Below are positions 1-64,000 of a stretch of 64,000 nucleotides of DNA, piece by piece. Under the pieces are notes generated by a model. The model saw nothing but the letters and a program-made list of their open reading frames with translations, had not been told where the DNA came from and did no database searches. Position 1 is the first letter of the stretch. Each line of letters opens with the position of its first letter. Location: contig JBAZZC010000004.1 of NCBI GenBank assembly GCA_041658985.1, positions 20,221 to 84,220 on the forward strand, in the 5' to 3' direction. The stretch comes from Minisyncoccota bacterium (GTDB taxonomy: Bacteria; Patescibacteriota; Minisyncoccia; Phycocordibacterales; DATDWN01). The translations under genes were made by a program, and so were the position numbers.

Positions 1-1260
1 ATAAAATTAATTAAGGGTTCAAAAGATACAACCGAGGCACACAAAAACTTAATGGCTAAATTCAAGTTCTCTAGTATTCAGGCTACGGCTATTTTGGAAA
101 TGAAACTGTCTCGTCTTGCTGGGCTTGAGAGGAAGAAGATTGAAGACGAGCTAAAAACGATTCAGGAATTTATAGAGAAATGTAAAATAATCCTAGCTAA
201 TCCAAAGAAAATTCTCGGAATAATAAAAGATGAATGTAAAGAAATTAAAGAAAAGTATGGTGATGAGCGAAGAACAAGAATAATAAAAGGTGGAGTTCAG
301 GTTTTGTCGGTAGAAGATTTAATTCCGGATGAAGAAAACGCTTTGGTTTTGACTGCTGGTGGATATATTAAGCGCACAAATCCAGACGAATTTAGAAAAC
401 AAAAAAGAGGAGGTGTTGGAGTGGTTGATATGGACACAAAGGAAGAGGATTTTGTGACAAATCTTTTAATTACTTCAACACACAGCGATTTGCTTTTCTT
501 TACTGATAAAGGCAAGGCTTATCAAACAAAAATGTATGATATTCCAGAGGGACGTAGGGCTACTCGAGGTAAGTCGGTTATGAATTTCTTGCCCCTTTCA
601 GAGGGAGAGAAAATTACATCTATTTTGCCAATGCCAAAAGAGGTTAAGAAATCAGAAAGTTCTCTCATGATGGTTACAAAGCACGGCATTGCTAAAAAAG
701 TAGCTACAGCTAGTTTTCACGACGTTCGTATTTCAGGAATTATTGCCATAAAACTTGATGACGGTGATGCTCTCATTTCTGCAGGATTTACACACAAAAA
801 AGATACAGTAATTGTTATTACAGCCAAGGGACAATCAATACATTTCAAGGAATCAGATATTCGTGAGATGGGCAGAACAGCCATGGGAGTAAGAGGAATA
901 AAGCTTGGTAAAGGGGATGAGGTTATCACTGCCGAAACTGTCTCCCATGAATTGGATAATGGGACACTTATGGTTATTTCGGAAAACGGATATGGTAAGA
1001 GAACAGATATAGATGAGTACAAAGTCCAAAATAGAGGAGGAAGTGGAATAAAAACAGCTAAGGTGACACCAAAGACAGGTAAACTTATTTCGGCCAAACT
1101 TTTTGCTGGTGAAGATGCCGAGGTTGTAGCAATTTCTAAAAAATCTCAAGTCATCCGAGTAGACGCAAAAGAAATTTCCGTACTTGGTCGCCAGACTCAG
1201 GGTGTCCGAGTGATGAAGCTCCGCGAAGGGGATAGTATCGCCTCTCTCATCTGTCTCTAA
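1..1260 (+). CDS. gyrA: DNA gyrase subunit A, C-terminal part (5' end lies upstream of the window)
   Basis: Frame is open from nt 1. Motif FSSIQATAILEMKLSRLAGLERKKIEDEL is the classic GyrA QAxAILdMrLxrLTgLE segment, followed by beta-pinwheel repeats. Confidence 0.9.
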   Translation: MKLIKGSKDTTEAHKNLMAKFKFSSIQATAILEMKLSRLAGLERKKIEDELKTIQEFIEKCKIILANPKKILGIIKDECKEIKEKYGDERRTRIIKGGVQVLSVEDLIPDEENALVLTAGGYIKRTNPDEFRKQKRGGVGVVDMDTKEEDFVTNLLITSTHSDLLFFTDKGKAYQTKMYDIPEGRRATRGKSVMNFLPLSEGEKITSILPMPKEVKKSESSLMMVTKHGIAKKVATASFHDVRISGIIAIKLDDGDALISAGFTHKKDTVIVITAKGQSIHFKESDIREMGRTAMGVRGIKLGKGDEVITAETVSHELDNGTLMVISENGYGKRTDIDEYKVQNRGGSGIKTAKVTPKTGKLISAKLFAGEDAEVVAISKKSQVIRVDAKEISVLGRQTQGVRVMKLREGDSIASLICL

Positions 1261-1272
1261 TCAAAAATTTAT

Positions 1273-2151
1273 ATGAGTCTATCCGAAAATGGTTTAGCTA
1301 AGATCTTTAAACCAGATGACGATAAGAATCTGGGAAAACAGCGTACAGTCTATAATGTGGAAGGTCGTGAGGGTGTAGATTTTATAGTGAAAGAAAAACA
1401 GTCAGACGAAGAACTGTTAATTTTAAGATTCTTATCAGAATCTGGAATAACAGAAAGACTTCTTGCTTATGATGATAAAACTTTAGTTATTGAAAAAATA
1501 AAGGGTGAATTAATCTCAGATTATCTAAGGGGATTAATACAGAACCATTCTAAAAAGATTACTATCACCGAAAATGGAGAACCTAGTGAAGCTCACTCTA
1601 GATTTAGGATCGATTCTGTTGAACACAACTATTTACCAGAGGAAATTCTAGTAGAAGATTCTAAGATTAGAGAATTTTATGTGGATTATGTCTCTAAACT
1701 TATTTCTATGGCTCTTTTAGGAATTCACCATAATGATATTAAGTCCGACCATATTTTTTGTGAAAACGAAACAGGCAAAACTCGATTTATAGATTTTGGC
1801 CAGAGTTACACTGTAGGAGATAATCAGTACCAACCACTAGATAATTATGTCGAGTGGGGAGTTTATAATATTGCTCAAGGATTTATGCTTTTACAGCACC
1901 TAAGCCCATCCTATAGACAAATTTCTGAAAATATTCGAAGTAATAAATCTATAGAAAAATTGATAAAAGATTTATACGAACAGTTTATTGTTTTAAATAT
2001 GGATCTAAAAAGTAGGCTTATTTTTATATCTACTTGGATTCAAGGGGGTAATCTCTCGAGATTACTTATGGAGTGTTCTGTCCCGCCAGTGTTAGTTCCA
2101 GAGATTAGTTCTAGTATAGATACACTAATCTCTAAGATTCAGGCATCATAA
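1273..2151 (+). CDS. protein-kinase-like fold protein (atypical Ser/Thr kinase / Kdo-APH-like)
   Basis: Catalytic-loop-like HHNDIKSDHIF (HxDxKxxN) and DFG-like IDFGQS motifs. Family assignment is inference. Confidence 0.45.
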   Translation: MSLSENGLAKIFKPDDDKNLGKQRTVYNVEGREGVDFIVKEKQSDEELLILRFLSESGITERLLAYDDKTLVIEKIKGELISDYLRGLIQNHSKKITITENGEPSEAHSRFRIDSVEHNYLPEEILVEDSKIREFYVDYVSKLISMALLGIHHNDIKSDHIFCENETGKTRFIDFGQSYTVGDNQYQPLDNYVEWGVYNIAQGFMLLQHLSPSYRQISENIRSNKSIEKLIKDLYEQFIVLNMDLKSRLIFISTWIQGGNLSRLLMECSVPPVLVPEISSSIDTLISKIQAS

Positions 2152-2813
2152 TCGATGTCAAAACCTACTCTTGACATAAAATCGGATTCTTCAAAATCAT
2201 CTTTTTTGTTGTAATTTAATGTTTCCTCTTTGAATACATTTTTGTCTCCGAATAAATCCAACAATAAATCCTTTGTAACGATTGGTAGATTTCTTTCCTC
2301 CACATAGTCATTGTAGCTACTCCATTTATACTTTTCTGGGGATTTTACGATCCCATCCTTAACTGGATTCATGTGTATATATGCTGATGTCCACATGAGC
2401 TGAGCATCGTCTTCAATTATATTTGATTTAAATCTGTCCTGAAATAAATGTCCAACACGTTTATATTTTTTATTTATATACATCGAATAACTTATACAAA
2501 TACTGGACATTAATTTTGATAATGATTTGTCTTTACATTGTTCCACTATTAGATGAAAATGATTTGGCATTAAACAGAAAGAATGAATTTTAAAAGTGTT
2601 TATTCTACTAGGCTCTACTCTGATCCTTGAGTATGGCATGGTCAACATTTCGTTTTTCAATTCTTCCTGATTATATCCCAAAACTAAGGCAATTCTAAAA
2701 AGAAAAGCTTTATAATCTTGTTCATCAAAAAATATCCTTTCTTTGTTGTTTCCTCTGTTGTAAATATGAACAAATGATCCCTCTGCAAATTCTTTATATT
2801 TTTTATTATCCAT
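2139..2813 (-). CDS. IS200/IS605-family Y1 (HuH) transposase, REP-associated tyrosine transposase (RAYT)-like
   Basis: HuH motif FCLMPNHFHLIV and catalytic-Tyr region YIHMNPVKDGIV (Y..NPVxAGLV signature of PF01797). A perfect hairpin lies immediately 5' of the start codon. Confidence 0.8.
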   Translation of the reverse strand: MDNKKYKEFAEGSFVHIYNRGNNKERIFFDEQDYKAFLFRIALVLGYNQEELKNEMLTMPYSRIRVEPSRINTFKIHSFCLMPNHFHLIVEQCKDKSLSKLMSSICISYSMYINKKYKRVGHLFQDRFKSNIIEDDAQLMWTSAYIHMNPVKDGIVKSPEKYKWSSYNDYVEERNLPIVTKDLLLDLFGDKNVFKEETLNYNKKDDFEESDFMSRVGFDIDYDA

Positions 2814-2836
2814 TTTTTGTAAATATATTGATTGTA

Positions 2837-2888
2837 GCTGTCAAGTCGCGTTCTTGACATGATTATGTCAAGAACGCGACTTGACAGC
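2837..2888. repeat. perfect 24-bp-stem palindrome (GCTGTCAAGTCGCGTTCTTGACAT / loop GATT / ATGTCAAGAACGCGACTTGACAGC), REP-like hairpin next to the RAYT gene
   Basis: Read directly: 2837-2860 is the exact reverse complement of 2865-2888. Confidence 0.9.
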
Positions 2889-2924
2889 AAGGGGAATTGT
2901 CCACAGGTTTAATAATAAAATGTT

Positions 2925-3470
2925 TTGTACTATAATATAGTTATGTTTTCTGACCCAGTAAAAAATGTGGAGCAGTGTGGAATACAAGCGGGTATGGAGA
3001 TTGCTGATTTTGGTAGTGGCTCTGGACATTACAGTTTAGCGGCTGGCAAGGCCCTTATATCTACAGGCAGAGTTTATGCTGTTGATATTCAAAAGGATTT
3101 ATTGACTAAACTAAAAAATACAGCAACCCACGAGGGGGTTTATAATATAGAAGTTATTTGGGGCGATATAGAAAAGGTTGGTGGAACCAAACTTCGAGAC
3201 AATAGCATTGATTTAATATTTCTTTCTAACATTCTTTTTCAGGTTGACAGCAAGGAAAATGTAATTAAAGAAGTAAAACGGGTACTTAGGCAGAGTGGTC
3301 GGGTTTTAGTTATTGACTGGACTGACTCGTTTGGTGGTCTTGGCCCTAAATCAGAGGCAGTTTTTAAAAAGGAAATGGCCATAGATTTATTTGAAAAAAA
3401 TGGTTTTCATCTTGATAGGGAGATTTTAGCGGGAGCACACCACTATGGCTTAATATATAAAAAACTATGA
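2925..3470 (+). CDS. class I SAM-dependent methyltransferase
   Basis: Motif I EIADFGSGSGHYSL and acidic motif II YAVDIQ. Confidence 0.7.
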   Translation: MYYNIVMFSDPVKNVEQCGIQAGMEIADFGSGSGHYSLAAGKALISTGRVYAVDIQKDLLTKLKNTATHEGVYNIEVIWGDIEKVGGTKLRDNSIDLIFLSNILFQVDSKENVIKEVKRVLRQSGRVLVIDWTDSFGGLGPKSEAVFKKEMAIDLFEKNGFHLDREILAGAHHYGLIYKKL

Positions 3471-3605
3471 AAAAAATTCCATATTTGGCGCATTTTTTCG
3501 TTAAAACACAAAAAATAATTTTCAATGTACCACCAAGTACACCTCAAATTCTTTTTTGTGTTTTGCCTCAAACTGCATCCAAATCTGAAATTTTAAACAA
3601 TTTAT

Positions 3606-4889
3606 ATGAGTACTTTTAAAATCGCAGTTACAACTATTTTTGCTATATCTTTTGTCGTTGGAATTATTCTTTTTGCTCTTTCCAAGGGTGGGTCATCTGG
3701 ACAAACAGCAAATCTTGTCATTTGGGGGACTATTCCAAGTGAAACTTTCGATGTGGCCTATCAGGGCTCATCTCTAAAGACAAATAAACTTATAAAAATA
3801 ACCTACATAAAGAAAGATAGTTCTACTTTTAACAATGATTTTATTGAGGCCCTAGCTGAAGGTGTCGGTCCAGACATTGTTTTATTGCGTGATGATTATA
3901 TATATAAAAATCGCAATAAATTATTTACTATACCCTATAAAAATTATACAGAGAGAAATTTTAGAGACACTTTCATTGAGGGCGGGGAAGTATTTTTAAA
4001 TGTTGATGGGGTGATTGCCTTGCCTTTTATGGTGGACCCCATGGTTATGTATTGGAACAGAGACTTGTTTTCAAATAATGCCGTTTCGAGTCCACCACAA
4101 TATTGGGACCAAATATATAGTCTGATAGAAAAAACCACTCGTCGTGATACGGACGCCAACATCCTTAAAAGTACTATAGCTTTAGGTGAATGGAGTAATA
4201 TAACAAATGCAAAGGAGATTATCACAATGCTTCTTCTTCAAGCCGGAACTCCCATAACCAGTCGCAACGGTCAAGAAGTTATTTCAGTTTTAAACTCAAA
4301 ATTTGATTACCCAGTTATTCCTAGTCAAAGTGCTATAAATTTTTATACTCAATTTTCCAATCCAACATCTCCATCTTATACGTGGAATCGCTCACTACCA
4401 TCATCATTTAATCTATTTCTTTCTGGTAATTTAGCAACTTATATTGGTTTTGCCAGTGAAATCTTTTCTATTCAACAAAAAAATTCAAACCTGAATTTTG
4501 ACGTAACATATGTTCCACAGATTCGTGATGCAACAAGGAAAACGGTTTTTGGACGAATGCATGCCCTAGCTATTGTCAAACAATCCAAACAAATTGCCGG
4601 TGCCTATCTAGCTGTGAATGGTTTGACAGAAGCGGTGGCCATAAAGGAGTTAGAGACTTTGACGAATTTACCTCCAGTTCGGAGAGATTTGTTGGCTGAT
4701 AAACCAACAGATACTTTTCGTACAGTCTTTTATAACTCTGCACTCATCTCTCGTCTATGGATTGACCCTGACTCTGTGGGTAGTGAAAAGGTTTTTCGTG
4801 ATATGATAGAATTAATAACAAGTGGACAAGGAAGAGTAAGTGATGCTTTGGACCAGGCAGATATTGGACTTGGGGAGCTACTCAAGTAA
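3606..4889 (+). CDS. extracellular solute-binding protein (ABC SBP family 1-like), N-terminal membrane anchor
   Basis: N-terminal TM helix. NLVIWGT and ALPFMVDPMVMYWNRDLF resemble the MalE-type SBP_bac_1 core. Confidence 0.55.
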   Translation: MSTFKIAVTTIFAISFVVGIILFALSKGGSSGQTANLVIWGTIPSETFDVAYQGSSLKTNKLIKITYIKKDSSTFNNDFIEALAEGVGPDIVLLRDDYIYKNRNKLFTIPYKNYTERNFRDTFIEGGEVFLNVDGVIALPFMVDPMVMYWNRDLFSNNAVSSPPQYWDQIYSLIEKTTRRDTDANILKSTIALGEWSNITNAKEIITMLLLQAGTPITSRNGQEVISVLNSKFDYPVIPSQSAINFYTQFSNPTSPSYTWNRSLPSSFNLFLSGNLATYIGFASEIFSIQQKNSNLNFDVTYVPQIRDATRKTVFGRMHALAIVKQSKQIAGAYLAVNGLTEAVAIKELETLTNLPPVRRDLLADKPTDTFRTVFYNSALISRLWIDPDSVGSEKVFRDMIELITSGQGRVSDALDQADIGLGELLK

Positions 4890-4943
4890 TAAATAGTCAA
4901 TAAAGTTTATAAAGTCTATAAAGTCCATAAAGTCGTAAAGTAG

Positions 4944-5363
4944 ATGCCAATACAAAATATTAAAAAAATAAGTGCGTTTGTTTGGGTGATATTTTTATTT
5001 ACTCTGATTGTTTTACCTGTTTTTACATATTCGGCACCAAGTGAATCAACCGCTGGTAATACTGGTCTCACATACGATTGTGGGGATGGTCCGACTGCTG
5101 GTAATTGTGATTTTAATGACCTAATGGCAGCGGTTAAGAATGTTGTTAATAAAGGTACAATAATTACTCTTTCTCTTTCGGTTATTGTAATAGCTTGGGC
5201 TGGCTTTAAATATATGACTTCTGGTGATAATCCTGGAGAAAGAAAGAAAGCAAATGAGATGCTTTTGAAAGTTGTATATGGTATAGCTTTTATTATCGCT
5301 GCCTGGCTTATTGTTTCTTTGATATTACGAGGTCTTAAAGTAACAACCCCAATAGCTTTTTAA
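4944..5363 (+). CDS. small secreted two-TM protein, VirB2/TrbC-like pilin candidate (paralog 1 of 6)
   Basis: Signal peptide, then helix-(short charged loop GDNPGERKKANE)-helix. Topology and W/F-G motif are shared with the five downstream paralogs. Confidence 0.5.
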   Translation: MPIQNIKKISAFVWVIFLFTLIVLPVFTYSAPSESTAGNTGLTYDCGDGPTAGNCDFNDLMAAVKNVVNKGTIITLSLSVIVIAWAGFKYMTSGDNPGERKKANEMLLKVVYGIAFIIAAWLIVSLILRGLKVTTPIAF

Positions 5364-5374
5364 ATAATAAATAT

Positions 5375-5761
5375 ATGAATATGAACATGAATATAAATAT
5401 GTTAAAAAAAATATCAATACATGTGTTGCTTATAAGTCTGTTTATTCTTCCAGTGTTTGTCTTTGCAGACAATACCTCAATCCCAATTCGTATTACTAAT
5501 CCTTTTAAAGGAGGTGACAGTCTTTCTGAACTTATTACGACAGTGTTGAATAATGTGGTTATGCCAATAGCTGCTGTGGTTGTGGTTATTTGGATTGTTT
5601 GGGCTGGTTTTACATTTGTTATGGCCCAAGGTAATCCTAAAAAAATAGAAGAAGCCCAGCAGAGACTTTTATGGTCTCTTATTGGGGCTGGAATACTACT
5701 TGGAGCAGCTGGTATATCAGCCGTGGTACAAAACACAGTAGGAGCACTTATAGCCCCATAA
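5375..5761 (+). CDS. VirB2/TrbC-like pilin candidate (paralog 2)
   Basis: Signal peptide; VIWIVWAGFTFVMAQGNPKKIEEAQQRLLWSLIGAGILL (helix-loop-helix). Confidence 0.5.
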   Translation: MNMNMNINMLKKISIHVLLISLFILPVFVFADNTSIPIRITNPFKGGDSLSELITTVLNNVVMPIAAVVVVIWIVWAGFTFVMAQGNPKKIEEAQQRLLWSLIGAGILLGAAGISAVVQNTVGALIAP

Positions 5762-5763
5762 AC

Positions 5764-6144
5764 ATGAGAAAATCATACAAAATTCAATATTTAACCTTAC
5801 CTATATTTTTATTTCCCACCTTTGCTTTTGCTGATTTTTCTCTTGGTGTTAATACTCCTAGTAAATTTGGAGATTTTATCATATATCTCAAAAGCATAAC
5901 CGACCTGCTTATTCCTATACTTTCTGCACTTGCTTTTATTGTTTTTTTCTGGGGAGTATCAAAATTTATTCTTAATTCCAACAAACCAGAGGAGATAAAA
6001 AACGGCAGAAATTACATGATGTGGGGGATTTTGGTTTTATTTATCTTACTCACCTTTAAAACCATTATTGGTTTAGTTTCAAATGATTTAGGAATTGGAA
6101 GTAAAACCCCGAATCCAAACAATATATTATTACCAACACCATAA
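5764..6144 (+). CDS. VirB2/TrbC-like pilin candidate (paralog 3). The ORF-track entry 5671..6144 is an upstream over-extension.
   Basis: ATG at 5764 directly follows the stop of the previous gene. N-terminus MRKSYKIQYLTLPIFLFPTFAFA is a signal peptide; FFWGVSKFILNSNKPEE is the loop motif. Confidence 0.5.
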   Translation: MRKSYKIQYLTLPIFLFPTFAFADFSLGVNTPSKFGDFIIYLKSITDLLIPILSALAFIVFFWGVSKFILNSNKPEEIKNGRNYMMWGILVLFILLTFKTIIGLVSNDLGIGSKTPNPNNILLPTP

Positions 6145-6170
6145 TTTATTAATAAAAATATAAAAAATAT

Positions 6171-6509
6171 ATGAAAAAAATAAAAAACAATTTAATATAT
6201 ACTTCTCTTGGGCTTCTTCTTGTCCCAAATGTTTCTTTTGCTGCGTTATCAGGAATAAAAAGCCTACTTGGTGAAATTAAAAACCTTTTGACGAACGATA
6301 TTAGAATAATAGTGGTATCGCTTGCTTTTATTTATTTCTTCTGGGGGGTTGGACAGTTCATATTACATTCAGATGACCAGAAAGCTCGTGAAGAAGGAAA
6401 ACAAAAAATGATATGGGGGGTTGTTGCTTTGTTTGTAATTACGGCTATTGGTGGTATTTTGATTGCAATAGGCCAAGGTTTTGATATTCCTGTTAACACC
6501 AACTATTAG
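6171..6509 (+). CDS. VirB2/TrbC-like pilin candidate (paralog 4)
   Basis: FIYFFWGVGQFILHSDDQKAREEGKQKMIWGVVALFVI. Confidence 0.5.
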   Translation: MKKIKNNLIYTSLGLLLVPNVSFAALSGIKSLLGEIKNLLTNDIRIIVVSLAFIYFFWGVGQFILHSDDQKAREEGKQKMIWGVVALFVITAIGGILIAIGQGFDIPVNTNY

Positions 6510-6613
6510 CAAAATCATTTAACCCCTTGATTTATCCACAGTTCTTTGTTTATTTTTGCTTTTTGTATTATAATTCGGTTATTATACGTAATTTAATAGT
6601 AATTTAACAAAAT

Positions 6614-6955
6614 ATGAAAAAAGTTATTTATGGGTTAATGTCTTTCACTCCAGTATTAGCACTGGCTGCGGGCTTTACTGGTATAGGTGATTTGGTTACA
6701 CAATTACAAGCAGTTTTGGCTAAGGTTGTGCCATTACTCTTTGCTCTAGCCATTGTTTATTTCTTCTGGGGAGTCATCAAGTTTATTCGTTCAGCTGGTG
6801 ACCCAAAAGCAGCCGCAGAGGGAAAAAGCATTATGATATACGGTATTATTGCTATTGCTGTTATGGCTTCTATTTATGGACTTATTGGTTGGTTACAGAC
6901 AACATTTAATGTTTCTGGTGGTGGTACAATTTCTCTTCCAATTCTTCCACAATAA
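6614..6955 (+). CDS. VirB2/TrbC-like pilin candidate (paralog 5)
   Basis: VYFFWGVIKFIRSAGDPKAAAEGKSIMIYGIIAIAVM. Confidence 0.5.
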   Translation: MKKVIYGLMSFTPVLALAAGFTGIGDLVTQLQAVLAKVVPLLFALAIVYFFWGVIKFIRSAGDPKAAAEGKSIMIYGIIAIAVMASIYGLIGWLQTTFNVSGGGTISLPILPQ

Positions 6956-6991
6956 GCTTGTTTGTGGTTTTGATTATAACTATCACGTAGT

Positions 6992-7267
6992 ATGACCATT
7001 ATCCCTTTTCTTAATAAGGTTAGTGATTTAATTCTGAATCCTCTTATCCTACTTGCTTTTGGTTTGGCCTTTGTTTATTTCACCTATGGTGTAGTTAAAT
7101 TTCTAAGTCTTGATGCTGGGGATAAAAGCAGAAAAGAAGCTCAAGATGCAATACTGTGGGGGTTGGTTGGAATGGTAATTATGTTTTCTGTTTATGGAAT
7201 AATAAAATTTGTTTTGGCCAGTTTTGGCATAACAGCTCCTGACAATGCTATTATATTTCTGAGATAG
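6992..7267 (+). CDS. VirB2/TrbC-like pilin candidate (paralog 6)
   Basis: FVYFTYGVVKFLSLDAGDKSRKEAQDAILWGLVGMVIM. Confidence 0.5.
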   Translation: MTIIPFLNKVSDLILNPLILLAFGLAFVYFTYGVVKFLSLDAGDKSRKEAQDAILWGLVGMVIMFSVYGIIKFVLASFGITAPDNAIIFLR

Positions 7268-7281
7268 TCCTAAGAAAAGTT

Positions 7282-7317
7282 AAACCGCGTGCCCTCCTCC
7301 AGGGGGCGCGCGGTTTT
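7282..7317. terminator. bidirectional rho-independent terminator between the pilin array (+) and the GC-rich island genes (-)
   Basis: AAACCGCGTGCCCTCCTCCAGGGGGCGCGCGGTTTTG: GC-rich imperfect hairpin with flanking A/T runs on both sides. Confidence 0.7.
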
Positions 7318-7334
7318 GCGTACAATGTACAGTC

Positions 7335-7823
7335 TTACCTCGAGAAGGTCACGATGACCGGTCTCGATGTTCCAGATTGGATTTCTATCCACGGTTGTTC
7401 GGGGATTTCAACCGTCATTCCTGGGCCGTCAACGTATGGTCGGCCGACTGGGTCCCAGATGAGAATGGGTCCTTGTGGCTTCCCCTTCATTCCGGCCAGG
7501 TAGGGGACTCGGCAACTCCGGCCCACAATGGGGGCTGTGACGACGTAGGTCCCATCTATCTCTGGAGTACAGAGGTTTACGATTGTAGCCGGTCCGGTCG
7601 ACCAGCTCCAGCACCCCCTAACCAGGAACACCGTCGTCAGGATGCCAACGCCGACGAGTACCCAATTGAGCCATCCACTTCTTCTGGTTGTCGTCGTGGC
7701 CGTGGTACTGGGTGGTAGTGGTCCAAACGGCCTTGGGCTATGGTGTTGTCGTGACTTGAAGACCTTGACAACAACCACGAGAACCAGAAGGACCGCCAGA
7801 ATCACAACAAGGGTGATAAGCAC
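7335..7823 (-). CDS. membrane protein downstream of the SPFH gene, NfeD-like partner candidate
   Basis: Two TM helices plus a C-terminal beta-rich domain. The operon position after an SPFH gene suggests NfeD-like (inference). GC-rich. Confidence 0.35.
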   Translation of the reverse strand: MLITLVVILAVLLVLVVVVKVFKSRQHHSPRPFGPLPPSTTATTTTRRSGWLNWVLVGVGILTTVFLVRGCWSWSTGPATIVNLCTPEIDGTYVVTAPIVGRSCRVPYLAGMKGKPQGPILIWDPVGRPYVDGPGMTVEIPEQPWIEIQSGTSRPVIVTFSR

Positions 7824-7825
7824 GT

Positions 7826-8893
7826 TTACCCACCCTTCTTCCCGTCAGTGGGCAGAGGGAGCGTGACTGGCACCTGCCCACCACCCGTGACGTCTACTCG
7901 TGTAGTCAGTCCGGGCTGTGCTCGTGCCGCCAGGATGCGCGAGACTTGCTCTGCGGCGATGTTCGGGTTGACCCCCTGCTGCACCAACTCCGCAACCATT
8001 CGTGAGAACTGGGCGGCGTCTGCTTCCGCAAGTCGTATCCCAGCCTCTTGTCTGGCTGTGCTTGAGATGGTTAGGGCAGTGGCTTCGGCCGTTGCTTGAG
8101 CGATCTGTCCAGCACCCTCTAGCTGAGCCATCTTCTTGGCCTCGATGGCTTGACGGGTCTTCTCGTCAGCCGGGTCCCACCGTGAGATGGAGATTCCAGT
8201 GATTCTGGTTCCGACCTGCCTGACGAGTTCCTTGTTGAGTGGGCTGTCGGGGTCTTTCAACCCGTCCAGAATCCCTTGGACTTCTCCCTTGTCGATGTTG
8301 ATGAAGTCGTCGATGGTCAAGTCGTTAATGATGTCACCAACTGCTCCCTGAACGATTCCTCCTGCGTTTCCAAAGAAGTCTCCCTTCAGGCGAATAATCG
8401 GTGTTCCCGGCGTTACGACCACAGACTTGGTTCTGACTAGGACGTTGACCGACATGCCGTCCTTGAGCTCCACCTTCCACATGAGGTACGAACGGGGGAA
8501 GGTCTTTCGAAGGGTGTCCGTCCACTCCACGCCGAGATCGATGATCCACTTTTCGGCGGGAGCTTGATCATCCGGGTTTTCTTTTTCCCTGTGAATCGGA
8601 AACTTCAAGACAGACGAGATGCCAGGGATTCCTACCCACCACAAGCCGAGATGCTTGTTGAGGAAGGATTTCTCTTGGTTTCCGTCGACGAACAACCCAG
8701 AGTCGGTTTCTCCGTTGTCGTCGAGGTGTTCTCCACGCGCGTCGTGGATGATTTGTGCGAGGGACTCTCCCACCATCCTGAACTTAATGTTGTCCGTCTG
8801 GATACGGGTTAGCATACCCAGTTGGACGAGGAGAATGATCCCGACCACGGCAATTGCTAGGGTCAGGATCACAGACAGCAAAAAAGTAACCAC
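7826..8893 (-). CDS. SPFH/band-7 (stomatin/prohibitin/flotillin-like) domain membrane protein
   Basis: N-terminal TM, then an SPFH-like core (IINDLTIDDFINIDKGEVQG...) and an Ala/Gln-rich coiled-coil tail. Markedly GC-rich relative to its surroundings. Confidence 0.7.
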   Translation of the reverse strand: MVTFLLSVILTLAIAVVGIILLVQLGMLTRIQTDNIKFRMVGESLAQIIHDARGEHLDDNGETDSGLFVDGNQEKSFLNKHLGLWWVGIPGISSVLKFPIHREKENPDDQAPAEKWIIDLGVEWTDTLRKTFPRSYLMWKVELKDGMSVNVLVRTKSVVVTPGTPIIRLKGDFFGNAGGIVQGAVGDIINDLTIDDFINIDKGEVQGILDGLKDPDSPLNKELVRQVGTRITGISISRWDPADEKTRQAIEAKKMAQLEGAGQIAQATAEATALTISSTARQEAGIRLAEADAAQFSRMVAELVQQGVNPNIAAEQVSRILAARAQPGLTTRVDVTGGGQVPVTLPLPTDGKKGG

Positions 8894-9051
8894 TGTTCAC
8901 GCTCCTTATCGTCTTGTCTTCCAATCTAGAATTTCAAAGAACTCCCTCGGAACACCCGAAAGTAGTCCTTTTGGTCCTGAACGGATTTTATCATATAAAT
9001 ATGTAAAAGTCAATATAAAAACGGCCCAGTATGGAGTTGTTTTTGATGTTG

Positions 9052-9133
9052 TGAGTGCGAGAGGATTTGAACCTCCAAGAGTTACCTCATACGCTCCTGA
9101 AGCGTACGCGTATACCAATTCCGCCACGCACTC
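9052..9133 (-). tRNA. tRNA-Leu(CAG), type II with long variable arm
   Basis: Cloverleaf traced by hand. Acceptor GAGTGCG/CGCACTC, anticodon loop TTCAGGA, T-loop GGTTCAAATCC. Confidence 0.8.
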
Positions 9134-9290
9134 GATTTGTTGTTGTGGGTGAGGGGAGACTCGGTCACAACTCTCGTCTTTCATGAACTCAAGACGAGGT
9201 CGCGACCCCGACTCAGCTTCACTTCTGTCTTTCTCGTCTCCTACCAATTATTAATAAATCACCCCAGAAAGAAGTGATTTATTAATAATG

Positions 9291-9372
9291 TGGGTGAGGG
9301 GAGACTCGAACTCCCAAGCCTTACGGCACTAGTTCCTAAGACTAGCGTGTCTACCAATTGCACCACTCACCC
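9291..9372 (-). tRNA. tRNA-Leu(TAG), type II
   Basis: Acceptor GGGTGAG/CTCACCC, anticodon stem CTAGT with loop CTTAGGA, T-arm GGGAGTTCGAGTCTCCC. Confidence 0.8.
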
Positions 9373-9559
9373 AAAGAATACAAGATAACATGAATGCAGA
9401 ACTACGCCCAGTAGGGAATCGACCATTACATGGTCAGTACACCTTTTCTGTTTTTTGTTTCGCAGTCTCACAAAAAACTATCAAAGGTCTTCGATCCCTG
9501 ACGAAAGCCGTACCCACGGCTTTCTCTGGATGCAAAAAAATTATTTACATAATTTTTTG

Positions 9560-9632
9560 TGCGTCCAGCAGGGATCGAACCTGCGACCTTGTCCTTAAGA
9601 GGGACCTGCTCTACCAGCTGAGCTATGGGCGC
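9560..9632 (-). tRNA. tRNA-Lys(CTT)
   Basis: D-arm GCTCAGCTGGTAGAGC, anticodon loop CTCTTAA, T-arm GCAGGTTCGATCCCTGC. One C-A mismatch in the acceptor stem. Confidence 0.75.
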
Positions 9633-9669
9633 AATTTAAACATATTATCACAAAACAAAGTTTTGTTTG

Positions 9670-9754
9670 TGCCCGAGGCCGGAATCGAACCGGCATGACT
9701 GTTGAGGTCAAGGGATTTTAAGTCCCTCGTGTCTACCAATTTCACCACTCGGGC
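9670..9754 (-). tRNA. tRNA-Leu(TAA), type II
   Basis: Acceptor GCCCGAG/CTCGGGC, anticodon stem AGGGA with loop CTTAAAA, long variable arm, T-loop GGTTCGATTCC. Confidence 0.8.
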
Positions 9755-9787
9755 AAAGGTTTGTCAATGATACACAAATTTGTGTTG

Positions 9788-9859
9788 AGGCCTGGGTGGG
9801 ATTCGCACCCACGCATAAAGATTTTGCAGATCTTCGCCTTGCTTCTTGGCTACCAGGCC
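9788..9859 (-). tRNA. tRNA-Cys(GCA)
   Basis: Acceptor GGCCTGG/CCAGGCC with U73 discriminator (typical of tRNA-Cys). Anticodon stem AAGAT with loop CTGCAAA. T-arm GTGGG-TGCGAAT-CCCAC. Confidence 0.7.
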
Positions 9860-9866
9860 TTAAATT

Positions 9867-10190
9867 TTAACCTTGATTTAACAAGGCGTCAATTTTTTGT
9901 CGGTTTTTTTCTCCAGAGTCAATCTCAAAATTTATTTGAGGAATCCTGCCCAATCTCGAGTTTTCTTTAATGAATTGCTTGAACTCACTTCTTTTTCTCT
10001 GGGCGAACTCTAGGGCTGTTTTTTCAAAATTATCTGGAAAGACCGTAAAAAGAATAGTAGCATATTTTCCATCTCTCGTTAAATTGACTCTCGTTACGGT
10101 TATTAAAGAGGATTTGTTTCCATTTAACAATAAAAAACGCGCTCCTAGGTCGTGTAATATTTCTGCTTTTCTTTCGTTTTTTGTAGACAT
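9867..10190 (-). CDS. rbfA: ribosome-binding factor A
   Basis: Lies immediately downstream of infB with a 1-nt TAATG overlap, the conserved infB-rbfA order. The sequence fits the RbfA KH-like pattern (...LITVTRVNLTRDGKYATILFTV...). Confidence 0.65.
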   Translation of the reverse strand: MSTKNERKAEILHDLGARFLLLNGNKSSLITVTRVNLTRDGKYATILFTVFPDNFEKTALEFAQRKRSEFKQFIKENSRLGRIPQINFEIDSGEKNRQKIDALLNQG

Positions 10191-11743
10191 TATTTTTCTG
10201 TGATAATAAAACTTTCTAAATAATCTCCTGGTGCTATCTCGATGTTTGCTATGATCATAGTTCCGAATTCTCCGCTATCTACCTCAGTAGTTGCTACTTT
10301 TTGTTTTTGTAACTCACGAACCTTGCCATCTCCGATCATTGCATCACGACGAGTTATTTTTACTTGTGCTCCTATTGTGAAAACACCTTTCTCAATCCTG
10401 GCCCCAAGAATTTGTTTGTCCTTGACCTTACTAAATGTTTTTAAAACCCTTGCCAAACCTAAAGATTCCTCTACTTTTATTTTCGGTGTTCGTGTTGCCA
10501 ATGTTTCTTTTAACCATTCATTCATTTTGTAAATAATATCAAATGTTTTGACTTCAATTCCATCTCTTTCTGCTAAATTTTTTGCTGGGGAGTCAATTTT
10601 CACACTGAAGCCAATTATAATAGCTCGTTCTTTACCATTAGCCAGGCGTACATCATTTTCAGATATGGTTCCGATGCCAGATGATATAACACGGGCGGAG
10701 ACTCTTTCTGTGGTCATTTTTTTTATTTCAGACACAACGGCTTCTAAACTACTACCAGTATCTGCTTTTATAATGATTGGTATAAGGTGTATTAAAGATT
10801 CACCATCAACAATACTGTTATTGAGACCAATCTGCCCCATTCCTATTTTTTCTTTAGCCAGTGTAATTTTCTCTCTGGCTTCTTCTCGCGTCTTGTGTGT
10901 CTGAAAAGTGTTTCCAACAATAGGGAGCTCATCCCAACCAATAATCTTAACTGGACTTGGGAAAGAGGCCGAATCAATAGATTTTCCTAAAAAGTTTTCC
11001 ATCATGCGTATCGGGGCGGTAGCTGTTCCAGATGTAATAAACAGACCTTTTTCTATCGTTCCGTTTTTTATAATACAAGTTGCGGAAATTCCTTTTTGAA
11101 TGTCTCTGTTGCTTTCTATGACCATTCCTTCAGCCTGGAGAGACGGGTCTCCTGTTAAGTTTTCCATTTCCGCTACTAGAACAATCATATCAAGAAGTTC
11201 TGGAATACCATCACCTGTTTTTGATGAAAGACAGACAACAGGAATATCTCCACCATAACCCTCTAGGTAGATTTCGTTTTCAGCTAAATTTTGTTTTGTT
11301 TTTTCTATATTTGCTTCTGGTTTGTCTATTTTATTTATTGCTACCACAAATGGTGTTTTAGTTTCTTTTATACACGATAAAGCCTCAAGTGTTTGTGGTT
11401 TAACACCATCCTCGGCTGAAACTACCAACACCACAACATCAGCAATAGATGCTCCACGTTGTCTTATGCCACAAAACGCTTCATGTCCAGGAGTGTCTAA
11501 AAAAGTAATACTGTGTTTTTTTCCTTCTTTTGAAACATGCTTAACTTCATAAGCTGAAATGTGTTGAGTAATACCTCCAGCTTCCATAAGATCAGGCAAG
11601 GCCTGATTTTTTAAATTAGATAGCGGGGTTTTGCTTTTTTGATTTCTTATATAATGAAGCAGGGTTGATTTTCCGTGGTCAATATGACCCATTATTGCCA
11701 CAACGGGTCCACGCTCTATAAGATTTGAGTTCTGATTTTGCAT
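10190..11743 (-). CDS. infB: translation initiation factor IF-2 (short form)
   Basis: G-domain VVAIMGHIDHGKSTLL, DTPGHEAF, NKIDK, followed by C-terminal beta-barrel domains. Confidence 0.95.
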   Translation of the reverse strand: MQNQNSNLIERGPVVAIMGHIDHGKSTLLHYIRNQKSKTPLSNLKNQALPDLMEAGGITQHISAYEVKHVSKEGKKHSITFLDTPGHEAFCGIRQRGASIADVVVLVVSAEDGVKPQTLEALSCIKETKTPFVVAINKIDKPEANIEKTKQNLAENEIYLEGYGGDIPVVCLSSKTGDGIPELLDMIVLVAEMENLTGDPSLQAEGMVIESNRDIQKGISATCIIKNGTIEKGLFITSGTATAPIRMMENFLGKSIDSASFPSPVKIIGWDELPIVGNTFQTHKTREEAREKITLAKEKIGMGQIGLNNSIVDGESLIHLIPIIIKADTGSSLEAVVSEIKKMTTERVSARVISSGIGTISENDVRLANGKERAIIIGFSVKIDSPAKNLAERDGIEVKTFDIIYKMNEWLKETLATRTPKIKVEESLGLARVLKTFSKVKDKQILGARIEKGVFTIGAQVKITRRDAMIGDGKVRELQKQKVATTEVDSGEFGTMIIANIEIAPGDYLESFIITEK

Positions 11744-11751
11744 TGTGGTTT

Positions 11752-11884
11752 ATCCGCACACCAAATCTGTCATCGTTCTGGTTTATTGTACGGTTTTTGT
11801 GGTTATTTGAGGTTGGTAATAAAAACATAATTATAGATGAACATAACACAGAACAAAAACCAATGACAGAATTGGTGTGCGGAT
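11752..11884. mobile_element. family A miniature TIR element (ATCCGCACAC ends), between infB and the 11888 gene
   Basis: ATCCGCACACCAAATCTGTCAT at 11752 vs reverse complement of ATGACAGAATTGGTGTGCGGAT at 11863-11884 (22 bp, 1 mismatch). Confidence 0.55.
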
Positions 11885-11887
11885 GAA

Positions 11888-12376
11888 TTATTTTCCTAGA
11901 TTTTTTTTGGCTCCCCCAACTACCTCTTTTTCTTCGTCGGTTAATTCAAATGTACTTTCAAACTTTATAAGTGGCTTTGAAAAAACACTAACTCTGTCTC
12001 TGGAATATAGACTTGATAAAACAACCCCATCACCATTTTCACTTAAAAATGAGGTGGAAAAACTCTGGCTTCCTCCTTCACCTGTACCTTTGAATGGATT
12101 AAAGCGGATTGTTTCAACGGCCTGTATACTACGGTTTAAACGTTTTTCTAGGCCTATAAAATATTGGATTGATTCTCTTTGGAACTCATTCAACTTGTCT
12201 AAGTTCTCGTGAGCCGAAACGATTGAATCTTCAAGAGATTTTGCGTTTTTTCCTCGCAATAGTCTACCCATCTTTATTTCAAGCCACACAATCCACCCTA
12301 CAAGTATCACAATACAAGTTACTAAACCATATGTAATAAATTGAGGATCAGAAAGCATTTGATGATTATTACACAA
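11888..12376 (-). CDS. hypothetical membrane-anchored coiled-coil protein
   Basis: One TM helix and coiled-coil-like sequence. No recognised family. Confidence 0.35.
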   Translation of the reverse strand: MCNNHQMLSDPQFITYGLVTCIVILVGWIVWLEIKMGRLLRGKNAKSLEDSIVSAHENLDKLNEFQRESIQYFIGLEKRLNRSIQAVETIRFNPFKGTGEGGSQSFSTSFLSENGDGVVLSSLYSRDRVSVFSKPLIKFESTFELTDEEKEVVGGAKKNLGK

Positions 12377-12436
12377 ATTATTGTCTTTTGCAATGAAAAA
12401 TGTATAGTAGATTATGAAATTTCATAATAATAGGAG

Positions 12437-13639
12437 ATGAAAAGAAAAAAAGATAAAAGAAGAATATTTTTAGATTATGCCTCCATTACACCCATTGATA
12501 AAAAGGTTTTGGCAAAAATGGAAAGTATTCAAAAAATGACCTTTGCAAATCCATCTGCTTTGTATAGTGAGGCAATTGTTGCAAAAAATTTAATTAAAGA
12601 GGCTAGACAAAAAATAGTCACGATTATTCATGCTCAAAAAGATGAAATTATTTTTACAAGTGGGGGAACCGAGTCAAACAACCTGGCACTTCTTGGTATT
12701 TTTGAAAGTGTTCAAAGGTCTGACCTTAAGAATTCCAAAAGTCAGATCTTTTTGGGTAAACCCCACATTATTACGACAAAAATTGAACATCCGGCAGTTT
12801 TAGAGGTTTGTAAGGAAATTGAACGGCGAGAGGGAGAAGTTACTTATTTGCCGGTATCTTCTGATGGTCTTGTTTCTATAAAAAACATTCGAGAATCAAT
12901 CAAAAAGAACACAGTTCTCATAAGCATTGGATATGCAAATAACGAAATAGGCACAATACAACCAATTCATGATATGGGTAGGGTGATAAAAGACTACAGA
13001 CAAAAAAATAATACTAAGCTTCCGTATTTCCATACTGACGCTTGTCAGGCGGGGTTGTATTTGTCTCTTGATGTATTAAAACTTGGGGTTGATTTAATGA
13101 CTTTAGATGGAATTAAAATGTATGGTCCAAGAAGCTCGGGTATTTTATATGTAAAATCTGGTTTAGAGTTGTCGCCGATTATTTTTGGCGGTGGACAAGA
13201 AGGGGGACTGCGAAGCGGAACAGAAAATGTTGGAGTTTGTGTTGGACTGTCAACCACGCTTGAAATTGCAGAAAAAATTAAAGAAAAAGAATCCAAACGG
13301 CTGATGGCACTTCGTGATTATGCAATTAAAAATCTTTTAAAGATTTTTCCAAATTCTACACTAAACGGGTCAAGAGAATATCGTCTACCAAACAATATAA
13401 ATATCTGTTTCCCTGGTTTGGATGCAGAATTTGCGGTTATATCACTTGATGTTTTAGGAATTTCCGCCTCATACTCATCATCTTGTAGGACTCTAAAAGA
13501 AGACTCGTCTTCTTATGTTGTTGAAAATTTAGGTAAAAAAGATTGTAGTCAGTCGAGTCTTCGATTTACTCTCGGAAGAGAAAGCAAAAAAAGTGATATT
13601 GATACTTTAGTCACTGTCCTAAGAAAAATTGTGGTATAA
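12437..13639 (+). CDS. cysteine desulfurase family protein (class V aminotransferase, NifS/IscS-like)
   Basis: SD AGGAG 4 nt upstream of the start. FTSGGTESNNLAL, HTDACQAGL, and a Gly-rich PLP region. Confidence 0.8.
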   Translation: MKRKKDKRRIFLDYASITPIDKKVLAKMESIQKMTFANPSALYSEAIVAKNLIKEARQKIVTIIHAQKDEIIFTSGGTESNNLALLGIFESVQRSDLKNSKSQIFLGKPHIITTKIEHPAVLEVCKEIERREGEVTYLPVSSDGLVSIKNIRESIKKNTVLISIGYANNEIGTIQPIHDMGRVIKDYRQKNNTKLPYFHTDACQAGLYLSLDVLKLGVDLMTLDGIKMYGPRSSGILYVKSGLELSPIIFGGGQEGGLRSGTENVGVCVGLSTTLEIAEKIKEKESKRLMALRDYAIKNLLKIFPNSTLNGSREYRLPNNINICFPGLDAEFAVISLDVLGISASYSSSCRTLKEDSSSYVVENLGKKDCSQSSLRFTLGRESKKSDIDTLVTVLRKIVV

Positions 13640-13642
13640 TAT

Positions 13643-13777
13643 ATCCGCACACTAAATTTAGTATCGTTGCCTAGTGTTTTATCTAGATATTATTTATTAG
13701 TTATGTAATCGAGATAATATTTAGTGACAAATATTTAAAAGGCAACAAAAACACAATACTAAAATTAGTGTGTGGAT
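13643..13777. mobile_element. family A miniature TIR element, between the cysteine desulfurase gene and 13780
   Basis: ATCCGCACACTAAATTTAGTAT vs reverse complement of ATACTAAAATTAGTGTGTGGAT (22 bp, 2-3 mismatches). The right end GTGTGTGGATAAATG abuts the start codon of 13780. Confidence 0.55.
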
Positions 13778-13779
13778 AA

Positions 13780-14610
13780 ATGGAAGATTTAAATAAAAAT
13801 CAAATTATTTTATTGGTGCTTCTTATTAGTTTTGTCACATCTATAGCAACTGGTATTATGACCACCTCTCTTCTTCAGGAAGCGCCTCTTGAAGTAACTA
13901 GAAACATAAATCGTATTGTAGAGAAAACCATTGAAACGGTCACAATCCCGGGAGTTACTACGCCTAGTCAAAAAGAAATCACCACCGTTATTGTAAAAGA
14001 GGAGGACATGATAGTCAGTTCTATTGATAAAAATATAAAAAGTATTGTCCGTATAAATGAAAAGGATTCGGTTACTGGACTGGTTGGTTTTTATGGATTG
14101 GGTCTGGTTATAAATAAAGATGGAATTATTGCAGCAGACAAGAAGATAACAGTTGTTGGTAATACTTACACAGTAAAAATGAGTGACGGAAAAGAGTTTA
14201 GCCTGACACCCATTGGAATGGACAAACCGACCAACTTTATTTTATTTAAAGTCGTTTTACCTGAAAAAATCTCATACGTTTTTGTACCCACAATCTTTAG
14301 TGACAAAGAATTAAAGCTTGGACAAACGCTGACAAGCTTAGGGGGTGAATCAAATAACTCTGTATCGGTTGGCCGGGTTGTGTCTTTGGACACAAAAGAA
14401 TCTGGTACTGGAACGTCAACCATAAAATATATTACGAGCATTAATACCGACATTTCCGGAGGTAATCTTCTTTCTGGCAGTCCAATATTTAATCTTTCTG
14501 GTGACATTGTTGGTGTAAAACTTTCTTTTGATGCGTCAAAATCATTCACTCCCATCTCGGTTTTGAAGAAAGAATTAGGTATTCTCTTAGAAACTACCAA
14601 AACTCAATAA
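13780..14610 (+). CDS. membrane-anchored trypsin-like (S1C/HtrA-like) peptidase-domain protein, possibly degenerate
   Basis: N-terminal TM. TDISGGNLLSGSPIFNLSGDIVGV resembles the GNSGGPL...G.ViGi active-site region of S1C peptidases. Low confidence. Confidence 0.4.
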   Translation: MEDLNKNQIILLVLLISFVTSIATGIMTTSLLQEAPLEVTRNINRIVEKTIETVTIPGVTTPSQKEITTVIVKEEDMIVSSIDKNIKSIVRINEKDSVTGLVGFYGLGLVINKDGIIAADKKITVVGNTYTVKMSDGKEFSLTPIGMDKPTNFILFKVVLPEKISYVFVPTIFSDKELKLGQTLTSLGGESNNSVSVGRVVSLDTKESGTGTSTIKYITSINTDISGGNLLSGSPIFNLSGDIVGVKLSFDASKSFTPISVLKKELGILLETTKTQ

Positions 14611-14734
14611 TTTCTGGCACAGATTTATTTGACTTAGAGTAAAAATAGCTTATAATAAAGCCATCTCGGATTAATTATATATGTCCGTATTTTCTTTATA
14701 AACTTTATAACTTTTAACTTTATAACTGATTTTT

Positions 14735-17410
14735 ATGCCACCATTTGGTCATTTTACAACAAAAGCAAAAGAAGCTATCCGAAAAGCCCATGAGCTGGCT
14801 ATTGAACGTGGTCAAAATCACGTTAACTCCCTCCACCTTTTAACTGCTCTTATTTTACAAGAAGAGGGAATTGTCACTTCAATATTAGATAAGTTACAAA
14901 TTGATACAATTCTTTTGACGGACTCTCTTATAGAAGCCATAGAAGGTGCTGATGTCGGACAAACCATTTCTGCTTCATATCAAGTTTATCTTACACCAGA
15001 TTTAGCTTCTGTTATTGAAGCTTCCGTTAAACAAACCCCAGCTCTTCATGATGATTTCGTTTCAACCGAGCATCTTTTTCTAGCCTTAATTGAAGTTCCT
15101 GGTCCTGCCAGGGATTTACTCATAAAATTTAAAATAGAAAAAGATTCAGTTCTTCGTCTTATTGAAGAAATAAGAAATACAAAAACTGCTGATACGGAGA
15201 CACCAAAGAAATTTAAGTCACTTTCAAAATACACAAGAAATCTAACAAAACTTGCTGGGATGAATAAATTAGACCCAGTTATTGGAAGAGAAGATGAAAT
15301 TTCCCGTATCATCCAGATTCTTTCCCGTCGAACAAAAAATAATCCAATCTTAATAGGTGAAGCTGGAGTAGGAAAGACAGCTATAGCTGAAGGTTTGGCC
15401 ATTAGAATATCTATGGGAGAAGTACCGGAGTCTCTCAGAGATAAAGAATTGGTTTCTCTTGATTTAGGTCTTTTAGTGGCAGGAACAAAATATCGTGGGG
15501 AATTTGAAGAAAGGTTAAAAAATATTTTGAAAGAAATAGAAAAATCGGATGGCAAAATCATTTTGTTTGTTGATGAGATACATACAATTGTCGGGGCTGG
15601 TTCGGCCGAGGGGTCATTAGACGCATCAAATATGTTAAAACCAGCTTTAGCACGCGGGGAGTTACGAGCCATTGGAGCAACCACCCTTAAAGAATATCAA
15701 AAACATATTGAAAAAGACCCAGCTCTCTCAAGACGATTTCAACCAGTCTATGTTAATGAACCAGGTATAGAAGATGCTATTACTATTCTTCGAGGATTGA
15801 AGGAAAAATATGAACTTTATCACGGGGTTCGTATAACTGATGAGGCCATAGTCGCTGCTGTTAATCTTTCTAGCAGGTATATTACTGATAGGTTTTTACC
15901 AGATAAGGCTGTTGACCTTATCGATGAATCTGCTTCATATTTAAAAATTGCCTTAGAAAATAAACCAGTAGTGCTTCAGAATGCACATTCGAAAATTATA
16001 AAGCTTCAGATTGAACACGAAGCATTAAAAAAGGAGACAGACATGAAATCAAAGACCCGCTTAAAAGAAATAGAGAAAATTATTGCTGACTTAAAAGAAG
16101 AAACAAGCGAGATTGAATTAAAATGGAACAATGAAAAAGAAACAGTCAATGATATAAAGGCAATCAAAAAACAACTTGAAGAGCTTCGTCGTGAAGCAGA
16201 GATTGCAGAAGCCAAATCTGACCTCTCTTTAGCTGCAGAAATACGGTATGGCAAAATTCCAGCTCTGGAAAAAGATCTAGACAACAAATCAAAGAGATTA
16301 AAAAAACTTCAAAGTTCTCGAAGAATTCTGAAAGAAGAAATTACTGAAAATGATATCGCTACGATTGTGTCAAAGTGGACTGGTATTCCAGTGACAAGAA
16401 TGCTTGAAGAAGAAGCGGATAAATTAAATCGCATGGAAGACGTTTTACAAAAAACAATCGTAGGTCAAAAAGAGGCCGTTCAAAAAATATCCGACACAAT
16501 CAAAAGGAGTCGTGCTGGTATAGCTGACCCTCAGAGACCAATTGGCTCTTTTCTATTCTTGGGTCCAACTGGTGTAGGTAAAACTGAACTGACAAAATCT
16601 TTGGCTCAATTTATGTTTAATGATGAAAAAGCTCTGATTCGTATTGATATGTCTGAGTTTATGGAGAAACACAGTGTCTCAAAAATACTTGGTGCTCCTC
16701 CGGGATATGTTGGACATGAAGAAGGCGGAACAATAACTGAAATGGTACGTCATAGACCATATTCTGTCATATTATTTGATGAAATTGAGAAAGCTCATCC
16801 GGAAGTGTTTAATGTTTTGCTTCAGATTTTAGATAACGGGCGACTGACCGATGCTAAGGGTAGAGTGGTTAATTTTAGAAATACTGTGATTATTCTAACC
16901 TCAAATATTGGTTCGCAGTATATAGATAAAATGGAAAAAATTGGTTTTGCTTTTGAAAAAAGTGAAAAGGCAAGTTACGAGGAAGCTAAATCAAGAGTGA
17001 TGGATGCCTTGAAGGATCATTTTCGACCAGAGTTCCTTAATCGTTTGGATGACGTTATTGTTTTTGATATTTTAAGTCGTGACGCTATCGCTGAAATCGT
17101 AAAAATCCAAGTAGAAATTGTCACAGAAAGATTGGCTCAAAAAGAAATCAGACTAATACTTTCTCCAGCCGTATTGGAACATCTAGCAAAAGAAGGATAC
17201 AGCCCACAATATGGCGCTAGACCATTAAAGCGTCTAATACAGACAAAAATTTTAACACCAATAGCTTCTTTCATGGTTAGTAAAAAAATATCGAAAGGGG
17301 GTTCTATTTCTGTTGATATGAAGGGTACCGAGCTTGTCTTTAGTGTAAAAAAAGGTAAACATGATTCGTTTGTCTCACCGACCTTTGTTAATGATGGTAT
17401 CTTGGCATAG
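14735..17410 (+). CDS. clpB: ATP-dependent chaperone ClpB (two AAA+ modules with long middle coiled-coil)
   Basis: Clp_N repeats. Walker [16 protein letters not shown] and [15 protein letters not shown]. Long M-domain coiled coil around nt 15990-16330. Confidence 0.95.
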
Positions 17411-18991
17411 AATGATTTCTTGTGATAAAGTAATCTGGTTAATAGTATATGCGCCGGTCGGATAGCGGCTATTCCAGGGGACTGTAAATCCCCGGTCCAT
17501 AGGACATCGTTGGTTCGAGTCCAACCCGGCGCACCACGTAGGAAAAGTCAAAGAGTTTTGGTTCGCCTCGCTTCGCTCGGCGACTAATTTGTATTCAATT
17601 TTGGGGGTAAAAACGAATTCCCGATTTCGCAAAATATGGTTCGAGCCGATGTTTTTCAGAAATGTTGGCAATTCGGAAAGATTATTCTCTCCAACCAATT
17701 TCGCGGCTTGATTTAAGGACTTTACGAACTCACGAGCCGGTTCGAGCCAAGACAACCCTTTTTCCTCAAAGTCGGTTATTTTCTCTATTAAAGATATTTT
17801 CTGAGATAACAGACTTTGTTTTTTGGCGGCGTATTCCTCTGTGGATAAGGCGTCCGCTAAATAGATGTCTAACAATTTTTGGAGTTTTGCCTCAACCTGT
17901 GTTACTTGCTCTTTCAAAACGCTGATTTCACTTTGTGCGTCCTCTCTCGCTTTATCCTGTTCGCTATCCAACGCCGCCAAAACTTTCTCGGTGTCTTGGC
18001 TCGACAAAGAAACTTTTTGAAGATAAGAAGTGATTTGTTCGGTTAGTGCTTCTTCTCGGAGATAATGCTTTTCTTGGCAAGGGCCTTTCTTGTGAGTACA
18101 GCGATAATAGTTATGACCCTTTTGTCTTTCGGCAGTGATTGAACAATCGCACGAAGCGCATTTGAGAAGGCCAAGAAAAGCAAAATTATTTTTGTGAGAT
18201 TCCTGTACTTTGCCACGCTTGCTCATCACTTCTTGGCAAGTATCAAAAAGTTTCTTTGAAATTAACGGCTCGTGTTGTCCCTCAAAAATTTCCCCCTTCC
18301 ATTTCATTAGTCCAAGGTAAAAGACGTTTTGTAGATTTTTTTGAATGTTTGCGATAACAAGTGGTTTTCCGAGATTACCACGCAAATCGTGTTCCTTACA
18401 CCAATTTGCGAGAGAGTGAAGCGTAAATGCTCCGGTGGCGTACATTTCAAACAACCTCTTAACTTTCGGCGCTTTCTCGCTATCAATATCAATACCGCGA
18501 GTCTTTGGGTTATTGGTGTAGCCCACCGGAGCCCAGCCGGGCCAAACGCCGTTTCTGATTTTCTGTCGTAGTCCTCGCTTCACATTCTCTCGCAAATTAT
18601 CTACAAAATATTTTGATTGACCAAAAGCAATATTGAGCATGAATAATCCCTGTGGTGTAGGCTCAAACCAGAAGGTGGGAAATTTTAGAGAACGAATCAA
18701 ACCGCGATCTACAAAATGGATAATCTTTCCGCCGTCCACACTATTTCTTGCTAATCTATCGGGGTGCCAAGAAATAATCCCATCTGCTTTTCCTGATTCA
18801 AGAATTGCCAACATTTCTGCGAATTTAATTCGCCCGGGTTCTTTTGCGGTTTTGGCTTCCTGAAAGGAAGCGACAATTTCAAGTTTTTCTTTGGCGGCAT
18901 ACTCTTGCAACTCTACGAGTTGCGCTTCAATACTTAAAACCTGTCGGTCATCTTCTTCAGTAGATTTTCTTGCGTAAAGTATGTATTTCAT
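17375..18991 (-). CDS. large serine recombinase (resolvase/invertase catalytic domain + recombinase domain + zinc ribbon). The C-terminal ~95 codons of the ORF run through IR1 and the tRNA-Tyr antisense and may not be genuine.
   Basis: N-terminal [19 protein letters not shown] (serine recombinase catalytic Ser motif), a ...R...GR... region, and zinc-ribbon CASCDCS...YYRC. Start ATG at 18991. The 3' end of the ORF overlaps IR1-L (17531-17631) and the tRNA. Confidence 0.85.
17451..17536 (+). tRNA. tRNA-Tyr(GTA), type II (copy 1)
   Basis: Acceptor GCGCCGG/CCGGCGC, anticodon stem GGGGA with loop CTGTAAA, long variable arm, T-loop GGTTCGAGTCC, encoded CCA. Its last 6 nt begin IR1. Confidence 0.85.
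17531..17631. repeat. IR1-L: 101-bp perfect inverted repeat (partner 19035-19135), beginning inside the 3' end of tRNA-Tyr
   Basis: Compared base-by-base: 17531-17631 equals the reverse complement of 19035-19135 (101/101). Confidence 0.9.
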
Positions 18992-19007
18992 AAGTTTTAG
19001 AAATTAA

Positions 19008-19035
19008 GGATTAAAAAATTTTCTTCCCCCAAAAT
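19008..19035. repeat. IR3-L: 28-bp perfect inverted repeat (partner 19280-19307), located between the recombinase start codon and IR1-R
   Basis: GGATTAAAAAATTTTCTTCCCCCAAAAT vs reverse complement at 19280-19307. Confidence 0.85.
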
Positions 19036-19135
19036 GCGAAATCGGGAATTCGTTTTTACCCCCAAAATTGAATACAAATTAGTCGCCGAGCGAAGCGAGG
19101 CGAACCAAAACTCTTTGACTTTTCCTACGTGGTGC
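19035..19135. repeat. IR1-R: inverted partner of 17531-17631
   Basis: See IR1-L. Confidence 0.9.
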
Positions 19136-19227
19136 AGTATCCTTGAATTAGTCCGAACGCATTTCGCCGCCTGCGGCGGCGAGGAAGTCCCCCCGCAAAA
19201 ATTCGGAAAGGCGGCGGAGCCGCACCG
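19132..19227. repeat. IR2-L: 96-bp perfect inverted repeat (partner 20132-20227). Overlaps the end of IR1-R by 4 nt.
   Basis: 19132-19227 equals the reverse complement of 20132-20227. Confidence 0.9.
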
Positions 19228-19527
19228 ATCAAAACCGTAAAAGAACCCGGAGAAAAACATCGGCGCGAACCATATTTTAATTTTGGGGGAAGAAAATTTT
19301 TTAATCCATTCAGAACCCTCTAAAATGGCCCCAAATAAGGGCTTTTTTGATTGTTTCGATATGGCTTGACAGAAAGGTTTGGATATGCTATACTTAATGC
19401 AGTAAATTGAAGTAAGTTCTTTATCATTTTTGGTCAGCTTTCTTGCGACACAATAGCTTAGAAACCTTGTTTTTCTTAGTTGCTGTGTCGCAAGAATCCA
19501 ACAACCCACAACCCAAAGGAGACTGAC

Positions 19528-20004
19528 ATGATGACGACGCAACCGCGACTGACCAAGGGGCTGTTCGGGCACGAGTTTCGCTCTGCCAGCACCCTGTTCG
19601 GCATCCGGTGTGGACAGTGTCGCGGTCGCGACTTCGTTCACAACGGCGGCTGGTACAACAGGGACGGCGAGAAACTCGGCTGGGGCGATCTCGCACCGGC
19701 GGACTTCCTGAAGATCTCCAACGAGTTGGAGGATGGTGAGCTCTTCATCATTCTCTACGAGTCGGACTCTTTCTGGAACTTCGTCACCCGCCCGGGCATC
19801 ATCGGCAGCATGGCCGCCGTGAAGCCCGACGTGGAGGCGCCCGGCGTCGACTTCGTAGCGGAGAAATGCTGCTACATCGTCGCCAAGCACCGACTCTACT
19901 ACGTCGACCGGAACGGCTACTCGAAAGAGAAGACGTTCGATCGAGACGGGTTGCAGTTCACGGTGCTGACGCCCGAAGCCGCGAAGCAGCTCATCGCTTC
20001 GTAG
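19528..20004 (+). CDS. hypothetical GC-rich protein carried between the IR2 copies
   Basis: TTGACA-17-TATACT promoter at 19366-19394. 11-bp-stem hairpin in the leader at 19442-19494. SD AAGGAG 8 nt before ATGATG (MMTTQPRL...). No recognisable family. Confidence 0.45.
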   Translation: MMTTQPRLTKGLFGHEFRSASTLFGIRCGQCRGRDFVHNGGWYNRDGEKLGWGDLAPADFLKISNELEDGELFIILYESDSFWNFVTRPGIIGSMAAVKPDVEAPGVDFVAEKCCYIVAKHRLYYVDRNGYSKEKTFDRDGLQFTVLTPEAAKQLIAS

Positions 20005-20131
20005 CTCCGCCCGCCGCCAACCCAAACCAAGTTCGCCACCTCTTGATAAAAGGTGGCTTTCTTTTTGTCTGATTTTTTGATAAAATAAATTCATAATTGA
20101 ATGCCGCCAAAGAAAAACTTGAAATTGTCAG

Positions 20132-20227
20132 CGGTGCGGCTCCGCCGCCTTTCCGAATTTTTGCGGGGGGACTTCCTCGCCGCCGCAGGCGGCGAAATGC
20201 GTTCGGACTAATTCAAGGATACTGCAC
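20132..20227. repeat. IR2-R: inverted partner of 19132-19227. It is immediately preceded (20101-20129) by a 29-bp inverted copy of recombinase-gene codons 31-40 (18872-18900).
   Basis: Direct comparison; see findings. Confidence 0.9.
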
Positions 20228-20348
20228 AAATAACTCCTGCAAGGGAGTTTTTGTATTTTATAAGATTGCACTTGAGTTATATTTATGATATATAAGTAAA
20301 TAGAGTGACGAGTTTAGTAGTAACCAAGTCGTCAAGGGGAAATCACAT

Positions 20349-21620
20349 ATGTCAACAATCCACGAAGAGTTAAAGGCCCGGGGCTTTGTCCAGCAGGAAA
20401 CTGCACCGGTGCAGGTCTTTCATCCAACAACTCACGAGTTGCTGGAGACTTTGTCGCTGAAGAATCTACTCAACAATAGTAGGATTACCTACTATGTCGG
20501 TTTTGACCCGACAGCGGACAGTTTGCACATCGGCCATCTTTTGCCGATCATGGCCATGACTCATCTGCAGAGAGCCGGCCACACGCCGATCGCTATCATT
20601 GGTGGCGGGACCACTATGATTGGTGACCCGAGTGGTAAGACTGAGACAAGGCAAATGCTCTCGAAAGAGGTCATTGCCTCAAACGGACAACGGCTTTTGG
20701 CACAGCTGAAACACTACCTTGACTTCGGTCAGGGCAAGGGATTGTTCGTTAACAATGCTGAGTGGCTTTTGCCACTTAACTACATTGAATTTCTCCGCGA
20801 CATCGGGAAACACTTCCGTGTCAACGAGATGGTTCGTACAACGGCGTACGCAGAACGACTTGCACGTGAGGAAGGATTGTCCTTCATCGAGTTCAACTAC
20901 CAACTGCTTCAAGCGTACGACTTTCTCGTTCTGTACGAAAAGTACGGATGCACGGTGCAGATGGGGGGGGACGACCAGTGGAGTAACATCCTTGCCGGAA
21001 TTGACCTCATCCGGAAGGTCAAACAAGGAAACGCCCACGCCTTGACATTCCCGCTTCTTACCACGGCGAGTGGCAAGAAGATGGGAAAGACCGAATCGGG
21101 GGCCGTTTGGCTTGATTCGGCCAAGACCTCACCCTACGAGTACTACCAGTACTGGATTAACACCGAGGACGGAGATGTTGAAAAGTTCCTGAAACTCTTC
21201 ACCTTTCTGCCCTTGGAGAAAATCACGGAACTGTGTGCTCGTGGAGGTCAACACCTCCGTACCGCCAAAGAAGCCCTTGCCTTTGAGACGACGAAGATCA
21301 CCCATGGCGAGGTAGAGGCAATCAAGGCCCAGAATGTTTCAAGGGAGTTGTTCAGTGGTAAGGGGAGTGAAGCATCTCACCTTCCGAGCACGGCCATCTC
21401 CCAGACCGAAGTGGACAAACTCCGACTCGTTGAAGTTCTTGTTAGGGTGGGCTTAAGCTCTTCAAAGACCGAGGCGGGGAAGCTCATCACTAGTGGTGGG
21501 GTCTATGCCAATGGTGAGAGGGTAATCGACGCCAAAGTCATGCTGTCCGAACTTCTCGTGGACGGCACAGTTCTTTTGCGGAAGGGACAGAAAACCTTTC
21601 ACAAAGTAGTCGTTGGGTAA
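20349..21620 (+). CDS. tyrS: tyrosine--tRNA ligase
   Basis: Class I HIGH motif (DPTADSLHIGHLLPIMAM) and KMSKS-type KMGKT. C-terminal S4-like domain. GC-richer than surrounding AT-rich genes. Confidence 0.95.
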   Translation: MSTIHEELKARGFVQQETAPVQVFHPTTHELLETLSLKNLLNNSRITYYVGFDPTADSLHIGHLLPIMAMTHLQRAGHTPIAIIGGGTTMIGDPSGKTETRQMLSKEVIASNGQRLLAQLKHYLDFGQGKGLFVNNAEWLLPLNYIEFLRDIGKHFRVNEMVRTTAYAERLAREEGLSFIEFNYQLLQAYDFLVLYEKYGCTVQMGGDDQWSNILAGIDLIRKVKQGNAHALTFPLLTTASGKKMGKTESGAVWLDSAKTSPYEYYQYWINTEDGDVEKFLKLFTFLPLEKITELCARGGQHLRTAKEALAFETTKITHGEVEAIKAQNVSRELFSGKGSEASHLPSTAISQTEVDKLRLVEVLVRVGLSSSKTEAGKLITSGGVYANGERVIDAKVMLSELLVDGTVLLRKGQKTFHKVVVG

Positions 21621-21626
21621 CGAAGT

Positions 21627-21712
21627 GGGTAGGTGCCCGAGCGGTCAAAGGGGACTGTCTGTAAAACAGTTGGCCTAGGCCTACAGAGGTTCAAATCCTC
21701 TCCTACCCACCA
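21627..21712 (+). tRNA. tRNA-Tyr(GTA), type II (copy 2), 6 nt after the tyrS stop
   Basis: Acceptor GGGTAGG/CCTACCC, anticodon stem ACTGT with loop CTGTAAA, long variable arm GGCCTAGGCC, T-loop GGTTCAAATCC, encoded CCA. Confidence 0.85.
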
Positions 21713-21750
21713 ACTTCCAAAGACTACTAACGAAGTAAGTCTCGAGGACG

Positions 21751-21795
21751 GGAGGACAGAATCATCGCGCGAGCGATGGGGATGTCCTCCTTTTT
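21751..21795 (+). terminator. rho-independent terminator after tRNA-Tyr copy 2
   Basis: GGAGGACA ... TGTCCTCC stem followed by TTTTT. Confidence 0.6.
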
Positions 21796-21908
21796 AGTAA
21801 AAATATTTAATACACCTTATTTATATATGATTGTTAGATGTTATAATCTTTCTGTATATTAATAGTTCAACAATCTCTTAGATATTATCAAAACAAAAGA
21901 GAATTACT

Positions 21909-22517
21909 ATGAAAAAGAAAATGTTTATTCTTGACATTGCTACCTTTGGACATGAAGCGGCTCTTATGTTTATACAAAGACAAGGATGGTTATTGAAAGA
22001 TGTCGAGATTGTTTTTTGTGGGTCACACGGGAGTCTACTTGAACGTTTTGTCACAGAACCATTCTCCTATGCAACTGTACCACTCCGAAACTCTTCCGCT
22101 GGTGAGTATACGGAGGTAACAATTCCTCTTGCAAAATTTCGAGGGGAGGGACATAAACTACTAGAACGAGATCAATTTGATCTCCCAATCAATCTTTTTC
22201 TTCTAGTTTCTCCTAGTGTTAATCAAGTCGATGAACTTGAATGTGTTATGTCACATGAGAAAGCGCTCAAAGAGTGTGGTCAATATCTTGATTCTATCGG
22301 CATTACACAGGATAAGCGCTCAGAGGTTAAGTCAACCGGCGAGTCTGCAAGACTTGTGTCTGAACTCGGCCTTGGTGCATTAGTGGGGGCTGTTGCACCA
22401 AAGATAGCCACCAAGGTTTATAATCTCAAAGTTTTAGCTGAAAACATTCAAGACGACCCGAACAACAAGACCATATTTGTACTTCTCCAGAACCAATTGA
22501 CTATGAAACTAAAATAG
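21909..22517 (+). CDS. prephenate dehydratase (PDT) domain protein, without ACT domain
   Basis: SHEKALKECGQYL (PDT sHpQAlaQC signature) and GALVGAVAPKIATKVYNLKVLAENIQDDPNNKTIFVLL (AAIas...yGL.iL...IqD..nN.TRF). Confidence 0.65.
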   Translation: MKKKMFILDIATFGHEAALMFIQRQGWLLKDVEIVFCGSHGSLLERFVTEPFSYATVPLRNSSAGEYTEVTIPLAKFRGEGHKLLERDQFDLPINLFLLVSPSVNQVDELECVMSHEKALKECGQYLDSIGITQDKRSEVKSTGESARLVSELGLGALVGAVAPKIATKVYNLKVLAENIQDDPNNKTIFVLLQNQLTMKLK

Positions 22518-22572
22518 AATAAGCTCTAAATAGAGCCGAAACCCTCGGCCAAGAACCAGACAGGAGTGTATT

Positions 22573-23136
22573 ATGAAACTGGCGGTACTGTTAGCTGGTC
22601 TACCTGGGTCGGGTAAGACAACGATCTGTCGGCACATGGCTGAAATGCCCAAGGTGTGTCATGTTGATGTTGACCACTATAAGAGGCACAGAGCTGATCC
22701 AAAGAAAGTGACAAAAGAAGTGGACTCGCCGGAACTCCGACTGCTCTACTGTCGGGATGCTCTGAACGAGGCCTTCTGTCACTTTGATGCTGGGGCATCG
22801 GCTGTTGTGATGGATGAAGTATATCCCTACCACTCAGTTCGTGCTCAATTGGAAGCGCTCTGTGCGGAAAGGCAAGTGCAAGTGTTGTGGGTTGAGGTAC
22901 GGTCCTTGTGTGGTACGGCGGTGAAACGTCTTTCTACACCAAGACCAGGACACCTCCTCACACCAGAGTGTGCCGCGGAGATTCACCGCATGTGTGCGGC
23001 TATCTTCGAGGCGTTTCCTGCCGGTTGTCAGAATCACGTCATTATCAACAACGAAGATGGTGCCGACATCAATCGGTTGGTGACTGGTCTCATGGGGGTT
23101 GTCAACAAAAACCCTCAAGTCATCAGTTGTGGCTAG
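22573..23136 (+). CDS. P-loop NTPase/kinase (AAA_33 / zeta-toxin-like small kinase), GC-rich
   Basis: Walker A GLPGSGKTT near the N-terminus, ~185 aa. SD CAGGAG upstream. Confidence 0.55.
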   Translation: MKLAVLLAGLPGSGKTTICRHMAEMPKVCHVDVDHYKRHRADPKKVTKEVDSPELRLLYCRDALNEAFCHFDAGASAVVMDEVYPYHSVRAQLEALCAERQVQVLWVEVRSLCGTAVKRLSTPRPGHLLTPECAAEIHRMCAAIFEAFPAGCQNHVIINNEDGADINRLVTGLMGVVNKNPQVISCG

Positions 23137-23158
23137 GGAAGAAGTCTTGGGGCACGTT

Positions 23159-23190
23159 GTAACAGACGTGCCCCTCTTTTGTTGTCTGTA
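23159..23190 (+). terminator. rho-independent terminator closing the GC-rich block
   Basis: GGGGCACG ttgtaacaga CGTGCCCC + TCTTTT. Confidence 0.65.
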
Positions 23191-23242
23191 TCTTATGTAG
23201 TATTATACGGTATAATAAATGCTTATTTAATAAACACTACCC

Positions 23243-24025
23243 ATGACTAAAAACAATTTAATAGTTAAAATTATGATTCAGTCTGCACGGAAGGCTGGAA
23301 AAATACTGAAATTAGCGTTTGAAAGTAGCTCTTCAAAAGAAGTAAATAAGGGCAAGGGCAATTACGACGTGTTTTCTAAGGCAGACACCGATTCTGAAAA
23401 TATAATTATTAAAATTTTGACCTCCAAATTACCAAAGATAAGTATTTTAAGTGAGGAAAGGGGGTTTATTGATCGTAAATCGTCCGATACAATTATAATT
23501 GACCCACTTGATGGCAGTAGTAATTTTTTGCTGGGCATACCTCACTTTTCCGTATCATTAGTTTATATTAGTGGTGGCGAAATTGTTTCTTCGGTAGTTT
23601 ATAATCCAATCTTAGACAAAATGTATTTTGCAGAAAAAGAAAATGGGGCTTTTCTTAATAGTAAAAAATTGAAGATACAAACTAAAAGAGATTCGTCATA
23701 TATCACAGTGAATTTTAGCCATAATACCAAATGGAAAGAAAAAAGAAAGTTTTTTGATTGGGCCTATAAATCTGGTTTTAGTCGCGTTATGAACAATTGG
23801 TCACCTAACTTAGATTTTTGTTTACTTGCTGAAAGTAAGGTTGATGCGGTTGTATCGCTTGGTAGTTTAATCTATGATTTTGCCCCAGGTTATTTGATTG
23901 CCAAAGAGAGTGGTTGTATTGAATTTCCATCAATAAAAAAGATTAAAGTAACTGCCGATGGCACCAAACAGTTTGTCATTGCTAATAAGAAATCGCTATT
24001 GGCAAAAATACAGGTTATGGTATAA
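23243..24025 (+). CDS. inositol monophosphatase family protein (SuhB/IMPase-like)
   Basis: IIDPLDGSSNFLLGIPHFSVSLV (DPLDGT.NF..G.P.F.VSIA motif). Confidence 0.8.
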   Translation: MTKNNLIVKIMIQSARKAGKILKLAFESSSSKEVNKGKGNYDVFSKADTDSENIIIKILTSKLPKISILSEERGFIDRKSSDTIIIDPLDGSSNFLLGIPHFSVSLVYISGGEIVSSVVYNPILDKMYFAEKENGAFLNSKKLKIQTKRDSSYITVNFSHNTKWKEKRKFFDWAYKSGFSRVMNNWSPNLDFCLLAESKVDAVVSLGSLIYDFAPGYLIAKESGCIEFPSIKKIKVTADGTKQFVIANKKSLLAKIQVMV

Positions 24026-24055
24026 TATATTTAGTTATAAAATCTAACCACTAAC

Positions 24056-24964
24056 ATGACAAAACAAACTAAAAGTTATTTATCAATAGTTGGTCTTTTG
24101 TATTGTTCAGTTATTCTTGGAACTCACTATATTGTAACCAAACAAATATCCTCATATGTTGATGCTTCAATGCTGACTGCCTATAGATTTTTGATTGCGG
24201 CAATACCTTTGTATATTTATATACTTTATATCAAAAAAAATCCTTTCCAGAACATAAAGCCCGGAGTAATCCTGGGCTTTTTCCTTTGGTTAGTATTTAT
24301 TTTGATAGTAACGGGTTTAAAATATACATCGGCAATTAACACTGGGTTCATCAGTGGGATGTTTTTTGTCTTTGTGCCTCTCGTAAACTATCTGGCATTT
24401 AAAAAGCATCTTAAGTTATTTCTGATGCCGGTGATTATTCTTTCTATTATAGGTTTATATCTTTTGACGGGGGGATTGAGCGCTCTTGGTTTGGGTGACA
24501 TACTAATTCTTTTTTCAGCAGTCTTTACCGCCATTCACTTAGTTCTAGTTGGGCATTATTCAAAGGAAGGTCTTGACCCTGTAGTTGTTTGTTTTCAACA
24601 GTTTGCGGTAGTAGCCTTGCTTAGTGTCGTGTTTGCTTTTTTGACAAATAAATTTGATATCTTTGTTCCGGTTTCCCAAATTGGACCACTGTTATTTTTG
24701 GGGATATTACCTACACTTTCTGTGTTTTTTGTCCAAATGGTTTCTCTAAAATATGCATCTGAAATTACAGGGGCTGTATTATTGTCTCTTCAACCAGGTT
24801 TTGCAGCATTCTTTTCTTATTGGCTGGGAGGAGAGAGATTTACAACGCTTCAATTATTGGGAGGAGTCTTATTGTTTTTTTCTGCGATTATATACTCTTT
24901 TTTGACACAAGGAAAAAAGAACATTGAAAAGTCAGATGGTCAAAAAATAGACAGTATAGATTAA
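24056..24964 (+). CDS. EamA/DMT-family 10-TM transporter
   Basis: Two repeated ~5-TM halves rich in Gly/Leu/Phe. Family assignment by topology only. Confidence 0.55.
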   Translation: MTKQTKSYLSIVGLLYCSVILGTHYIVTKQISSYVDASMLTAYRFLIAAIPLYIYILYIKKNPFQNIKPGVILGFFLWLVFILIVTGLKYTSAINTGFISGMFFVFVPLVNYLAFKKHLKLFLMPVIILSIIGLYLLTGGLSALGLGDILILFSAVFTAIHLVLVGHYSKEGLDPVVVCFQQFAVVALLSVVFAFLTNKFDIFVPVSQIGPLLFLGILPTLSVFFVQMVSLKYASEITGAVLLSLQPGFAAFFSYWLGGERFTTLQLLGGVLLFFSAIIYSFLTQGKKNIEKSDGQKIDSID

Positions 24965-24992
24965 AATATAATTCTGTAACCCACCAAATCCA

Positions 24993-26492
24993 ATGACAAC
25001 AATCACTTTTAAGATTCCAGGGTTATCTAAAAAATTTATTTTTAAATCTCCTAGAGTAACATCTCCCTTTTATAAAAAAAAGTGTCGTTTAGAAATTGCC
25101 AAGCATCTTCCACCTACACATTTAGCCTTACACGCTTGTTTGTTGAGAAAAAATAATAAAGGAACTCTTTTAATTGGTCCTACGCAATCTGGTAAATCTA
25201 CAATGGCAAAGTTATTAGTTGATGTTGGTTATCAAATTATAGCGAATGATTTTGTTGCGGTGACTTATAAAAAAGGTCAATTATGGGCGAGTGATATCAA
25301 TTATGAAATAAATAATAAATTTCTATTACCTATAAGTGTGGATTATATTTTTACTCTTGATCCAAAAAATAAACTGGATATTAGTCGTATGACGAAGTCT
25401 GAGTTTGATAAGTTTTATACTAGGACGTTATCCCCAATACCCGAAAAATTTACAAAGTTGTTAATAGAAAAACCTGTCTATCATCATCTTTTTAGAAGAC
25501 ACGTTTGCTTGGGTAATAGAAAAGATCCAGAAAAATGGATGAGGAGTATTAAATATGTATTGTCTATTCATCTTGGTAATCGTGTGGGAATTTTTGGACT
25601 AGGTGCTATTGGTCAAGGTGTTGCTAATTTATTAATTGACCATCCCGGTTTAACAGAGTTACATTTATACACTCGCGATAAATCTAAACTTTCTTCTTTT
25701 GTTTTAGATCTAAAAAGTGCTAATCCTAAAATGACAGTTGTTGGTCACAACACGACGGAAGAATTTTTTGCTAATTGTGACATTGTCATTCTTTGTTTTA
25801 GAGACAGCGGGTCGTTAACAAGTGTTTCTGGAACCGAGGAACGTGTGGCAAGATTATTTCCACATGCTCGTATTGTTTGGGATATCAGTCGTGTCATTCG
25901 GAAATGTGCTTTTTCTGGAGTATTTTTAATGGTTTCTAATCCTGTAGATATTCTAAGTTCGGCTTTGTATGAATTTTCTTGGCTTGATGACAGTGGAAAG
26001 AAGGATAATAACGGGATATTTTCGAATCAAATATATGGTGTTGGTCTAGGACTTGACTATAATCGTCTTTTAGTTATCAAGACAGGGGTTAAATATGAAG
26101 TAGTTGGACCACATGGTGATAATCTTCAATTGGCTAAAATTAATAATGGTGTTCTTGTTCCTGCAATTGATAAAGAATTGCTTTCTTCTGTTTTGGATTA
26201 TTCAAAAAAGATTCGTGTTGGATGTTCTCGTACAATTGAGGGGCCAACTCATGAAATACAAAAAATTATATCTGTGCTTATATCTGGTAAGGGAATATTA
26301 CGGGCATCAGGATTATATTCATCTGACATGTTTCTTGGTAATATCTGGAATATCAAAAAATTAATTCCTGAAGTTAAATTTTCATTTAATAAAAAATTAA
26401 AAGATACTTTAGATTCAGTATCAATAAAACAAACAGATATATTATATTTAACGGAAAAGGAATTACTCAATGATGTATTTAAACGGAAATAA
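24993..26492 (+). CDS. fusion protein: N-terminal HPr-kinase-like P-loop domain + C-terminal L-lactate/malate dehydrogenase-like domain
   Basis: N-terminus GTLLIGPTQSGKSTMAKLLVDVGYQIIANDFVAV (HprK C-domain pattern G..G.SG.GKS..AL.Li..G..lvADD.V). C-terminus VGIFGLGAIGQGVANLL (Rossmann), NPVDILS, GVGLGLDYNR, VVGPHGDN (LDH/MDH signatures). Confidence 0.6.
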   Translation: MTTITFKIPGLSKKFIFKSPRVTSPFYKKKCRLEIAKHLPPTHLALHACLLRKNNKGTLLIGPTQSGKSTMAKLLVDVGYQIIANDFVAVTYKKGQLWASDINYEINNKFLLPISVDYIFTLDPKNKLDISRMTKSEFDKFYTRTLSPIPEKFTKLLIEKPVYHHLFRRHVCLGNRKDPEKWMRSIKYVLSIHLGNRVGIFGLGAIGQGVANLLIDHPGLTELHLYTRDKSKLSSFVLDLKSANPKMTVVGHNTTEEFFANCDIVILCFRDSGSLTSVSGTEERVARLFPHARIVWDISRVIRKCAFSGVFLMVSNPVDILSSALYEFSWLDDSGKKDNNGIFSNQIYGVGLGLDYNRLLVIKTGVKYEVVGPHGDNLQLAKINNGVLVPAIDKELLSSVLDYSKKIRVGCSRTIEGPTHEIQKIISVLISGKGILRASGLYSSDMFLGNIWNIKKLIPEVKFSFNKKLKDTLDSVSIKQTDILYLTEKELLNDVFKRK

Positions 26493-26506
26493 TAATTTTA
26501 GTTTTT

Positions 26507-27703
26507 GTGTGTTATTATGTTTTTATGCAGAAAGATATAAACAGAAAAGGATTACGAACTTGGATAGAAATAGACAAAAAAGCTTTAAAATATAATTACG
26601 GAGTATTACAGGGTATGTTACCAAAAAATGTAAAGCTCATGTCCGTGGTTAAATCCAATGCTTATGGTCACGGTCTTGTTGATTTTTCTCTTGAAGCTCA
26701 ACAACTTGGTATAGATTGGTTTGGTGTAGACTCAATTGTTGAGGCAATTGCTTTGCGGGAGGCAGGTATTACAAAACCTATACTTGTGTTGGGATATACG
26801 CTTCCGGAGATGCTAATAAGGGCCGTAAAACACAATATTAGTATCACTGTTTCAACATTTGAGTTACTTGAAAATATTTCTAAAATGTCTTTTTCAACTA
26901 AAATTAAAGTTCATATAAAAGTTGATACGGGGATGCACAGACAGGGTTTTCAAGAGGACGAAATTGAGAAGGTGGTTGTGAGACTTAAAGAACTTAAATC
27001 GAAGGTTGAAGTTGAGGGTTTGTTTACACATTTTGCTGGTGTAAAAAACTCTAAATTTTCAGAACTTACAAATAAACAACTCCAATCTTTTAAGCTTTGG
27101 GTAGATAAATTTAAAAAAGAAAAATTTACCCCAATTATTCATGCTGGAGCATCAAGTGTGGTTTTCATATTTCCGGAGGCCTATTTTGATATGGTTAGAG
27201 TTGGGATTGCTCAATATGGATTGTGGCCGTCTAAAGATGTAAAAAGACTCACAAAACAAAAAACGAAGTCCCGTAGTGAGCTTTGCTCTACTACTGGGAT
27301 AAAACTGAAGCCAATATTACAATGGAAAACTCTTGTTGGAGAAATAAAAAAAGTACCAAAGGGTAACCGAGTTGGTTATGACTTTACCGAAGAGTTTAAG
27401 AAAAATTCTACTATCGCTGTTTGTCCTATTGGTTATTGGCATGGATATCCAAGAAGTCTTTCCAGTGTTGGTAATGTGCTTGTGAGAGGTAAACGGGCCA
27501 AGGTGTTGGGTAGGGTTTCAATGGACATGATTGTTGTAGATGTTTCAAATATTTCAAAAGTTAAAGTGAGGGATGAAGTCACCTTGATTGGCTCCGGTGG
27601 TAAGGGGATTGTTTCGGCCGAAGAAGTGGCAGATTTGGCCGGTGCATCTCTCTACGAGATAGTTACACGTATTAACCCCCTCATAAAAAGGGTATACTTT
27701 TAA
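26507..27703 (+). CDS. alr: alanine racemase
   Basis: PLP-lysine motif VVKSNAYGHG and two-domain length. The likely true start is the internal Met at ~26522. Confidence 0.9.
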   Translation: MCYYVFMQKDINRKGLRTWIEIDKKALKYNYGVLQGMLPKNVKLMSVVKSNAYGHGLVDFSLEAQQLGIDWFGVDSIVEAIALREAGITKPILVLGYTLPEMLIRAVKHNISITVSTFELLENISKMSFSTKIKVHIKVDTGMHRQGFQEDEIEKVVVRLKELKSKVEVEGLFTHFAGVKNSKFSELTNKQLQSFKLWVDKFKKEKFTPIIHAGASSVVFIFPEAYFDMVRVGIAQYGLWPSKDVKRLTKQKTKSRSELCSTTGIKLKPILQWKTLVGEIKKVPKGNRVGYDFTEEFKKNSTIAVCPIGYWHGYPRSLSSVGNVLVRGKRAKVLGRVSMDMIVVDVSNISKVKVRDEVTLIGSGGKGIVSAEEVADLAGASLYEIVTRINPLIKRVYF

Positions 27704-27705
27704 GG

Positions 27706-27897
27706 TTGCAACATTTATACTTTTCAAGTATAGTATTGCCTATGTCACAAGATAGATTAATACAGCTAAAAAACAAGGAGTCCAAGGAGGTTTATTGGAC
27801 GTCAAAAAACAAAAAGAAAGTTGAGCGTAAAATAGAGCTCAAGAAATATAGTAAAAAACTTCGAAAGAGGGTTACGTTCAAAGAAGCTAAAAAATAA
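27706..27897 (+). CDS. small basic hypothetical protein
   Basis: 63-aa Lys-rich ORF followed by terminator 27910-27930. Confidence 0.3.
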   Translation: MQHLYFSSIVLPMSQDRLIQLKNKESKEVYWTSKNKKKVERKIELKKYSKKLRKRVTFKEAKK

Positions 27898-27909
27898 TAA
27901 ACAAAAATT

Positions 27910-27930
27910 CGCCAGATGGGCGATTTTTTG
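27910..27930 (+). terminator. rho-independent terminator
   Basis: CGCCAGATGGGCG + ATTTTTTG. Confidence 0.6.
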
Positions 27931-27947
27931 ATATATTTGTTTTTATT

Positions 27948-28018
27948 GGGCCTATAGTTCAGTGGTAGAATTTTCCTCTCCAAAAGGAAAGACCGGGGTT
28001 CGAATCCTCGTGGGCCCG
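27948..28018 (+). tRNA. tRNA-Trp(CCA)
   Basis: Acceptor GGGCCTA/TGGGCCC, anticodon stem TTCCT with loop CTCCAAA, T-loop GGTTCGAATCC. Confidence 0.8.
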
Positions 28019-28926
28019 CAAAAGACACCAACTTCTTTATCTATATTCTTTGTTTTGTTTGGTGTGAACCACTTAATTTTTTTATCTCTCTTGAACCAAG
28101 TCATTTGGCGTTTTGCATAGTGCCAAATTTCTACTTCTAATCGTGTAAAGAATTCCTTTTTTGTTAACTTTTTTTGTAGAAGAAATGCTAAATATCTATA
28201 TTCCAATCCAAGCTCACACATTCTTTTCCACGACAAGCCGTTTTTATGTAAACTTATCGCTTCTCGTATCATCCCAGCATTTACACGAGCAATCAGACGG
28301 TTGTGAATTTTCTCCCTTAATTTTTTATCTGGTAATACTAACCCAATTTGAAGTATGTCAAAGATGCCCTTTGACACAGATTTTAAAGGCGGGACAGAAC
28401 CAATAGCCGTGGCTATTTCTATTGCTCGTATTAGTCTTGCTCTGTTTTTTATGTCTATGTTTGAAAACCGTCTTAGGTCTAGCTTTGCTAATATTTTTTG
28501 TAGATTTTCCAAACTGTTTTTTCCTAGCTTTTTTCGCAGTATTTTGTTTGGTGGTACTTCTGGTAAAACCACACTTTCTACTATTGATTGTATATAAAAT
28601 CCTGTGCCACCACATATAATTGGCAGTTTACCTTGCTCATGGATTTCTTTAATTATTTTCTCGGTTTGTTCTTTCCACTCTGCGATTGTAAAAGTTTTTT
28701 TGGGAGAAACCACATCAAGCATGTGGTGGGGAATACCCAGCATTTCTTTTTTTGTGATTTTACCTGTTCCAAGGTCTAATCTCTTATAAACCTGTCTTGA
28801 ATCAGCAGAAACAACCTCACCATTAAATTTTTTAGCAAGTTTGACCGCTAGACCACTTTTTCCTGTAGCAGTAGGCCCGAGGATTACCAAGATTTTATTA
28901 CGTTTTTTTGTTGATTTTTGAGTCAT
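27952..28926 (-). CDS. miaA: tRNA dimethylallyltransferase
   Basis: ILVILGPTATGKS P-loop, DSRQVYKRLDLGTGK. The C-terminal ORF extension overlaps tRNA-Trp on the opposite strand, so the true stop may be earlier. Confidence 0.85.
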   Translation of the reverse strand: MTQKSTKKRNKILVILGPTATGKSGLAVKLAKKFNGEVVSADSRQVYKRLDLGTGKITKKEMLGIPHHMLDVVSPKKTFTIAEWKEQTEKIIKEIHEQGKLPIICGGTGFYIQSIVESVVLPEVPPNKILRKKLGKNSLENLQKILAKLDLRRFSNIDIKNRARLIRAIEIATAIGSVPPLKSVSKGIFDILQIGLVLPDKKLREKIHNRLIARVNAGMIREAISLHKNGLSWKRMCELGLEYRYLAFLLQKKLTKKEFFTRLEVEIWHYAKRQMTWFKRDKKIKWFTPNKTKNIDKEVGVFCGPTRIRTPVFPFGEENSTTEL

Positions 28927-28948
28927 TTTCAGTTACTATAACACACAA

Positions 28949-29035
28949 GCCGAGGTGATGAAATTGGTATACATGCGACACTCAAAATGTCGTGGGCGCA
29001 AGTCCGTGAGGGTTCAAGTCCCTCCCTCGGCACCA
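28949..29035 (+). tRNA. tRNA-Leu(CAA), type II
   Basis: Acceptor GCCGAGG/CCTCGGC, anticodon stem CGACA with loop CTCAAAA, long variable arm, T-loop GGTTCAAGTCC, encoded CCA. Confidence 0.8.
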
Positions 29036-29613
29036 TGCTAAAAAGAGTAAGTAGTGATAAAAAGCTACATGCTTATATTGTTGGTTTGGTTCTCGGTGAC
29101 GGAAATTTGTCTAATCCAAATGGTCGTGCAGTGAGACTTAGAATCACTTGTGACAAAAAGTATCCTGAACTTCACCGATATATTCTTTCTTCTTTGCAAA
29201 AATTTTTGCCAGACAACAAGGTCTTTATATCTTACCGTAAAAATTGTTTAGATGTAACATGCTACTCAAATATGTTAGAAAAATTGCTTGGCTGGAAAGC
29301 AAAAGGTGGTTCAAAGTATGCTCAAATGGTTGAGATTCCAAAATGGATTTTGAGAAATAAAATATATACAAAAGAATGTCTAAGAGGAATTATTCAGACA
29401 GATGGTTCTATTTATAAAGACAGAGGTTATTTAATGGTAAATATCACTAGCAGTATCCCTTCTCTTGCTGAAAGTGTTGTTTTAGGAATAAAAAGTATTG
29501 GTTATAAACCAAATATACAACCCCATCAAGATCCTAGAAAAATTAAATACACAATAAGAATTTCAAAAAACACTCAAAAGTTTATTGATGACATTGGGGT
29601 GTGGAAAAGATAG
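29036..29613 (+). CDS. LAGLIDADG homing endonuclease (two-motif), starting at the first nt after tRNA-Leu(CAA)
   Basis: Motifs YIVGLVLGDGNLS and LRGIIQTDGSIY. ATG at 29036 directly abuts the tRNA CCA end. The ORF-track entry 28987.. is an upstream extension through the tRNA. Confidence 0.7.
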
Positions 29614-29624
29614 TTTTATTTTAC

Positions 29625-31079
29625 CTAAAAATCAATTTTTAAATTTTTTCTTAACTCTTCTCCATCAGAATAATGAATCTGATATCCGTCCATAATTTGA
29701 TATTGTTCAGGACCTTTTCCGGCCAATAACACAATATCATTAGGTCTAGCCATAGCGCAGGCTTTAGCCACTGCTTTTTCCCGGTCAGCGATACATTGAT
29801 AATTTTTTTGAGGCAGGTCTTTTACAATGTCTTGTAAAATATGTTCTGGGTCTTCGCTTCTGGGATTATCGGATGAAAAGAAAACGTAGTCGGATAAAGA
29901 ACAAGCAATAGAGCCCATGGGTTCTCTTTTTGTTAAATCACGCTCACCTCCACATCCAACTACCGTAATAATTTTTCCATTTTTTGTTTTTATCTTAATA
30001 AGTGTTTCTAAAACATTTTGTAGGGCGTCTGGTGTATGAGCATAATCAATCACACCGTAAACGCCAGAATTTGATTTTAAAAATTCTAACCTTCCAGCTG
30101 GAGCAGAAAGTGAAGAAATTAAGGGTATAATCTTATCAACTGATATTCCAAGAAGAACGGCTGATTCAAATATCCCTAAAAAATTAGATGCATTATATTT
30201 TCCAATAAGTTTGGTGTGCACTTCTTTCCCGTTTATTAAAATTGTTTGACCATTGATAGATTGGGCCATTATTTTACCAACAAAATCAGCATCAGATTTT
30301 TCTTTCAAGGAGAAAAAATATTTTTTTGCCAAAGTATTACGAAGTAGGTACTGAGCTCTTTCATCATCGCCGTTTCCAAGAGCAAAAGCCGTTTCTGGCA
30401 ATCTATCAAAAAATTGTTTTTTTGCTTTAGCATATTCATCCAAGGTTTTGTGATAATCAAGGTGGTCATGTGTAAGATTTGTAAATATAGCACCAGCAAA
30501 ATGTAAGCCGTCTATACGTCTCTGGTTTATGGCGTGCGAGGAACATTCCATAAAGGTGTAAGTGCAACCTTTTGATACGGCAGAGGCTAAAAGTGAGGCA
30601 ATACTAACCGGGTCCGGGGTTGTTTGAAAGGTCTCATAAATCTCATCATCAATCTTGTTTTCAATTGTGGAGATTAGTGCACAGTGAAATCCTAATTGAC
30701 GAAATAAATTAAAAAGTAGAGTGGCTATGGTAGTTTTCCCGTTTGTTCCAGTTACTCCTACTAAACGTAATTTTTGTGACGGGTTGTCGTAAAAGTTATT
30801 AGCCATTATCGCCAGAGCGGAACGAGCATTTTTGACGTGTATATAAACAATTCCAGTTTTTTTGTTCTTGTGTTCCGTTTCGTGAACAATAGCTATGGCT
30901 CCTTTTTGTATGGCCTCATCTATAAACTGATTGCCGTCTTTCGTGGTTCCTTTGATGGCCACAAAAAGAGATTGATCTAATGTTTTTCGTGAATTAAAAT
31001 TAATTGAAAAGACAGAAGTTGTGTTGTCCCCGATAATATTTACTATCTCCACACCAACAAGTAATTTCGAGATTTCCAT
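29625..31079 (-). CDS. murE: UDP-N-acetylmuramoyl-L-alanyl-D-glutamate--2,6-diaminopimelate ligase
   Basis: Mur ligase VGVTGTNGKTTIATLL and DYAHTPDAL. Confidence 0.85.
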   Translation of the reverse strand: MEISKLLVGVEIVNIIGDNTTSVFSINFNSRKTLDQSLFVAIKGTTKDGNQFIDEAIQKGAIAIVHETEHKNKKTGIVYIHVKNARSALAIMANNFYDNPSQKLRLVGVTGTNGKTTIATLLFNLFRQLGFHCALISTIENKIDDEIYETFQTTPDPVSIASLLASAVSKGCTYTFMECSSHAINQRRIDGLHFAGAIFTNLTHDHLDYHKTLDEYAKAKKQFFDRLPETAFALGNGDDERAQYLLRNTLAKKYFFSLKEKSDADFVGKIMAQSINGQTILINGKEVHTKLIGKYNASNFLGIFESAVLLGISVDKIIPLISSLSAPAGRLEFLKSNSGVYGVIDYAHTPDALQNVLETLIKIKTKNGKIITVVGCGGERDLTKREPMGSIACSLSDYVFFSSDNPRSEDPEHILQDIVKDLPQKNYQCIADREKAVAKACAMARPNDIVLLAGKGPEQYQIMDGYQIHYSDGEELRKNLKIDF

Positions 31080-31080
31080 C

Positions 31081-32412
31081 TTAAGAATTATTAAGTAAAG
31101 TTACATCCGCCCCAATAGTATTTAGTCTTTTGGCTATGTTTTCATAACCGCGATTAATTGAATAAACATTTCGCAAAATTGATGTGCCCTTAGCTCCTAA
31201 CATTGCTACGAGAACAATCGTGGCTGGGCGCAGAGCTGGTGGACAAATAACCTGGTTTCCTTTTAATTCAGTTGGACCAGTAACCAAGACCCTGTGTTGG
31301 TCAGCTAGAACAATATTTGCTCCAAGTCGATTAAGCTCTGTGAAATAAATTGCTCGGTTTTCCCACATCCAATCATGAATAAGTGTTGTGCCTTTTGCTT
31401 GGGTAGTTATTGGCACAAAGAACGGCAGATTGTCCGAATTTATTCCTGGGTATGCTGACGCATGCACCTTGTCATTTAAGGCATTCAATTTAGACGGATA
31501 GGCCGTGATATCACACAGTCTGGTATGCTTATTTTTAGCTAAGTATATTTTTGATTTATGGTATTTTAGGCCCATTTTTTCTAGTTTTAATAACTCAAGA
31601 GAAAGAAAATCAATTGGGCATCTTGTGATTAATAATTTGGAGTTTGTGACAATAGCCGATGCAATAAACATCATGGATTCAGTAGGGTCTTCACTGTTGT
31701 AATATTCAACTGGTGTATTTATTTCTTTTACTCCATGTATTACAAGTGTAGAGGTGCCAATACCATCTATTTTTACTCCACATTTTTCCAAGAAAAAACA
31801 GACCTCTTGGACTTGATAGTTGGGTGGGGTGAACCGAAGTGTGGTAATGCCTGGAATCAATGCTGAAGCGATTAATAGGTTTTCTGTGGCCGTATCGCTG
31901 GCCTCATACAAAACAATATCAGCTGGTTTTAATTTTTTGCACTTAATTTGATGAACTGCTTCTTTGGTAACAATTTTTACACCAAAAGATTCAAGTCCGT
32001 ATCTGTGAGCGGCAATAGTTCTCTGTCCCATTTTGCATCCACCGGCATGTGGAAGCTCAAAACTATTTTTAAAATGTATTAAAGCTCCAATCATCATTAA
32101 GACAGAGCGAATACGAGAAGAAGAGTTATTGTCCATCTTTTTTAGATTGAATTTTTTAGGTGGTATAATTTTTACCGAGTTATGTTTTATCCATTCAACT
32201 TTTACGCCAATACTTTCAAATATCTCAATAATTCGGGATATTTCTTCTATCCGAGGAATTCCATGAAGTACTGTAATTTGTTTATTTAAAAGAGATGCGC
32301 AGAATAGACCAAGAGCACCGTTTTTAGATGTGTTTGTTTGTATGGTACCGGAAAGTTTTCTACCACCCACTATTTTGAAATCGTCAGTATCGTTTTTTGG
32401 TTTACTTTTCAT
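31081..32412 (-). CDS. murA: UDP-N-acetylglucosamine 1-carboxyvinyltransferase
   Basis: EPSP-synthase fold. KISGTIQ..KNGALGLFCASLL, and the active-site loop HAGGCKMGQRTIAAH containing the MurA Cys. Confidence 0.9.
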   Translation of the reverse strand: MKSKPKNDTDDFKIVGGRKLSGTIQTNTSKNGALGLFCASLLNKQITVLHGIPRIEEISRIIEIFESIGVKVEWIKHNSVKIIPPKKFNLKKMDNNSSSRIRSVLMMIGALIHFKNSFELPHAGGCKMGQRTIAAHRYGLESFGVKIVTKEAVHQIKCKKLKPADIVLYEASDTATENLLIASALIPGITTLRFTPPNYQVQEVCFFLEKCGVKIDGIGTSTLVIHGVKEINTPVEYYNSEDPTESMMFIASAIVTNSKLLITRCPIDFLSLELLKLEKMGLKYHKSKIYLAKNKHTRLCDITAYPSKLNALNDKVHASAYPGINSDNLPFFVPITTQAKGTTLIHDWMWENRAIYFTELNRLGANIVLADQHRVLVTGPTELKGNQVICPPALRPATIVLVAMLGAKGTSILRNVYSINRGYENIAKRLNTIGADVTLLNNS

Positions 32413-32520
32413 AGTGGGATTATAACATATTTTATGTTTATCAAATTTGTGATAAACTAGAGATGTCGTTCTTGTATTTTCTTTATAACTTTTTACCTTA
32501 TAACTTTATAACTAATTTTC

Positions 32521-33564
32521 ATGTCACAGTTTTATAATGATTCAATTTTTTGGATTGATGTAGAAAAAATACACCCGAACCCTTTTCAACCAAGAAGGGA
32601 ATTTGACCAGGCCCAACTTCAAAGTCTGTCTGATTCAATTCGCCAATACGGAGTGCTTCAGGCCCTCGTTGTTACCCGCAAAGAAGTTCCTAAAGAGGAC
32701 GGTGGTCTTGCCGTTGAATATGAATTAATAGCAGGAGAGAGACGTCTACGAGCGGCTAAGATGGCTGGTCTTTCACAGGTGCCAGTTCTTATAAAAGTTG
32801 GTGATGAGGAAAACGATTTGATGAAACTAGAGCTTGCTATTATAGAAAACATTCAACGTGAAGATTTAAATCCAGTAGATCGCTCTCGTGCTTTTCAGCG
32901 TTTGATAGATGAGTTTGGTTTTAAACACGTAGAAATTGCAAAAAAAGTTGGCAAGAGCCGGGAGTACGTTTCTAACTCAGTTCGTCTGCTATCTTTACCT
33001 TCGGAAATCTTAGACGCATTATCACAGGGTAAAATTTCTGAGGGTCATGCAAGACCTCTCATGATGCTTGGTGACAGGTTGGATGAGCAGATGACTTTGT
33101 TTAAAGAAATAATGTTTAAAAAATTGACGGTGCGAGAAGCCGAAGCTATTGGTCGTCGCGTTGCCTATGATAAAATTCGCAAAAAGGGAGCCACTCTTGA
33201 CCCAGAAACCCAAGAATTAGAGGAAAAACTAACAGAAACATTAGGTACAAGAGTTTCCATAGAAAAACGAGAAAACGGTGGGAAGATTTTAATAGATTTT
33301 TTCTCTGCAGATGATTTACGGGACATTCTTACACTTCTTGAAACTAACAAGGCGAAATCTCCAACCGAAAGATTGGACAAACATATAGAGAAAAATCCCG
33401 TTCCACCAAAAAATGAATTTATTCCTAATTATGTCAGAGACCCAGGGTTAGCAGATTTGACCGTAGAGGATCTGAATGGTTTAGACGACAGAACTCCAGA
33501 ACAAAAAAATCAGGATGAAAATAGCGAGGAGGAAATTTACTCAATCAAAAACTTCAGTATCTAG
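32521..33564 (+). CDS. parB: ParB/Spo0J-family partition protein
   Basis: ParB N-domain IHPNPFQPRREF, GERRLRAAKMAGL, and an HTH region. Confidence 0.85.
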   Translation: MSQFYNDSIFWIDVEKIHPNPFQPRREFDQAQLQSLSDSIRQYGVLQALVVTRKEVPKEDGGLAVEYELIAGERRLRAAKMAGLSQVPVLIKVGDEENDLMKLELAIIENIQREDLNPVDRSRAFQRLIDEFGFKHVEIAKKVGKSREYVSNSVRLLSLPSEILDALSQGKISEGHARPLMMLGDRLDEQMTLFKEIMFKKLTVREAEAIGRRVAYDKIRKKGATLDPETQELEEKLTETLGTRVSIEKRENGGKILIDFFSADDLRDILTLLETNKAKSPTERLDKHIEKNPVPPKNEFIPNYVRDPGLADLTVEDLNGLDDRTPEQKNQDENSEEEIYSIKNFSI

Positions 33565-33566
33565 CT

Positions 33567-35081
33567 TTATTTTTTGTTTCTTTCTAGAAAATTATTAATT
33601 CTTCTTCTTGCTATAGTTGTTTTACAGTCCTCAAGCCATTTGATACTTGGCTTTGAATTTTTCTTAGTCTCTATCTCTACTCGGTCTCCATTCTGGAGAA
33701 TCGTTTCGATTGAAACAAACTTGCCGTTTACTTTAGCGCCAGACATGTGATCACCTACATCTGTGTGTATTGCATATGCAAAATCAATAACTGAAGAATT
33801 TTTTGGCAAATCTATAACATCTCCGATTGGTGTGAAGACAAAAATCCTTTCCTCAAAAAAGTCACTTTTTACCTCCTCAATAAAACGTTCGCCGGCTTCT
33901 TTTTGGTACTCAACAAGCTCTTTTACCCAGTTTGGAACATCATCCGAAATATTATGGTTGTTTGGGTTTTTACTATTACTTTTCTGTGGCAGAATTTTTG
34001 TGACCCACAAAAGATTTGGATTGGTTACCTTTTTTACACTTTCCTTATATGACAAATGAGAAGCAATACCATACTCCGCTTCTTTATGCATCTCTTCTGT
34101 TCTAATCTGAACCTCAATAATACCTCCATCGCCAGAAAATATGGTTGTGTGTAATGATCTATACCCGTTTATTTTTGGGGAAGCGATATAGTCTTTTATT
34201 CTCTCTGGTAGCGGTCTCCAAGCACCATGAATTATTCCAAGAACCCTATAACAATCAGAGACTTCTGGTACAGTTATACGCATAGCTGAAATATCGTAAA
34301 TAGTTTCGACATTACCTTTGTATTTTTGTAATTTTTTATATAGTGAATACAACCCCTTTACTCTATGGTCAATTTTAAAACTTGTTATATTATTTTTGGC
34401 TAATTCTTTTTTAACTAGTTTCTCAAATTTTTCTAAATATCTTTCCTGCTCTTCTCTTTTTGCATTAAGTAGCTCTTTGGTTTTTTTGTGGTCTTCTTTA
34501 TAAACATAAGCAAAAGCCAAATCTTCCAATTCTCTTTGGAGTTTTTTTATACCAAGACGACTGGCGATAGAGGCGTATATTTCTAAAGTTTCTATTGCTA
34601 TTCTTAATTGTTTTTCTTGTGAGACATATTCCAATGTTTGCATATTGTGTAATCTGTCACAGAGCTTGACGATAAGCACTCTAATATCCTGCGACATTGC
34701 AATGAACAGTTTACGCAAACTCTCGTTGTATCTTTGGGTACCACGATATTTTATTTCTCCAAGTTTTGTTACTCCGTCTACCAGAAACAATATTTCTTCG
34801 CCAAATTCCTTTTTTATTTCCTCTGGTTGTGTCTTGGTGTCTTCTAGTAAATCATGCAAAAAGCCGACCGAGATGGTAGTTGCGGTCATTCCAAGCTCGG
34901 CGATATTTTTTGCTGTGGCAAATAGGTGAGTTATATATTCGTCCCCACTATTTCTCTTTTGTCCTCTGTGAGCATTCTCGGCGAAACTGTAGGCTTTCTG
35001 TATAAGCCCGATGTCAGCCTCCGTTGGGTTCTGCATGAGGGAAATTATCTCTTTTATGTCCTTCATATTCGGATTATACAT
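33567..35081 (-). CDS. bifunctional (p)ppGpp synthetase/hydrolase, RelA/SpoT family
   Basis: HD domain HRGQKRNSGDEYITHL...HDLLEDT. Synthetase domain with YRSLHTTI. Confidence 0.9.
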   Translation of the reverse strand: MYNPNMKDIKEIISLMQNPTEADIGLIQKAYSFAENAHRGQKRNSGDEYITHLFATAKNIAELGMTATTISVGFLHDLLEDTKTQPEEIKKEFGEEILFLVDGVTKLGEIKYRGTQRYNESLRKLFIAMSQDIRVLIVKLCDRLHNMQTLEYVSQEKQLRIAIETLEIYASIASRLGIKKLQRELEDLAFAYVYKEDHKKTKELLNAKREEQERYLEKFEKLVKKELAKNNITSFKIDHRVKGLYSLYKKLQKYKGNVETIYDISAMRITVPEVSDCYRVLGIIHGAWRPLPERIKDYIASPKINGYRSLHTTIFSGDGGIIEVQIRTEEMHKEAEYGIASHLSYKESVKKVTNPNLLWVTKILPQKSNSKNPNNHNISDDVPNWVKELVEYQKEAGERFIEEVKSDFFEERIFVFTPIGDVIDLPKNSSVIDFAYAIHTDVGDHMSGAKVNGKFVSIETILQNGDRVEIETKKNSKPSIKWLEDCKTTIARRRINNFLERNKK

Positions 35082-35175
35082 TAAAACACATTAAAGTGAA
35101 GATGTTGTTGACTTTTTGTTTAAATTACATTATTACTTTGTTTAGAGGGCAGGGTTTTGCCCGGGGAGGTTTCCA

Positions 35176-35442
35176 GTGTTATTGTTAGAAGATTACACAA
35201 CCCTACTCAGATGGACCCTCTTGGTTAAGGGTGTTATCTGGATGGTCGTTTTCACGGCCATCATCATGGTTTGCGTCGGCTGGAGGCCGTGGCACAGGTG
35301 TGTTCACTGCCAGAGTCGGCTCGTCTTTTGGCGGGACAAGATGACCACCATCATGACGTGTAGTGTTATTGAATACCACCAAAGAGGTTGGTGGAGGTGT
35401 CTTTGGTGCTGGAAACGAGAAATCAACTTCCGGCCCCAATGA
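35176..35442 (+). CDS. GC-rich small Cys/Trp-rich hypothetical protein. It is uncertain which strand is coding; the minus-strand ORF 35203..35445 is Pro-rich.
   Basis: ~360-bp GC-rich block between rel and topA. The plus-strand ORF is followed by an 11-bp-stem hairpin plus T-run at 35451-35517. Confidence 0.25.
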   Translation: MLLLEDYTTLLRWTLLVKGVIWMVVFTAIIMVCVGWRPWHRCVHCQSRLVFWRDKMTTIMTCSVIEYHQRGWWRCLWCWKREINFRPQ

Positions 35443-35515
35443 CACTCCCAGGCCTCAACAGAAAAGAACTTCGCGCTTCGTGCACGGGGTCCTCATACTG
35501 TTGAGGCCTTTTCTG

Positions 35516-37831
35516 TTACTTATTAATTTTTCCCGCCTCATCGGCGGGTCGCCGAGGAGGCGACTTCTTAAACCCACGTTTCTTTTTTTCTTGAGCAAAA
35601 ATTTCTAATGCACGGGGGAGTTCTATCGTATAAACATCATCTTCTTTTAACGAGCGAAAATCTTTTTGGTGGACAATATATGGTCCAAACATTCCGATAT
35701 TAGCTGTTATCTTTTCTCCAGTATCTGGATGAACACCTAATACTCGGGGAAGTGTAAGATAGGTCAAAGCATCTTGGAGGGTTACGGTAGAGAGATCTTT
35801 TCCTTTTGGAATCGAAGCCATTTTAGGTTTAACGGCTTTAGTTGAACCTTTTCTCCCAGTACCAGAGCGAAGCTCGGTACGGGACTTCGCTTTAGCTCTT
35901 TCTCCCACTTGAACATATGGTCCGTATTTTCCAATCAAAATGTAAATAGGTAATCCGGTTTCTGGGTCTGTTCCGATTGGTTCTTCCTTTTTTATTTCCT
36001 GTCCATCCATAGTCAGTGCTCCCTGACATTCTGGATATTTAGCACAAGACAAGAATTTTCCTCCACGAGAAAGTTTAATTATCATAGGTCCCTGACAGAC
36101 AGGACATTTCATTTTTGCGTCTGCATCACCAAGATTATTTACTTTATCTATTTTGTCTTTGCTTTTTACATCAGCTAAGAATGGTTTATAAAAAGTCTTT
36201 AGGGTTTTTACATATTCTTCTTTTCCGTTGGCGATGAGGTCAAGCTTGTCTTCCATTTCAGCAGTGAAACTATCACTTATATAGTTAGCAAAATTGGCTT
36301 CAAGAAAACTTGAAACCACATCACCAGTATCGGTTGGTACTAGGGCTTTATTTATTTTGTCTACATAACCCCTGTCTTCCAGAGTTCCAATAATAGAAGC
36401 ATATGTACTAGGTCTTCCGATTCCTCTCTTTTCTAATTCTTTAACAAGCCCTGCCTCAGAATATCTTCCTGGAGGTTCGGTTTGTTTTTCTTCGGTTGAA
36501 ACTTTCTTGAGCCCCAATTTCTCACCGACAGAGACTTTTGGTAATTCAACATCATCTCCTCGAGAGGCGGGGTCACCCAAAAGCCACCCAGGAAATTTTA
36601 TTTGTGAACCAGTTATAGAAAAATCTGGCATATCACTACCTTTAACGTTTGTGGTGATTTTTGTGCGTAATGTCATCGCATCCTTCATTTGTGATGATAC
36701 TGTTCGTCTCCAAATTAATTCATAAAGTTTTTTTTGTTCGTCATTTATTCCAGCATGCTCAACATTAAAATGGGTAGGGCGAATAGCTTCGTGGGCTTCC
36801 TGGGCATTTTTGCTTTTTGTCGCAAATTTTCTAATTTGTAAAAATTCTTTTCCGTATTTACTTTCAACAACTTGTGCTATTTGAGCTATAGCCACAGCGC
36901 TTAAATTTGTTGAATCTGTACGCATGTACGTAATATATCCTGCTTCATATAGTTTTTGGGCAATACCCATAGTTCTTGAAGGTGAAAATCCAAGGCGAGA
37001 ACTAGCGGTTTGTTGAAGTGTTGAGGTAATAAAGGGTGCTCTGGGAGATTTCTTTACGTCCATTTCTTTAACATCTTTTACGAACCATTTATTTTCTTTT
37101 CCACCTTTTTCGGCAGTTTCAACAATCTGCTCAACCTCTTTTTTGTCTGTAGGTTCAACCTCGCAGACCACCGTAAATTGACCAGACCCGCCTCCTTGGC
37201 GGGTCGCCGAAGAGGCGACATCTGCCGAGATAACCCAAAAAGCATGAGATTTAAAAGCACGAATTTCCCTTTCTCTCTCCATTATGATTCGGAGAGCGGG
37301 GGACTGAACTCTGCCTGCAGAAAGTCCATATCGAATTTTTTTCCAGATAAGTCCGGATAAATCATATCCAACAAGTCGGTCCAATACACGTCGCGCTTCC
37401 TGTGCTTGTCTCAAATTCTGATCTATGTCTCTGGGATGTTCTAATGCTTCCCGTATTGCTTCTTCTGTAATTTCAACATATGAAACCCTCTTCACTTTCG
37501 ACTTTCGACTTTCGACTTTCGACTTGCCGAAATCATTACCTATGATTTCGGCAATGTGCCAAGCGATAGCTTCACCCTCACGGTCGGGGTCGGTAGCAAG
37601 TAGTATTTCATCTGCCTTTTTTGAAAGAGATTTAATTTCATTAACCACCTTTTCTTTTCCTTTTGATATTTCGTAATGGGGAATAAAACCACCATCTATA
37701 TCAATGGCTTTTTTGTTCGATTTTGGTAAATCACGAATATGACCAACAGAAGCAACAACGGTGTACTCACCATCAAGATATTTTGAAATTGTCTTTGCTT
37801 TTGCTGGAGACTCTACAATAAGTAACTTCAT
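35516..37831 (-). CDS. topA: DNA topoisomerase I
   Basis: Toprim MKLLIVESPAKAKTI, catalytic-Tyr region, C-terminal zinc ribbons (CPVCQGPM...). Contains two in-frame GC-rich palindromic insertions and a 7-bp x4 tandem repeat. Confidence 0.95.
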   Translation of the reverse strand: MKLLIVESPAKAKTISKYLDGEYTVVASVGHIRDLPKSNKKAIDIDGGFIPHYEISKGKEKVVNEIKSLSKKADEILLATDPDREGEAIAWHIAEIIGNDFGKSKVESRKSKVKRVSYVEITEEAIREALEHPRDIDQNLRQAQEARRVLDRLVGYDLSGLIWKKIRYGLSAGRVQSPALRIIMEREREIRAFKSHAFWVISADVASSATRQGGGSGQFTVVCEVEPTDKKEVEQIVETAEKGGKENKWFVKDVKEMDVKKSPRAPFITSTLQQTASSRLGFSPSRTMGIAQKLYEAGYITYMRTDSTNLSAVAIAQIAQVVESKYGKEFLQIRKFATKSKNAQEAHEAIRPTHFNVEHAGINDEQKKLYELIWRRTVSSQMKDAMTLRTKITTNVKGSDMPDFSITGSQIKFPGWLLGDPASRGDDVELPKVSVGEKLGLKKVSTEEKQTEPPGRYSEAGLVKELEKRGIGRPSTYASIIGTLEDRGYVDKINKALVPTDTGDVVSSFLEANFANYISDSFTAEMEDKLDLIANGKEEYVKTLKTFYKPFLADVKSKDKIDKVNNLGDADAKMKCPVCQGPMIIKLSRGGKFLSCAKYPECQGALTMDGQEIKKEEPIGTDPETGLPIYILIGKYGPYVQVGERAKAKSRTELRSGTGRKGSTKAVKPKMASIPKGKDLSTVTLQDALTYLTLPRVLGVHPDTGEKITANIGMFGPYIVHQKDFRSLKEDDVYTIELPRALEIFAQEKKKRGFKKSPPRRPADEAGKINK

Positions 37832-37985
37832 TTGAATTTAATATACGAATATACGAATAATACGAATTTACGAATGGCTACGAATAAAATCATAACATAA
37901 TTACATTATTCGCATACATTTGTATCATTCGTACGATGTTCGTATCCGTAGTATTACCTCAAAAAATAATTTTGTCCAATTTTAA

Positions 37986-38030
37986 TAAAAACGAAATCCG
38001 CCGAGCGCGACGAATCTCGTCGGTCGGCGG
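37986..38030 (-). terminator. rho-independent terminator for the GC-rich gene 38043..38324
   Basis: Minus strand: CCGCCGACCGACGAGATTCGTCGCGCTCGGCGG followed by ATTTCGTTTTT. Confidence 0.65.
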
Positions 38031-38042
38031 GGCTTACCACTT

Positions 38043-38324
38043 TCAGTGAATTGTGTCTGGTGGGGACGGAATCTCGGCGTCGTCGATGATGATTGCCGAA
38101 CACGTCCAACTGTTGGGGTTCACATCACTTTCCAGGATGTAGAACTCCTTACCTTTGAACGTTAACGGCAGAGCCTTGAGAACCCTGTGGTCATAGCCAC
38201 ATTCCTCAGGTTCCCTCGTCTCGACAACCGTTCCCGCAGACAGACTGAGCTCCGTGTGGTGTAGGAGCTGGGTTCCTTCTCGTCTCTTGAGAACCCGAAG
38301 TCTCTTGTTGACCCTGATTTTCAT
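38043..38324 (-). CDS. hypothetical GC-rich small protein (93 aa)
   Basis: SD AGGAGGT 6 nt before the ATG. Own terminator. GC content clearly above the flanks. Confidence 0.45.
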   Translation of the reverse strand: MKIRVNKRLRVLKRREGTQLLHHTELSLSAGTVVETREPEECGYDHRVLKALPLTFKGKEFYILESDVNPNSWTCSAIIIDDAEIPSPPDTIH

Positions 38325-38380
38325 TCGTACCTCCTGTTTTTAAGTTATCACTTTTTTCTAATTTTGCAACCATTCATGGC

Positions 38381-39235
38381 TCATTTCAAATGTATTTCTC
38401 CCATAACTTCCTCAATAAGATTTTTTATTTCCATCGTGGCGATAATTGTTTGTGTTACATAAACCGGTTTGCCAAGTCGGCGAATTATTTCGTCCCGAGA
38501 AAGTGGTTCATTTAATATATTTATAACTTCATGTTCGTCGCTTGAACACTGCGAGTAATCTCTTTTTTGAAATAGGTCTTCGTGCGGATTGAGTCCAAGT
38601 GCTGAAACGATATCACTTGATTGTGTTATGGGCGTTGCACCAAGACGTAGAAGCATATGTGGTCCTTCGGATGTTTTAGAAAAAATGGAATTAGGAACTG
38701 TGAAAACATCACGATTGTATTCCGTGGCGTATTTTGATGTGATGAGTGTTCCAGACTGAAGCCCAGCTTCAATTACAAGAGTTGCATTACTCATTCCTGC
38801 AATGATTCTGTTTCGTTGAGGTGGACTCCATGGTGTTGTTATAAAATCATCCTTGAATTCAGAAATCAATGCGCCACCTTTTTCAATTATTTGTTTTCCG
38901 AGTTCGCGATTGGTTGACGGATATAAAACTTTTTCTCCAAGTCCAGACGGTAATACTGCGACAGTTGGGAGTCCGGTACGCAAGGCTGAATGGTGTCCGA
39001 TCGCATCCATACCAAGTGCTAACCCAGATACAATAGTAATGGAATATCCTCGCAGACCCTCAATAAGTTTTTCACAAACCGCTTTTCCATACTCACTGTA
39101 TTTTCGCGAACCCACAACGGCGAGATATTTCTCTGTCTGTGGCAATTCACCAATAATCCGCATTGATTCCGGCGGGTCGTTTATTTCAAGTAGTAGAGGA
39201 GGAAAATCTTTCTTTTTCAAATCTTGAATTTGCAT
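38381..39235 (-). CDS. dprA: DNA-processing protein DprA (SMF family)
   Basis: LAVVGSRKYSEYGK ... IVSGLALGMDAIGHHSAL Rossmann-like DprA core. Confidence 0.85.
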   Translation of the reverse strand: MQIQDLKKKDFPPLLLEINDPPESMRIIGELPQTEKYLAVVGSRKYSEYGKAVCEKLIEGLRGYSITIVSGLALGMDAIGHHSALRTGLPTVAVLPSGLGEKVLYPSTNRELGKQIIEKGGALISEFKDDFITTPWSPPQRNRIIAGMSNATLVIEAGLQSGTLITSKYATEYNRDVFTVPNSIFSKTSEGPHMLLRLGATPITQSSDIVSALGLNPHEDLFQKRDYSQCSSDEHEVINILNEPLSRDEIIRRLGKPVYVTQTIIATMEIKNLIEEVMGEIHLK

Positions 39236-39354
39236 TATTTTAGTATATCAATATGTATGTAATTTGTAATGGATTGTGATTGACAATTTATGCAACAAGT
39301 ATAATCTAAAAAAAGATTTATGTTTTTTGGCCACCTGTAACTCGGAGGTTTCTA

Positions 39355-39698
39355 TGAAAATGGTTCTTGTGTGCGTGCTCGCTCTTTGCTTTGTTGCTTG
39401 TGAACATCACAGTGTGACGACATTCAATGCTGTGATTTCCGACCTCCGGGTAACGGGGTCGTTGGCCTTAGGAGAAACGGTGGAAACTGTAAGTGCATGC
39501 GGGTTTTCTGCCAAGGGTGAGGGTCGCACACTCATCTTCAGAACTACCAACTACGCGTTGGAGTGTTCTCTTTTGAAGAATGGGGACATGATACAAATCA
39601 CGAAGGTGGTAACAACTTCGCCTGGGGGTGAAGGTGTTCGTTACCACTGGTATGTGGGGGAGAAGCACGACAGTCTCTATCCGGAGACGGTTCGTTGA
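39355..39698 (+). CDS. GC-rich small lipoprotein (lipobox LCFVAC)
   Basis: SD GGAGG 7 nt before ATG at 39355. Signal peptide MKMVLVCVLALCFVAC. Terminator at 39724-39768. Confidence 0.45.
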
Positions 39699-39789
39699 CT
39701 TTCTCGGCGTGTGTTTGGGTTTTCGGCCATGGATTAGCAGTCCGTGGCCGTTTCTTTTCATATTATATTGATTTTGATACTATATATAC

Positions 39790-41061
39790 ATGTTAGACAT
39801 AAAATTTATTCGAGAGAATAAGGATCTCATATCTGCTGGAGCAGAGAAAAAACATATTAAATTTGATGTTAATGCTTTACTTACTGCTGACGATAAACGC
39901 AAGGAACTTTTAGTGACTATTGAGAACAAAAGAGCAGAACAGAATGTGGTTAGTGAGAAAATGGTCAGAACAAATAACCAATCAGAAAAAGACCAAATGA
40001 TTTTGGAGATGAAAGGACTTAAAGAAGAACTACAGAAGGAAGAAGAAGAATTAAAAAAGGTGATGCACGAATGGCAAACCCTAATGATTTCAGTGCCAAA
40101 CATTCCAGATATGTCTGTGCCAGATGGAAACAGTGATAAAGATAATAAGGAAGTAAAAGTTTGGGGAGAAATTCCAAAATTTGATTTTAATCCCAAGGAC
40201 CACATTGAACTTATGCAAGACTTAGGAATGCGTGATATTGAGCGTGGAGTCAAAGTTGCTGGGTTTAGAGGGTATATTCTGAAAGGAGATGGGGCGAGGT
40301 TACAATTTGCTCTCTGGCGATTTGTTCAAGATTTTTTTATGAAAAAAGGAGGATTTACTCCAATGATTGTACCTTCACTTATAAAACGAGAGGCGTTTTT
40401 AGGAACAGGATATATTCCACAGGGAGAGGAGGACTTGTATAAAACACAAGATGGGGAGTATCTTTCTGGTACTGCAGAGGTTGCAATGATGTCGTATTAC
40501 ATGGGAGAGGTTTTAGAAAAAAAAGATTTACCAATAAAAATGTTAGGGTTTTCTTCCGCCTTTCGTCGTGAGGCAGGAGCACACGGAAAAGATACGCGGG
40601 GTATTTTGAGAGTTCATGAGTTTTATAAATTTGAGCAGGTAGTATTATGTGAAGCCTCTCATACTGAATCAGTAAAATATCATGAAGAAATAGAGAGGAA
40701 CACAGAGGAGATTATGGAAACACTAGGTTTGCCTTACCACGTTGTTATTAATTGTGCTGGAGATTTGGGCCTTGGGCAGGTTAAAAAATATGATATTGAG
40801 GCGTGGCTTCCATCAGAAAATACATATCGTGAGACTGGTTCGGCTTCTTATTTTCATGATTTTCAAACACGCAGACTTAATATTCGTTATAGGGACAACG
40901 ATGGTAAAATGAAATTTGTTCACTCGCTTAATAACACCGCTCTCTCTGGTCGTCCTCTTATTATGATAGTAGAAAACTATCAAAATGAAGATGGAAGTAT
41001 ACGAATTCCGGACGTACTTCAGCCCTACATGGGAGGACAGCAAATTATTTCGAAGAAATAA
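39790..41061 (+). CDS. serS: serine--tRNA ligase
   Basis: N-terminal coiled-coil arm (MLDIKFIRENKDLI...) and class II motifs (FRREAGAHGKDTRGILRVHEF, GSASYFHDFQ). Confidence 0.95.
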   Translation: MLDIKFIRENKDLISAGAEKKHIKFDVNALLTADDKRKELLVTIENKRAEQNVVSEKMVRTNNQSEKDQMILEMKGLKEELQKEEEELKKVMHEWQTLMISVPNIPDMSVPDGNSDKDNKEVKVWGEIPKFDFNPKDHIELMQDLGMRDIERGVKVAGFRGYILKGDGARLQFALWRFVQDFFMKKGGFTPMIVPSLIKREAFLGTGYIPQGEEDLYKTQDGEYLSGTAEVAMMSYYMGEVLEKKDLPIKMLGFSSAFRREAGAHGKDTRGILRVHEFYKFEQVVLCEASHTESVKYHEEIERNTEEIMETLGLPYHVVINCAGDLGLGQVKKYDIEAWLPSENTYRETGSASYFHDFQTRRLNIRYRDNDGKMKFVHSLNNTALSGRPLIMIVENYQNEDGSIRIPDVLQPYMGGQQIISKK

Positions 41062-41183
41062 TTTGAATTTCTAATTTTTAATTCCTAATTTCTAAATAAG
41101 CACCAATAAACAATGAATGAGTTGGGGATTGGGTTTTGGAATTTAATTAGTAATTAGAAATTAGGTCAATTAGAAATTTTTAT
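41062..41183. mobile_element. miniature inverted-repeat element, family B (AATTTCTAATT-type TIRs), no ORF
   Basis: Left arm GAATTTCTAATTTTTAATTCCTAATTTCTAAATAAG. Right arm AATTAGTAATTAGAAATTAGGTCAATTAGAAATTTTT (approximate reverse complement). Related copy at 42043-42495. Confidence 0.5.
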
Positions 41184-41184
41184 T

Positions 41185-42042
41185 ATGATTGTCACCAAGT
41201 CTCTTTCACACGGAGAGTATTTAAGAAAAAGGAGAAATAAAAAACTCTGGAAGTTTAGTATTGCTCTTTTTTTAGTCATTTTAATTATCGGGCTTACTTC
41301 ATATCTTTCACACAGGTCAGAGGTTCGTATCTCAAAAGTTGAATTAAACGGTGGAATTTTGGTAACACAAGCCGATTTAGAATCTAAAACCCTTGAATAC
41401 ATGTACGGTTCACATTTTTGGTTATTTCCAAGAAACAATGCTTTTTGGTATCCACATGGTGGTCTAGAGAAATATTTAAAGGAGACCTTTAAAAGAATTG
41501 ATGCTATAGATATCAGTCGGAAAGGTTTGCAGACTTTGGTGATAGACATCAAGGAACGAAAGCCGTTTGCTCTTTGGTGTAATAGTCCTTCAGTCTCTAC
41601 AACTACTCCAATCACGGAGAATGGTGCGGAGGATTGTTATTTCCTAGACCAAAATAGTACTATTTTTGCCAAAGCCCCGACCTTTTCAGGTGACGCATAT
41701 TTTAAATATTATGGAATCTTATCAGAATCGGAGTTGTCACCTATAGGCAAGGAATATATGGCAAGCACTACCGAATTTACTGCAATTTCAAATTTTGTTT
41801 CAAGTGTAAAAGAGCTCTCAATAAGGCCGTTATATTTGATAGCAAAAAGTGATGATGAATTTTCTCTTGTTGTCTCTGGTAAGGGTGAGATTTATTTTAA
41901 TTTAAAGGAGCCTTTATCTATTACCAGCCAGAATCTTAAAGCACTTTTACGTACCCCAACTTTTGCCAGTACGACGGGTGATTTGCCGGTGGAGTATATA
42001 GACCTTCGCTATGGCAATAAGTTGTTTTATAAACTCAAATAG
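41185..42042 (+). CDS. FtsQ/DivIB-like cell-division protein (TM + POTRA-like domain)
   Basis: Single N-terminal TM, then ISKVELNGGILVTQADLES (POTRA-like). Family assignment tentative. Confidence 0.5.
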   Translation: MIVTKSLSHGEYLRKRRNKKLWKFSIALFLVILIIGLTSYLSHRSEVRISKVELNGGILVTQADLESKTLEYMYGSHFWLFPRNNAFWYPHGGLEKYLKETFKRIDAIDISRKGLQTLVIDIKERKPFALWCNSPSVSTTTPITENGAEDCYFLDQNSTIFAKAPTFSGDAYFKYYGILSESELSPIGKEYMASTTEFTAISNFVSSVKELSIRPLYLIAKSDDEFSLVVSGKGEIYFNLKEPLSITSQNLKALLRTPTFASTTGDLPVEYIDLRYGNKLFYKLK

Positions 42043-42495
42043 AATTTCTAATTACTAATTTCTAATTACTAAATAAATCCCAATGATCAAAAACCAAAAG
42101 TTTGATTTGGAAGAACGAAGTGCAAAATTTGGGGAGGATGTAATTAAATTTTGTAGAGACTTGCCGAAAGATGAAATAACAAGACCAATAATTAATCAAC
42201 TGGTAAAATGTAGTACGAGTGTTGGGGCTAATTATTGTGAAGCAGATGATGCTGAATCTAAGAAGGATTTTAAACACAAGATTGGTATTTGTAAGAAAGA
42301 AGCAAGAGAATCAAAACATTTTTTGAGAATGTCTGTAATTGCAGTACCCGAAGTTAAGGAAAGAGCAAAAATTTTGTGGGTTGAGGCAAAAGAGCTAAAT
42401 TTGATATTTAATGCTATATATAATAAGTGTTGACTTGGTAATTGGTGCTTGGTTATTGTTTAGAAATTAGGTCAATTAGTAATTAGAAATTTTTA
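42043..42495. mobile_element. family B TIR element carrying a four-helix-bundle (23S rRNA IVS protein family) gene
   Basis: Left arm GAATTTCTAATTACTAATTTCTAATTACTAAATAA. Right arm TAGAAATTAGGTCAATTAGTAATTAGAAATTTTTA (approximate reverse complement). Encloses ORF 42083..42433. Confidence 0.5.
42083..42433 (+). CDS. four-helix-bundle protein (TIGR02436 / 23S rRNA intervening-sequence protein family)
   Basis: KCSTSVGANYCEADDAESKKDFKHKIGICKKEARESKHFLRM matches the rSatSIpANIAEG...kdf...l.iA.GS..E family pattern. Confidence 0.7.
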   Translation: MIKNQKFDLEERSAKFGEDVIKFCRDLPKDEITRPIINQLVKCSTSVGANYCEADDAESKKDFKHKIGICKKEARESKHFLRMSVIAVPEVKERAKILWVEAKELNLIFNAIYNKC

Positions 42496-42515
42496 CGTAT
42501 TCGTATATTAACTTT

Positions 42516-43541
42516 ATGACTTTTTGGAATAAGTTAAAAAAACCATTTTTTGTTCTTGCACCCATGGCAGATGTAACTGACCCAGCCTTTCGGCGTATTA
42601 TTGCCAAGTATGGAAAACCAGATGTTTTGTGGACGGAGTTTGTTTCGGCTGATGGTTTGTTTATGGGGGGATATGATGCATTAGTCAAAGATCTGGCTTT
42701 TAGTGAAGAAGAGAGACCAATCGTGGCACAATTTTTTACTTCAAAACCAGAAATAATGGAGAGGGCGGCCAAACTTGCAGTGGAGCTTGGGTTTGATGGT
42801 ATTGATATAAATATGGGCTGTCCCGACAAGAGTATAGAAAAGCAAAGTGCTGGGGCAAAACTTATGACCAACCCAAAGCTAGCTCAAGAAATTATTTTGT
42901 CTGCCATGAAGGGGGCGGGGGATTTGCCTGTTAGTGTAAAGACACGAATTGGTTGGAATAAAAATGAACTTGAGACTTGGTTGCCTGCTCTTTTAGAAAC
43001 AAATCCTGCTGCTATTACTGTCCACGCACGGACCCGCAAGGAACTGTCTCTTGTGCCGGCAAGATGGGAACATGTGAAGCGAGCTGTTGAGATTAGAGAT
43101 AATTTTATTAATTCACAGGGAGAAAAAAGTAAGACTTTAATTATTGGAAATGGTGATGTAAAAGATTTAGATGATGCAAAAGCTAAAGCCGAGGAGACTG
43201 GTTGTGATGGAGTTATGCTTGGACGTGCTATTTTTGGTAATCCATGGTTATTTGCCAATTTGTCCCATGCGAAGCATGGTAGACAAATTGAGCATCCCGC
43301 CGAAGCCTTGGCGAAGGTGGATATTTCCATTGAAGATAAATTAAAAGTGCTGGTAGAACATACAAAATTATTTGAAAAATTACTTCCGCAAAAAAGTTTT
43401 GCGGTTATGAAAAAACATTACAAAGCGTATGTGACAGGATGGCATACAGCAAAAGAATTACGAATGAAATTGATGGAAGCAGGAAATACAAACGAAGTTG
43501 AGCAGGTTGTGGATAACTATTTAGAAAATAGCTTAAAATAA
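42516..43541 (+). CDS. tRNA-dihydrouridine synthase
   Basis: FVLAPMADVTDPAFRRIIAKYG (Dus lAPMaGvTD..FR), TIM-barrel FMN-binding motifs, catalytic Cys region NMGCP. Confidence 0.9.
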   Translation: MTFWNKLKKPFFVLAPMADVTDPAFRRIIAKYGKPDVLWTEFVSADGLFMGGYDALVKDLAFSEEERPIVAQFFTSKPEIMERAAKLAVELGFDGIDINMGCPDKSIEKQSAGAKLMTNPKLAQEIILSAMKGAGDLPVSVKTRIGWNKNELETWLPALLETNPAAITVHARTRKELSLVPARWEHVKRAVEIRDNFINSQGEKSKTLIIGNGDVKDLDDAKAKAEETGCDGVMLGRAIFGNPWLFANLSHAKHGRQIEHPAEALAKVDISIEDKLKVLVEHTKLFEKLLPQKSFAVMKKHYKAYVTGWHTAKELRMKLMEAGNTNEVEQVVDNYLENSLK

Positions 43542-43580
43542 GGATATTTTCATATTAAAAAATAAGGCATATTTTATTGC

Positions 43581-43972
43581 TTGACTTATCCTATGGTTAT
43601 GCTATACTTAGCCTCGGAACCCTGGGGCGTCGAGTCGGAGAGTTGAGGTTGGCCAAAGGGCCGAGTTTCTCCGCGCGAATGAACGCGCCGGGCTTCCATG
43701 TGGTATACTTAATTCATCGATGGCCGGGCCGCTGCGACGACAATGCAACGACCTGGCAAAGCGGACCAACTCTGGCGGTTGCCAGAAAGGAGGAGTGCCT
43801 ACGCACCCGAGAAGAATGCATTGATACACCCCGCCAAGGGAAGTCCAGTGCAGGTCCTCGGGCTAGAACACACCAAGCTCTTTTATGGCCCGCGGTGGCC
43901 TAGAGCCACCGCGGGTTACCATAACGCCCTTGGACGTAAGACGCAGATTTGCGCAGTCGTAGGGCGTTTTTT
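43581..43972 (+). ncRNA. GC-rich putative structured RNA 1 (~360 nt), identity unknown
   Basis: TTGACT-16-TATACT promoter at 43581-43608. Strongly GC-rich body with no SD or coherent ORF. 3' stem ACGCCCT...AGGGCGT + TTTTTT at 43925-43972. Confidence 0.45.
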
Positions 43973-44010
43973 CATATCTAAAAAGAAAAAGTGAAAACTT
44001 TTTAAAATGC

Positions 44011-44270
44011 TTGACATATTTTGGTAGTATGATAACTTACTTATTAGACGACGAAGCTCGAGAGGGGTTGAAGTGGTATAACCCATAGACCCATCTCTGG
44101 CCTTTGCGAGGGGCTCACGCCATGACGACGCCGGACTAAAAAGGCGCACCACGGCGGGTGGACCATCCAAACAAATGAATCTCGGTTTATTCCGAGCTTC
44201 AGCACACTGAGTTGGATGGCCACCCCCCAAGCCAAGCACCGAGGTCCACCTGCGGACCGAGGTGTTTTTT
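44011..44270 (+). ncRNA. GC-rich putative structured RNA 2 (~225 nt), identity unknown, immediately upstream of dnaX
   Basis: TTGACA -35 box at 44011. GC-rich body. Terminal hairpin GGTCC-acctgc-GGACC region + TTTTTT at 44240-44270. Confidence 0.4.
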
Positions 44271-44312
44271 CGTATACAAAAAGAAAACGAAATAAGTTAT
44301 ACTGTTATAACT

Positions 44313-45383
44313 ATGAGCGAGACACTATATAGAAAATACCGTCCCCACAAATTCTCCGACGTAATCGGGCAAGACCATATCGTTAAAGTTCTAGAAGCAG
44401 AGGTGAAATCTGGCGACATTTCTCACGCCTATCTTTTTGCAGGAACTCGCGGGACGGGGAAAACTTCTGTGGCAAGAATTTTTGCATCTGGCATTGGCAC
44501 ATCCGCAAATGATATTTATGAAATTGATGCCGCATCAAATACAAGTGTAGATGATGTTCGGGCATTGAACGAATCAGTTTTTACTCTACCTTTTGAATCA
44601 AAATATAAAGTTTACATTTTGGACGAAGTCCACATGCTCTCCAAGTCTGCTTCAAACGCCCTGCTCAAGACTTTGGAAGAACCACCGGCACATGTTGTTT
44701 TTATTCTTGCCACAACAGAGACACACAAGATACCACAGACTGTTTTGTCTCGCTGTGAAGTCTACACATTTAAAAAACCAAGTCAGGAGGTCTTGAAAAA
44801 AATGTCTCAAACTGTGGCAAAGAAGGAAGGATTTGTGCTAGACGACTCATCGGCAGAACTAGTTGCAATTTTGGGTGACGGCTCCTTCCGTGATACACAA
44901 GGGATTGTCCAAAAAGTGCTTGCGTATTCAAAAGACCCCAGTACTAGAGCAGAGCTCAGTACGGGGCACAGCAAGAAAATTTCTGAAGACGAGGTTCGTC
45001 TCGTTACGGGTGCGCCATCGGTGGAGCTTGTTCATGGTGTTGTTTCAGCCATGGCTGAAAAGGATTTGACCAAAGGTCTGGAAAATGTAAAAAAGGCAGT
45101 TGAACAAAATATAGACATGTCTGTCTTTCTGAAATTAATCTTGCACACAGTCAGAGCGGTCTTGCTTGTTAGATTCGGGGCAGGGCATTTGGTCAAAGAC
45201 GAACTATCAGAAAAAGAATTTGCTTTTGTAAGTGATTTTGCTCTAAATCCCGAAGTTGGTGAAGTCTTCTCATCCCAGACACTCATTGAACTTCTGACTG
45301 CCTACGAGAAAACAACTGGGGCGTATATACCGCAGTTACCACTTGAATTGGCTCTAGTAAAGCTTATTGGTGAAAACAAATAA
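44313..45383 (+). CDS. dnaX: DNA polymerase III subunit gamma/tau (short form)
   Basis: YRKYRPHKFSDVIGQDHIVKVLEAEV, Walker A AGTRGTGKTS, SRC sensor motif SRCEVYTF. Start taken at the Met of MSETLYRKY; the ORF track starts at 44262 inside the RNA-2 terminator. Confidence 0.85.
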   Translation: MSETLYRKYRPHKFSDVIGQDHIVKVLEAEVKSGDISHAYLFAGTRGTGKTSVARIFASGIGTSANDIYEIDAASNTSVDDVRALNESVFTLPFESKYKVYILDEVHMLSKSASNALLKTLEEPPAHVVFILATTETHKIPQTVLSRCEVYTFKKPSQEVLKKMSQTVAKKEGFVLDDSSAELVAILGDGSFRDTQGIVQKVLAYSKDPSTRAELSTGHSKKISEDEVRLVTGAPSVELVHGVVSAMAEKDLTKGLENVKKAVEQNIDMSVFLKLILHTVRAVLLVRFGAGHLVKDELSEKEFAFVSDFALNPEVGEVFSSQTLIELLTAYEKTTGAYIPQLPLELALVKLIGENK

Positions 45384-45389
45384 AACAAA

Positions 45390-45827
45390 ATGTTCTTTGT
45401 TAAAGATTTTACAAGAAATTCTTGGGTGGTAAAAGTCTGGAAAGAAGGGAGGCATTTTGATTTATGGCACGTTAACCATTTTCTGGCCGGTATTTTATTG
45501 GGTTGTTTGGTTATATTTTTAAAATTAGAATTCTGGATAGGTTTTGTTGCGTCAGTTGTTTTGATGTTGGCCTGGGAGGTGTTTGAGCTTGTCACAGAAA
45601 TAGAGGAAACGAGGTTTAATATGGTCTTTGATGTTGTTTTCAGTGTTTTTTCTTATTTCTTGACTCTTTTCTTGGCAAAAAATTATTTATCATCATTAAG
45701 TCTTCTCGTCTTGTTTTACGTGTCACTCATTATGTTTGCTATTCTTGAACTCTGGGGTTATTGGGCTTATAAAAATAGAGGTTTAAATAGAATAAAAAAT
45801 AAAAGAGAAACTGTTAGTAGGGAATAA
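45390..45827 (+). CDS. hypothetical 4-TM membrane protein
   Basis: Hydrophobic segments only. Confidence 0.35.
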   Translation: MFFVKDFTRNSWVVKVWKEGRHFDLWHVNHFLAGILLGCLVIFLKLEFWIGFVASVVLMLAWEVFELVTEIEETRFNMVFDVVFSVFSYFLTLFLAKNYLSSLSLLVLFYVSLIMFAILELWGYWAYKNRGLNRIKNKRETVSRE

Positions 45828-45884
45828 CCAAAGTTGTCCACATCATGTCGAACATAGGTTATGATATAATTATCTATATAATCT

Positions 45885-46574
45885 ATGTTCTCAAACAATA
45901 TTAAAAAAGAAAAGGCCGTTACTCTCCGAAAAGAAGGTAAGTCGTACTCGGAGATTTTAAAAGAAGTCTCTGTCGCAAAGTCTACACTTTCAGAATGGTT
46001 ACATAGTGTAGGTTTATCTAAAAAGCAATTTCAAAGATTAACTGCCAAGAAATTGGAAGCGTCCAAACGTGGTGGTTTGGTAAAACATCAACAGAGACTA
46101 CAAAGAGTACAAAAAATACATGAGGTGGCGTTAAAAGATATAACAAATATTTCAAAACGCGAGTTATGGCTTATTGGAATAGCGTTGTACTGGGCAGAAG
46201 GAACAAAAGAAAAGGATTCACACCCGGGACCAGGTATTAGTTTCAACAATTCTGACCCCAGAATGATTAAAGTATTTATTAAATGGTTAGTAGAATCATG
46301 TCGAGTTAATAAAGACAGAATTGGTTGTGAGATATATATTCATGAAAATAGTAAAAACGGTGTTGATGAAGTAAGAAAATACTGGTCTAAAATAACAGGT
46401 TTTCATGTAAAAAAATTTAACAAAGTCTATTTTAAAACAAATAAGTTAAAAACTAACAGAAAAAATATTGGGAGCTTGTATTATGGGCTATTACGGGTTA
46501 AAGTAAGTGCTAGTTCTAGTTTACTTCGGCAAATAGCTGGGTGGACAGAAGCAATAGTTAGAGGTATTAAATGA
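45885..46574 (+). CDS. HTH + degenerate LAGLIDADG-like endonuclease-domain protein (putative), ending 6 nt before tRNA-Gln
   Basis: N-terminal HTH (GKSYSEILKEVSVAKSTLSEWL). WLIGIALYWAEGTK resembles a single LAGLIDADG motif. Low confidence. Confidence 0.3.
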   Translation: MFSNNIKKEKAVTLRKEGKSYSEILKEVSVAKSTLSEWLHSVGLSKKQFQRLTAKKLEASKRGGLVKHQQRLQRVQKIHEVALKDITNISKRELWLIGIALYWAEGTKEKDSHPGPGISFNNSDPRMIKVFIKWLVESCRVNKDRIGCEIYIHENSKNGVDEVRKYWSKITGFHVKKFNKVYFKTNKLKTNRKNIGSLYYGLLRVKVSASSSLLRQIAGWTEAIVRGIK

Positions 46575-46580
46575 AATATT

Positions 46581-46654
46581 TGGGGGATCGTCTAATGGTA
46601 GGACATTTGGTTTTGGTCCAAAGAATCGGGGTTCGAGCCCCTGTCCCCCAGCCA
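46581..46654 (+). tRNA. tRNA-Gln(TTG)
   Basis: Acceptor TGGGGGA/TCCCCCA, anticodon stem TTTGG with loop TTTTGGT, T-loop GGTTCGAGCCC, encoded CCA. Confidence 0.75.
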
Positions 46655-46742
46655 ACTCGTGCGTCGCTCGAGTCGCGTCAGTGCTACTAAACCAATAGTT
46701 TGCATAGAGCGATATTTTAGCAACGGCGATATAATTAACAAT

Positions 46743-47027
46743 ATGAAAAATATAATAGGTATTGTAGTTGTGGTGGCTCTTATTTTTGGAGTTTATATTT
46801 TCTTGAAAGGAGATGAATATATTGGGTTTTATTATCCGGATGCAAATAACTTAACAAATGATATACAAAGTAATACCGTTTTTAATTCTTTAGAATCTTG
46901 TCGTGACTGGGTGGGTGAACAAATGTCTAAATACAATCCAAATGGTTCTGGATATGATTACGAATGTGGGAAGAATTGTGACACATCTGGTGGAAAACCT
47001 TATATTTGCGAGGAAACATTAGAGTAG
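46743..47027 (+). CDS. small membrane-anchored Cys-containing hypothetical protein
   Basis: MKNIIGIVVVVALIFGVYIF signal-anchor. The ORF-track start 46659 runs through upstream debris. Confidence 0.3.
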   Translation: MKNIIGIVVVVALIFGVYIFLKGDEYIGFYYPDANNLTNDIQSNTVFNSLESCRDWVGEQMSKYNPNGSGYDYECGKNCDTSGGKPYICEETLE

Positions 47028-47046
47028 AATATTTTTACAGACCAAA

Positions 47047-47736
47047 ATGGGAACTACAACTTCACCAATATTAACTTCTATAACAATTAGTGATTGGGTA
47101 CTAATATTTACAACAATATTACTTGCCTCGGTTGCTTTTATTGCTCCATATGTTATAGAGAGATGGAAGTATACATTTTACTCGGCTAAATTAAGGTTTA
47201 GATTTAATCATTTTCCGCCAGATTGCCACAAGACAGAGATGAGGGGAACTGGTATAAGTTATCCTGTTTATTATTTCAGATTTAGAATAGAAAATATTGG
47301 AAAAATTCAAGCAGAACAATGTGAGGCTGTTTTAGAAAGAATTTGGAAAGAAAATAGTGCTGGTGATTTAAAAGAATGGGCTGGATTTTCCCCAGTATCG
47401 TTAAAGTGGAGTGGTACTGCTGATAGTAAATATTTCACGGTTCAACCTGGGAGAGAATTTTTCTGTGACATTGGTCATATTTCTCAACCATCTCATGAGC
47501 CGGAATCGATATATTATGCGATTAAGGAAGAACAAAAACAACAAAACAAATTCTTTTTTGAGTTGCCGACAAGACATTACTCTCAATGGGATTGTTTAAT
47601 TCCAGGGAAGTATCAAGTGCAAATATCAATGTATAGTAAAAATGCTAAAAAGGTCAGTAAAAAGTTTGGAATAGTATGGTCTGGAGTGTGGAAAAACGAA
47701 GAACTAGAAATGCTTAATGAATTAGTAATTTCTTAA
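47047..47736 (+). CDS. hypothetical membrane-anchored protein
   Basis: N-terminal TM. No family recognised. Confidence 0.3.
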   Translation: MGTTTSPILTSITISDWVLIFTTILLASVAFIAPYVIERWKYTFYSAKLRFRFNHFPPDCHKTEMRGTGISYPVYYFRFRIENIGKIQAEQCEAVLERIWKENSAGDLKEWAGFSPVSLKWSGTADSKYFTVQPGREFFCDIGHISQPSHEPESIYYAIKEEQKQQNKFFFELPTRHYSQWDCLIPGKYQVQISMYSKNAKKVSKKFGIVWSGVWKNEELEMLNELVIS

Positions 47737-47856
47737 GTGCTCGAGTGCCGTCGGACATACTTTCCAAAAAGTGTTAAAATGACCTTATAGAGCAATGCCA
47801 ACCACGGTTCTAACTCGAGTCGGGCAGCTTAATAATTGATGATTTAGTAAATAATA

Positions 47857-48417
47857 ATGACTAATTACTCAAATAGGTTAGTTCAAAAGGTCCAAAGTGC
47901 TTTAACTAAGAGTATTAGTGAAGGGTCTGTTTTGTATACCCTTGTCATGCTAAGTAAGGCAATTCAAGATTCCTGCGATGATCATACTATTAAATTTCCA
48001 GTCATTTATTTCTATCGAGATTGGATTGTTCATACAAGTCTTGATTATAATAAACAATTAAAAAAATTTTTTGAAAAGTGGGACAATATAATTGAGGGCA
48101 TAAAAAATGGTGGTGATAAACAAAATTTCACTGGGGCCAGTTTAAACTCTCTTGAGATTTCAAAACTATTTACTGAGATGGAAACTTTAGGAATCACCAT
48201 TGGCTTTGAACAAAAAGGGGAATTTGTGATTGCTTTAGTTAATAATCTTATTGATGCGCCACTTCGTTGGAAGGGGAAACATATTAAAGAGTTTAGGTTT
48301 ACTTATGATGTAGAAAGGAAGAAATCTTCCTCGTCCTACATTTGTCACATGCAAATACAACACATAACCAATCTATGGTTCAATGGACCAGAGTTACATT
48401 TTTTGACTTCTCAATAG
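47857..48417 (+). CDS. hypothetical protein
   Basis: No family recognised. Confidence 0.3.
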   Translation: MTNYSNRLVQKVQSALTKSISEGSVLYTLVMLSKAIQDSCDDHTIKFPVIYFYRDWIVHTSLDYNKQLKKFFEKWDNIIEGIKNGGDKQNFTGASLNSLEISKLFTEMETLGITIGFEQKGEFVIALVNNLIDAPLRWKGKHIKEFRFTYDVERKKSSSSYICHMQIQHITNLWFNGPELHFLTSQ

Positions 48418-48481
48418 TGCTTGTTCCAAGGTCATACCAGACGGCCAGCAAATTTAATTTTAGATTTGATATAATAAAGTT

Positions 48482-48853
48482 ATGACCATTGAATGGAATA
48501 AAGTAACAAGACTTTCGCAGATTGTGGCAATTATACTTTTTGTTGCGGTATTTTTCTGTGGATTTTTAATCGGGAGAAAATTTGAAAATAAATCTGTTTT
48601 AGGGGAAGCAATAAATAACGTAAAGTTTGCTTGTGTAGACGACAAAACGATATCTGCCAGCTTTTATAAAAATTTCGTGCACATTAAAACAGACGAACTA
48701 GGTTCGGTTTATCTACCGCAGACAATTTCTGCTTCAGGCGCTCGGTATGCAAATTCCAACGAGTCTATAGTTTTTTGGAATAAAGCTGATACAGCCTTCA
48801 TTACCGAGGGTGACCCCAATACTCCTACCTACGAGGATTGTGTGATTATTTAA
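48482..48853 (+). CDS. MliC-like (membrane-bound lysozyme inhibitor of C-type lysozyme) domain protein
   Basis: N-terminal TM, paired Cys (FACVDD ... EDCVII) and the family-typical SASGARY motif. Confidence 0.5.
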   Translation: MTIEWNKVTRLSQIVAIILFVAVFFCGFLIGRKFENKSVLGEAINNVKFACVDDKTISASFYKNFVHIKTDELGSVYLPQTISASGARYANSNESIVFWNKADTAFITEGDPNTPTYEDCVII

Positions 48854-49779
48854 TAAAAATGAATACAGTAGTAGTAACTAGTTATACGGAACCAGACCTT
48901 GATGGCTACTCATGTGCAGTGGCCTATACAGAATTTTTAAATAAAACTGGTACTCCAGCAGTTATGCGAATATTTGGAGAACCCCATATTGAAGCAACTT
49001 ATTTGGTTAAAAAATTTGGATTGAAAATAGAAGAAGACAAAACAGCTGATTTGGAAAAAATAATTCTAGTAGATGCCAGTGAATTACGTGACCTAGATAA
49101 ATTTGTTCGGCCTGAAAATGTTATTGAGGTTATAGACCACAGGAAAGTAAACGATGCCGAGCTTTTCACAAACGCAAAGATTCAAATTGAATTTGTTGGT
49201 TCTGCTGCTACGCTAATTGCAGAGAAGTTTTATAAACAAAACATTAATATTTCGGTTTCTTCCGCCACATTACTTTATGGAGCGATTGTGTCAAACACCC
49301 TTAACTTTCGAGCAAAAGTCACGACTGACCGTGATAGACAAATGGCAGAATGGCTCAACCAAAAACTAGGACTCACCCAGGAATTTATTGATGATATGTT
49401 CCGTGCAAAATCAGATGTCTCTGGAGAAAAATTAGCCCAAAGAATTGAGGCTGATTTTGCTTGGTTTAAATTCGGAAAACATAAGATTGGCTGTGCTCAA
49501 CTAGAGATAATAGACGTGAAGTCGTTGGTTAATAGTCGTAAAGCAAAGATTCTTCAGATACTAGAGGACCTCAAGGCAAAAGATGGATTAGATATGATAT
49601 TTATGTCATTTATAGACCTCGGCGAAGGATTTAACGCTTTCATTACGGGAGACCTAGAAATGCAGCGAGTTTTAAGTGAAATTTTAAATATTCAATTTAA
49701 AGATGATTTGGCATTCAGACCAAGCCTTATTATGCGAAAAGAAATAGCCCCATTACTAAAAGAAAAATTACAACAATAA
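48838..49779 (+). CDS. DHH-family phosphoesterase, family-II (Mn-dependent) inorganic pyrophosphatase-like
   Basis: N-terminal VVVTSYTEPDLDGYSCAVAY, DHH-like VIEVIDHRKV, ~310 aa as in PpaC. Confidence 0.6.
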   Translation: MCDYLIKMNTVVVTSYTEPDLDGYSCAVAYTEFLNKTGTPAVMRIFGEPHIEATYLVKKFGLKIEEDKTADLEKIILVDASELRDLDKFVRPENVIEVIDHRKVNDAELFTNAKIQIEFVGSAATLIAEKFYKQNINISVSSATLLYGAIVSNTLNFRAKVTTDRDRQMAEWLNQKLGLTQEFIDDMFRAKSDVSGEKLAQRIEADFAWFKFGKHKIGCAQLEIIDVKSLVNSRKAKILQILEDLKAKDGLDMIFMSFIDLGEGFNAFITGDLEMQRVLSEILNIQFKDDLAFRPSLIMRKEIAPLLKEKLQQ

Positions 49780-50023
49780 ATGATTATTCGGAATTTTAAA
49801 AAAGAGGACAGGGAAGGGGTAAAAACATGAAAAAATTAAATTTTACAAATCTTGCAGTTTTTGTTCTCTTTTTTGGTATAGCTCTTATTGAGGCCATCCA
49901 AAAAAGCAACTGGCTAGAAGCTTCACTTTTTGCTGCTCTCGGAGTTTTATCTCTCTGGGTTGATTTTCAAAAGAAGTAGAGAGTCCATACAAGTTCGTGA
50001 TTTTTTGCTATAATTAAGAACAA

Positions 50024-50590
50024 ATGCAAAAAGATGACGAACAACTTATTTCAGCCTACCTAGAAGGAGACGACCATGCTCTCACCGTACTTGTCGACCG
50101 CTATCTCAAAGATGCATATAATTTTGCTCTTAAACTCACAAATGATAAGCATATCGCTGAAGATATTACCCAAGAGTCTTTTATGAAAGCTTGGAAGAAT
50201 ATACGAAAGTTTATTTCCGGCAACAGTTTTCGTGGCTGGCTTTTCCGTATCATTTACAATACATCAATTGATTACCTTAGAAAAACAAAAGAGTTGCCAT
50301 TTTCTAATTTTGAAAACTCTGAAGGTCACAATCTATTAGTAGAGACTCTCACTGACAAGGAACCTCTTCAAGATGAACTCTTGGCACAGGCAGAAAATGT
50401 AAGATATCTAGAAAATTTTTTAAGTCAACTTAATCCTCGATATCGCGAGGTATTAACACTCCGACATACGAGCAATATGACTTTTGATGAAATAGGAAAA
50501 GTACTTAAAAAACCGATTCATACGGTAAAAAGTCAATATCGCAGAGGTCTGGCTTCTTTACGACGATTGCTAGATATTCAGACGGCATAA
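50024..50590 (+). CDS. ECF-type sigma-70 family RNA polymerase sigma factor
   Basis: Region 2 (ITQESFMKAWKNIRKF...) and region 4 HTH (LTLRHTSNMTFDEIGKVLKKPIHTVKSQYRRGL). Confidence 0.85.
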   Translation: MQKDDEQLISAYLEGDDHALTVLVDRYLKDAYNFALKLTNDKHIAEDITQESFMKAWKNIRKFISGNSFRGWLFRIIYNTSIDYLRKTKELPFSNFENSEGHNLLVETLTDKEPLQDELLAQAENVRYLENFLSQLNPRYREVLTLRHTSNMTFDEIGKVLKKPIHTVKSQYRRGLASLRRLLDIQTA

Positions 50591-50608
50591 TTAAAACATT
50601 ACGAAAGC

Positions 50609-50640
50609 AATAGGGTGCACCAAAATGCACCCTATTTTCG
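50609..50640 (+). terminator. rho-independent terminator after the sigma factor gene
   Basis: AATAGGGTGCA ccaaaa TGCACCCTATT + TTCG/T-rich. Confidence 0.6.
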
Positions 50641-51028
50641 TATATATGTTATGGATAAACTGAGACCATCAAGAGAACTTAGAGAAAAAATACTTTTTTC
50701 AATTAAAAAAGAGGAAGTTTATCGTGCAAAAATGTATTTTTTTATGTCTATTACCATAGGACTTGCTTCTATTTTTGGTTTGTTTTTCTCGGTCAGATAT
50801 ATGGTTCAGGAATTTTACCAGTCTAGTTTTGGAAGTTTTATATCTATCATTTTCTCTGACCCTAATATGGCAATTTACTACTGGAAGGAATTATCCCTGT
50901 CTCTATTAGAAACATTACCAATATTGGGAATAACGGTCTCATTAATAGCAATGTATACTCTTCTGGTTTCTGTCCGAACATTAGTAAAAAACATAAGAGG
51001 AGGGTTAATTTTGTCTTTTAACAATTAA
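50615..51028 (+). CDS. putative membrane anti-sigma factor (by position)
   Basis: Small protein with TM segments directly after the ECF sigma gene. Inference from gene order. Confidence 0.35.
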   Translation: MHQNAPYFRIYVMDKLRPSRELREKILFSIKKEEVYRAKMYFFMSITIGLASIFGLFFSVRYMVQEFYQSSFGSFISIIFSDPNMAIYYWKELSLSLLETLPILGITVSLIAMYTLLVSVRTLVKNIRGGLILSFNN

Positions 51029-51033
51029 ATAAT

Positions 51034-51164
51034 ATGAATCCCGTTAGAAATCACCAGGTTTGTTTATGAGAATAATGAATTATCATGAAATACTTAATTA
51101 TTAACAAATATTATTAAATAACTACGGAAAGGCTTTAGCAAAAAGCTTTCCTATTTCTAACGGG
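51034..51164 (+). promoter_or_regulatory. conserved stem-forming 5' leader, copy 1 (arms ATGAATCCCGTTAGAAAT / ATTTCTAACGGG abutting the start codon)
   Basis: The 12-nt arms are perfectly complementary. The same arms occur at 55408-55514. A third copy at 58048-58153 carries a compensatory change. Confidence 0.55.
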
Positions 51165-51635
51165 ATGAATATAAAAAATTTTATACAATCGAGAGTCTTT
51201 CGGGGTATCCTAATCGGTCTTGTAATAGCAATTGTTGCTCTTGTTATCTTCCAAGCAGGTATTGCTGTGGGATATAGAAAAGCGACGTTTGGTCATCGTT
51301 TGGGTGATAATTTTGAGCGAAATTTTAAAGACCCAAGAGGGGGAAATTTTGGCTTTAGGGGTGTTCCAGGAGGAATGGATATGCCGAGCGGTTATGGGGC
51401 TACCGGAAAAATAGTAAGTATTGCATTGCCACTTATTGTTGTCGCTGGACCAGATAATCTTGAAAAGACGTTGGTAATAAATGAAGATACTGAAATTCGT
51501 GAATTTCGCAATAGTATAACAAAGGATAAACTCCAGGTCGGGAATTTTATTGTTGTTTTGGGTACTCCGAATGATAAAGGACAAATAGAGGCTAAGCTTA
51601 TTCGTTTGGCTCCGATGCCAAAAAATGATTTATAG
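51165..51635 (+). CDS. small membrane-anchored Gly-rich protein with C-terminal beta domain (paralog A)
   Basis: N-terminal TM, GGNFGFRGVPGG, C-terminal beta-rich domain. Paralogous architecture to 55515..55952. Confidence 0.45.
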   Translation: MNIKNFIQSRVFRGILIGLVIAIVALVIFQAGIAVGYRKATFGHRLGDNFERNFKDPRGGNFGFRGVPGGMDMPSGYGATGKIVSIALPLIVVAGPDNLEKTLVINEDTEIREFRNSITKDKLQVGNFIVVLGTPNDKGQIEAKLIRLAPMPKNDL

Positions 51636-51652
51636 TCTAATACAAAAACATA

Positions 51653-53419
51653 ATGAAAAATTTTATTTCACACATAAGTTTCAAAAAAGTTTCTGCTTAT
51701 GCAAAATTACACAAAATTATAAGTATTATCATTATCCTCGTAATCGTTGGGGGTGGTTACTTAATTTACAAAACATTTACATCTTCTAGTGCTAGTGTGA
51801 GTTATGTTCTAGGCACAGTAGAGAAAACAACCATTGTTTCTTCTGTGTCTGCAAGCGGTCAAGTTTCGACCGTAAATCAGATTGATATTAAACCAAAAGC
51901 CTCGGGGGATGTTACTTGGGTTGGTGTAAAAGCCGGAGACGCGGTTCGTGCTGGTCAAGCACTGGCATATATTGATGCCACGAATGCCAAACAAACTATT
52001 GCTGATGCGGAAAGCTCGCTTGCAGAAGCAAAATTACAATATCAAAAAGATTCTGCCCAAGCACCGATTGATTATGAAAAATCGCTTGAAGCACTTGATG
52101 ATGCAAAAAAAAGTCTAGACACTACTTACAACGATACATACAATACTGTTTCTAATGCCTATCTTGATTTGCCGGGGGTGGTTACTGGTATGCAAAATAT
52201 TTTATATGGGTATACTCTAAGTGGTCAGGGTCAATGGAATATTGATGTACTTAAGAATACTGGTTCAAACAACTTAAATTCAGGGATACAAACATTTGCA
52301 GATATTGCCGAAAGAGATTATAAAATAGCTCGCACAAAATACGACCAAGCGGTATTGGATTTTAAAGTATTAACTCGCTATTCACCCACTTCCGGCCTCG
52401 AAAAGTTATTGAATTCATCTGTTGATACCACCACAGCTATAGCACAAGCATTGCAGAGTGAATTAAATGTTTTAGACGCAGTAGTTGATGATGCAACAAT
52501 ACGTAACATAATGGTGAACTCATTGATCACGACTATGCGCACAAATGCTCGCAGTTACCTTTCAACAGTTAACAGTAATTTAAGTGCATTACTTAATCAA
52601 CAAAAGTCACTTGATACTACAAAAAAGACTATTCGTGACAGTGAACGTAATATAGAGATATATAAAATTGGTAATGAAAGTGGAAGTAATCCTATAAGTC
52701 TTCAATCAAGTGCGGGGTCAATAGCAAATCAAGAACGTAATTTGCAAGAGCTCAAAAATAATCTTTCATATTACACAGTCACTGCGCCTTTCGCTGGTAC
52801 AATTGCATCCGTGAATCTTAAAAAGTTTGATACCGTTTCAACTGGAAGTAACGTAGTAACACTTATTACTACTCAAAAGATTGCTCAACTCTCTCTTAAT
52901 GAAGTAGATGCAACAAAAATTAGCCTAGGAGACAAGGCTACACTTACATTTGATGCTATAGAAAATTTTACTCTGACTGGTGAGGTTATTGAAATTGATG
53001 CGGTAGGAACAGTCAGTCAGGGGGTTGTGTCATACAAAGTGAAAATTGGATTTGATAGTCAGGATGAACGTATTAAATCTGGTATGACCGTAAACAGTTC
53101 TATTCAAACTGATGTTAAACAGGATGTCTTAGCGGTTTCATCAAGTAGTATAAAAACACAAAACGGCGTAACTTATGTTCAGGTATTCAATCCAGCATTA
53201 GCAGAGACCGGAGGGACAACGGGGGTGGTTTCTACTATTTCACCAACACAGATTGAGGTAAAAACTGGTATATCTGATGACACAAAAGTGGAAATTTTGG
53301 AAGGATTGAAAGAGGGAGAACAAATTGTGACACGTACTATTTCAGGGACAGCAACAGCAAACACAACGACTTCTGGTAACGCAAGAACCGGACTTGGTGG
53401 AACAGGAATTCGTTTCTAA
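51653..53419 (+). CDS. HlyD/MacA-family periplasmic adaptor (membrane fusion protein)
   Basis: N-terminal TM, biotinyl-lipoyl-like hairpin (VSASGQV...IDIKPKASGDV), long coiled coil, beta-barrel C-terminus. Confidence 0.65.
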   Translation: MKNFISHISFKKVSAYAKLHKIISIIIILVIVGGGYLIYKTFTSSSASVSYVLGTVEKTTIVSSVSASGQVSTVNQIDIKPKASGDVTWVGVKAGDAVRAGQALAYIDATNAKQTIADAESSLAEAKLQYQKDSAQAPIDYEKSLEALDDAKKSLDTTYNDTYNTVSNAYLDLPGVVTGMQNILYGYTLSGQGQWNIDVLKNTGSNNLNSGIQTFADIAERDYKIARTKYDQAVLDFKVLTRYSPTSGLEKLLNSSVDTTTAIAQALQSELNVLDAVVDDATIRNIMVNSLITTMRTNARSYLSTVNSNLSALLNQQKSLDTTKKTIRDSERNIEIYKIGNESGSNPISLQSSAGSIANQERNLQELKNNLSYYTVTAPFAGTIASVNLKKFDTVSTGSNVVTLITTQKIAQLSLNEVDATKISLGDKATLTFDAIENFTLTGEVIEIDAVGTVSQGVVSYKVKIGFDSQDERIKSGMTVNSSIQTDVKQDVLAVSSSSIKTQNGVTYVQVFNPALAETGGTTGVVSTISPTQIEVKTGISDDTKVEILEGLKEGEQIVTRTISGTATANTTTSGNARTGLGGTGIRF

Positions 53420-53431
53420 ATTTTCTATAGC

Positions 53432-54145
53432 ATGATTGAAATTAAAGATATAACAAAAACATATGGTTCTGGTGATGCAAAGCTTCAGGCTCTAAAAGGA
53501 GTTACTTTTACTATTGAGGATGGTGAATTTGTGGCAATTATGGGACCATCGGGTTCTGGTAAATCAACTCTCATGCATATTCTCGGTTGTCTTGATACAC
53601 CAACCTTGGGAACATATTTTCTTGATAGTAAAGATGTGTCTGTTCAAACGGACGAAGAGTTGGCTGAAATTCATCGACTTCATATTGGTTTTGTTTTTCA
53701 ATCTTTTAATTTGTTACCACGTACGACTGTTATGCGTAATGTGATGTTACCTCTTGTCTATGCAGGTGTAGACGAAGAAGAAAGAGAAAATAGGTCAATA
53801 AAAGCACTATTGGCATCTGGAATGACAGAATCACATTTTGCCCATATGAGTAATGAGTTATCTGGTGGACAGATTCAGCGTGTTGCTATTGCGAGAGCAC
53901 TTGTGAACGACCCCTCACTTATTCTTGCTGATGAGCCTACGGGAAATCTGGATACGAAGACTGGAGAAATTGTTCTCGGCACTTTTCAAAAACTAAACAA
54001 AGAACATGGTCGTACTGTTATTTTAATTACACATGAGCATGAAGTGGCCGAGTATGCTGAACGCATTATTACGATACGGGATGGTGTCATAGTCTCCGAC
54101 TCTAAATCACATTCACGTAAACATTATAAACACGATGAAATTTAA
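53432..54145 (+). CDS. ABC transporter ATP-binding protein (MacB/LolD/FtsE-like)
   Basis: Walker A GPSGSGKST, signature LSGGQIQR, Walker B ILADEPTGNLD. Confidence 0.9.
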   Translation: MIEIKDITKTYGSGDAKLQALKGVTFTIEDGEFVAIMGPSGSGKSTLMHILGCLDTPTLGTYFLDSKDVSVQTDEELAEIHRLHIGFVFQSFNLLPRTTVMRNVMLPLVYAGVDEEERENRSIKALLASGMTESHFAHMSNELSGGQIQRVAIARALVNDPSLILADEPTGNLDTKTGEIVLGTFQKLNKEHGRTVILITHEHEVAEYAERIITIRDGVIVSDSKSHSRKHYKHDEI

Positions 54146-55358
54146 AGATATCATTCAGGAAACATATTCAGCATTATCTGCCAACAAAGTTCGGTCTGGG
54201 TTAACCATGCTCGGTATTATAATAGGTATTTCATCAGTAATTGCCATGGTTAGTATTGGTACTGGTGCATCTAAAACAATATCATCTTCAATTGAGTCAC
54301 TTGGCTCAAATTTAATTCAAGTGACACCTGGAGCACAGCGTCAACAGGGTTTTGGTGCAAGTGGTGGCCGTGGGAATGCTAAAACTTTGACCAATGAAGA
54401 TGCCGATGCTATTGCAACACAAATTACAGATGTAGAGGCCGTTGCTTCTCAAGTTTCTGGTCGGTATCAGATTACGGCAAAGGGTACAAATACCAATACA
54501 ACGGTAAACGGTGTCACATCAAATTATCCTCAAATTCGTAATATAGAAATAGCCGACGGGTCGTTCATTTCTGATACCCAAAATAATTCAGCGTCAAAAG
54601 TGGCAGTACTTGGGCCTACGACACTTATTGATTTATTTGGAGAGGGGACAAGTGCTGTAGGACAGTCAATTCGCATTAACGGAATGGAATTCAAAGTTAT
54701 TGGCGTTACAGTTTCAAAGGGCGGGTCGGGTTTTCAAAACCAAGATGATGTGGTTTTTATTCCAACAAAAAGTGCACAAAGATATCTCTCAGGTGACCAA
54801 TATCTCTCAACTATTGCTGTACAAGCTACAGCACCTGAGGTAATGTCACAAGTACAAGCAGATATTACTGCATTGCTTTTAAGTCGGCACAAAATCTCAG
54901 ATTCTACTTTAGCTGATTTCAGCGTGCAAAATCAAAACGATATTTTAGGAGCAGCATCTAGCATCACATCTACACTTACCTATCTTCTGGCCGCAATTGG
55001 AGGTATTTCTCTTTTGGTCGGGGGTATCGGTATTATGAATATGATGCTCACGACCGTGACAGAACGCACAAGAGAAATTGGACTACGCAAAGCGATTGGT
55101 GCGCGCAAAAAAGATATCTCAATTCAGTTTTTGGCAGAAGCGATTACCTTGACAGTTATTGGTGGAATTATAGGTATTGCATTAGGTTGGTTGATTTCAT
55201 TTGTCGTGAATTGGACGGGTCTTGTGACAACAAGTGTTTCACTTTCGTCAGTTGTTCTTGCTTTTGGGGTGTCAGCCGTTGTTGGTATCGTGTTTGGGTA
55301 TTACCCCGCACGTCGTGCATCAATGCTTAACCCTATTGAGGCATTAAGGTACGAATAG
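54135..55358 (+). CDS. ABC transporter permease, FtsX/MacB-type (TM1 - periplasmic domain - 3 TM)
   Basis: MacB_PCD-like periplasmic domain and C-terminal FtsX domain (ERTREIGLRKAIGARK motif). Confidence 0.85.
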   Translation: MKFKDIIQETYSALSANKVRSGLTMLGIIIGISSVIAMVSIGTGASKTISSSIESLGSNLIQVTPGAQRQQGFGASGGRGNAKTLTNEDADAIATQITDVEAVASQVSGRYQITAKGTNTNTTVNGVTSNYPQIRNIEIADGSFISDTQNNSASKVAVLGPTTLIDLFGEGTSAVGQSIRINGMEFKVIGVTVSKGGSGFQNQDDVVFIPTKSAQRYLSGDQYLSTIAVQATAPEVMSQVQADITALLLSRHKISDSTLADFSVQNQNDILGAASSITSTLTYLLAAIGGISLLVGGIGIMNMMLTTVTERTREIGLRKAIGARKKDISIQFLAEAITLTVIGGIIGIALGWLISFVVNWTGLVTTSVSLSSVVLAFGVSAVVGIVFGYYPARRASMLNPIEALRYE

Positions 55359-55407
55359 GAAGTTAGTTATAAAGTTTATAAAGTAAATTACAAAAATAAT
55401 TAAAAAA

Positions 55408-55514
55408 ATGAATCCCGTTAGAAATAACGGAGATCAAAAGTGCCATTATCAGATACATTAAATAATTAAATGTAGGAATCAAAACAAAATAATGATCTCC
55501 TATTTCTAAACGGG
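55408..55514 (+). promoter_or_regulatory. conserved stem-forming 5' leader, copy 2
   Basis: Arms ATGAATCCCGTTAGAAAT ... ATTTCTAAACGGG, then ATG of 55515. The internal hairpin GGAGATCA...TGATCTCC differs from copy 1's GGAAAGGCTTT...AAGCTTTCC. Confidence 0.55.
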
Positions 55515-55952
55515 ATGAAGAATAAAACAACAATAGTTGTCGTAGTATTAATTTTAATTGGGGCATCATTTTATGGTGGAGTGGTGTATGGCAAAAGGAC
55601 TCTTCCTACTCGAGGACAATTTACTAACAGTCAATTTACGGGAAATGTAAGTGGTGCAAGAGGTACTGGTATGAGAGGAAATATAAATGGTGGATTTACG
55701 GCAGGTGAAATTATTTCTAAAGACGCCACAAGTATAACTATAAAAATGCAAGACGGTAGTACTAAAATTGTTTTAGTTGCTACTAGTACACAAGTAATGA
55801 AATCATCAGCCGGTTCTTTGGGGGACCTAACGACCGGTACAAATGTAACTATTACCGGTACTGCAAACAGTGACGGAAGTCTTACTGCTCAAAATGTGCA
55901 AATTCGTCCTGCAGGGCTTGCACCAATTGGCGGTATGAGAGCAACTCGATAA
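55515..55952 (+). CDS. small membrane-anchored Gly-rich protein with C-terminal beta domain (paralog B)
   Basis: N-terminal TM, Gly-rich linker, beta-rich C-terminus. Confidence 0.45.
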   Translation: MKNKTTIVVVVLILIGASFYGGVVYGKRTLPTRGQFTNSQFTGNVSGARGTGMRGNINGGFTAGEIISKDATSITIKMQDGSTKIVLVATSTQVMKSSAGSLGDLTTGTNVTITGTANSDGSLTAQNVQIRPAGLAPIGGMRATR

Positions 55953-56056
55953 ACTTATAAAGAACAGTAGTTGACCCACAATATCAACTTGACTTATTTT
56001 TAATATTGTGTAACAATATCGTTTGGTAAATCCGCCACAGCAGAAGGAGATTCGTC

Positions 56057-56509
56057 ATGCGTATCGCCACAGTGTTCGTCGCTCTCGCCCTGCTCGTCGG
56101 TTTGGTTGGGTTTGTTAGTGCTCAGCCACCGACGACGATGGTCGTCGGATACGAGGCCGAGCTGGTCAACCTGACCTCACTCGGCCTTATCTGGCCTGGC
56201 GTTGATGAGCCTTGTGGGCCATACTTTCGGTTCAATGGTGTTCCGAAGGGAGCTGGTAAGATTGGAACGTTGGTTCTCGTCGCATCGTCCATCGGCAAGG
56301 ACGGTATGAGGGAGGCCCTGGTTCCCATGTTGGGGACGGACAAGTTCCAGCTCCGGATGACTACGGGGCTTAAGGTCCCGAGGATCAAGATTCTCCGGCG
56401 TGGAGGCCCGGTGCTTCCATGGATTGAAATTTCCATCAGTCCGGCAGACTATAGACAGGCGCCGTGCCTGTCCCACGTGGCGGTCTTGGGCAGTGTCCCT
56501 GCCCACTGA
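56057..56509 (+). CDS. GC-rich secreted hypothetical protein
   Basis: SD GAAGGAG 8 nt upstream. Signal peptide MRIATVFVALALLVGLVGFVSA. GC-rich hairpin/T-rich region after the stop. Confidence 0.45.
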   Translation: MRIATVFVALALLVGLVGFVSAQPPTTMVVGYEAELVNLTSLGLIWPGVDEPCGPYFRFNGVPKGAGKIGTLVLVASSIGKDGMREALVPMLGTDKFQLRMTTGLKVPRIKILRRGGPVLPWIEISISPADYRQAPCLSHVAVLGSVPAH

Positions 56510-56615
56510 CGACCCGTTCGTTCGTGTTCCAGGCCCTGGGGGTTCGCTCCCCGGGGTCTTTCGTTTATAAATTTTCAACTCAACAGGTCTTTTGATTTGT
56601 GATATTATTTAATAC

Positions 56616-56903
56616 ATGAAAGATGAAAATGAAAAACAGGTGGGCCTAGATATTCTCAAACATATTGAAGAACTGTCTAACCAAATAAACAATTTTATGT
56701 CTATTAGGACGAGGTCAGTTTTTAGGCGATATCCTCTGACTTTTATGCTTCTAATTCTTGTCGGGGTAGTGGCTGTGAGCGAAGGCTTGAAAGATATAAT
56801 CACTCACATTTCCTTTTTTGCTGGTCATCCCTGGAAGTTATTTTTTGTGGGACTTATCATCCTCGTTATCACTGGAACTCTTTATAAAAAATTAGATAAA
56901 TAA
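56616..56903 (+). CDS. small 2-TM membrane protein
   Basis: Hydrophobicity only. Confidence 0.3.
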   Translation: MKDENEKQVGLDILKHIEELSNQINNFMSIRTRSVFRRYPLTFMLLILVGVVAVSEGLKDIITHISFFAGHPWKLFFVGLIILVITGTLYKKLDK

Positions 56904-56909
56904 ATTATT

Positions 56910-57227
56910 ATGAAAAACTTAATCATAAAAAATGCTTTTATGAACGCTGTCATGACAATTGGCTATATCGTAATCGTATCTTTGTTTTTATTTTATGTGC
57001 CAAAATCTTTTGACTCAGCGGGCGACAACGTGATACTTGTTCCAATCTTAATGTTGTCTCTTTTGGTATTTTCAGTCGCTATAGTTGGCGTATCTATTTT
57101 TGGTCGGCCTATTATATGGTATTTAGATGGTAAAAGGACAGAAGCTGTTCACCTGCTTGCCTATACATTAGGAATATTTTTTATTATAGCAATTCTCTTA
57201 TTTCTGACACTATTTTTTATTTTATGA
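56910..57227 (+). CDS. small 3-TM membrane protein
   Basis: Hydrophobicity only. Confidence 0.3.
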   Translation: MKNLIIKNAFMNAVMTIGYIVIVSLFLFYVPKSFDSAGDNVILVPILMLSLLVFSVAIVGVSIFGRPIIWYLDGKRTEAVHLLAYTLGIFFIIAILLFLTLFFIL

Positions 57228-57880
57228 AACTACTGTTAACATCTGGAGGAATTACAAATAAATCAATTACTGACGCACTATTTGAATTGGTAGGTAAAAG
57301 GCCAGAGGATACTTCACTTGTTTTTGTTCCTACTGCTTCAAATGTAGAAATGGGAGACAAGGGGTGGCTTATAAATGATTTAATTAATTTGAAAAAATTA
57401 AACTTGAAGTCAATAAATATTGCTGACATTTCTGCTGTGGGTAAGGATGTTTGGTTGCCACAATTTGAAGAAGCTGACATTTTGTTCTTTGAAGGTGGAG
57501 ACGAATATACTCTTATGGAATGGATAAATAAGTCTGGACTGAAGGAGCTATTGCCGGAATTGTTGAAAACAAAAGTCTATGTTGGTTTGAGCGCAGGCAC
57601 TATGGTGACAAATCCGGATTTATCTTTTGAAATATCACAATCCTTATATGACGAAGATTTTGATAGGTCAGAAGACATGCTAGGTCTTAATTATGTAGAT
57701 TTTTATTTTCTGCCACACCTTAACTCTCAATATTTTTCAAAATTGCGAGAGGAAAATATCAAGAAAATAGTAGAAAAAATACCAAAAAAAATTTATGCTA
57801 TGGATGATGATGGGGCCCTGAAGATTGTGGACGGTAAGGTTGAAATTATAAGTGAGGGAAAATACTTAATTTTTAATTAA
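57224..57880 (+). CDS. peptidase E-like (S51 family / class I glutamine-amidotransferase-like fold)
   Basis: MKLLLTSGGITNK (S51 lLlTSGG start). The Ser-containing motif GLSAGTMV could be the nucleophile elbow. Length ~218 aa. Confidence 0.5.
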   Translation: MKLLLTSGGITNKSITDALFELVGKRPEDTSLVFVPTASNVEMGDKGWLINDLINLKKLNLKSINIADISAVGKDVWLPQFEEADILFFEGGDEYTLMEWINKSGLKELLPELLKTKVYVGLSAGTMVTNPDLSFEISQSLYDEDFDRSEDMLGLNYVDFYFLPHLNSQYFSKLREENIKKIVEKIPKKIYAMDDDGALKIVDGKVEIISEGKYLIFN

Positions 57881-58047
57881 AAAACATGCTATCAAAAGTC
57901 TCTAATCTGACACCTATAGAATCGGAGTTTATAAGAATTACCCAAACTCATTTGATAAAGAGATAAAATTGATAGAACTAAATAAATAAAAAATAGTATG
58001 ACAGCTTTCCGTTTTAGTGGTATTAGTATATACTTTTACATACCTGT

Positions 58048-58153
58048 CCCGTTAGAAGTTGTAGAGAGTTAATAGGGATAGGTATTCATTATAAAAATAA
58101 TTTAAGTAATTTATCACAAGGTATATTATTTTGTGAATTTTACTTCTAATGGG
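58048..58153 (+). promoter_or_regulatory. conserved stem-forming 5' leader, copy 3 (arms CCCGTTAGAAGT / ACTTCTAATGGG)
   Basis: Relative to copies 1 and 2, A>G in the 5' arm is matched by T>C in the 3' arm, which preserves pairing. One G.U wobble. Confidence 0.5.
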
Positions 58154-58264
58154 ATGGCAAAAAGAGCAGCAACAAACACAAAAAACAAAACATCTCGTTC
58201 GCACAAGACAAAAAAGCGACTTGAAATAAAACGACTTAGACTTCTTGCAAAACGTAAGAAGTAG
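58154..58264 (+). CDS. tiny highly basic peptide (36 aa, MAKRAATNTKNKTSRSHKTKKRLEIKRLRLLAKRKK), ribosomal-protein-like composition. Not in the ORF track.
   Basis: ATG directly after the leader's 3' arm. 37 codons. Composition resembles small r-proteins, but no family assigned. Confidence 0.3.
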   Translation: MAKRAATNTKNKTSRSHKTKKRLEIKRLRLLAKRKK

Positions 58265-58307
58265 TAGCCTTTAAAGATGTCTTTTAGAATGATATAATAT
58301 TGGCATT

Positions 58308-58499
58308 ATGAATAACAAAACAATCGTTCTCTTTTTATTAATATTAATAGTTCTTTTAGGGGCATTTTATCTGTATCGCAAAACCCTAGCACCAACTGGG
58401 CCTGTAGCTTGTACACAAGAAGCAAAAATTTGTCCTGACGGTTCTGCGGTTGGACGCACGGGTCCAAATTGCGAGTTTGCCCCATGTCCTAGTATATAA
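58308..58499 (+). CDS. small secreted Cys-containing hypothetical protein
   Basis: Signal-anchor plus four Cys. Confidence 0.3.
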   Translation: MNNKTIVLFLLILIVLLGAFYLYRKTLAPTGPVACTQEAKICPDGSAVGRTGPNCEFAPCPSI

Positions 58500-58521
58500 A
58501 AGAAAATAAAGTTTTTGAGAC

Positions 58522-59499
58522 CTATCTCTTAAAATGGGTTTTTATGTATTCCTCGGTTTCACTCATGGAAAATGGTTGAGTGGAATTACCAATACGAGCA
58601 AAAAACTCTTCTCTTTTGTCGCCATTTTTTAAGTATGCTGGTTTATGTCCATTCTGAACAGAGACAATACAAACATCTTTTTCATTTACATTATCAAAGT
58701 TTATTTTTATATATTTTGTAAACTGCAAACCAATCATTGTCTTTACAAGCATAGTCAAATGATTTTCAAAACCATCACGATTTTTCTTTGGTAATACCTT
58801 ATAATCGTTTTCTAGTCCGATTACTTCTCCATCGTCATTTACTCCAATGAGAAGTGTTCCACCATCCGCATTTAAGAAACCTACAACTGACTTTACTATG
58901 ACTTTCTCCAACTCTTTATTAACCTCGTTTTTTCTTGTATCAAAACGAAGGGTTTCCTTAAACTCTAACTTATATCCCTCATCTCGTTTTAACAGAGTTT
59001 GTAAATTTAAAGGTGAGGTATTTTTAGGAGAGTTTTGGGTTATTTGTTTTATTATTTCCGTATATTCTTCAAAATTAGGTATATCTTTCAATTTTGTAAT
59101 TTTACCATCTTGATGCTCAAGTATTATAGTGGCATGTTTTATTCTACGGGCAATCGGTGATTGATGTGTTTCCACAGATATAATGTCATTAAGGTTTATA
59201 TATTTTTTGCGTTGAAATAAAATACCTGATTTTCTAATAATCTCCTTTTCTCCAATTTCAAAATATGAAAAATACCAATCAAGAAAAAGAGTAACTAGAT
59301 ATGTCAATTGAAACAAAGAAGAAACAATTAAAATAAAAAGGTCATAGCGAACATAATGGTCTATACTCAATCCTCTGAAAAGCACCTCATAATTTGCTAG
59401 ATAAGAAATAGCAATGAGAAAAATAACAGCGACAATTTCCATTAGGAAAACCTCCTTCAAAAAAGCCATAGGTCCTTGTTTGATAATAACTCTGCCCAT
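58522..59499 (-). CDS. membrane protein with bPH_2 (bacterial PH-like) domain and C-terminal AlbA_2/Schlafen-like putative DNA-binding domain
   Basis: N-terminal TM helices + YdbT-like PH region. C-terminus KETLRFDTRKNEVNKELEKVIVKSVVGFLNADGGTLLIGVNDDGEVIGL matches the AlbA_2 pattern. Confidence 0.5.
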   Translation of the reverse strand: MGRVIIKQGPMAFLKEVFLMEIVAVIFLIAISYLANYEVLFRGLSIDHYVRYDLFILIVSSLFQLTYLVTLFLDWYFSYFEIGEKEIIRKSGILFQRKKYINLNDIISVETHQSPIARRIKHATIILEHQDGKITKLKDIPNFEEYTEIIKQITQNSPKNTSPLNLQTLLKRDEGYKLEFKETLRFDTRKNEVNKELEKVIVKSVVGFLNADGGTLLIGVNDDGEVIGLENDYKVLPKKNRDGFENHLTMLVKTMIGLQFTKYIKINFDNVNEKDVCIVSVQNGHKPAYLKNGDKREEFFARIGNSTQPFSMSETEEYIKTHFKR

Positions 59500-59502
59500 T
59501 TT

Positions 59503-59734
59503 ATCCGCACACTAACTCTCATTTTGGGTTAGTGTATTTTTTATTATTAATTTTAATCTACTTCTAACTCGACTCATATATTCTAACACTTTTTTCTTTC
59601 CTTATATATCTAACCCTTTTGTTATGTTTTATAACTTTCTAATCTTGGGGGATTGAACTTATGTCGCTTATTTTAACTTTAATTTTCTATTATGTGGGTA
59701 TAAAACATAACGAAATGAGAGTTAGTGTGCGGAT
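59503..59734. mobile_element. family A miniature TIR element (non-autonomous, ~230 bp)
   Basis: ATCCGCACACTAACTCTCATTT at 59503-59524. Reverse complement AAATGAGAGTTAGTGTGCGGAT at 59713-59734. No ORF inside. Confidence 0.6.
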
Positions 59735-59794
59735 GAATTTTAACACAAAATTTTCAAGCAAGTTGACAAGATAAAAAAATGTTAAAATAGAGGA

Positions 59795-60964
59795 ATGACT
59801 CCTTTAGCTGTAAAAATTAGACCTACAAATCTCGATGATTTTGTTGGCCAGAAACATCTAGTGGGCGAAGGAAAGCCCCTACGTGTTGCCATAGAAAAGA
59901 AACATCTCTTTTCCTTTATCTTATGGGGTCCTCCTGGAGTGGGTAAAACCACTTTGGCTAGAATTTATGCCAAAGCTATTAATGCCGATTTTTACGAACT
60001 TTCGGCTGTTTCTGCCGGGAAAGATGATATAAGAAAGATATTGGTTTCAGAGAAAGAAAAAACAAAAGTTTTGTTTCTTGATGAGATTCATCGTTTTAAT
60101 AAATCACAACAGGATTTTCTTTTACCCTTTGTTGAGTCCGGTGAGATGCTTCTTGTCGGTGCTACAACAGAAAATCCGAGTTTTGAGGTTATTTCGCCTC
60201 TCCTTTCACGTTGTAGGATTTTTGTTTTAAATGATTTTTCTCCCGAAGAAATGGGGGAGATTCTTGATCGAGTACAAACCGCCTCTTCGGCGGTCCGCCG
60301 AGGAGGCGGAAAAGAAGCCAAAATAAAAATAGATAAAGAGTCAAAAGGGTGGCTTATTAGAATGGCCAACGGTGATGCTAGGCAAGCCATATCGCTTTTG
60401 GAAGCCACCATTGGTTTGTATGGAAAAATTAGTGTTGAAAATTTGAAACAAGCCCTACAATCAAAATTTTTAAGGTACGATAAGGTTGGTGATGAGCATT
60501 ACAATACTATAAGCGCCTTTATTAAAAGTATGCGTGCTAGTCAGCCTGATGCTGCGCTCTATTATATGTGCAGAATGATTGATGCTGGTGAGGACCCAAA
60601 ATTTATTGCTCGTCGTATGGTGGTTTTTGCCAGTGAGGATATTGGCCTTGCTCAGCCAACGGCTCTTGTTGTAGCTAATGCTGTTTTTCGGGCCGTGGAA
60701 ACTATAGGATTGCCTGAATGTGCCGAGAATTTGGCACACGGGGTTGTCTATTTAGCGCAGGCCAAAAAAGACCGTTCAGCTTACAATGCTTACTTGGAGG
60801 CCATGGAAGATGTAAAAAAATATGGTAACCTCCTTATACCTTTAAAAATAAGAAACGCCCCAACTAAGCTCATGAAGGATTTGGATTACGGAAAAGGCTA
60901 TGAGCAATATACCAAAGAGGATTTATTACCAGAAAAGTTAAAGAACAAAAAATACTTAAAATAA
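59795..60964 (+). CDS. rarA: replication-associated recombination protein A (MgsA/RarA AAA+ ATPase)
   Basis: LWGPPGVGKTTLARIYA, sensor motifs, C-terminal MgsA-specific helical domain. Contains the in-frame GC-rich palindrome at 60279-60309. Confidence 0.9.
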   Translation: MTPLAVKIRPTNLDDFVGQKHLVGEGKPLRVAIEKKHLFSFILWGPPGVGKTTLARIYAKAINADFYELSAVSAGKDDIRKILVSEKEKTKVLFLDEIHRFNKSQQDFLLPFVESGEMLLVGATTENPSFEVISPLLSRCRIFVLNDFSPEEMGEILDRVQTASSAVRRGGGKEAKIKIDKESKGWLIRMANGDARQAISLLEATIGLYGKISVENLKQALQSKFLRYDKVGDEHYNTISAFIKSMRASQPDAALYYMCRMIDAGEDPKFIARRMVVFASEDIGLAQPTALVVANAVFRAVETIGLPECAENLAHGVVYLAQAKKDRSAYNAYLEAMEDVKKYGNLLIPLKIRNAPTKLMKDLDYGKGYEQYTKEDLLPEKLKNKKYLK

Positions 60965-61026
60965 TTTATATTGTTGACAAAAAGGCTGTAGCTGATAATC
61001 TAATTTTGGAGCGGGAAGGAGTTTAC

Positions 61027-61275
61027 ATGCCAAAAACAAGTATGAAGGACGACAAGCCTTTCCACGAGTCCATTGTGGATGCGATTGGAGAAGCATCAAG
61101 CACTGACCTTCACTGTCTCGGTCGTCTGATCAAGGCGACAGCCATCCCAAAGGGTCATGACCAGATTCTTACAGCGTGGGAGGGACATGCCAGGCCAATC
61201 CTGGGTTCTATGGACCTCGGGGTCCCGGAAGCGCTTCGTCTTAAGAAGCGACGAGCCGAACGTGGCGACGGCTAA
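61027..61275 (+). CDS. GC-rich small hypothetical protein (~82 aa)
   Basis: SD GGAAGGAG before ATG at 61027. Terminator hairpin at 61288-61325. Confidence 0.4.
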   Translation: MPKTSMKDDKPFHESIVDAIGEASSTDLHCLGRLIKATAIPKGHDQILTAWEGHARPILGSMDLGVPEALRLKKRRAERGDG

Positions 61276-61351
61276 AGGCCTGTGGGAAAGCCCGCGATAT
61301 CATCGCGCTCCCACGGGCTTTTTCACACTCAAAAACTTTATGTTATAATTC

Positions 61352-61653
61352 ATCCGCACACTAACTCTCATTTCGTTATGTTTTATGTATATGTGATCAA
61401 AAGTAAAAAGTTTGATAATCTATACATTGGTTCTACTAATAGTCTTAGAGAAAGACTCATAAAACATAACAAAGGACTAGTTAAATCAACAAAAAAGAAT
61501 AAACCATATGTGCTAATATATTATGAAGCGTATAAGATAGAATCAGATGCGCGAAGGAGGGAAAAAATGTTAAAATATAGAGGTCAAGCAAGAAATCAAT
61601 TAAAATTAAGAATAAAAGACACACTAGCGCAAAATGAGAGTTAGTGTGCGGAT
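61352..61653. mobile_element. family A TIR element (22-bp TIR ATCCGCACACTAACTCTCATTT) carrying a GIY-YIG nuclease gene
   Basis: Left TIR 61352-61373. Right TIR 61632-61653 is an exact reverse complement. The GIY-YIG stop codon lies inside the right TIR. Confidence 0.65.
61378..61644 (+). CDS. GIY-YIG nuclease family protein (URI domain, ~88 aa)
   Basis: MFYVYVIKSKKFDNLYIGSTNSLRERLIKHN gives the GIY...YIG motifs, plus a conserved Arg and Glu downstream. Confidence 0.8.
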   Translation: MFYVYVIKSKKFDNLYIGSTNSLRERLIKHNKGLVKSTKKNKPYVLIYYEAYKIESDARRREKMLKYRGQARNQLKLRIKDTLAQNES

Positions 61654-61655
61654 AA

Positions 61656-62689
61656 ATGTGGATAAAGATATATTACAAAAATATTTTTTTATTGGATTGT
61701 TGTTTTTAGTATCTGTTCTCATATTTTTTATTTTTCTACCTTTTATAGAAGTAATAATTTTGTCAGCTATTTTTGCTGTTATTTTAAGTCCATTACATAA
61801 AAGGCTCACAAGGTTACTTGCTGGTAGAAGCGGAATCTCGGCCTTTGTTGTAATTTTACTCTTTGCCGTTATTATAATTGTTCCAGTATTTTTATTAACC
61901 GTTCAAATACTTGATGAATCAAAAAATTTGTATATACAACTAACCAGCCAAACAGAATTAAATTATGCGCATCAGATAACCTACGTAATAGAAAAACCGA
62001 TTCAAAGATTTTATCCAGGATTTTCGTTTGATATTGGAGCGGTTATTGGGGTTGGTACGGATTTAATTATAAGTCACTTAAGTTCTATTGTTTCCAGTGT
62101 GTTTAATATAGTTACAGGTATTATCCTTATGTTCATTTCGCTTTATTTCTTTTTACGAGACGGCTCAAAGTTCAAGAAAGTTCTTGTTGTTCTAAGTCCG
62201 ATGAATAATGAATATGATGAACGTATATTTAGTAAAATCAAACAAACTGTCCTCTCAACCGTAAAGGGTGTCTTATTTATTGCTATTATTCAAGGTCTTC
62301 TTGCTGGTATTGGTATGAAAATTTTTGGTGTTCCAAATGCCACTTTGTGGGGAAGTGTTTCAGCCGTTGCTTCTCTTGTGCCAGGTCTTGGGACGGCTAT
62401 CATTTTTATTCCAGCCGTATCATATATGTTTATCATCGGTAACGTTCCCTTTGCAATCGGACTATTGCTTTGGGGTATCTTGATTGTCGGTCTGGTAGAT
62501 AATTTTCTTGGGCCATATTTATATTCTCGCGGAAGTGAAATTCATCAATTAATTATGCTTTTTGCCGTACTTGGTGGCATTGGTCTTTTTGGTCCGGTAG
62601 GATTTATTTTTGGTCCGATTATTATTGCTCTGTTTTTTACTCTAATTGAAATATATCAAACTCTTATTTTGAAGAAGAATTTAGAATAA
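61656..62689 (+). CDS. AI-2E family transporter (PerM/UPF0118-like)
   Basis: 8-TM profile with GLVDNFLGPYLYSRGSEIHQLIMLFAVLGGIGLFGPVGFIFGPII, typical of the family. Start chosen at the ATG at 61656 just after the TIR. Confidence 0.7.
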
Positions 62690-62695
62690 AAAGAC

Positions 62696-62716
62696 AGGAG
62701 GGCCCTAAGGCCCCCC
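62696..62716 (-). terminator. rho-independent terminator (minus strand)
   Basis: Minus strand reads GGGGGCCTTAGGGCCC then TCCTGTCTTTTTA. Confidence 0.5.
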
Positions 62717-62734
62717 GTGAAGAAGTTGCGTGGG

Positions 62735-62839
62735 TCAGAACCTGACCCGTCCGTCCCACGTAAGTGGGCGGTTGTGCCGAACGACAGCGGCGACGGTAAT
62801 TCCGAGAATGATAGCACCGAAGAACCAGAATCGCTTCAC
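62735..62839 (-). CDS. tiny hydrophobic peptide (34 aa), GC-rich. Not in the ORF track.
   Basis: SD GAGAGGAGAAG before a GTG start. Single TM-like peptide VKRFWFFGAIILGITVAAVV... Confidence 0.25.
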   Translation of the reverse strand: MKRFWFFGAIILGITVAAVVRHNRPLTWDGRVRF

Positions 62840-63154
62840 GGCTTCTCCTCTCTCTGGTCAACCCGCACGGCTGACACAGTCTATTGTTAGTAAAACACAC
62901 ACAAGATAAATCTGTCAAAAAAAATGGGGATTAATCCGAACACCAAATTTGGCATCGTTGCATCGTGTTTTAATATGTGTAAGTTGTGTTGCTATGTGAT
63001 AGGACATGAGGTTATATAAAAATGTTTAACAAGCAACAAAAACACAATGCCAAAATTGGTGTGCGGATAAACGACGAACCGGCGGACTTGCGTCTGCCGG
63101 TGTGAAGGGGATTAACTCCCTTCATGTTTCTAGCTCGACATGTGCCGAGCCGTA

Positions 63155-63361
63155 CTAAGGGAACTTGAAGTCTGACTCGTCCGCCCACTTTCGGGTGGTG
63201 GGTGGAGTCTCGACCGCCGGCGGGTGTTCCTTCTGATATCTGGTCGCCTCGTTGATGAAGTGGCGAACAGCCACAATCCATCCGAGTGCGACCAGAATCA
63301 TAAACACGAAACCGATGACTTGGTTCCACGGAATCTCGTGAACAAATCTAATTGCGAGCAT
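63155..63361 (-). CDS. GC-rich small membrane protein (~68 aa)
   Basis: SD GAGGAAGG 7 nt before the ATG at 63361 (MLAIRFVHEIPW...). One TM helix. The ORF-track entry extends further upstream. Confidence 0.4.
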   Translation of the reverse strand: MLAIRFVHEIPWNQVIGFVFMILVALGWIVAVRHFINEATRYQKEHPPAVETPPTTRKWADESDFKFP

Positions 63362-63423
63362 GGGCACCTTCCTCTCTTCAGTAAGTAAAACACAACACGA
63401 TTTTATTTGCAAAATTTTATACG

Positions 63424-63454
63424 AAAAAGACCGGCAGGTTTTGAGGCCTGCCGG
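63424..63454 (-). terminator. rho-independent terminator (minus strand)
   Basis: Minus strand reads CCGGCAGGCCTCAAAACCTGCCGG + TCTTTTTCG. Confidence 0.6.
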
Positions 63455-63502
63455 CCGGGAGGATGACCCTCCCTACCAGATTACAGTCTGGTCACTGGTA
63501 CG

Positions 63503-63892
63503 CTACTGAACCGGAGCTGTCCACCCGCGCCACGGATTGGTCCAGAAGGACCACATGGCACGGAATGGGTAGGTGATGACCCGAACGGTCATTTCCCCGA
63601 TTCCCATCGGTGCGGTTGGCGAGGTGGCCGACGGAGCCGGCGTGGTTGTGGGTGGCGCTGGATTCGGCTGCAAGACAACGGTAATCTTGTTGGCCAGCAA
63701 CAAACTGATCCTGTTGATGCACCCATCCAGATACCGGGCCTCGTGCCCGCCGTTGCTCGCCCAGACCATCTGACCCTTCTCCAGCCAAACCACTTCGAAA
63801 GTGTGTCGGCTCCTGATCTCGTTTACGTACCACCCAGCCTCTACCAGCGGTTCACGGTGGACCTGGAGGAGCTTGGCATCTCGGGAGGACAT
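63503..63892 (-). CDS. GC-rich hypothetical protein (129 aa). A further minus-strand gene appears to run off the window end.
   Basis: SD GGGGGAAAG before the ATG at 63892. Pro/Thr-rich linker. No family recognised. Confidence 0.4.
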   Translation of the reverse strand: MSSRDAKLLQVHREPLVEAGWYVNEIRSRHTFEVVWLEKGQMVWASNGGHEARYLDGCINRISLLLANKITVVLQPNPAPPTTTPAPSATSPTAPMGIGEMTVRVITYPFRAMWSFWTNPWRGWTAPVQ

Positions 63893-64000
63893 CTTTCCCC
63901 CGAGTGGGGGGAAGCGCTGGATGTTGATGTAGTCTGGAACGGTCCAGACAACCCCGTTGATGACGCATCGCTCATAGCCGTAGTATGGTTCTTTGGCATC

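Follow-up and report, generated by a model that had tools for sequence, protein, structure and literature searches.

The window analysed here, a stretch of 64,000 nucleotides from a Minisyncoccota bacterium, contains on its plus strand the clpB gene (14735–17410; 891-aa ClpB), our backbone anchor, followed by a tRNA-Tyr(GTA) gene on the same strand (tRNA-Tyr-1, 17451–17536). This tRNA was detected by ARAGORN and by a local Rfam scan (51.7 bits), although the Rfam run on the whole window did not report it. The serine recombinase seen beside it in the initial annotation was confirmed by domain matches: the minus-strand gene (17525–18991) encodes a large serine recombinase (LSR) with Resolvase, Recombinase and Zn_ribbon_recom domains (Pfam PF00239, PF07508, PF13408; PHROG 95 integrase, E = 6.7e-75). 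A YARKST motif with Ser10 was read off the sequence, and the protein is 92% identical to the database protein P0121 over 91% of the query. Further along, all on the plus strand, lie tyrS (20349–21620), encoding a bacterial-type TyrRS (Pfam tRNA-synt_1b, HIGH motif, KMGKT, S4-like C-terminal domain), and, 6 nt past its stop codon, a second tRNA-Tyr(GTA) gene (tRNA-Tyr-2, 21627–21712; ARAGORN, Rfam) with a terminator read off the sequence (GGAGGACA...TGTCCTCC TTTTT, 21751–21795). They are followed by a gene for a stand-alone PDT-domain protein without ACT domain (21909–22517; Pfam PDT, 1.7e-27) with its own promoter (21820–21847), a gene for an AAA_33 P-loop kinase-like protein (22573–23136; Pfam AAA_33) and AT-rich Inositol_P and EamA genes (23243–24964). 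The terminator previously noted behind the kinase gene is present, at 23149–23184 in the terminator scan (23149–23174 plus the T run, plus strand).

The region 17451–23190 had been read as one GC-rich integrative island at tRNA-Tyr, bringing a TyrRS/tRNA-Tyr pair, the PDT protein and the kinase as an auxiliary aminoacylation module. The raised GC content does not vanish on calculation, with a mean of 0.47 vs 0.35 for the backbone, but it does not form a single island: at least five segments differ in GC content (recombinase 0.42, cargo ORF 0.61, tyrS 0.52, PDT gene 0.41, kinase gene 0.52) and are separated by AT-rich spacers of 0.31–0.33. Measured against the backbone genes (n = 39; GC 0.360 ± 0.028, GC3 0.280 ± 0.032), tyrS and the kinase gene are compositional outliers, as had been proposed, with GC3 values of 0.62 (z = 10.7) and 0.53 (z = 7.8), while the PDT gene is barely one (GC3 0.33, z = 1.6). 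Other housekeeping genes of the window, encoding ClpB, IF-2, SerRS and TopA, show backbone-like GC3, and the part from Inositol_P to alr has the composition of the backbone. Many further GC-rich orphan islets are found elsewhere in the window, which suggests frequent import.

The surroundings of the recombinase gene are dense in perfect inverted repeats, which the initial annotation did not mention and which define the true element. Judged by its sequence, this element is a unit of about 2.7 kb (17533–20227) with two genes, for the large serine recombinase and for the cargo protein, ending 121 nt before tyrS. Its tRNA-proximal arm a (P' arm, 17531–17631; 101 nt) is the 100% reverse complement of 19035–19135 and also codes for recombinase residues ~454–487 on the minus strand. 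The distal arm f' (P arm, 20125–20227) is the 97–100% reverse complement of 19132–19234 over 96–103 nt. The two internal copies, a' and f, join on the 4-nt overlap GTGC, giving a'.f (19035–19234, minus strand), an attP-like sequence that repeats the joined ends of the element in inverted orientation and has its core GT at 19132–19133. The attL core AC, corresponding to discriminator A73 and C74, is at 17533–17534 on the plus strand and the attR core AC at 20226–20227 within f'; a homologous arm and junction are found in 31 loci. No bases but AC are common to all three sites, which holds for the window and for the majority of the 31 loci of the family. A non-coding internal module (19008–19307) with a 28-nt perfect inverted repeat at its ends (19008–19035/19280–19307) is conserved with 91–95% identity at seven loci (L016, L021, L063, L019, L034, L012, L013), in each directly upstream of the recombinase gene. 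A repeat search also revealed a 29-nt copy of recombinase codons 31–40 (18872–18900) adjoining the distal arm at 20101–20129 on the plus strand, and most loci of the family have it at this position too. Several shorter inverted-repeat pairs surround the recombinase besides a/a' and f/f'. No recombination directionality factor is visible in the element.

The GC-rich ORF of unknown function listed in the initial annotation, a 365-aa minus-strand frame at 18997–20094, proved to be an antisense artefact running over the repeats; the real gene is a plus-strand ORF of 158 aa (19528–20004; GC3 0.85). It is equipped with a promoter matching 11 of 12 consensus positions (TTGACA-17-TATACT with TG extension, 19366–19394, plus strand), the ribosome-binding site AAAGGAG and a terminator read off the sequence (CCACCT...AGGTGG and a T run, 20036–20066, plus strand), which was absent from the terminator scan because its loop exceeds the 8-nt maximum of the scan. 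The protein has no match in Pfam, NCBIfam or PHROG and belongs to a family of 630 cluster representatives at E ≤ 1e-3. Its AlphaFold2 model reached a pLDDT of 96 and gave no Foldseek match in the PDB. The gene was not found in other elements of the recombinase family.

This family is widespread in Patescibacteria, with at least 539 loci among GTDB species genomes at 64–92% protein identity. A convergent tRNA abuts the recombinase 3' end in 60 of 70 loci, and since these tRNAs represent 15 amino-acid identities, the tyrosine theme ascribed to the region is a coincidence of the target. All 31 fully analysed loci share one layout: tRNA, a, recombinase, a'.f, one variable cargo gene, f' and flank. 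The repeats are mostly 98–100% identical within a locus and 82–97% between loci, and element length varies between 2.3 and 3.1 kb. Cargo ORFs are mutually unrelated in 32 of 35 cases. Two long inverted-repeat pairs, each ending in a recombination core, flank the recombinase and cargo segments, an arrangement that could also be expected from a resident, non-mobile DNA-inversion switch with Hin/Gin-like or 2-micron-like flipping. However, no second orientation of either segment was seen across the family, the recombinase 3' end facing the tRNA in the 60 of 70 loci and cargo and recombinase genes being divergently oriented in about 30 of 34, and inversion is therefore not supported. The tRNA occupied differs from genome to genome, single genomes contain several copies, and recombinase GC (mostly 0.38–0.45, range 0.35–0.52) is independent of the host, whose flanks range from 0.34 to 0.64. 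We consider a resident switch very unlikely.

The same comparison bears on the repeat mosaic and GC patches being an assembly artefact of a chimeric MEGAHIT contig. In its favor, the inverted repeats match at a perfect 100%, only a single contig on record yields the exact 538-aa recombinase product, and several assemblies end just upstream of tyrS. Against this, the repeat architecture recurs in over 30 genomes that come from separate studies and were built with different assemblers, and the independent Logan contig L002 matches 20198–27297 at 100% identity; its break within arm f' is what a genuine repeat would be expected to cause. An artefact is thus exceedingly improbable. The 538-aa ORF itself was rejected as the native recombinase length: the frame is open to 17375, through the antisense strand of tRNA-Tyr-1 into the 3' end of clpB, and this is read-through since family members stop near residue 487–489, for a native length of ~489 aa.

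Relatives with 65–83% identical ClpB keep the order IF2-DUF4446-CysDes-trypsin-ClpB followed by a tRNA-Tyr gene, which is on the same strand in L091–L093, L098 and L103 and on the opposite strand in L095, L099 and L100. tRNA-Tyr-1 shares its acceptor stem (GCGCCGG/CCGGCGC) and its 3' end (...CCGGCGCAC) with the clpB-linked tRNA-Tyr of L091, L092 and others. By this comparison tRNA-Tyr-1 is the native, clpB-linked gene, orthologous to that of the relatives, and the putative attB of the element. The final CA of its CCA end comes from the element, and its native terminator (20232–20255, plus strand; terminator scan and alignment to L092) is now 2.7 kb away, pushed off by the insertion. When the empty site is reconstructed from the tRNA-Tyr-1 3' end and 20228–20253, it is collinear with L092 over one 51-nt stretch of 80% identity, which supports the distal boundary at 20227. 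An integrative element at the 3' end of tRNA-Tyr-1, as first proposed, is thus borne out by the inverted-repeat boundaries and the family layout.

For its mobility the evidence is comparative throughout and suggests the usual LSR mechanism, in which attP and attB would be exchanged at a 2-nt core; integration of this kind at the tRNA 3' end is probable. The element would insert at A73/C74 of tRNA-Tyr-1 and restore the CCA end, and the B arm would consist of the T-arm and the acceptor 3' strand found in every tRNA. In loci with a G73 tRNA, the matching position of the internal site is G too. Compared with the T-loop TTCGA of the tRNA, the P arm motif T(T/C)CG(A/G/C)AC is located 5 nt farther from the core, which agrees with the rule for serine integrases on how the zinc-ribbon-domain motif is offset between attP and attB (PMC3783163). 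Only the tRNA-side attB half-site is conserved here, the other being arbitrary flank, which is unusual among LSRs. A full inverted attP copy would be retained just upstream of the recombinase gene.

The recombinase ORF contains attP, so that excision would give rise to a longer protein (...W-C-S-I-L-E-L-V-R-T-H-F...), whereas in the integrated state the reading frame ends in tRNA-antisense codons. The C-terminus W-C-x-G-x-D/E-S-N-P/L of about 100 of 109 database homologs is the translated antisense tRNA T-arm. Where the recombinase frame continues into f, hardly any variation is seen at second codon positions while third positions vary, and the C-terminus of P0149 (525 aa, from a 2567-nt contig) is exactly this extension. 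A GCCGCC-NNN-GGCGGC hairpin and the predicted binding site of the P arm overlap with the coding signal of f, to which DNA-level constraints may contribute. We tentatively put forward the C-terminal switch as a possible sensor of the integration state.

The tyrS region shows a different history. The genes for TyrRS, tRNA-Tyr (6 nt on), AAA_33 kinase, Inositol_P and EamA are syntenic in related Patescibacteria (L005–L010), where no recombinase is adjacent, and kinase orthologs (47–65% identity) directly follow tyrS/tRNA-Tyr in L006, L008 and L010. In these three the PDT gene is missing between tRNA-Tyr and kinase, and by gene order it is a putative lineage-specific single-gene insertion; its product scores 83.6 bits against an NCBIfam cut-off of 219, and four homologs were found by a word-indexed search, which reaches fairly close relatives only. 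The nearest TyrRS homologs are 69–73% identical and all of Patescibacteria type, no donor closer than 73% was found in databases, and in the tree the TyrRS is nested inside the Patescibacteria clade, among CPR homologs. Synteny without recombinase and this placement together refute an element-carried synthetase/tRNA pair. The second tRNA-Tyr, PDT and P-loop genes do lie beside tyrS as annotated, yet not as cargo: the element ends at 20227, at a boundary conserved in 31 members, and the cargo of 35 elements never exceeds ~1.3 kb. The recombinase adjoining tRNA-Tyr, the raised GC, the two tRNA-Tyr genes and the lack of the block at this locus in ClpB-based relatives had favored one island, but the target tRNA identity is arbitrary, composition is segmented and the tRNA-Tyr-1 3' end has no second copy elsewhere in the window. 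The single island is already contradicted and highly improbable.

Both tRNA-Tyr genes of the initial annotation are present, and they differ in ancestry as it had suggested. The acceptor stem GGGTAGG/CCTACCC and the position of tRNA-Tyr-2 are those of the post-tyrS tRNA-Tyr in L005, L006, L008 and L009; the genome thus has a clpB-linked and a tyrS-linked lineage. In the closest ClpB relatives (L092, L093, L098, L099) the block is missing 3' of clpB/tRNA-Tyr, and in four backbone relatives tRNA-Tyr and tRNA-Trp are only 0.4–2.5 kb apart with none of the block genes between them. This distance, the redundant tRNA-Tyr travelling with tyrS, the GC3 outliers and an internal order kept elsewhere beside different neighbours fit an older island from tyrS to alr (~20.3–27.7 kb) that entered the interval from tRNA-Tyr-1 to tRNA-Trp by acquisition or translocation, separately from the present element. 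It has no att-like repeats or recombinase of its own, contains presumably essential single-copy genes (tyrS, alr) and a part with backbone composition, and rearrangement alone could yield the same picture, which makes such an island a possible but rather unlikely origin. Purely vertical descent of tyrS, tRNA-Tyr-2 and the kinase gene, with high GC kept by a local force (selection or biased gene conversion), would agree with the TyrRS placement and with the four block proteins, which are concordant in genome relationships. It would also agree with the GC step at the kinase/Inositol_P boundary, which recurs in L006 and L008 despite 27–38% protein divergence. With protein identities of only 62–85% this recurrence is hard to square with one recent transfer. 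However, the backbone-like GC3 of the ClpB, IF-2, SerRS and TopA genes, the host-like GC (0.41) of the sister TyrRS gene P0002 and the many GC-rich islets speak against purely vertical descent, and we regard it as unlikely. The nearest backbone relatives are AT-rich throughout.

In summary, we are confident of a composite structure, a recombinase element with the boundaries given above and a separate chromosomal tyrS block whose contiguity is confirmed by the independent assembly. Transfer or translocation of the block within the phylum is plausible, with the chances about even; the GC-rich tyrS and kinase genes would most likely reflect that the block or a part of it came from a relative with higher GC content or was moved, independently of the recombinase. 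The block (20349–24964 and on to alr) is inherited as a unit in this Patescibacteria clade, apart from the PDT insertion, and probably represents the working TyrRS/tRNA-Tyr set of the cell, outside the cargo of the element.

The window is AT-rich as a whole, with a GC of 0.360 ± 0.028 and a GC3 of 0.280 ± 0.032 over 39 backbone genes (86-kb MEGAHIT contig, ENA ERZ27249449). The initial annotation had drawn the stretch 17451–23190 as one GC-rich mobile island carrying its own tyrosyl-tRNA synthetase and tRNA-Tyr, and while its observations at the level of single genes were mostly right, its central interpretation was wrong. Both tRNA-Tyr(GTA) genes are present, at 17451–17536 (tRNA-Tyr-1, linked to clpB) and 21627–21712 (tRNA-Tyr-2, 6 nt after tyrS). 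Domain searches returned the expected resolvase, recombinase and zinc-ribbon domains, the TyrRS, the prephenate dehydratase (PDT) domain protein and the AAA_33 P-loop kinase, the terminator at the island's end was found at 23149–23174, and no second tyrS was seen within the 64-kb window. Rfam at gathering threshold, applied to the whole window, left tRNA-Tyr-1 unlisted; a local scan scored it at 51.7 bits (threshold 29), and Rfam speed filters can discard a genuine tRNA. GC is indeed raised in this stretch, but it is patchy rather than one island: the recombinase gene has a GC of 0.42 (GC3 0.41), tyrS 0.52 (0.62), the PDT gene 0.41 (0.33) and the kinase gene 0.52 (0.53), with AT-rich spacers of 0.31–0.33 between them. 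The 365-aa minus-strand ORF that had been read as a GC-rich gene of unknown function is no gene; the true gene is a plus-strand ORF of 158 aa at 19528–20004 (GC 0.61, GC3 0.85).

The mobile part of the stretch is delimited by two pairs of inverted repeat arms. Arm a (17531–17631) is the perfect reverse complement of a' (19035–19135), and arm f (19132–19234) is the reverse complement of f' (20125–20227). The arms meet in 4-nt overlaps, namely GCAC at 17531–17534, GTGC at 19132–19135 and GCAC at 20224–20227. It follows from this geometry that 19035–19234, the internal site a'.f, is the exact reverse complement of both element ends joined, hence an inverted attP-like copy.

We compared this arrangement with the clpB neighborhood of relatives, whose ClpB proteins are 83% (L091), 80% (L092) or 65–72% identical. 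Their gene order is IF2-DUF4446-CysDes-trypsin-ClpB, followed downstream of clpB by a tRNA-Tyr that has the orientation of clpB in L091–L093, L098 and L103 and the reverse orientation in L095, L099 and L100. Acceptor stem and 3' end (...CCGGCGCAC) are common to these tRNAs and tRNA-Tyr-1, which is the native tRNA of the backbone. In L092 a terminator hairpin directly follows the tRNA-Tyr. Joining window position 17534 to 20228 restores the L092 arrangement, with one 51-nt alignment running across the junction. The element accordingly covers 17533–20227, ending 121 nt before the start of tyrS. A Logan contig, L002, is 100% identical to 20198–27297 and breaks inside f', as expected of a true repeat, which independently confirms the junction between element and tyrS. 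With its distal junction at 20227, the element is not the single mobile unit reaching up to 23190 and enclosing tyrS, tRNA-Tyr-2, PDT and kinase. The two tRNA-Tyr genes were also considered as attL and attR of one island, and this reading was rejected; they agree only at generic tRNA positions and belong to different orthologous lineages, and the 3' end of tRNA-Tyr-1 has no repeat elsewhere in the window. At L092 itself (10730–11300), a partial 5' copy of the tRNA-Tyr followed by an ORF of GIY-YIG type (by eye) lies upstream of the intact gene, and 15 nt of the tRNA 3' end (TCCTTCCCGGCGCAC) are directly repeated 170 nt downstream. The tRNA-Tyr 3' end of L092 thus also seems to be an insertion hotspot.

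The element belongs to a large family. GTDB species genomes hold at least 539 loci of it, and the layout tRNA / a–recombinase–a'.f–variable segment–f' / flank recurs in the 31 loci with enough flanking sequence. Arms are about 100 nt long, mostly 98–100% identical within a locus and 82–97% between loci, and whole elements measure 2.3–3.1 kb. GC of the recombinase gene is mostly 0.38–0.45 (range 0.35–0.52) in host flanks ranging from 0.34 to 0.64. The variable segment measures 0.6–1.3 kb and usually contains a single ORF, oriented divergently from the recombinase; in 32 of 35 elements this cargo is unrelated to the others. Inspection of the translations by eye suggested an HD-domain protein, methyltransferases, a radical-SAM protein, an oxidoreductase and membrane or secreted proteins. 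An IS-like element bounded by the 101-nt a/a' repeats only (17531–19135) was rejected, since every complete locus also contains the f...f' module and the cargo segment. A chimera of MDA or assembly as the source of the repeat mosaic was ruled out by more than 30 unrelated assemblies showing the same pattern and by the identical independent contig. Mobility is supported throughout by the comparison of genomes, and the family is best described as a minimal, highly conserved, probably tRNA-3'-end-targeting single-cargo element found across Patescibacteria.

The cargo of the present element, at 19528–20004 on the plus strand, has its own promoter and terminator. It belongs to an unnamed protein family of 630 cluster representatives of about 155–165 aa with the invariant residues N39, W42, G53 and D54. 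The predicted fold is confident (pLDDT 96), and searches of Pfam, NCBIfam and PHROG, as well as Foldseek against PDB, returned no relative of known kind.

The recombinase is a large serine recombinase (LSR). Its N-terminus holds the catalytic resolvase domain (PF00239, E = 5.1e-22, residues 4–150) with the nucleophile in a Y-A-R-K-S10-T motif, read from the translation, followed by the recombinase domain PF07508 (4.9e-13) and the zinc ribbon PF13408 (3e-07); residues about 330–420 are heptad-rich by eye. Weak NCBIfam similarity to CcrB and XisF was found, and the protein falls into PHROG integrase family 95. More than 7,500 database proteins are homologous at 64–92% identity, with names from many Patescibacteria lineages. 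Scanning viral contigs with the recombinase gave two matches, both partial, and hence no sign of a phage vehicle. No recombination directionality factor is visible, each element consisting of the recombinase and one variable cargo ORF; a small conserved ORF across a'.f occurs in many members and is not universal. Three stretches of 18–29 nt from the 5' coding region of the recombinase (18802–18900; codons 31–40, 46–53 and 58–63) recur in inverted orientation at 17657–17674, 19230–19250 and 20101–20129. These copies lie in non-coding parts, one within the 3' coding region of the recombinase, and at least the 29-nt copy at 20101–20129 is kept across the family. They might act through antisense pairing or as accessory binding sites.

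The recombinase gene shares its last codons with a convergent tRNA gene in 60 of 70 loci. The targets cover 15 amino-acid identities, led by Leu (23), Arg (11) and Ala (6) and including Gly, Lys, Tyr, Ile, Asn, Val, Thr, Cys, Phe, Glu, Gln and Met. Independently of this, about 100 of 109 database homologs end in W-C-x-G-x-(D/E)-S-N-(P/L), the translation of an antisense tRNA T-arm. The core shared by the three sites of a locus consists of the discriminator and C74. It reads AC in most loci and GC in loci at G73 tRNAs, where the internal site also carries G at the same place. Since the core is the discriminator plus C74, the final two bases of CCA come from the element and the tRNA stays intact. 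The P arm ends in ...GTTCGGACTAATTCAAGAATACTGC, directly followed by the core AC. Comparing 31 loci, we found the motif T(T/C)CG(A/G/C)AC of the P arm at a distance of 24 nt from the core, against 19 nt for the tRNA's T-loop TTCGA; in the P' and B' arms no matching motif was seen, and the flank side of attB, the second half-site, is not conserved. Serine-integrase sites are distinguished by a zinc-ribbon-domain motif placed 5 bp further inward in attB than in attP (Rutherford et al., PMC3783163). The offset of 24 versus 19 nt, present in one half-site only, supports what would be an ordinary integration of attP into attB. One locus, L021 (JASEHZ010000030.1, about 5690–5730), adjoins no tRNA and shows a P-arm-like sequence of another sub-family (TTCGAGC...AC), which suggests an element inserted into the att-like site of another element.

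The position of attP would have a consequence for the recombinase itself. Its reading frame runs across the core into f (C-S-I-L-E-L-V-R-T-H-F...), and in diverged members the second codon positions of this extension are almost invariant, the third varying freely (ATC/ATT/ATA, GTC/GTT/GTG, CGA/CGG, ACG/ACC/ACA). The predicted circle, in which f' meets a, would give the recombinase the C-S-I-L-E-L-V-R-T-H-F extension. A database protein of 525 aa, P0149 (11-member cluster, 2567-nt contig), ends in exactly this CSILELVRTHF extension. P0130 shares with it an end of the type ...WCSILELV(RTHF...), the frame that runs over the f'/a junction; their contigs measure 2.6 and 4.4 kb, and both may stem from the free circular form. 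In the integrated state the tail consists of tRNA-antisense codons, in the window as a 538-aa read-through into clpB. In many members, not universally, an ATG stands exactly at the a' boundary and opens a 68-aa ORF composed of the recombinase tail and the f peptide. As far as can be judged from these reading frames, the C-terminus of the recombinase would differ between free and integrated element, which may bias the direction of the reaction. Inversion of the Hin/Gin type, or of the kind known from the 2-micron plasmid, was also considered; it is unsupported because the 70 recombinase loci, and about 30 of 34 cargo segments, showed a single orientation.

We also assessed the origin of the tyrS block, which had been taken for the cargo of the integrative element. 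The window TyrRS is a bacterial-type tyrosyl-tRNA synthetase with the class I domain PF00579 (1.5e-85), PF22421, the S4-like C-terminal domain PF01479 and the motifs LHIGH and KMGKT in the translation. NCBI labels it 'Candidatus Paceibacterota bacterium', and its nearest approximately 50 homologs are all of Patescibacteria type, the closest at 69–73% identity. A horizontal supply of the aminoacylation module had been proposed; in a neighbor-joining tree the protein nests inside the Patescibacteria clade beside P0002 and P0006. The order tyrS, AAA_33 kinase, Inositol_P, EamA is found in the contexts of the homologs P0004, P0008 and P0012. A tRNA-Tyr follows tyrS after 6 nt in the relatives' loci L005, L006, L008 and L009, not in L010, and the acceptor stem of tRNA-Tyr-2 equals that of the relatives' tyrS-linked tRNA. 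No recombinase lies beside the block in L005, L006 and L008–L010. Pairwise identities of four block proteins group the window with L006 and L008, leaving L010 outside. The TyrRS/tRNA-Tyr pair is therefore not carried by the element, as tyrS starts 121 nt outside it and has the gene order found around chromosomal tyrS in relatives. A T-box or other leader was looked for upstream of tyrS and none was found.

The PDT gene is missing from the relatives' tyrS blocks; it has a promoter of its own and represents a single-gene insertion specific to this lineage. The protein covers 172 of 181 positions of PF00800 (E = 1.7e-27), has 202 aa without an ACT domain and scores 83.6 bits with NCBIfam PRK11898 (equivalog cut-off 219). 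A word-indexed search retrieved 4 homologs; one of them, 56% identical and located in L171, adjoins a prephenate dehydrogenase. The window holds no chorismate mutase, aminotransferase or prephenate dehydrogenase, and no functional link of PDT to TyrRS was found. In the established pathway, moreover, prephenate dehydratase leads to Phe and not to Tyr. To locate the ends of the PDT insertion, its flanking intergenic DNA was searched for homology to the spacers between tRNA and kinase in L006 and L008, with no informative result.

The compositional shift of tyrS and kinase persists on calculation: both are extreme GC3 outliers (z = 10.7 and 7.8), next to Inositol_P and EamA genes of backbone-like composition. 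The nearest relatives by backbone are AT-rich throughout, span only 0.4–2.5 kb from tRNA-Tyr to tRNA-Trp and have none of the block genes there, and the gene of the sister TyrRS P0002 has a host-like GC of 0.41. Taken together with the two tRNA-Tyr lineages, this points to an origin outside the backbone, and the block or its tyrS-kinase part may have come from a GC-richer relative or at least have been translocated. The same GC step occurs at the same gene boundary in L006 and L008 despite 27–38% protein divergence. This step and the lack of a donor above 73% argue against a single recent transfer; with the best non-self TyrRS at 73%, no donor can be named.

Further heterogeneity was seen elsewhere in the window. 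GC-rich islets (0.50–0.60), mostly with one orphan ORF each, dot the 0.35-GC backbone at 7335–8893, 35176–35442, 38043–38324, 39276–39698, 56057–56509, 61006–61275 and 62664–64000. They gave no Pfam match save a weak Band_7 in 7826–8893, and no relics of element arms were found in them; the GC-rich orphan islets of this genome might be debris of element traffic. Within 7335–9250, tRNA-Leu(CAG) (9051–9133) and the GC-rich island adjoining its 3' side are missing from L092, whose otherwise syntenic tRNA cluster (2016–3486) contains only Leu-TAG, Lys, Leu-TAA and Cys, and may represent another tRNA-associated insertion. Immediately upstream of dnaX, 43577–44239 is GC-rich (0.48–0.57) with only implausible ORFs; the non-coding GC-rich DNA at 43.4–44.3 kb has no Rfam match even at relaxed threshold, and 43577–44239 may be an undescribed structured RNA or one more islet. 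A LAGLIDADG_3-like ORF (28987–29613) starts within the 3' part of tRNA-Leu(CAA) (28949–29035). In the 499-aa protein of 24993–26492, a weak HPr-kinase C-terminal-like P-loop region (residues 45–97) is joined to an Ldh_1_N NAD-binding domain, an unusual fusion.

The element shares several traits with known LSR systems (A118/LI, Bxb1, phiC31, SCCmec CcrAB and XisF): the combination of resolvase, recombinase and zinc ribbon, a putative 2-nt core without long target duplication and, in one half-site, a distal attP motif 5 bp further out than in attB. It differs in targeting generic tRNA 3' ends of many isoacceptors, in its size of only 2.3–3.1 kb with a single cargo gene, in an attP inside the integrase ORF, in the inverted second attP with arms of about 100 nt, and in having neither a visible directionality factor nor a conserved second attB half-site. 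Targeting of tRNA genes is typical of tyrosine integrases, not LSRs. Integration-dependent gene truncation is said to have been described in 2013 by Broussard and co-workers for temperate mycobacteriophages, with attP lying within the repressor gene. There, too, an attP in an ORF yields C-termini differing between integrated and excised state, but in our element the split gene would be the recombinase itself, a serine recombinase. The predicted circle would resemble the yeast 2-micron plasmid (FLP/FRT), and other circles of this plan, in having two inverted repeats of about 200 nt, each with the recombination core, which would divide it into a recombinase segment and a cargo segment as the 2-micron repeats set off two unique segments. 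FLP, however, is a tyrosine recombinase, and of the element no second isomer was observed and the copies are found integrated. Like integron cassettes and tycheposon-like shuttles, it carries a promoter-plus-ORF unit that differs in nearly every copy, next to tRNA genes and between conserved recombination sequences; it differs from them in that the cassette has its own serine recombinase, forms no array and resides in Patescibacteria. Mobile auxiliary aaRS/tRNA pairs, such as extra synthetases that confer resistance, offer a further likeness, with tyrS and a tRNA-Tyr 6 nt downstream near a recombinase and of atypical composition, but the pair of the window lies outside the element, and its tyrS is an ortholog, in conserved gene order, of the relatives' chromosomal gene.

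A search for a published description of the recombinase element found none, which is weak evidence of absence, most subscription journals being beyond its reach. Tentatively, and with slightly less than even confidence, we propose that these elements are radiation-wide, previously undescribed shuttles of Patescibacteria. Each would combine an LSR that uses the universal tRNA 3' end (T-arm plus discriminator/CCA) as attB and whose frame crosses attP, so that its C-terminus reports the integrated or free state, an inverted spare attP beside its promoter, and a lone cargo gene of nearly any type that brings its own promoter and is moved between hosts of 34–64% GC.

In summary, the notion of a mobile TyrRS/tRNA-Tyr resistance module is removed, and the case illustrates that a recombinase adjacent to a tRNA can mislead the annotation of its neighbors. 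The GC heterogeneity of tyrS and kinase stands as a problem of genome evolution. The element accounts for frequent contig breaks beside tRNA genes in CPR assemblies. An LSR with a generic tRNA 3' end as attB, one conserved half-site and an attP within its reading frame is a natural system for testing how serine integrases read sites and set direction, and its target sequence is present in every organism. CPR bacteria have few known plasmids and phages, and a tiny conserved element that carries arbitrary single genes in hundreds of species-level genomes is a candidate vehicle of gene flow among them.

Follow-up and report, generated by a model that had tools for sequence, protein, structure and literature searches.

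Single-domain GIY-YIG nucleases of the Ssn type cut single-stranded DNA (ssDNA) beside their own flanking hairpin repeats, and the layout of the locus, NTS-ssnA-NTS, resembles that of an insertion sequence (Chenal et al. 2025, PMC11893778). The REPs of REP/RAYT systems (REPtrons), among them GTAG- and CGTC-tagged REPs, are GC-rich multi-copy palindromes of 20-40 nt that are thought to be the non-autonomous partners of a dedicated enzyme acting on ssDNA hairpins, a Y1 (RAYT) transposase; some REPs are intragenic, often within replication and repair genes (PMC3733652). SegB of phage T4 is a free-standing GIY-YIG homing endonuclease encoded among tRNA genes, and its cutting of tRNA genes favors the inheritance of itself and its flanks (PMC2330249). 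Rickettsia palindromic elements (RPEs), selfish palindromic repeats of 100-150 bp found in Rickettsia only, insert into protein and RNA genes of a small AT-rich genome while keeping the reading frame open, and presumably end up, translated, in surface loops of the proteins. Yeast mitochondrial GC clusters are mobile GC-rich palindromes of ~30-50 bp that lie in AT-rich DNA, including in-frame in var1 and in rRNA genes.

Here we analyzed a 64-kb stretch of Paceibacteria (CPR/Patescibacteria) DNA (the window) in which a preliminary description had reported three copies of a GC-rich palindrome, two in topA and one in rarA. The pattern GCCTCNTNGGCGGNNCGCCGANGAGGC matched the window at exactly three sites, all within these long ORFs, at the coordinates previously given (the third copy, in its full 33 nt, spans 60278-60310) and encoding the peptides previously described (Table 1), and matched 0 of 100 dinucleotide-preserving shuffles of the window, giving a chance expectation of 0 copies against the 3 observed. 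A scan of the window allowing up to 8 mismatches returned zero further copies, decayed copies or half-elements. One rendering of the element is GTCGCCTCATCGGCGACCCGCCGAAGAGGCGGG, and peptides across the insert junctions would read ..ADVASSATRQGGGSG.. and ..QTASSAVRRGGGKE.. if translated. As had been claimed, each copy is a local GC spike with hairpin potential, set in a background of 36-40% GC and folding stably (-22 to -29 kcal/mol, z -3.5 to -6.3). An Rfam search of the window at the gathering threshold matched tRNAs only, with no match to any other RNA family.

Table 1 Element copies, host genes and GIY-YIG gene in the 64-kb window
Feature	Position	Strand	Description
topA, type IA DNA topoisomerase, 771 aa	35516..37831	-	Carries copies 1 and 2; 100% identical to a Ca. 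Paceibacterota MAG protein
Element copy 1	35532..35564	-	topA coding strand GTCGCCTCCTCGGCGACCCGCCGATGAGGCGGG, canonical; encodes SPPRRPADEAG, TopA residues 757-767, in the Lys-rich C-terminal tail
Element copy 2	37187..37219	-	Minus strand GTCGCCTCTTCGGCGACCCGCCAAGGAGGCGGG, 1 mismatch relative to the consensus; encodes VASSATRQGGG, TopA residues 205-215
rarA/mgsA, replication-associated recombination protein A, 389 aa	59795..60964	+	Carries copy 3
Element copy 3	60278..60310	.	ACCGCCTCTTCGGCGGTCCGCCGAGGAGGCGGA, symmetric variant; encodes TASSAVRRGGG, RarA residues 162-172
Single-domain GIY-YIG nuclease gene, 88 aa	61378..61644	+	Subfamily differs from the element-linked one (37-50% identity)

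Although each palindrome had been described as one long hairpin, covariation supports a different fold, in which the 32-33 GC-rich nucleotides of the element, as a single strand, are predicted to form two adjacent hairpins of 5-6 bp with pentaloops TCNTC and GANGA. In particular, the two-hairpin fold yielded 45 compensatory cells, a value reached by 0 of 500 shuffles, whereas the single long hairpin yielded only 2, a value reached by 222 of 500 shuffles, and was rejected. Across the element copies G-T wobbles (15) were about as numerous as A-C mismatches (17), so that neither strand appears to be favored, which fits a constraint acting at the level of DNA. Variant stems with identical loops were rare among loci selected by the presence of the element, and the element contains almost no stop codons in any frame.

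Comparison with orthologs bore out the earlier view that the copies are in-frame insertions into essential genes. TopA orthologs are mostly 725-755 aa in length; copy 1 was missing from the 70 closest orthologs whose tail was inspected (about 120 close orthologs were gathered) and from two syntenic loci (L118 and L119), and copy 2 was found in 5 of 120, scattered on an NJ tree. Copy 3 was missing from all 119 of the closest RarA orthologs, and the empty rarA sites of two loci (L203 and L204) read ..ACAAAAAAAGAA.. at this position. The insertions are not all clean 33-nt events: copy 2 stands in place of an ancestral loop (consensus ~ESLKKV) for a net gain of 18 nt, copy 3 comprises a 31-nt core and 2 extra nt for a net gain of 33 nt, and copy 1 can alternatively be fitted as a 32-nt insertion after AAG that shifts the frame of the last few codons. 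In other orthologs, the same TopA and RarA loops hold different translated palindromes. Judged by these alignments, the three window copies are insertions, and in structural models they occupy a predicted loop or disordered tail. Specifically, copy 1 falls in a disordered tail of the TopA model (pLDDT below 50), copy 2 at a beta-hairpin tip, where strands 197-207 and 218-223 are joined (pLDDT below 50 at residues 211-215), and copy 3 in a coil of the RarA model, residues 164-180, between helices (pLDDT below 50 at residues 167-173).

A search for further copies recovered the same 33-mer at more than 117 loci in at least 73 assemblies besides this one, nearly all labeled CPR/Patescibacteria and drawn from many classes; its 33 positions are almost invariant among those loci, even across deeply diverged CPR classes. 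There were 0 matches in 2.9 million viral contigs, and a viral carrier was rejected on this ground. Approximately 45% of the copies sit in long ORFs, and 19 of the 20 such ORFs tested were conserved housekeeping genes (GyrA, GyrB, PyrG and TrmD among them). The copies had also been thought to differ in orientation. However, the two topA copies share one orientation, the rarA copy is symmetric and so cannot be assigned one, and the strand bearing GTCGCC is the coding strand in 19/20 verified genes. Replication strand was rejected as the cause of this bias: GTCGCC lies on the G-rich strand in 50/70 loci, a preference that is weaker than the link to genes and confounded with gene orientation, and in the window GC skew is positive throughout, yet topA lies on the minus strand. 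The four positions adjoining the element are A or T in 83-93% of cases, compared with 58% A+T in the loci, and along the GTCGCC strand the element is preceded by g (49%), T (60%) and A (78%), next to which stands a G of the element itself (88%); this gTA signal derives in part from tRNA D-loop flanks. We also found a 32-nt copy nested within the loop of another copy (L185) and tandem units at two loci (L097 and L115). Nested copies, tandem units and A/T flanks may, as features of the sequence, be read as signs of mobility. In a contig labeled 'Woesearchaeota', the element copy has 25-nt flanks in common with a Zambryskibacteria contig. Literature searches for palindromic repeats of CPR/Patescibacteria, for GIY-YIG genes with tRNA and for the sequence itself found no description of the element, the sole match to the sequence being a chance 13-mer in a paper on a Klebsiella plasmid.

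At 12 loci the element could be seen to form part of a larger cassette, in which tRNA positions 1 to ~21, with ..GGTA at their end, are followed by the element, tRNA positions 22-26, a short spacer, a GIY-YIG gene of ~88 aa and an intact tRNA gene, usually tRNA-Gln. The cassette is inserted at a fixed position of the tRNA D-loop, and the 5' part of the tRNA is duplicated. The flanks of the element are 5' tRNA fragments rather than interrupted whole tRNAs. When the element was excised in 15 boundary variants and the products were scanned with ARAGORN, no tRNA spanned the excision point and only 4 tRNAs abutted it, and a tRNA intron or D-loop insertion was therefore rejected. Among loci selected by the element, 14/20 GIY-YIG ORFs lay within 30 bp of it. 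As an independent test we picked 80 metagenome loci by GIY-YIG protein subfamily alone and searched the 200 nt upstream; the element was present in 43/73, in every case in the same orientation and in all but one 6-45 nt from the ORF, and a same-strand tRNA lay just downstream in 67/75. (Note that 41% of the cognate GIY-YIG loci lacked the element at up to 5 mismatches, and that many of those have nested or variant hairpins.) The element occurs on the upstream side of the GIY-YIG gene only.

The GIY-YIG proteins linked to the element constitute one subfamily (50-73% identity, motif FFK[ST]GYGREVLK), and other GIY-YIG subfamilies adjoin other double hairpins at the same place, an arrangement that looks like cognate pairing. 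The GIY-YIG gene of the window has no 33-nt element adjoining it and is bracketed by a perfect 20-bp inverted repeat (61352-61371 and 61634-61653); the window contains no GIY-YIG gene of the element's cognate subfamily. Since the cassette proteins are 85-92 aa long and their only Pfam matches above the curated cut-off are to GIY-YIG and the related, overlapping T5orf172, they are single-domain proteins. The nearest solved structures are those of the UPF0213 proteins BH0048 and EF2693, followed by SLX1.

We conclude, with a probability of roughly 0.6, that a miniature selfish element, found widely among CPR/Patescibacteria as part of a hairpin and GIY-YIG mobile system, is present in the window as solo, non-autonomous copies, with the tRNA-lodged GIY-YIG cassette as its likely autonomous form. 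On our best reading of the analogies, this system would resemble Ssn/NTS and REP/RAYT most in its logic, and RPEs in its behavior. In common with Ssn, the CPR system has a single-domain GIY-YIG protein of ~90-100 aa whose gene adjoins a short, oriented, GC-rich hairpin repeat that is also dispersed in the genome, with each protein subfamily going with its own hairpin; the proportions given above (14/20 and 43/73) document the linkage of repeat and gene. The CPR element differs in being a double hairpin, in lying upstream only, with a tRNA downstream, whereas repeats flank ssnA on both sides, and in its CPR hosts and the many copies inside genes. Moreover, the SRM motif HGTCWYN(0-2)YYVSBRHN(0-5)WNVSBRGN(0-2)RNCYNB, which matched the NTS as a positive control, was found in 0/122 element copies (each with 25 nt on either side) and nowhere in the window, ruling out that the element is an SRM. 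With REPs the element shares its length and GC-rich, multi-copy palindromic nature and occurrence within genes, and the gTA at one end, part of which comes from tRNA D-loop flanks, may be a partial GTAG-like tag; however, the gene linked to it encodes a GIY-YIG nuclease rather than a Y1 transposase, its unit is two fused hairpins, its targets include tRNA D-loops and its intragenic fraction (~45%) is far higher.

The preliminary description had likened the copies to RPEs. As regards behavior the likeness stands, in that this too is a multi-copy palindrome in essential genes of a small AT-rich genome, inserted into ORFs in-frame at sites that are empty in orthologs; the element is nevertheless not an RPE, being set apart by its length (32-33 nt as opposed to 100-150 bp) and by its hosts, many CPR classes as opposed to Rickettsia. 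The yeast GC clusters are organellar and, to our knowledge, unrelated in sequence to the CPR element and devoid of a dedicated nuclease gene. SegB is a multi-domain phage protein of ~220 aa, and we know of no hairpin repeat family or duplicated tRNA 5' fragment that accompanies it. Free-standing homing endonucleases pair the GIY-YIG domain with a separate DNA-binding domain, and their genes are inserted at or close to the site that they cleave, whereas the far shorter CPR cassette protein has no room for a DNA-binding domain.

The part that we infer for the GIY-YIG protein in the movement of the element comes from their linkage. In such a scheme, the enzyme would recognize the double hairpin on ssDNA, as Ssn nucleases do with NTS/SRM hairpins, and would nick beside it; repair or strand transfer could then copy the hairpin module into A/T-flanked sites with the consensus gTA|G, and the cassette would enter tRNA D-loops at GGTA|G, bringing a replacement for the 5' part of the tRNA. 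Because the unit is GC-rich and almost free of stop codons, copies that land in the surface loops or C-terminal tails of essential genes would survive and be read through, adding 11 residues, for the most part small, flexible or charged (Ala, Ser, Thr, Gly, Arg, Pro, Asp, Glu). With an inserted unit that appears to measure 32 nt, internal copies would persist only with a compensating indel, and C-terminal copies would be tolerated unchanged. We put forward tentatively, and at less than even odds, the stronger proposal that this is a previously undescribed class of mobile element, in which a 32-nt two-hairpin module is read on ssDNA by a minimal GIY-YIG nuclease of a single domain. The nuclease would home into tRNA D-loops at GGTA|G, rebuilding the tRNA as it does so, would pass horizontally throughout the CPR radiation and would leave behind solo hairpins, which essential proteins then incorporate as translated segments.

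GIY-YIG nucleases are hydrolytic, and we know of none that acts as a transposase. It is conceivable, although we think it unlikely, that the hairpin is mobile but is moved by an IS200/IS605-type (RAYT-like) tyrosine transposase, or by recombination or gene conversion between copies, and that to the cassette the hairpin is no more than a passenger, a landing pad or an expression signal. The gTA that precedes the element on the GTCGCC strand partly resembles the GTAG tag of REPs (PMC3733652), the strand-specific orientation recalls IS200/IS605, and units of a tRNA fragment and an element occur without any ORF. In addition, the internal topA allele occurs in scattered lineages, four of which have identical junctions, for which shared descent or recombination is a better explanation than repeated transposition. 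On the other hand, no transposase gene was seen adjoining the copies on unsystematic inspection, and both the fixed position and orientation of the element upstream of one GIY-YIG subfamily in independently chosen loci and the apparent pairing of other subfamilies with other hairpins speak against a different mover.

We regard as improbable the proposal that the 33-mer is a host-selected DNA signal, such as an uptake or recombination signal or the site of a conserved CPR protein, kept by selection and not by selfish spread. A host function could account for the near-identity of the 33-mer across CPR classes, and the compensatory changes that preserve the hairpins at a locus within an ORF (L202) would also be in keeping with one. 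Yet uptake sequences occur roughly once per kb, a density far above that of three copies per 64 kb. CPR bacteria do carry competence genes, dprA adjoins topA in the window, and the presence of copies in genes resembles the uptake sequences of Neisseria and Haemophilus. The analogous NTS/SsnA pair of Neisseria modulates natural transformation (PMC11893778). The distribution of the element among close orthologs is, however, patchy and lineage-specific, it forms nested copies and tandem units as selfish repeats typically do, and the nuclease gene to which it is tightly linked has itself been inserted into tRNA genes.

Finally, it is very unlikely that the element acts as RNA, with a transcribed hairpin pair that serves in RNA stabilization, termination or processing, or that escapes translation by being removed or bypassed (as GC-rich inserts are bypassed by ribosomes in the yeast mitochondrion), since, although the orientation bias toward the coding strand, the position within the 5' leader of the GIY-YIG ORF and the stability of the predicted RNA hairpins would suit such a role, the wobble pairs show no strand asymmetry, the RNA hairpins and loops would differ little between the two orientations, both internal copies of the window add stop-free multiples of three nucleotides, as expected if translated, and no terminator-like T-run follows either of them.

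We favor a selfish hairpin associated with the GIY-YIG cassette. Given a repeat family that extends across CPR and its tie to a tRNA-lodged GIY-YIG gene, the window copies seem to represent a novel type of miniature selfish DNA, one tolerated by essential proteins. Mis-binned contigs, of which the 'Woesearchaeota' contig may be one, could be flagged with the near-identical 33-mer as a marker. In CPR genomes the inserts make divergence look greater than it is and can disrupt gene calls and alignments. The pairing of single-domain GIY-YIG nucleases with their own hairpins may extend to a new hairpin design, a tRNA D-loop target and CPR hosts, and if the enzyme cuts ssDNA at the double hairpin it would offer a new specificity for ssDNA tools. 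For CPR/Patescibacteria, whose genomes are small, streamlined and poorly understood, these findings provide a concrete, testable mobile-element system, one whose translated selfish DNA would be carried by TopA, RarA, GyrA, GyrB, PyrG, TrmD and other essential proteins.

The preliminary description placed three copies of a GC-rich palindrome within essential genes, and reading of all three sequences confirmed them, two in topA and one in rarA. The pattern GCCTCNTNGGCGGNNCGCCGANGAGGC matches just these three sites across the 64-kb window and matched in 0 of 100 dinucleotide-preserving shuffles of it; a window-wide search for copies with up to 8 mismatches, or for single half-hairpins, returned none beyond the three. 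Each copy of this 33-nt repeat, here called the element, is a GC spike against a background of 36–40% GC, with a predicted folding energy (−22 to −29 kcal/mol per copy) well under that of shuffled controls. The window has 100% matches to proteins of a Candidatus Paceibacterota MAG, and Zambryskibacteria are its nearest relatives.

Element copies, host genes and other features of the window. Structural remarks are from AlphaFold models.
Feature	Coordinates	Strand	Remarks
Element copy 1	35532-35564		TopA residues 757-767; disordered tail; pLDDT <50
Element copy 2	37187-37219		TopA residues 205-215; beta-hairpin tip; pLDDT <50 at 211-215
Element copy 3	60278-60310		RarA residues 162-172; end of helix 150-163 and coil 164-180; pLDDT <50 at 167-173
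topA	35516-37831	minus	Type IA topoisomerase, 771 aa; hosts copies 1 and 2
rarA/mgsA	59795-60964		RarA/MgsA, 389 aa; hosts copy 3
ORF, 89 aa	61006-61275		GC-rich; between rarA and GIY-YIG gene; no Pfam match; strong terminator-like hairpin 3'
GIY-YIG gene, 88 aa	61378-61644		Within perfect 20-bp inverted repeat
Inverted-repeat arms	61352-61371, 61634-61653		atccgcacactaactctcat and its complement; second arm overlaps GIY-YIG stop codon
GC-rich stretch	17375-21712		46-48% versus ~36% GC
Large serine recombinase	17375-18991	minus	In GC-rich stretch
Two tRNA-Tyr genes	17451-17536, 21627-21712		Bracket the GC-rich stretch
49-bp inverted repeats	19151-19199, 20160-20208		Enclose an ORF without Pfam match
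TyrRS	20349-21620		In GC-rich stretch
Hairpin	7281-7321		Intergenic, between convergent ORFs; probably a terminator
Hairpin	37998-38034		Intergenic
Hairpin	43884-43920		In GC-rich stretch 43.6-44.3 kb; no Pfam or Rfam match there

The element is not unique to the window. A scan of GTDB with one genome per species, in which copy numbers are lower bounds, found at least 117 loci in at least 73 assemblies. Taxon labels, taken as deposited, include among the matches listed Saccharibacteria (22 assemblies), Parcubacteria/Paceibacteria lineages (Zambryski-, Taylor-, Nealson- and Moranii-), Gottesman-, Roizman-, Doudna- and Falkowbacteria, and 'Patescibacteria group', together with non-CPR labels for 14 assemblies. 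A 'Woesearchaeota' contig (L050, RIFOXYB1_FULL_31_12) and a Zambryskibacteria contig (L078) carry copies with exactly matching 25-nt flanks, and the former is therefore probably mis-binned CPR sequence; both copies lie inside a TrmD ORF of equal length (265 aa). Eleven 'Gammaproteobacteria' labels and one 'Bdellovibrionales' label, all on TPA MAGs, also look doubtful. No match was found in the viral contigs searched.

Alignment of 119 non-redundant copies gave the consensus CCCGCCTCNTCGGCGGGTCGCCGANGAGGCGAC, with positions 1–33 nearly invariant between A/T-rich flanks. The single long hairpin originally proposed for the element is not what covariation among 83 distinct copies supports: that fold has just 2 doubly changed, still-paired cells, a score equalled by 222 of 500 shuffles, whereas two adjacent hairpins on the strand reading GTCGCC (columns 1–6/12–17 and 18–22/28–32) have 45 such cells in 6 pairs, and 0 of 500 shuffles scored as high. 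Positions 1, 17 and 33 vary together (G-C-G, A-T-A, C-G-C, T-A-T), and positions 9 and 25, at the centres of the loops, are free to vary. G-T wobbles are about as frequent in the stems as A-C mismatches (15 versus 17), and neither strand is therefore favoured; a constraint at the DNA level would fit.

In rarA, all 119 closest orthologs (72–89% identity) have ..ILDRTK-KEAKIKIDKESK.. in place of the window's ..ILDRVQTASSAVRRGGGKEAKIKIDKESK.., and the DNA of two empty sites is ..ACAAAAAAAGAA..; the copy comprises a 31-nt GC core within an A-run, and two extra bases 4 nt upstream bring the net gain to 33 nt. The tails of the 70 closest TopA orthologs inspected end in ..KRGF[KR]KK..*, and KK-SPPRRPADEAG-KINK* is exclusive to the window; here a 33-nt insert and a 32-nt insert after AAG with the last few codons frameshifted fit the DNA equally, the latter implying a pre-insertion end of ..GFKKKN*. 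VASSATRQGGG, encoded by the internal topA copy, is present in 5 of 120 orthologs (P0001, P0005, P0015, P0024 and P0045), scattered on a neighbour-joining tree without resampling support. In the four alleles with readable DNA the element always follows the same Asp codon, displacing an ancestral loop (~ESLKKV) with a net gain of 18 nt, which looks like a single event spread by descent or recombination rather than repeated clean insertion. The frames are open, but not every net insertion is a clean 33-nt event, the internal topA and rarA copies being the exceptions. The inserts map to a loop, a beta-hairpin tip and a tail. They are visible from close orthologs only; distant homologs (E. coli and mycobacterial TopA, E. 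coli MgsA) have variable loops of similar length there.

Different, unrelated, short palindrome-like translated inserts occupy the same loop and tail of TopA and the same loop of RarA in other Paceibacteria orthologs (P0011, P0016, P0027, P0030, P0032, P0043, P0054, P0057, P0059, P0151, P0155, P0158, P0165, P0167 and P0178), examples being QPLEASSGRMT / QPPKASGGRMT, PMSDIGE, NLTEV.PR and RQSSGQEGI. Back-translation turns some of them into palindromes, suggesting that several families of translated hairpin repeats exist. In L201 (P0046), the 'empty' sister of a filled TopA allele, the loop GTATCTGCATCGTCC (VSASS) is similar to the element's first half, GTCGCCTCATCGGCG (VASSA), and may be a half-deleted, decayed copy.

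Across the family, ~45% of element copies lie inside long open frames, and 19 of 20 such ORFs tested are conserved genes. Hosts include GyrA, GyrB, CTP synthase (twice), TrmD (three times), MurB, dihydroorotate dehydrogenase, HisRS, Fmt, Pth, TatD, an EndoIII-like glycosylase, an ABC transporter, NAD(P)HX dehydratase, a carbamoyltransferase, SAM methyltransferases (twice) and DUF2207. Contrary to the different orientations first described, GTCGCC reads on the coding strand in 19 of the 20 ORFs, as it does in topA. About one quarter of these copies are at the extreme C terminus.

Many element flanks resemble tRNA D-arms. These are not whole tRNA genes interrupted by the element; rather, they are duplicated tRNA 5' fragments in which the element follows ..GGTA. 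Twelve loci share the arrangement tRNA positions 1 to ~21, element, tRNA positions 22–26, spacer, an 85–92-aa GIY-YIG ORF and an intact tRNA. The loci selected by the element contain 20 GIY-YIG ORFs, 14 of them within 30 bp of an element, and the linked proteins form one subfamily (50–73% identity, motif FFK[ST]GYGREVLK), to which other GIY-YIG proteins, the window's own included, are 25–50% identical. As an independent test of linkage, we picked 80 metagenome loci solely by the subfamily protein. Of the 73 with enough upstream DNA, 43 have an element upstream (≤5 mismatches, 200 nt searched), in a single orientation and in all but one case 6–45 nt from the ORF; many loci scored negative carry nested-hairpin copies, and others carry different double hairpins. 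A same-strand tRNA gene starts within 150 nt past the ORF in 67 of 75 loci, mostly tRNA-Gln (CTG or TTG), but also Gly, Pro, Tyr, Ser and Ile. Named subfamily members are all from CPR and annotated solely as GIY-YIG nuclease or hypothetical protein; Pfam returned GIY-YIG and the related, overlapping T5orf172, with nothing further above cut-off, and among solved structures UPF0213 proteins come closest, with SLX1 next.

L049 (~5490–6130) has a second GIY-YIG subfamily beside a different double hairpin (CCCCGC-CGCA-GCGGGG then TCCCGC-TATA-GCGGGA) that occupies the tRNA-like D-loop site used by the element, and L074 also has a different hairpin there, which suggests that nuclease and hairpin come as cognate pairs. 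In L185, L135, L156, L124 and L127, element copies 5' of the GIY-YIG ORF have extra hairpins nested in a loop or between their own two; in L185 (~430–557) a complete 32-nt variant (TCGCCTCATCGGCGAGTAACCGAAGAGGTTAC) lies in the first loop of another copy. L097 and L115 carry tandem arrays of element, tRNA 22–26, short flank and tRNA 1–21 5' of an intact tRNA, without a GIY-YIG ORF.

The 64-kb window contains no gene for the cognate FFK[ST]GYGREVLK nuclease. The inverted repeat around its own GIY-YIG gene gives 61352–61653 the look of a tiny cassette with terminal inverted repeats, and 17375–21712 may be an element integrated at tRNA-Tyr. The three other GC-rich, perfect or near-perfect hairpins tabulated are unrelated to the 33-mer.

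Measured against the intact tRNA that adjoins them, filled tRNA fragments in L008, L067 and L115 have a net insert of 32 nt, with one base common to both element ends, and the nested copy in L185 is a net 32 nt too. A 32-nt unit would account for the frequent C-terminal copies, the internal topA gain (32 minus 14) and the one or two extra bases close to the rarA copy; internal copies would then survive solely with a frame-restoring indel.

Ssn nucleases, which are single-domain GIY-YIG proteins, were shown to cleave ssDNA next to the hairpin repeats that flank their own genes, in an NTS-ssnA-NTS layout likened to an insertion sequence (Chenal et al., PMC11893778), and GTAG- and CGTC-tagged REPs have been catalogued, some in replication and repair genes (Di Nocera et al., PMC3733652). 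Unlike the Ssn system, the CPR element lacks the two-sided layout, and 0 of 122 copies match the SRM motif (the NTS positive control matched). No RAYT gene was noticed beside the copies. The likeness to Rickettsia palindromic elements drawn in the preliminary description extends to behaviour, but not to length or host, nor probably to sequence. By analogy with Ssn nucleases, the CPR GIY-YIG protein would recognise the double hairpin on ssDNA and cause it to be copied into tRNA D-loops and sites with A/T flanks; here we infer which enzyme mobilises the element, which strand it acts on and where exactly the insert begins and ends. The cassette layout (A-E-B...A-B) would fit homing or Campbell-type recombination via the tRNA 5' part, and the tandem units in L097 and L115 would fit repeated insertion at a regenerated site. 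A literature search for the element, its sequence included, found no CPR description, and we place it among hairpin repeats that have a small nuclease of their own. On the proposed mechanism, the three copies in the window would be solo derivatives that the host proteins tolerate, one each in a loop, at a hairpin tip and in a tail.

Follow-up and report, generated by a model that had tools for sequence, protein, structure and literature searches.

Why does an AT-rich bacterial genome carry short, sharply bounded GC-rich genes in the gaps between its housekeeping genes, and where do these genes come from? The question is raised by a stretch of 64,000 nucleotides, referred to here as the window, from the MAG of a Candidatus Paceibacterota (Zambryskibacteria-like), an ultra-small groundwater bacterium with an AT-rich genome. 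Zambryskibacteria-like organisms with such gaps cannot yet be grown alone. Atypical base composition is a standard flag for horizontally acquired DNA, and a first-pass annotation had read the GC spikes of this window as moron-like cargo. The analysis covered the window of about 64 kb and 46 fetched loci, with two focal cassettes: mini-gene 1 in the dprA-topA gap and mini-gene 2 in the serS-dprA gap. The literature searched did not describe this pattern for Patescibacteria.

The window was computed at 38.3% GC, which replaces the earlier figure of about 33 percent for the genome. GC and GC3 were computed for each ORF and the distribution was bimodal. Ordinary genes had a GC of 0.30–0.42 and a GC3 of 0.20–0.36. 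Genes of the GC class had a GC of 0.47–0.60 and a GC3 of 0.52–0.75, with high GC at every codon position of the coding sequences. The edges of the spikes coincided with gene boundaries. GC is high from the start codon to the terminator, while the leaders are AT-rich. Thus, the spikes are discrete, as originally described. GGAGG-type ribosome-binding sites were located upstream of the start codons, and scanning combined with folding detected terminators consisting of a hairpin and a T-run 3' of GC-class genes at five loci. The description of the spikes as self-contained and moron-like, each with a promoter-like site, a ribosome-binding site, a small ORF and a terminator, was therefore correct. 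A signal peptide or TM helix was predicted for five of ten products, which falls short of the "most" that had been claimed; the focal 93-aa protein has neither. The spikes are real small genes, together with tRNAs and two RNA genes, and they lie in fixed gaps between housekeeping genes, which in the window are serS, dprA, topA, relA, dnaX, clpB and infB. Three spikes had been missed earlier, namely the tyrosyl-tRNA synthetase (TyrRS) gene, the five-tRNA cluster and the two non-coding units. All features are listed in Table 1.

Table 1. Features of the GC-rich class in the window, with positions counted from its first nucleotide
Feature	Position	Strand	Description
NfeD-like two-TM protein gene	7335–7823	−	GC 0.56, GC3 0.61
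SPFH/Band_7-like membrane protein gene	7826–8893	−	GC 0.56, GC3 0.66
Terminator of the SPFH/NfeD-like pair	~7282–7316	−	Hairpin and T-run
Five-tRNA cluster (Leu-CAG, Leu-TAG, Lys-CTT, Leu-TAA, Cys-GCA)	9051–9859	−	GC spike from structural RNA
GC-class cassette	19528–20004	+	158 aa, GC 0.61; no Pfam family
Tyrosyl-tRNA synthetase (TyrRS), core gene	20349–21620	+	GC3 0.62; Pfam match 1.5e-85
AAA_33 P-loop kinase gene	22573–23136	+	GC 0.52, GC3 0.53
Cassette in the topA-relA gap	35176–35442	+ (provisional)	88 aa, one TM helix, GGGGAGG, GC 0.50, GC3 0.65
Mini-gene 1 intrinsic terminator	37990–38021	−	14-bp stem and T-run
Mini-gene 1	38043–38324	−	93-aa soluble all-beta protein (family A), GC 0.52, GC3 0.63
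Mini-gene 1 leader, AT-rich	38325–38368	−	AGGAGG 38330–38335; putative promoter TTGCAA ... GATAAC/TAACTT ~38341–38368
Mini-gene 2 leader	39280–39348	+	TTGACA 39280–39285, TATAAT/TAATCT 39300–39307 (putative promoter), GGAGG 39344–39348
Mini-gene 2	39354–39698	+	114-aa predicted lipoprotein (MKMVLVCVLALCFVAC...), serS-dprA gap
Mini-gene 2 intrinsic terminator	39724–39750	+	12-bp stem and T-run; z −3.76
Two GC-rich non-coding structured transcription units, Dus-dnaX gap	43560–44272	+	~43610–43975 and ~44040–44272
Cassette with signal peptide	56057–56509	+	150 aa, GC 0.59, GC3 0.68; terminator ~56531–56559
Cassette, no signal peptide	61027–61275 (ORF 61006/61027)	+	82 aa, GC 0.54, GC3 0.54; terminator ~61274–61322
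GC-rich block	62690–64000	−	Two or three small genes; no Pfam family

The GC/AT junctions hold up as non-chimeric. The per-run Logan assemblies SRR6484324 and SRR18595301, which may share the reads of the MAG, were 100% identical to positions 37496–40179, and this stretch covers all four GC/AT junctions of the focal region. The same spike architecture was seen in more than 20 MAGs of other studies. In every codon family, the GC class makes more use of G-ending as well as C-ending codons, and one genome thus contains two codon dialects. A shift that runs through all families and extends to amino-acid usage led us to discard translational selection for certain tRNAs as its chief cause. Searches of all cassette proteins against Pfam, PHROG, NCBIfam and PADLOC returned only weak Band_7 and P-loop matches.

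Several loci outside the focal region help to define the class. The gene at 22573–23136 had been counted as cargo; it turned out to be a syntenic orthologue in the relatives. TyrRS and AAA_33 orthologues in L004, L005 and L006 are GC-rich beside AT-rich IMPase and EamA genes. The two tRNA-Tyr genes were considered as att sites of a TyrRS-bearing island and rejected, as the two genes are distinct and agree at 39 of 86 positions. The SPFH protein had just four relatives among 5.8 billion proteins; the three contexts recovered were Zambryskibacteria-like and of the same synteny. In L041, L042 and L043 the SPFH and NfeD-like pair has a GC3 of 0.42–0.58 versus 0.18–0.31. The block at 62690–64000 does contain small minus-strand genes, but two or three were counted in place of the three or four first described. 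It extends past the window and ends at about 64230. Its largest gene, 63503–64204(−), encodes 233 aa, and the part inside the window (63503–63892(−), 129 aa) has a GC of 0.60 and a GC3 of 0.75. A transporter gene neighbours this block of 62.7–64.2 kb.

The spike in the Dus-dnaX gap shows no codon periodicity, and its two units have folding z values of −3.46 and −5.83. Rfam searches at gathering thresholds, at E<=1 over the whole window and at E<=10 on 43500–44300 revealed tRNAs only, and ARAGORN found no tmRNA in the window. In 18 relatives the same gap is GC-rich behind the conserved promoter CTTGACTTATTTT, with interiors that cannot be aligned.

Mini-gene 1 was analyzed together with its homologues, termed family A. 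The differences between mini-gene 1 and its homologues fell on codon positions 1, 2 and 3 in 39, 33 and 62 of 84 cases. The AlphaFold model has eight strands and a pLDDT of 90.5. Judged by this order of differences (position 3 > 1 > 2) and the confident protein model, family A is protein-coding. A full HMMER search of 1.84 billion sequences yielded 19 family A sequences including the query, each representing one 50%-identity cluster; only this search recovered the family, and a word-indexed search of 5.8 billion proteins returned the query alone. The family is lineage-restricted: the dprA-topA gap was its location in 7 of 7 contexts examined, and the sole small member with a taxonomic name belongs to Minisyncoccia. 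Pattern scans of IMG/VR and JGI metagenome contigs found no relative. Foldseek comparison of the model with the PDB gave no match at E<0.4, and only a vague similarity to SH3-like or S-layer domains. RNAalifold on six family A coding sequences, whose nucleotide alignment is poor at such divergence, gave no consensus structure or covariation. In view of the codon-periodic differences and the missing consensus structure, mini-gene 1 as a structured non-coding RNA with an incidental ORF was rejected. The leader is homologous to that in L009, with the same layout. The topA promoter, AAAATTGGACAAAAT...GGTAATACT, comes after the mini-gene 1 terminator and is conserved across relatives.

The start of the lipoprotein gene, mini-gene 2, was corrected from 39355 to 39354. 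The gene (39276/39354–39698) has a GC of 0.47 and a GC3 of about 0.52–0.54. A homologue, 29% identical, resides in the serS-dprA gap of L011. In seven other relatives this gap is empty (2–118 nt), compared with 554 nt in the window. The spikes belong to the variable gene pool: among relatives, gaps are filled, empty or held by unrelated families. The dprA-topA gap contains at least three unrelated small families, or nothing; it measures 31–37 nt in L034 and L040 versus 350–560 nt when filled. Many relatives have small GC-rich ORFs in the topA-relA gap, while others have nothing there. None of 186 widely conserved ORFs was GC-rich, whereas among poorly conserved ORFs the proportion was 17–46%. 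The genomes L018 and L019 are 94% identical, and identity collapses in two cassette bodies only, which differ at all bases and carry indels. Based on these sequence comparisons, the best reading, held with moderate confidence, is that the cassettes are moron-like units exchanged among relatives.

We then compared predicted mRNA folding between the classes. The folding z relates the minimum free energy of a coding sequence to that of permutations of its synonymous codons, either over the whole gene or within local blocks. With whole-gene permutation, the GC class had a mean z of −2.08 (n=24) and the AT class of −0.70 (n=24; p=6.5e-5). Local-block permutation gave −1.91 versus −0.66 (p=2.6e-4). 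The difference was pronounced in long genes: GC-class TyrRS genes had z values of −6.2 and −6.6 and SPFH genes of −3.3 and −4.3, while long AT-class controls (SerRS, ParB, aminotransferase, MurA-like) ranged from −1.6 to +1.1. In the window, whole-gene and block shuffling gave −6.24 and −4.91 for TyrRS, −3.25 and −2.75 for the SPFH/NfeD-like locus at 7335–8893, and −4.2 and −2.7 for 56057–56509. The focal genes had z values of −2.5 to −3.9 (mini-gene 1) and −2.7 to −3.7 (mini-gene 2). With dinucleotide shuffles, they reached −2.52 and −2.80 versus −0.31 for one AT-class gene. Exceptions were the 61027 cassette (z about 0) and the family A copy of L014 (z −0.4), so membership of the GC class does not always entail strong folding. 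Of 13 genes, 12 had a more negative z on the sense than on the antisense strand (p=0.006). For genes taken from relatives with uniformly high GC, the mean z was only −0.47 (n=16). The control sets were small. In silico, the GC class thus has an ORF-delimited excess of predicted structure: its coding sequences are predicted to fold beyond what amino-acid content and codon usage need, and more strongly on the sense strand. Such an excess is not a prediction of a donor signature. Since family A has no consensus structure, selection, if it acts, would work on generic compactness.

We therefore tentatively favour, at somewhat less than an even chance, the explanation that each GC spike corresponds to a transcript in need of stable RNA structure, the coding ones being GC-rich through selection on mRNA folding. 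These transcripts would comprise the tRNAs, the two non-coding RNAs and a distinct protein-coding class with strongly folding coding sequences. Each focal gene is a unit of its own, in which a small lineage-restricted ORF is preceded by GGAGG and by an AT-rich stretch made up of a putative sigma-70-type promoter and the leader, and is closed by an intrinsic terminator. In Zambryskibacteria-like Paceibacterota the gaps are hot spots of flexible gene content: the cassette body comes and goes or gives way to a divergent or unrelated allele, whereas the promoters, terminators and core genes on either side remain. The likeliest route is DNA uptake followed by homologous recombination within the conserved flanks. 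Folding itself would be the selected trait, and may serve a longer transcript life or a throttled translation across the ORF.

A bolder form of this explanation appears rather unlikely to us at present. It supposes two coding dialects per genome, an AT-rich one for ordinary genes and a GC-rich, hyper-folded one for special transcripts, with composition kept by RNA selection. The gap cassettes may belong to the special set, as may the SPFH/NfeD-like pair, the P-loop kinase and TyrRS itself. Strong folding might, for example, keep mRNAs alive for very long or in store for dormancy or for the search for a host, protect them from an AU-directed RNase, or deliberately throttle translation. What GC content reveals would then be membership of a post-transcriptional regulon, and not ancestry.

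The strongest competitor to selection on folding, though on balance unlikely, is repeated import. Cassettes would arrive continually, either from GC-richer lineages of the same phylum or from a GC-rich pool of mobile DNA that sampling has missed. They would be lost or replaced before ameliorating, core genes such as TyrRS would be replaced now and then, and the high GC would be functionless. A GC-rich relative of the same synteny does exist (L008, GC3 about 0.65), and codon usage of the GC class correlates with it at r=0.78, but with the AT class of its own genome at only r=0.17. Family A has a GC3 of 0.34–0.63 versus 0.25–0.33 for the AT-rich neighbours of the dprA-topA gap, and L044 retains the family at just 0.34–0.36. 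This spread, as for copies of differing age, looks like amelioration after arrival. In addition, the nearest neighbours of TyrRS and AAA_33 by pairwise identity are unlike those of the adjacent AT-rich genes. Together with the fast replacement of cassettes, this makes repeated import from GC-richer Paceibacterota such as L008 conceivable.

The divergence data weigh on the other side. A recent acquisition in the window genome had been proposed; however, orthologues in relatives are GC-rich too, and their divergence at four-fold sites equals that of AT-rich neighbours (identity 0.41 for SPFH versus 0.41 for IF2, 0.43 for TopA and 0.46 for DprA). The equal identity implies that genes of both classes diverged together, with composition yet unrelaxed. 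For the same reason, slower mutation was rejected as a cause of delayed amelioration in GC-class genes. The signs of arrival thus diverge, as synonymous divergence equals that of the neighbours, yet cassette bodies are replaced between the 94% identical genomes. Further points speak against repeated import. Every recovered cassette context is an AT-rich genome with the cassette in the same gap, and none is uniformly GC-rich. The AT-rich leaders are homologous between orthologous cassettes. The excess of sense-strand folding is absent from ordinary genes of GC-rich relatives. The dinucleotide relative-abundance signature places the GC class no nearer to L008 than to the host, and speaks for neither a resident nor a foreign origin. 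On these sequence data, GC-richness is best explained as a property of the gene class, common to orthologues across the clade, rather than as the mark of a foreign source.

GC-biased gene conversion at recombination hot spots, which would lift the GC of often-exchanged segments, is improbable. That exchange takes place in the gaps is demonstrable, and Lassalle et al. reportedly proposed a link between recombination and GC3 in bacteria in 2015, which counts in its favour. However, GC is confined to the interval from start codon to terminator, whereas the conserved flanks, where heteroduplex would form, are AT-rich, and alleles of about 32% identity cannot form heteroduplex in the body. A GC3 shift of +0.3 to +0.45 is, to our knowledge, far above the effects reported in bacteria. 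Gene conversion also leaves the sense-strand excess of folding and the non-variable TyrRS unexplained.

Delivery by the MITE-like terminal-repeat family TYATCCGCACAC or by the large serine recombinase, as the first-pass annotation had suggested, is very improbable. The motif is enriched, with nine occurrences versus 0.18 expected. Copies in the window adjoin only the 61027 cassette, next to an element with a GIY-YIG ORF, and the 62.7–64.2 kb block, where they lie inside the block; L041 and L042 also have copies where the SPFH/NfeD-like block ends. The recombinase adjoins cassette 19528–20004, which lies between 103-bp inverted repeats (19132–19234 and 20125–20227). Nevertheless, no terminal repeat, target-site duplication or nearby recombinase was found at the focal cassettes, 56057, 35176 or 7335–8893, and 43 of 47 fetched loci, mostly cassette-bearing, do not contain the motif. 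Intergenic gaps are few and may simply be common to MITEs and cassettes. The recombinase locus itself looks like an inversion switch, in which nested perfect inverted repeats enclose the recombinase. The focal cassettes also showed no integrase, tRNA att duplication or direct repeats.

Three further mobile categories were rejected. Integron gene cassettes do not fit the T-run hairpins, the own promoter-like sites and the single units, and no tyrosine integrase was present among the annotated ORFs. For a target of a diversity-generating retroelement, there was no RT among the large ORFs and no repeat pair, and the L018/L019 bodies differ at all bases. Phage morons by residence were discarded because of the housekeeping neighbours and because PHROG matches and IMG/VR relatives were lacking; the cassettes are moron-like in their working only.

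A single, specific high-GC donor of the cargo, for example the organism on which an episymbiont lives, is very improbable as well. The similar composition across the class (GC 0.47–0.60) and the secreted or membrane nature of about half of the products would suit such a donor. Yet the homologues found among 5.8 billion and 1.84 billion proteins had contexts of the Paceibacterota, Minisyncoccia or Zambryskibacteria type, the one exception being a Bacillus Ig-like protein with a weak domain match. The cassette homologues occur only in related Paceibacterota, in the same syntenic gaps, where GC spikes are present too. TyrRS groups with Patescibacteria TyrRS, and many MAGs of various sites have GC-rich orthologues in the same synteny. 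The specific donor of the earlier reading is therefore not supported.

An artefact, either a chimeric assembly or chance ORFs in stop-poor, non-coding GC-rich DNA, is barely credible: ORFs do overlap on the two strands of GC-rich segments, the 43.6–44.3 kb spike is truly non-coding and the 365-aa minus-strand ORF in 18997–20094 is spurious (the real gene there is 19528–20004(+)), but the two SRA-run assemblies, the recurrence across MAGs, the codon-periodic substitutions and the conserved family with a confident fold all contradict it.

The flag of base composition would mislead here, since these GC-rich genes are confined to the lineage, keep their synteny and have diverged as far as their neighbours, and what distinguishes them is the predicted folding of their RNAs. 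If selection on folding holds true, composition-based calls of islands and horizontal transfer in AT-rich CPR genomes would need a control for RNA structure. The GC class would then be a natural case in which selection on mRNA folding reshapes the synonymous and amino-acid usage of a gene class against mutational bias. Moreover, fixed gaps that swap small, partly exported proteins would be candidates for functions in host interaction or immunity.

Finally, the cassettes were compared with known systems. The term phage moron denotes a single accessory gene that brings its own promoter and terminator and separates two genes which are neighbours in related phages (PMC4378225). Like morons, the cassettes have a single coding region, a promoter-like site and a terminator, lie between genes that are adjacent in related genomes, differ in composition from their neighbours and have no recognisable recombinase target. 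Unlike morons, they reside in a cellular (CPR) chromosome and shift towards GC in an AT-rich genome. Moreover, one gap is reused by several unrelated families, predicted RNA folding is in excess and orthologues stay GC-rich at saturated synonymous divergence. In E. coli, ORF-wide units of mRNA structure track and predict translation efficiency (Burkhardt et al. 2017, PMC5318159). The folding described here resembles these units in being bounded by the ORF, in the sharp contrast between adjacent ORFs and in being intrinsic and encoded by the sequence. It differs in that it consists of predicted folding energies only, shifts GC3 by +0.3 to +0.45 together with amino-acid usage, and marks out a discrete class of genes.

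The tRNA cluster and the units at 43.6–44.3 kb resemble GC-rich structural RNA genes of AT-rich genomes, where stable structure demands G+C. Klein, Misulovin and Eddy are said to have used composition in 2002 to find ncRNAs in AT-rich hyperthermophiles. In contrast to that case, most spikes here are protein-coding mRNAs, and there is no sign that the organism is a thermophile. Many bacteria possess hypervariable genomic islets between core genes, that is, variable loci maintained by recombination. The gaps share with them fixed positions, variable content, replacement between close relatives, breakpoints in conserved flanks and an enrichment in small genes of unknown function, several of them exported. 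Unlike such islets, they hold single genes of 250–500 bp rather than multi-gene insertions, and their accessory DNA is GC-richer than the core, not AT-richer.

The GC content of the window is 38.3%, and in a greedy ORF set its genes fell into two classes by GC at third codon positions (GC3): ordinary genes at 0.20-0.36 (AT class) and a discrete set at 0.52-0.75 (GC class). Every ORF listed as a GC spike by the first-pass annotation belongs to the second class. The reported coincidence of spike edges with gene edges held as well, GC-richness running from the start codon to the terminator behind an AT-rich leader. The GC-spike observation itself is solid. The claim that most products are exported or membrane proteins had to be reduced, as a signal peptide or transmembrane segment was found in about half only. 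That each spike has its own Shine-Dalgarno sequence and terminator was confirmed for both focal genes and, regarding terminators, also for the units at 56057, 61027 and 7335. Spikes missing from the earlier list were the GC-rich tyrS, a cluster of five tRNA genes and a non-coding stretch in the dus|dnaX gap (x|y denotes the intergenic gap between two genes). The start of the lipoprotein gene was corrected to 39354. A 365-aa ORF, 18997-20094(-), was rejected as spurious, the true gene there being 19528-20004(+). The GC block closes at about 64230, just beyond the last gene, which extends to 64204.

Proteins of the window were matched exactly in GCA_041664695.1 (JBAYKJ010000003.1) and in ENA contig k141_935943, an 86-kb contig of a MAG annotated as Candidatus Paceibacterota, and its DprA, TopA and ClpB match proteins of Candidatus Zambryskibacteria MAGs at 77-89% identity. 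The housekeeping content comprises gyrA, clpB, infB, rbfA, serS, dprA, topA, relA/spoT, parB, mur ligases, dnaX, tyrS and an ABC/MacB exporter. An NCBI record, L001, differs from 32043-44324 at 3 of 12,282 positions; the contig has been assembled in two versions (86,253 and 86,289 nt), and that of ENA or JGI is the probable source of the window. Chimeric assembly had been raised as a concern. Two per-run Logan assemblies of SRA runs (SRR6484324, SRR18595301), which may share the reads of the MAG, were 100% identical to 37496-40179, and this exact identity counts against chimeric junctions in the focal region.

The focal mini-genes, 38043-38324(-) in dprA|topA and 39354-39698(+) in serS|dprA, are real protein-coding genes; their signals are listed in the table. 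Pairwise codon differences in families A and B, two protein families of the dprA|topA gap, were most frequent at third and least frequent at second positions (for example 39/33/62 of 84 codons). The product of the first gene belongs to family A, for which full HMMER, run on 1.84 billion proteins that each represent a 50%-identity cluster, gave 19 members including the query, almost all 77-101 aa long. All seven genomic contexts examined were the dprA|topA gap, one with a tandem pair; from this location, proteins of DNA uptake or DNA topology would be candidate partners of the family A protein. An AlphaFold model from an 18-sequence alignment was eight-stranded and all-beta (pLDDT 90.5), and had no significant structural neighbour in the PDB. 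Curated protein families gave no match for any cassette protein. The only taxon-named match of family A outside Patescibacteria was P0135, a giant 'Ig-like domain (group 3)' protein of Bacillus sp. OV166 (2518 aa), five repeats of which are weakly matched (E 1.2e-6, 28% identity). In the relative L044 the gap holds two tandem family A paralogues of 84 and 87 aa, nearly host-like in GC3 (0.34 and 0.36). In the window, an AT-rich element of about 95-120 nt with dense ACGAAT/ATTCGT repeats separates the promoter of topA from its start codon; it is missing from the equivalent site in L047, L009 and other relatives.

Features of the window and of loci from related genomes (L handles)
Feature	Position or locus	Strand	Remarks
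Mini-gene 1 ribosome-binding site	6 nt upstream of ATG of 38043-38324	-	AGGAGG; read from sequence
Mini-gene 1 terminator	37990-38021	-	14-bp hairpin + T-run; scan and folding agree
Mini-gene 2 ribosome-binding site	39344-39348	+	GGAGG; read from sequence
Mini-gene 2 N-terminus		+	MKMVLVCVLALCFVAC, lipoprotein-like; read from sequence
Mini-gene 2 terminator	39724-39750	+	12-bp hairpin + T-run; scan and folding agree
AT-rich repeat element	37832-37950
Family A	window gene, L009, L011, L014		dprA|topA
Family A tandem pair	L044 2543-3069		dprA|topA
Family B	L018, L019, L020, L030		dprA|topA; C-terminus ...RHPTFRF
Family C	L022, L033		dprA|topA
Unalignable cassette segments beside dprA	L018 5590-6075 vs L019 9145-9600; L018 4340-4760 vs L019 7870-8315
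tyrS	20349-21620; L004 2243-3517
tRNA cluster	9051-9859		five tRNAs
GC-rich non-coding units, dus|dnaX	43610-43975; 44040-44272 (within 43560-44272)	+	no coding periodicity
MITE-like family	11745-11887; 13624-13780; 59500-59754; 61332-61657; 63020-63075		terminal inverted repeats TYATCCGCACAC
GIY-YIG nuclease ORF	61282-61644		Pfam 6e-14
Large serine recombinase	17661-18991	-	perfect 101-bp inverted repeats at 17531-17631, 19035-19135
Cassette	19528-20004	+	103-bp, 97%-matching inverted repeats at 19132-19234, 20125-20227
tRNA-Tyr(GTA), two different genes	17451-17536; 21627-21712		39/86 positions identical
Small AT-rich gene array	4944-7267		direct repeats 5929, 6321, 6746

The dprA neighbourhoods of 32 species-representative genomes were compared, and composition was computed for each ORF. 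A small, co-oriented, GC-rich ORF fills dprA|topA in most close relatives; the gap shrinks to 31-37 nt in L034 and L040. The occupants belong to at least three unrelated protein families, with singletons in addition. All filled gaps had the same order: an AT-rich promoter-like leader, GGAGG, the GC-rich ORF and a GC hairpin with a T-run, followed by a conserved topA promoter, AAAATTGGACAAAAT...GGTAATA(C/A)T. The gaps serS|dprA and topA|relA behave similarly, being occupied in some genomes and 2-120 nt long in others. Within 25 AT-rich loci, none of the 186 ORFs conserved in at least 10 loci was GC-rich. Among ORFs without a homologue in this set the share was 17-46% by length, and some of the small ORFs may be spurious calls.

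The closest comparison was between L018 and L019, which are 94% identical over 8.2 kb with only two substantial collapses of identity (the unalignable segment pairs in the table). One covers the interior of the dprA|topA mini-gene; around it the promoter, the ribosome-binding site, the last approximately ten codons, the terminator and the topA promoter keep about 95-97% identity. The second covers the body of the cassette in serS|dprA, where the terminator and the dprA promoter are again conserved. Since only the ORF bodies are unalignable and the signals are conserved, replacement is precise to the ORF. The family B proteins of L018 and L019 share 32% identity, and 40/43/50 of 87 codons differ at positions 1/2/3, far above the genomic background at all three positions. 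Such a pattern is not that of ordinary divergence; it indicates that alleles have been replaced, or perhaps that hypermutation is targeted to them. Gap content also differs between L024 and L025, which are 91% identical. The focal genes are moron-like accessory cassettes that occupy fixed gaps and turn over quickly inside the clade. With breakpoints in conserved flanks and the DNA-uptake gene dprA adjacent, homologous recombination following DNA uptake would be the simplest route of exchange.

We asked what sets the GC class apart. In every family of synonymous codons, use is moved to both G- and C-ending ones, and the proteins contain fewer K, N, I, F and Y and more G, A, P, V, T and W, a shift that speaks against selection for individual tRNAs. 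Each coding sequence was then compared in minimum free energy with permutations of its own synonymous codons, negative z meaning tighter folding than permuted. Whole-gene permutation gave a mean z of -2.08 for the GC class (n=24) and -0.70 for the AT class (n=24; Mann-Whitney p=6.5e-5); permutation in 40-codon blocks gave -1.91 (n=24) and -0.66 (n=21; p=2.6e-4). Genes of the uniformly GC-rich relatives L008 and L037 had a mean of only -0.47 (n=16), so GC content alone is insufficient for the effect. Long GC-class genes had a larger excess than short ones. The SPFH gene reached -3.25 (whole gene) and -2.75 (30-codon blocks) in the window, and -4.30 and -4.65 in L041. AT-class genes gave, in the same order, +1.08 and +1.20 (SerRS), +0.67 and +0.92 (aminotransferase) and +0.39 and +0.20 (ParB); a MurA-like gene had -1.64 in the whole-gene test. 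Under dinucleotide shuffling the focal coding sequences had z of -2.52 and -2.80, compared with -0.31 for an AT-class gene of comparable size. In 12 of 13 genes the sense strand showed a larger excess than the antisense (mean z -4.13 vs -2.78; Wilcoxon p=0.006), which points to RNA and not to DNA palindromes.

The excess was exceptional in tyrS, with z of -6.24 (whole gene) and -4.91 (30-codon blocks) in the window, and -6.61 and -7.64 in L004; the GC-rich relative L008 had -3.13 in the whole-gene test. The window and L004 sequences are 45-60 kcal/mol more stable than their synonymous permutations. As this excess is conserved between TyrRS proteins that are 73% identical, it suggests RNA-level regulation of TyrRS. 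The tRNA and dus|dnaX spikes obey the same rule, being GC-rich where the RNA is strongly folded. The two dus|dnaX units have z of -3.46 and -5.83, each with a predicted sigma-70-like promoter and hairpin terminator, and had no Rfam family match even at E<=10. The gap is GC-rich in 18 of 18 relatives and starts with a conserved promoter, CTTGACTTATTTT; its interiors were not alignable by blastn among them. GC-richness, to be distinguished from cassette turnover, is common to orthologues at saturated synonymous divergence and would be the mark of a gene class with strongly folded sense transcripts. Predicted mRNA structure would here outweigh the mutational bias towards AT, and might serve to prolong transcript life, to throttle translation or to resist nucleases.

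A serious rival to this folding-based reading is that genes are imported again and again from GC-richer Paceibacterota and turn over more quickly than they ameliorate. The GC3 range inside family A (0.34-0.63, nearly host-like in L044) resembles amelioration, some relatives with this synteny are GC-rich and their codon use correlates with that of the GC class (r=0.78), and the nearest neighbours of TyrRS and of the AAA_33 kinase are unlike those of adjacent genes. In addition, z is near 0 in some cassettes (61027; the family A copy of L014), and no conserved consensus structure was found for family A. Against import, homologues of the cassettes turned up in no uniformly GC-rich context, orthologous cassettes have AT-rich leaders that are homologous to one another, and the folding excess is missing from ordinary genes of GC-rich relatives. 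The dinucleotide signature did not separate the folding-selection and import models.

A specific foreign donor, as proposed initially, was not supported, since TyrRS and SPFH homologues are syntenic and GC-rich in relatives. TyrRS (GC3 0.62) had best matches of 70-73% identity, and the matches carrying a taxon name (59-71%) were Patescibacteria. Relatives keep the order TyrRS, AAA_33 kinase, inositol monophosphatase, EamA. L004, L005 and L006 share the mosaic (TyrRS and kinase GC3 about 0.5, the next two genes 0.28-0.34), and L008 has the same synteny but is uniformly GC-rich. A search of 5.8 billion proteins gave only four relatives of the SPFH-like protein. In L041, L042 and L043 its gene lies in the same place, adjoining a T4SS-pilin-like array (in L041 also beside the tRNA/rbfA/infB side), and is again a GC spike (GC3 0.42-0.58 vs 0.18-0.31). 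The array of the window comprises five AT-rich small genes that repeat N-terminal segments; it is T4SS-pilin/TrbC-like (PF18895) by synteny with L042 and L043, and adjoins the SPFH/NfeD-like pair, 7335-8893(-). Identity to relatives at four-fold sites was 0.41 for SPFH, like that of AT-class genes (IF2 0.41, TopA 0.43, DprA 0.46, ClpB 0.50). GC-class genes were thus neither recently exchanged between these lineages nor slow-evolving. By a rough calculation, a gene already GC-rich when the lineages parted would be expected to have mostly relaxed to background by now, and it has not.

The suggested delivery vehicles did not stand up. The MITE-like family has 9 copies of its terminal repeat (0.18 expected), yet these repeats are not at the focal cassettes and are absent from 43 of the 47 fetched loci. 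Copy 61332-61657 overlaps the GIY-YIG nuclease ORF; 59500-59754 is an inverted copy without this ORF, and the two bracket an mgsA-like AAA+ gene and the cassette 61027-61275(+). The recombinase and the cassette 19528-20004 each lie in inverted repeats, and these nested repeats suggest that 17375-20350 consists of invertible segments, an inversion switch rather than a delivery vehicle. One tRNA-Tyr gene directly follows tyrS, and the recombinase ORF, which lies on the opposite strand, runs with its 3' end into the other; being unrelated in sequence, the pair was rejected as att duplications.

Integron cassettes, DGR targets, MITE cargo and classical tRNA-linked islands were set aside, as the defining features tested for each were lacking. 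In Escherichia coli, ORF-delimited mRNA structure tracks translation efficiency (PMC5318159). A phage moron is one gene that brings its own promoter and terminator, is located between genes adjacent in relatives, and is of deviant composition and of unknown acquisition (PMC4378225). The cassettes resemble morons in being single genes between neighbours that relatives keep side by side, with their own promoter-like site and terminator and a deviant composition, but they are not in phage. Neither a class of GC-rich, hyper-folded genes nor swapping of cassettes at ORF precision was found described for Patescibacteria in the searchable literature.
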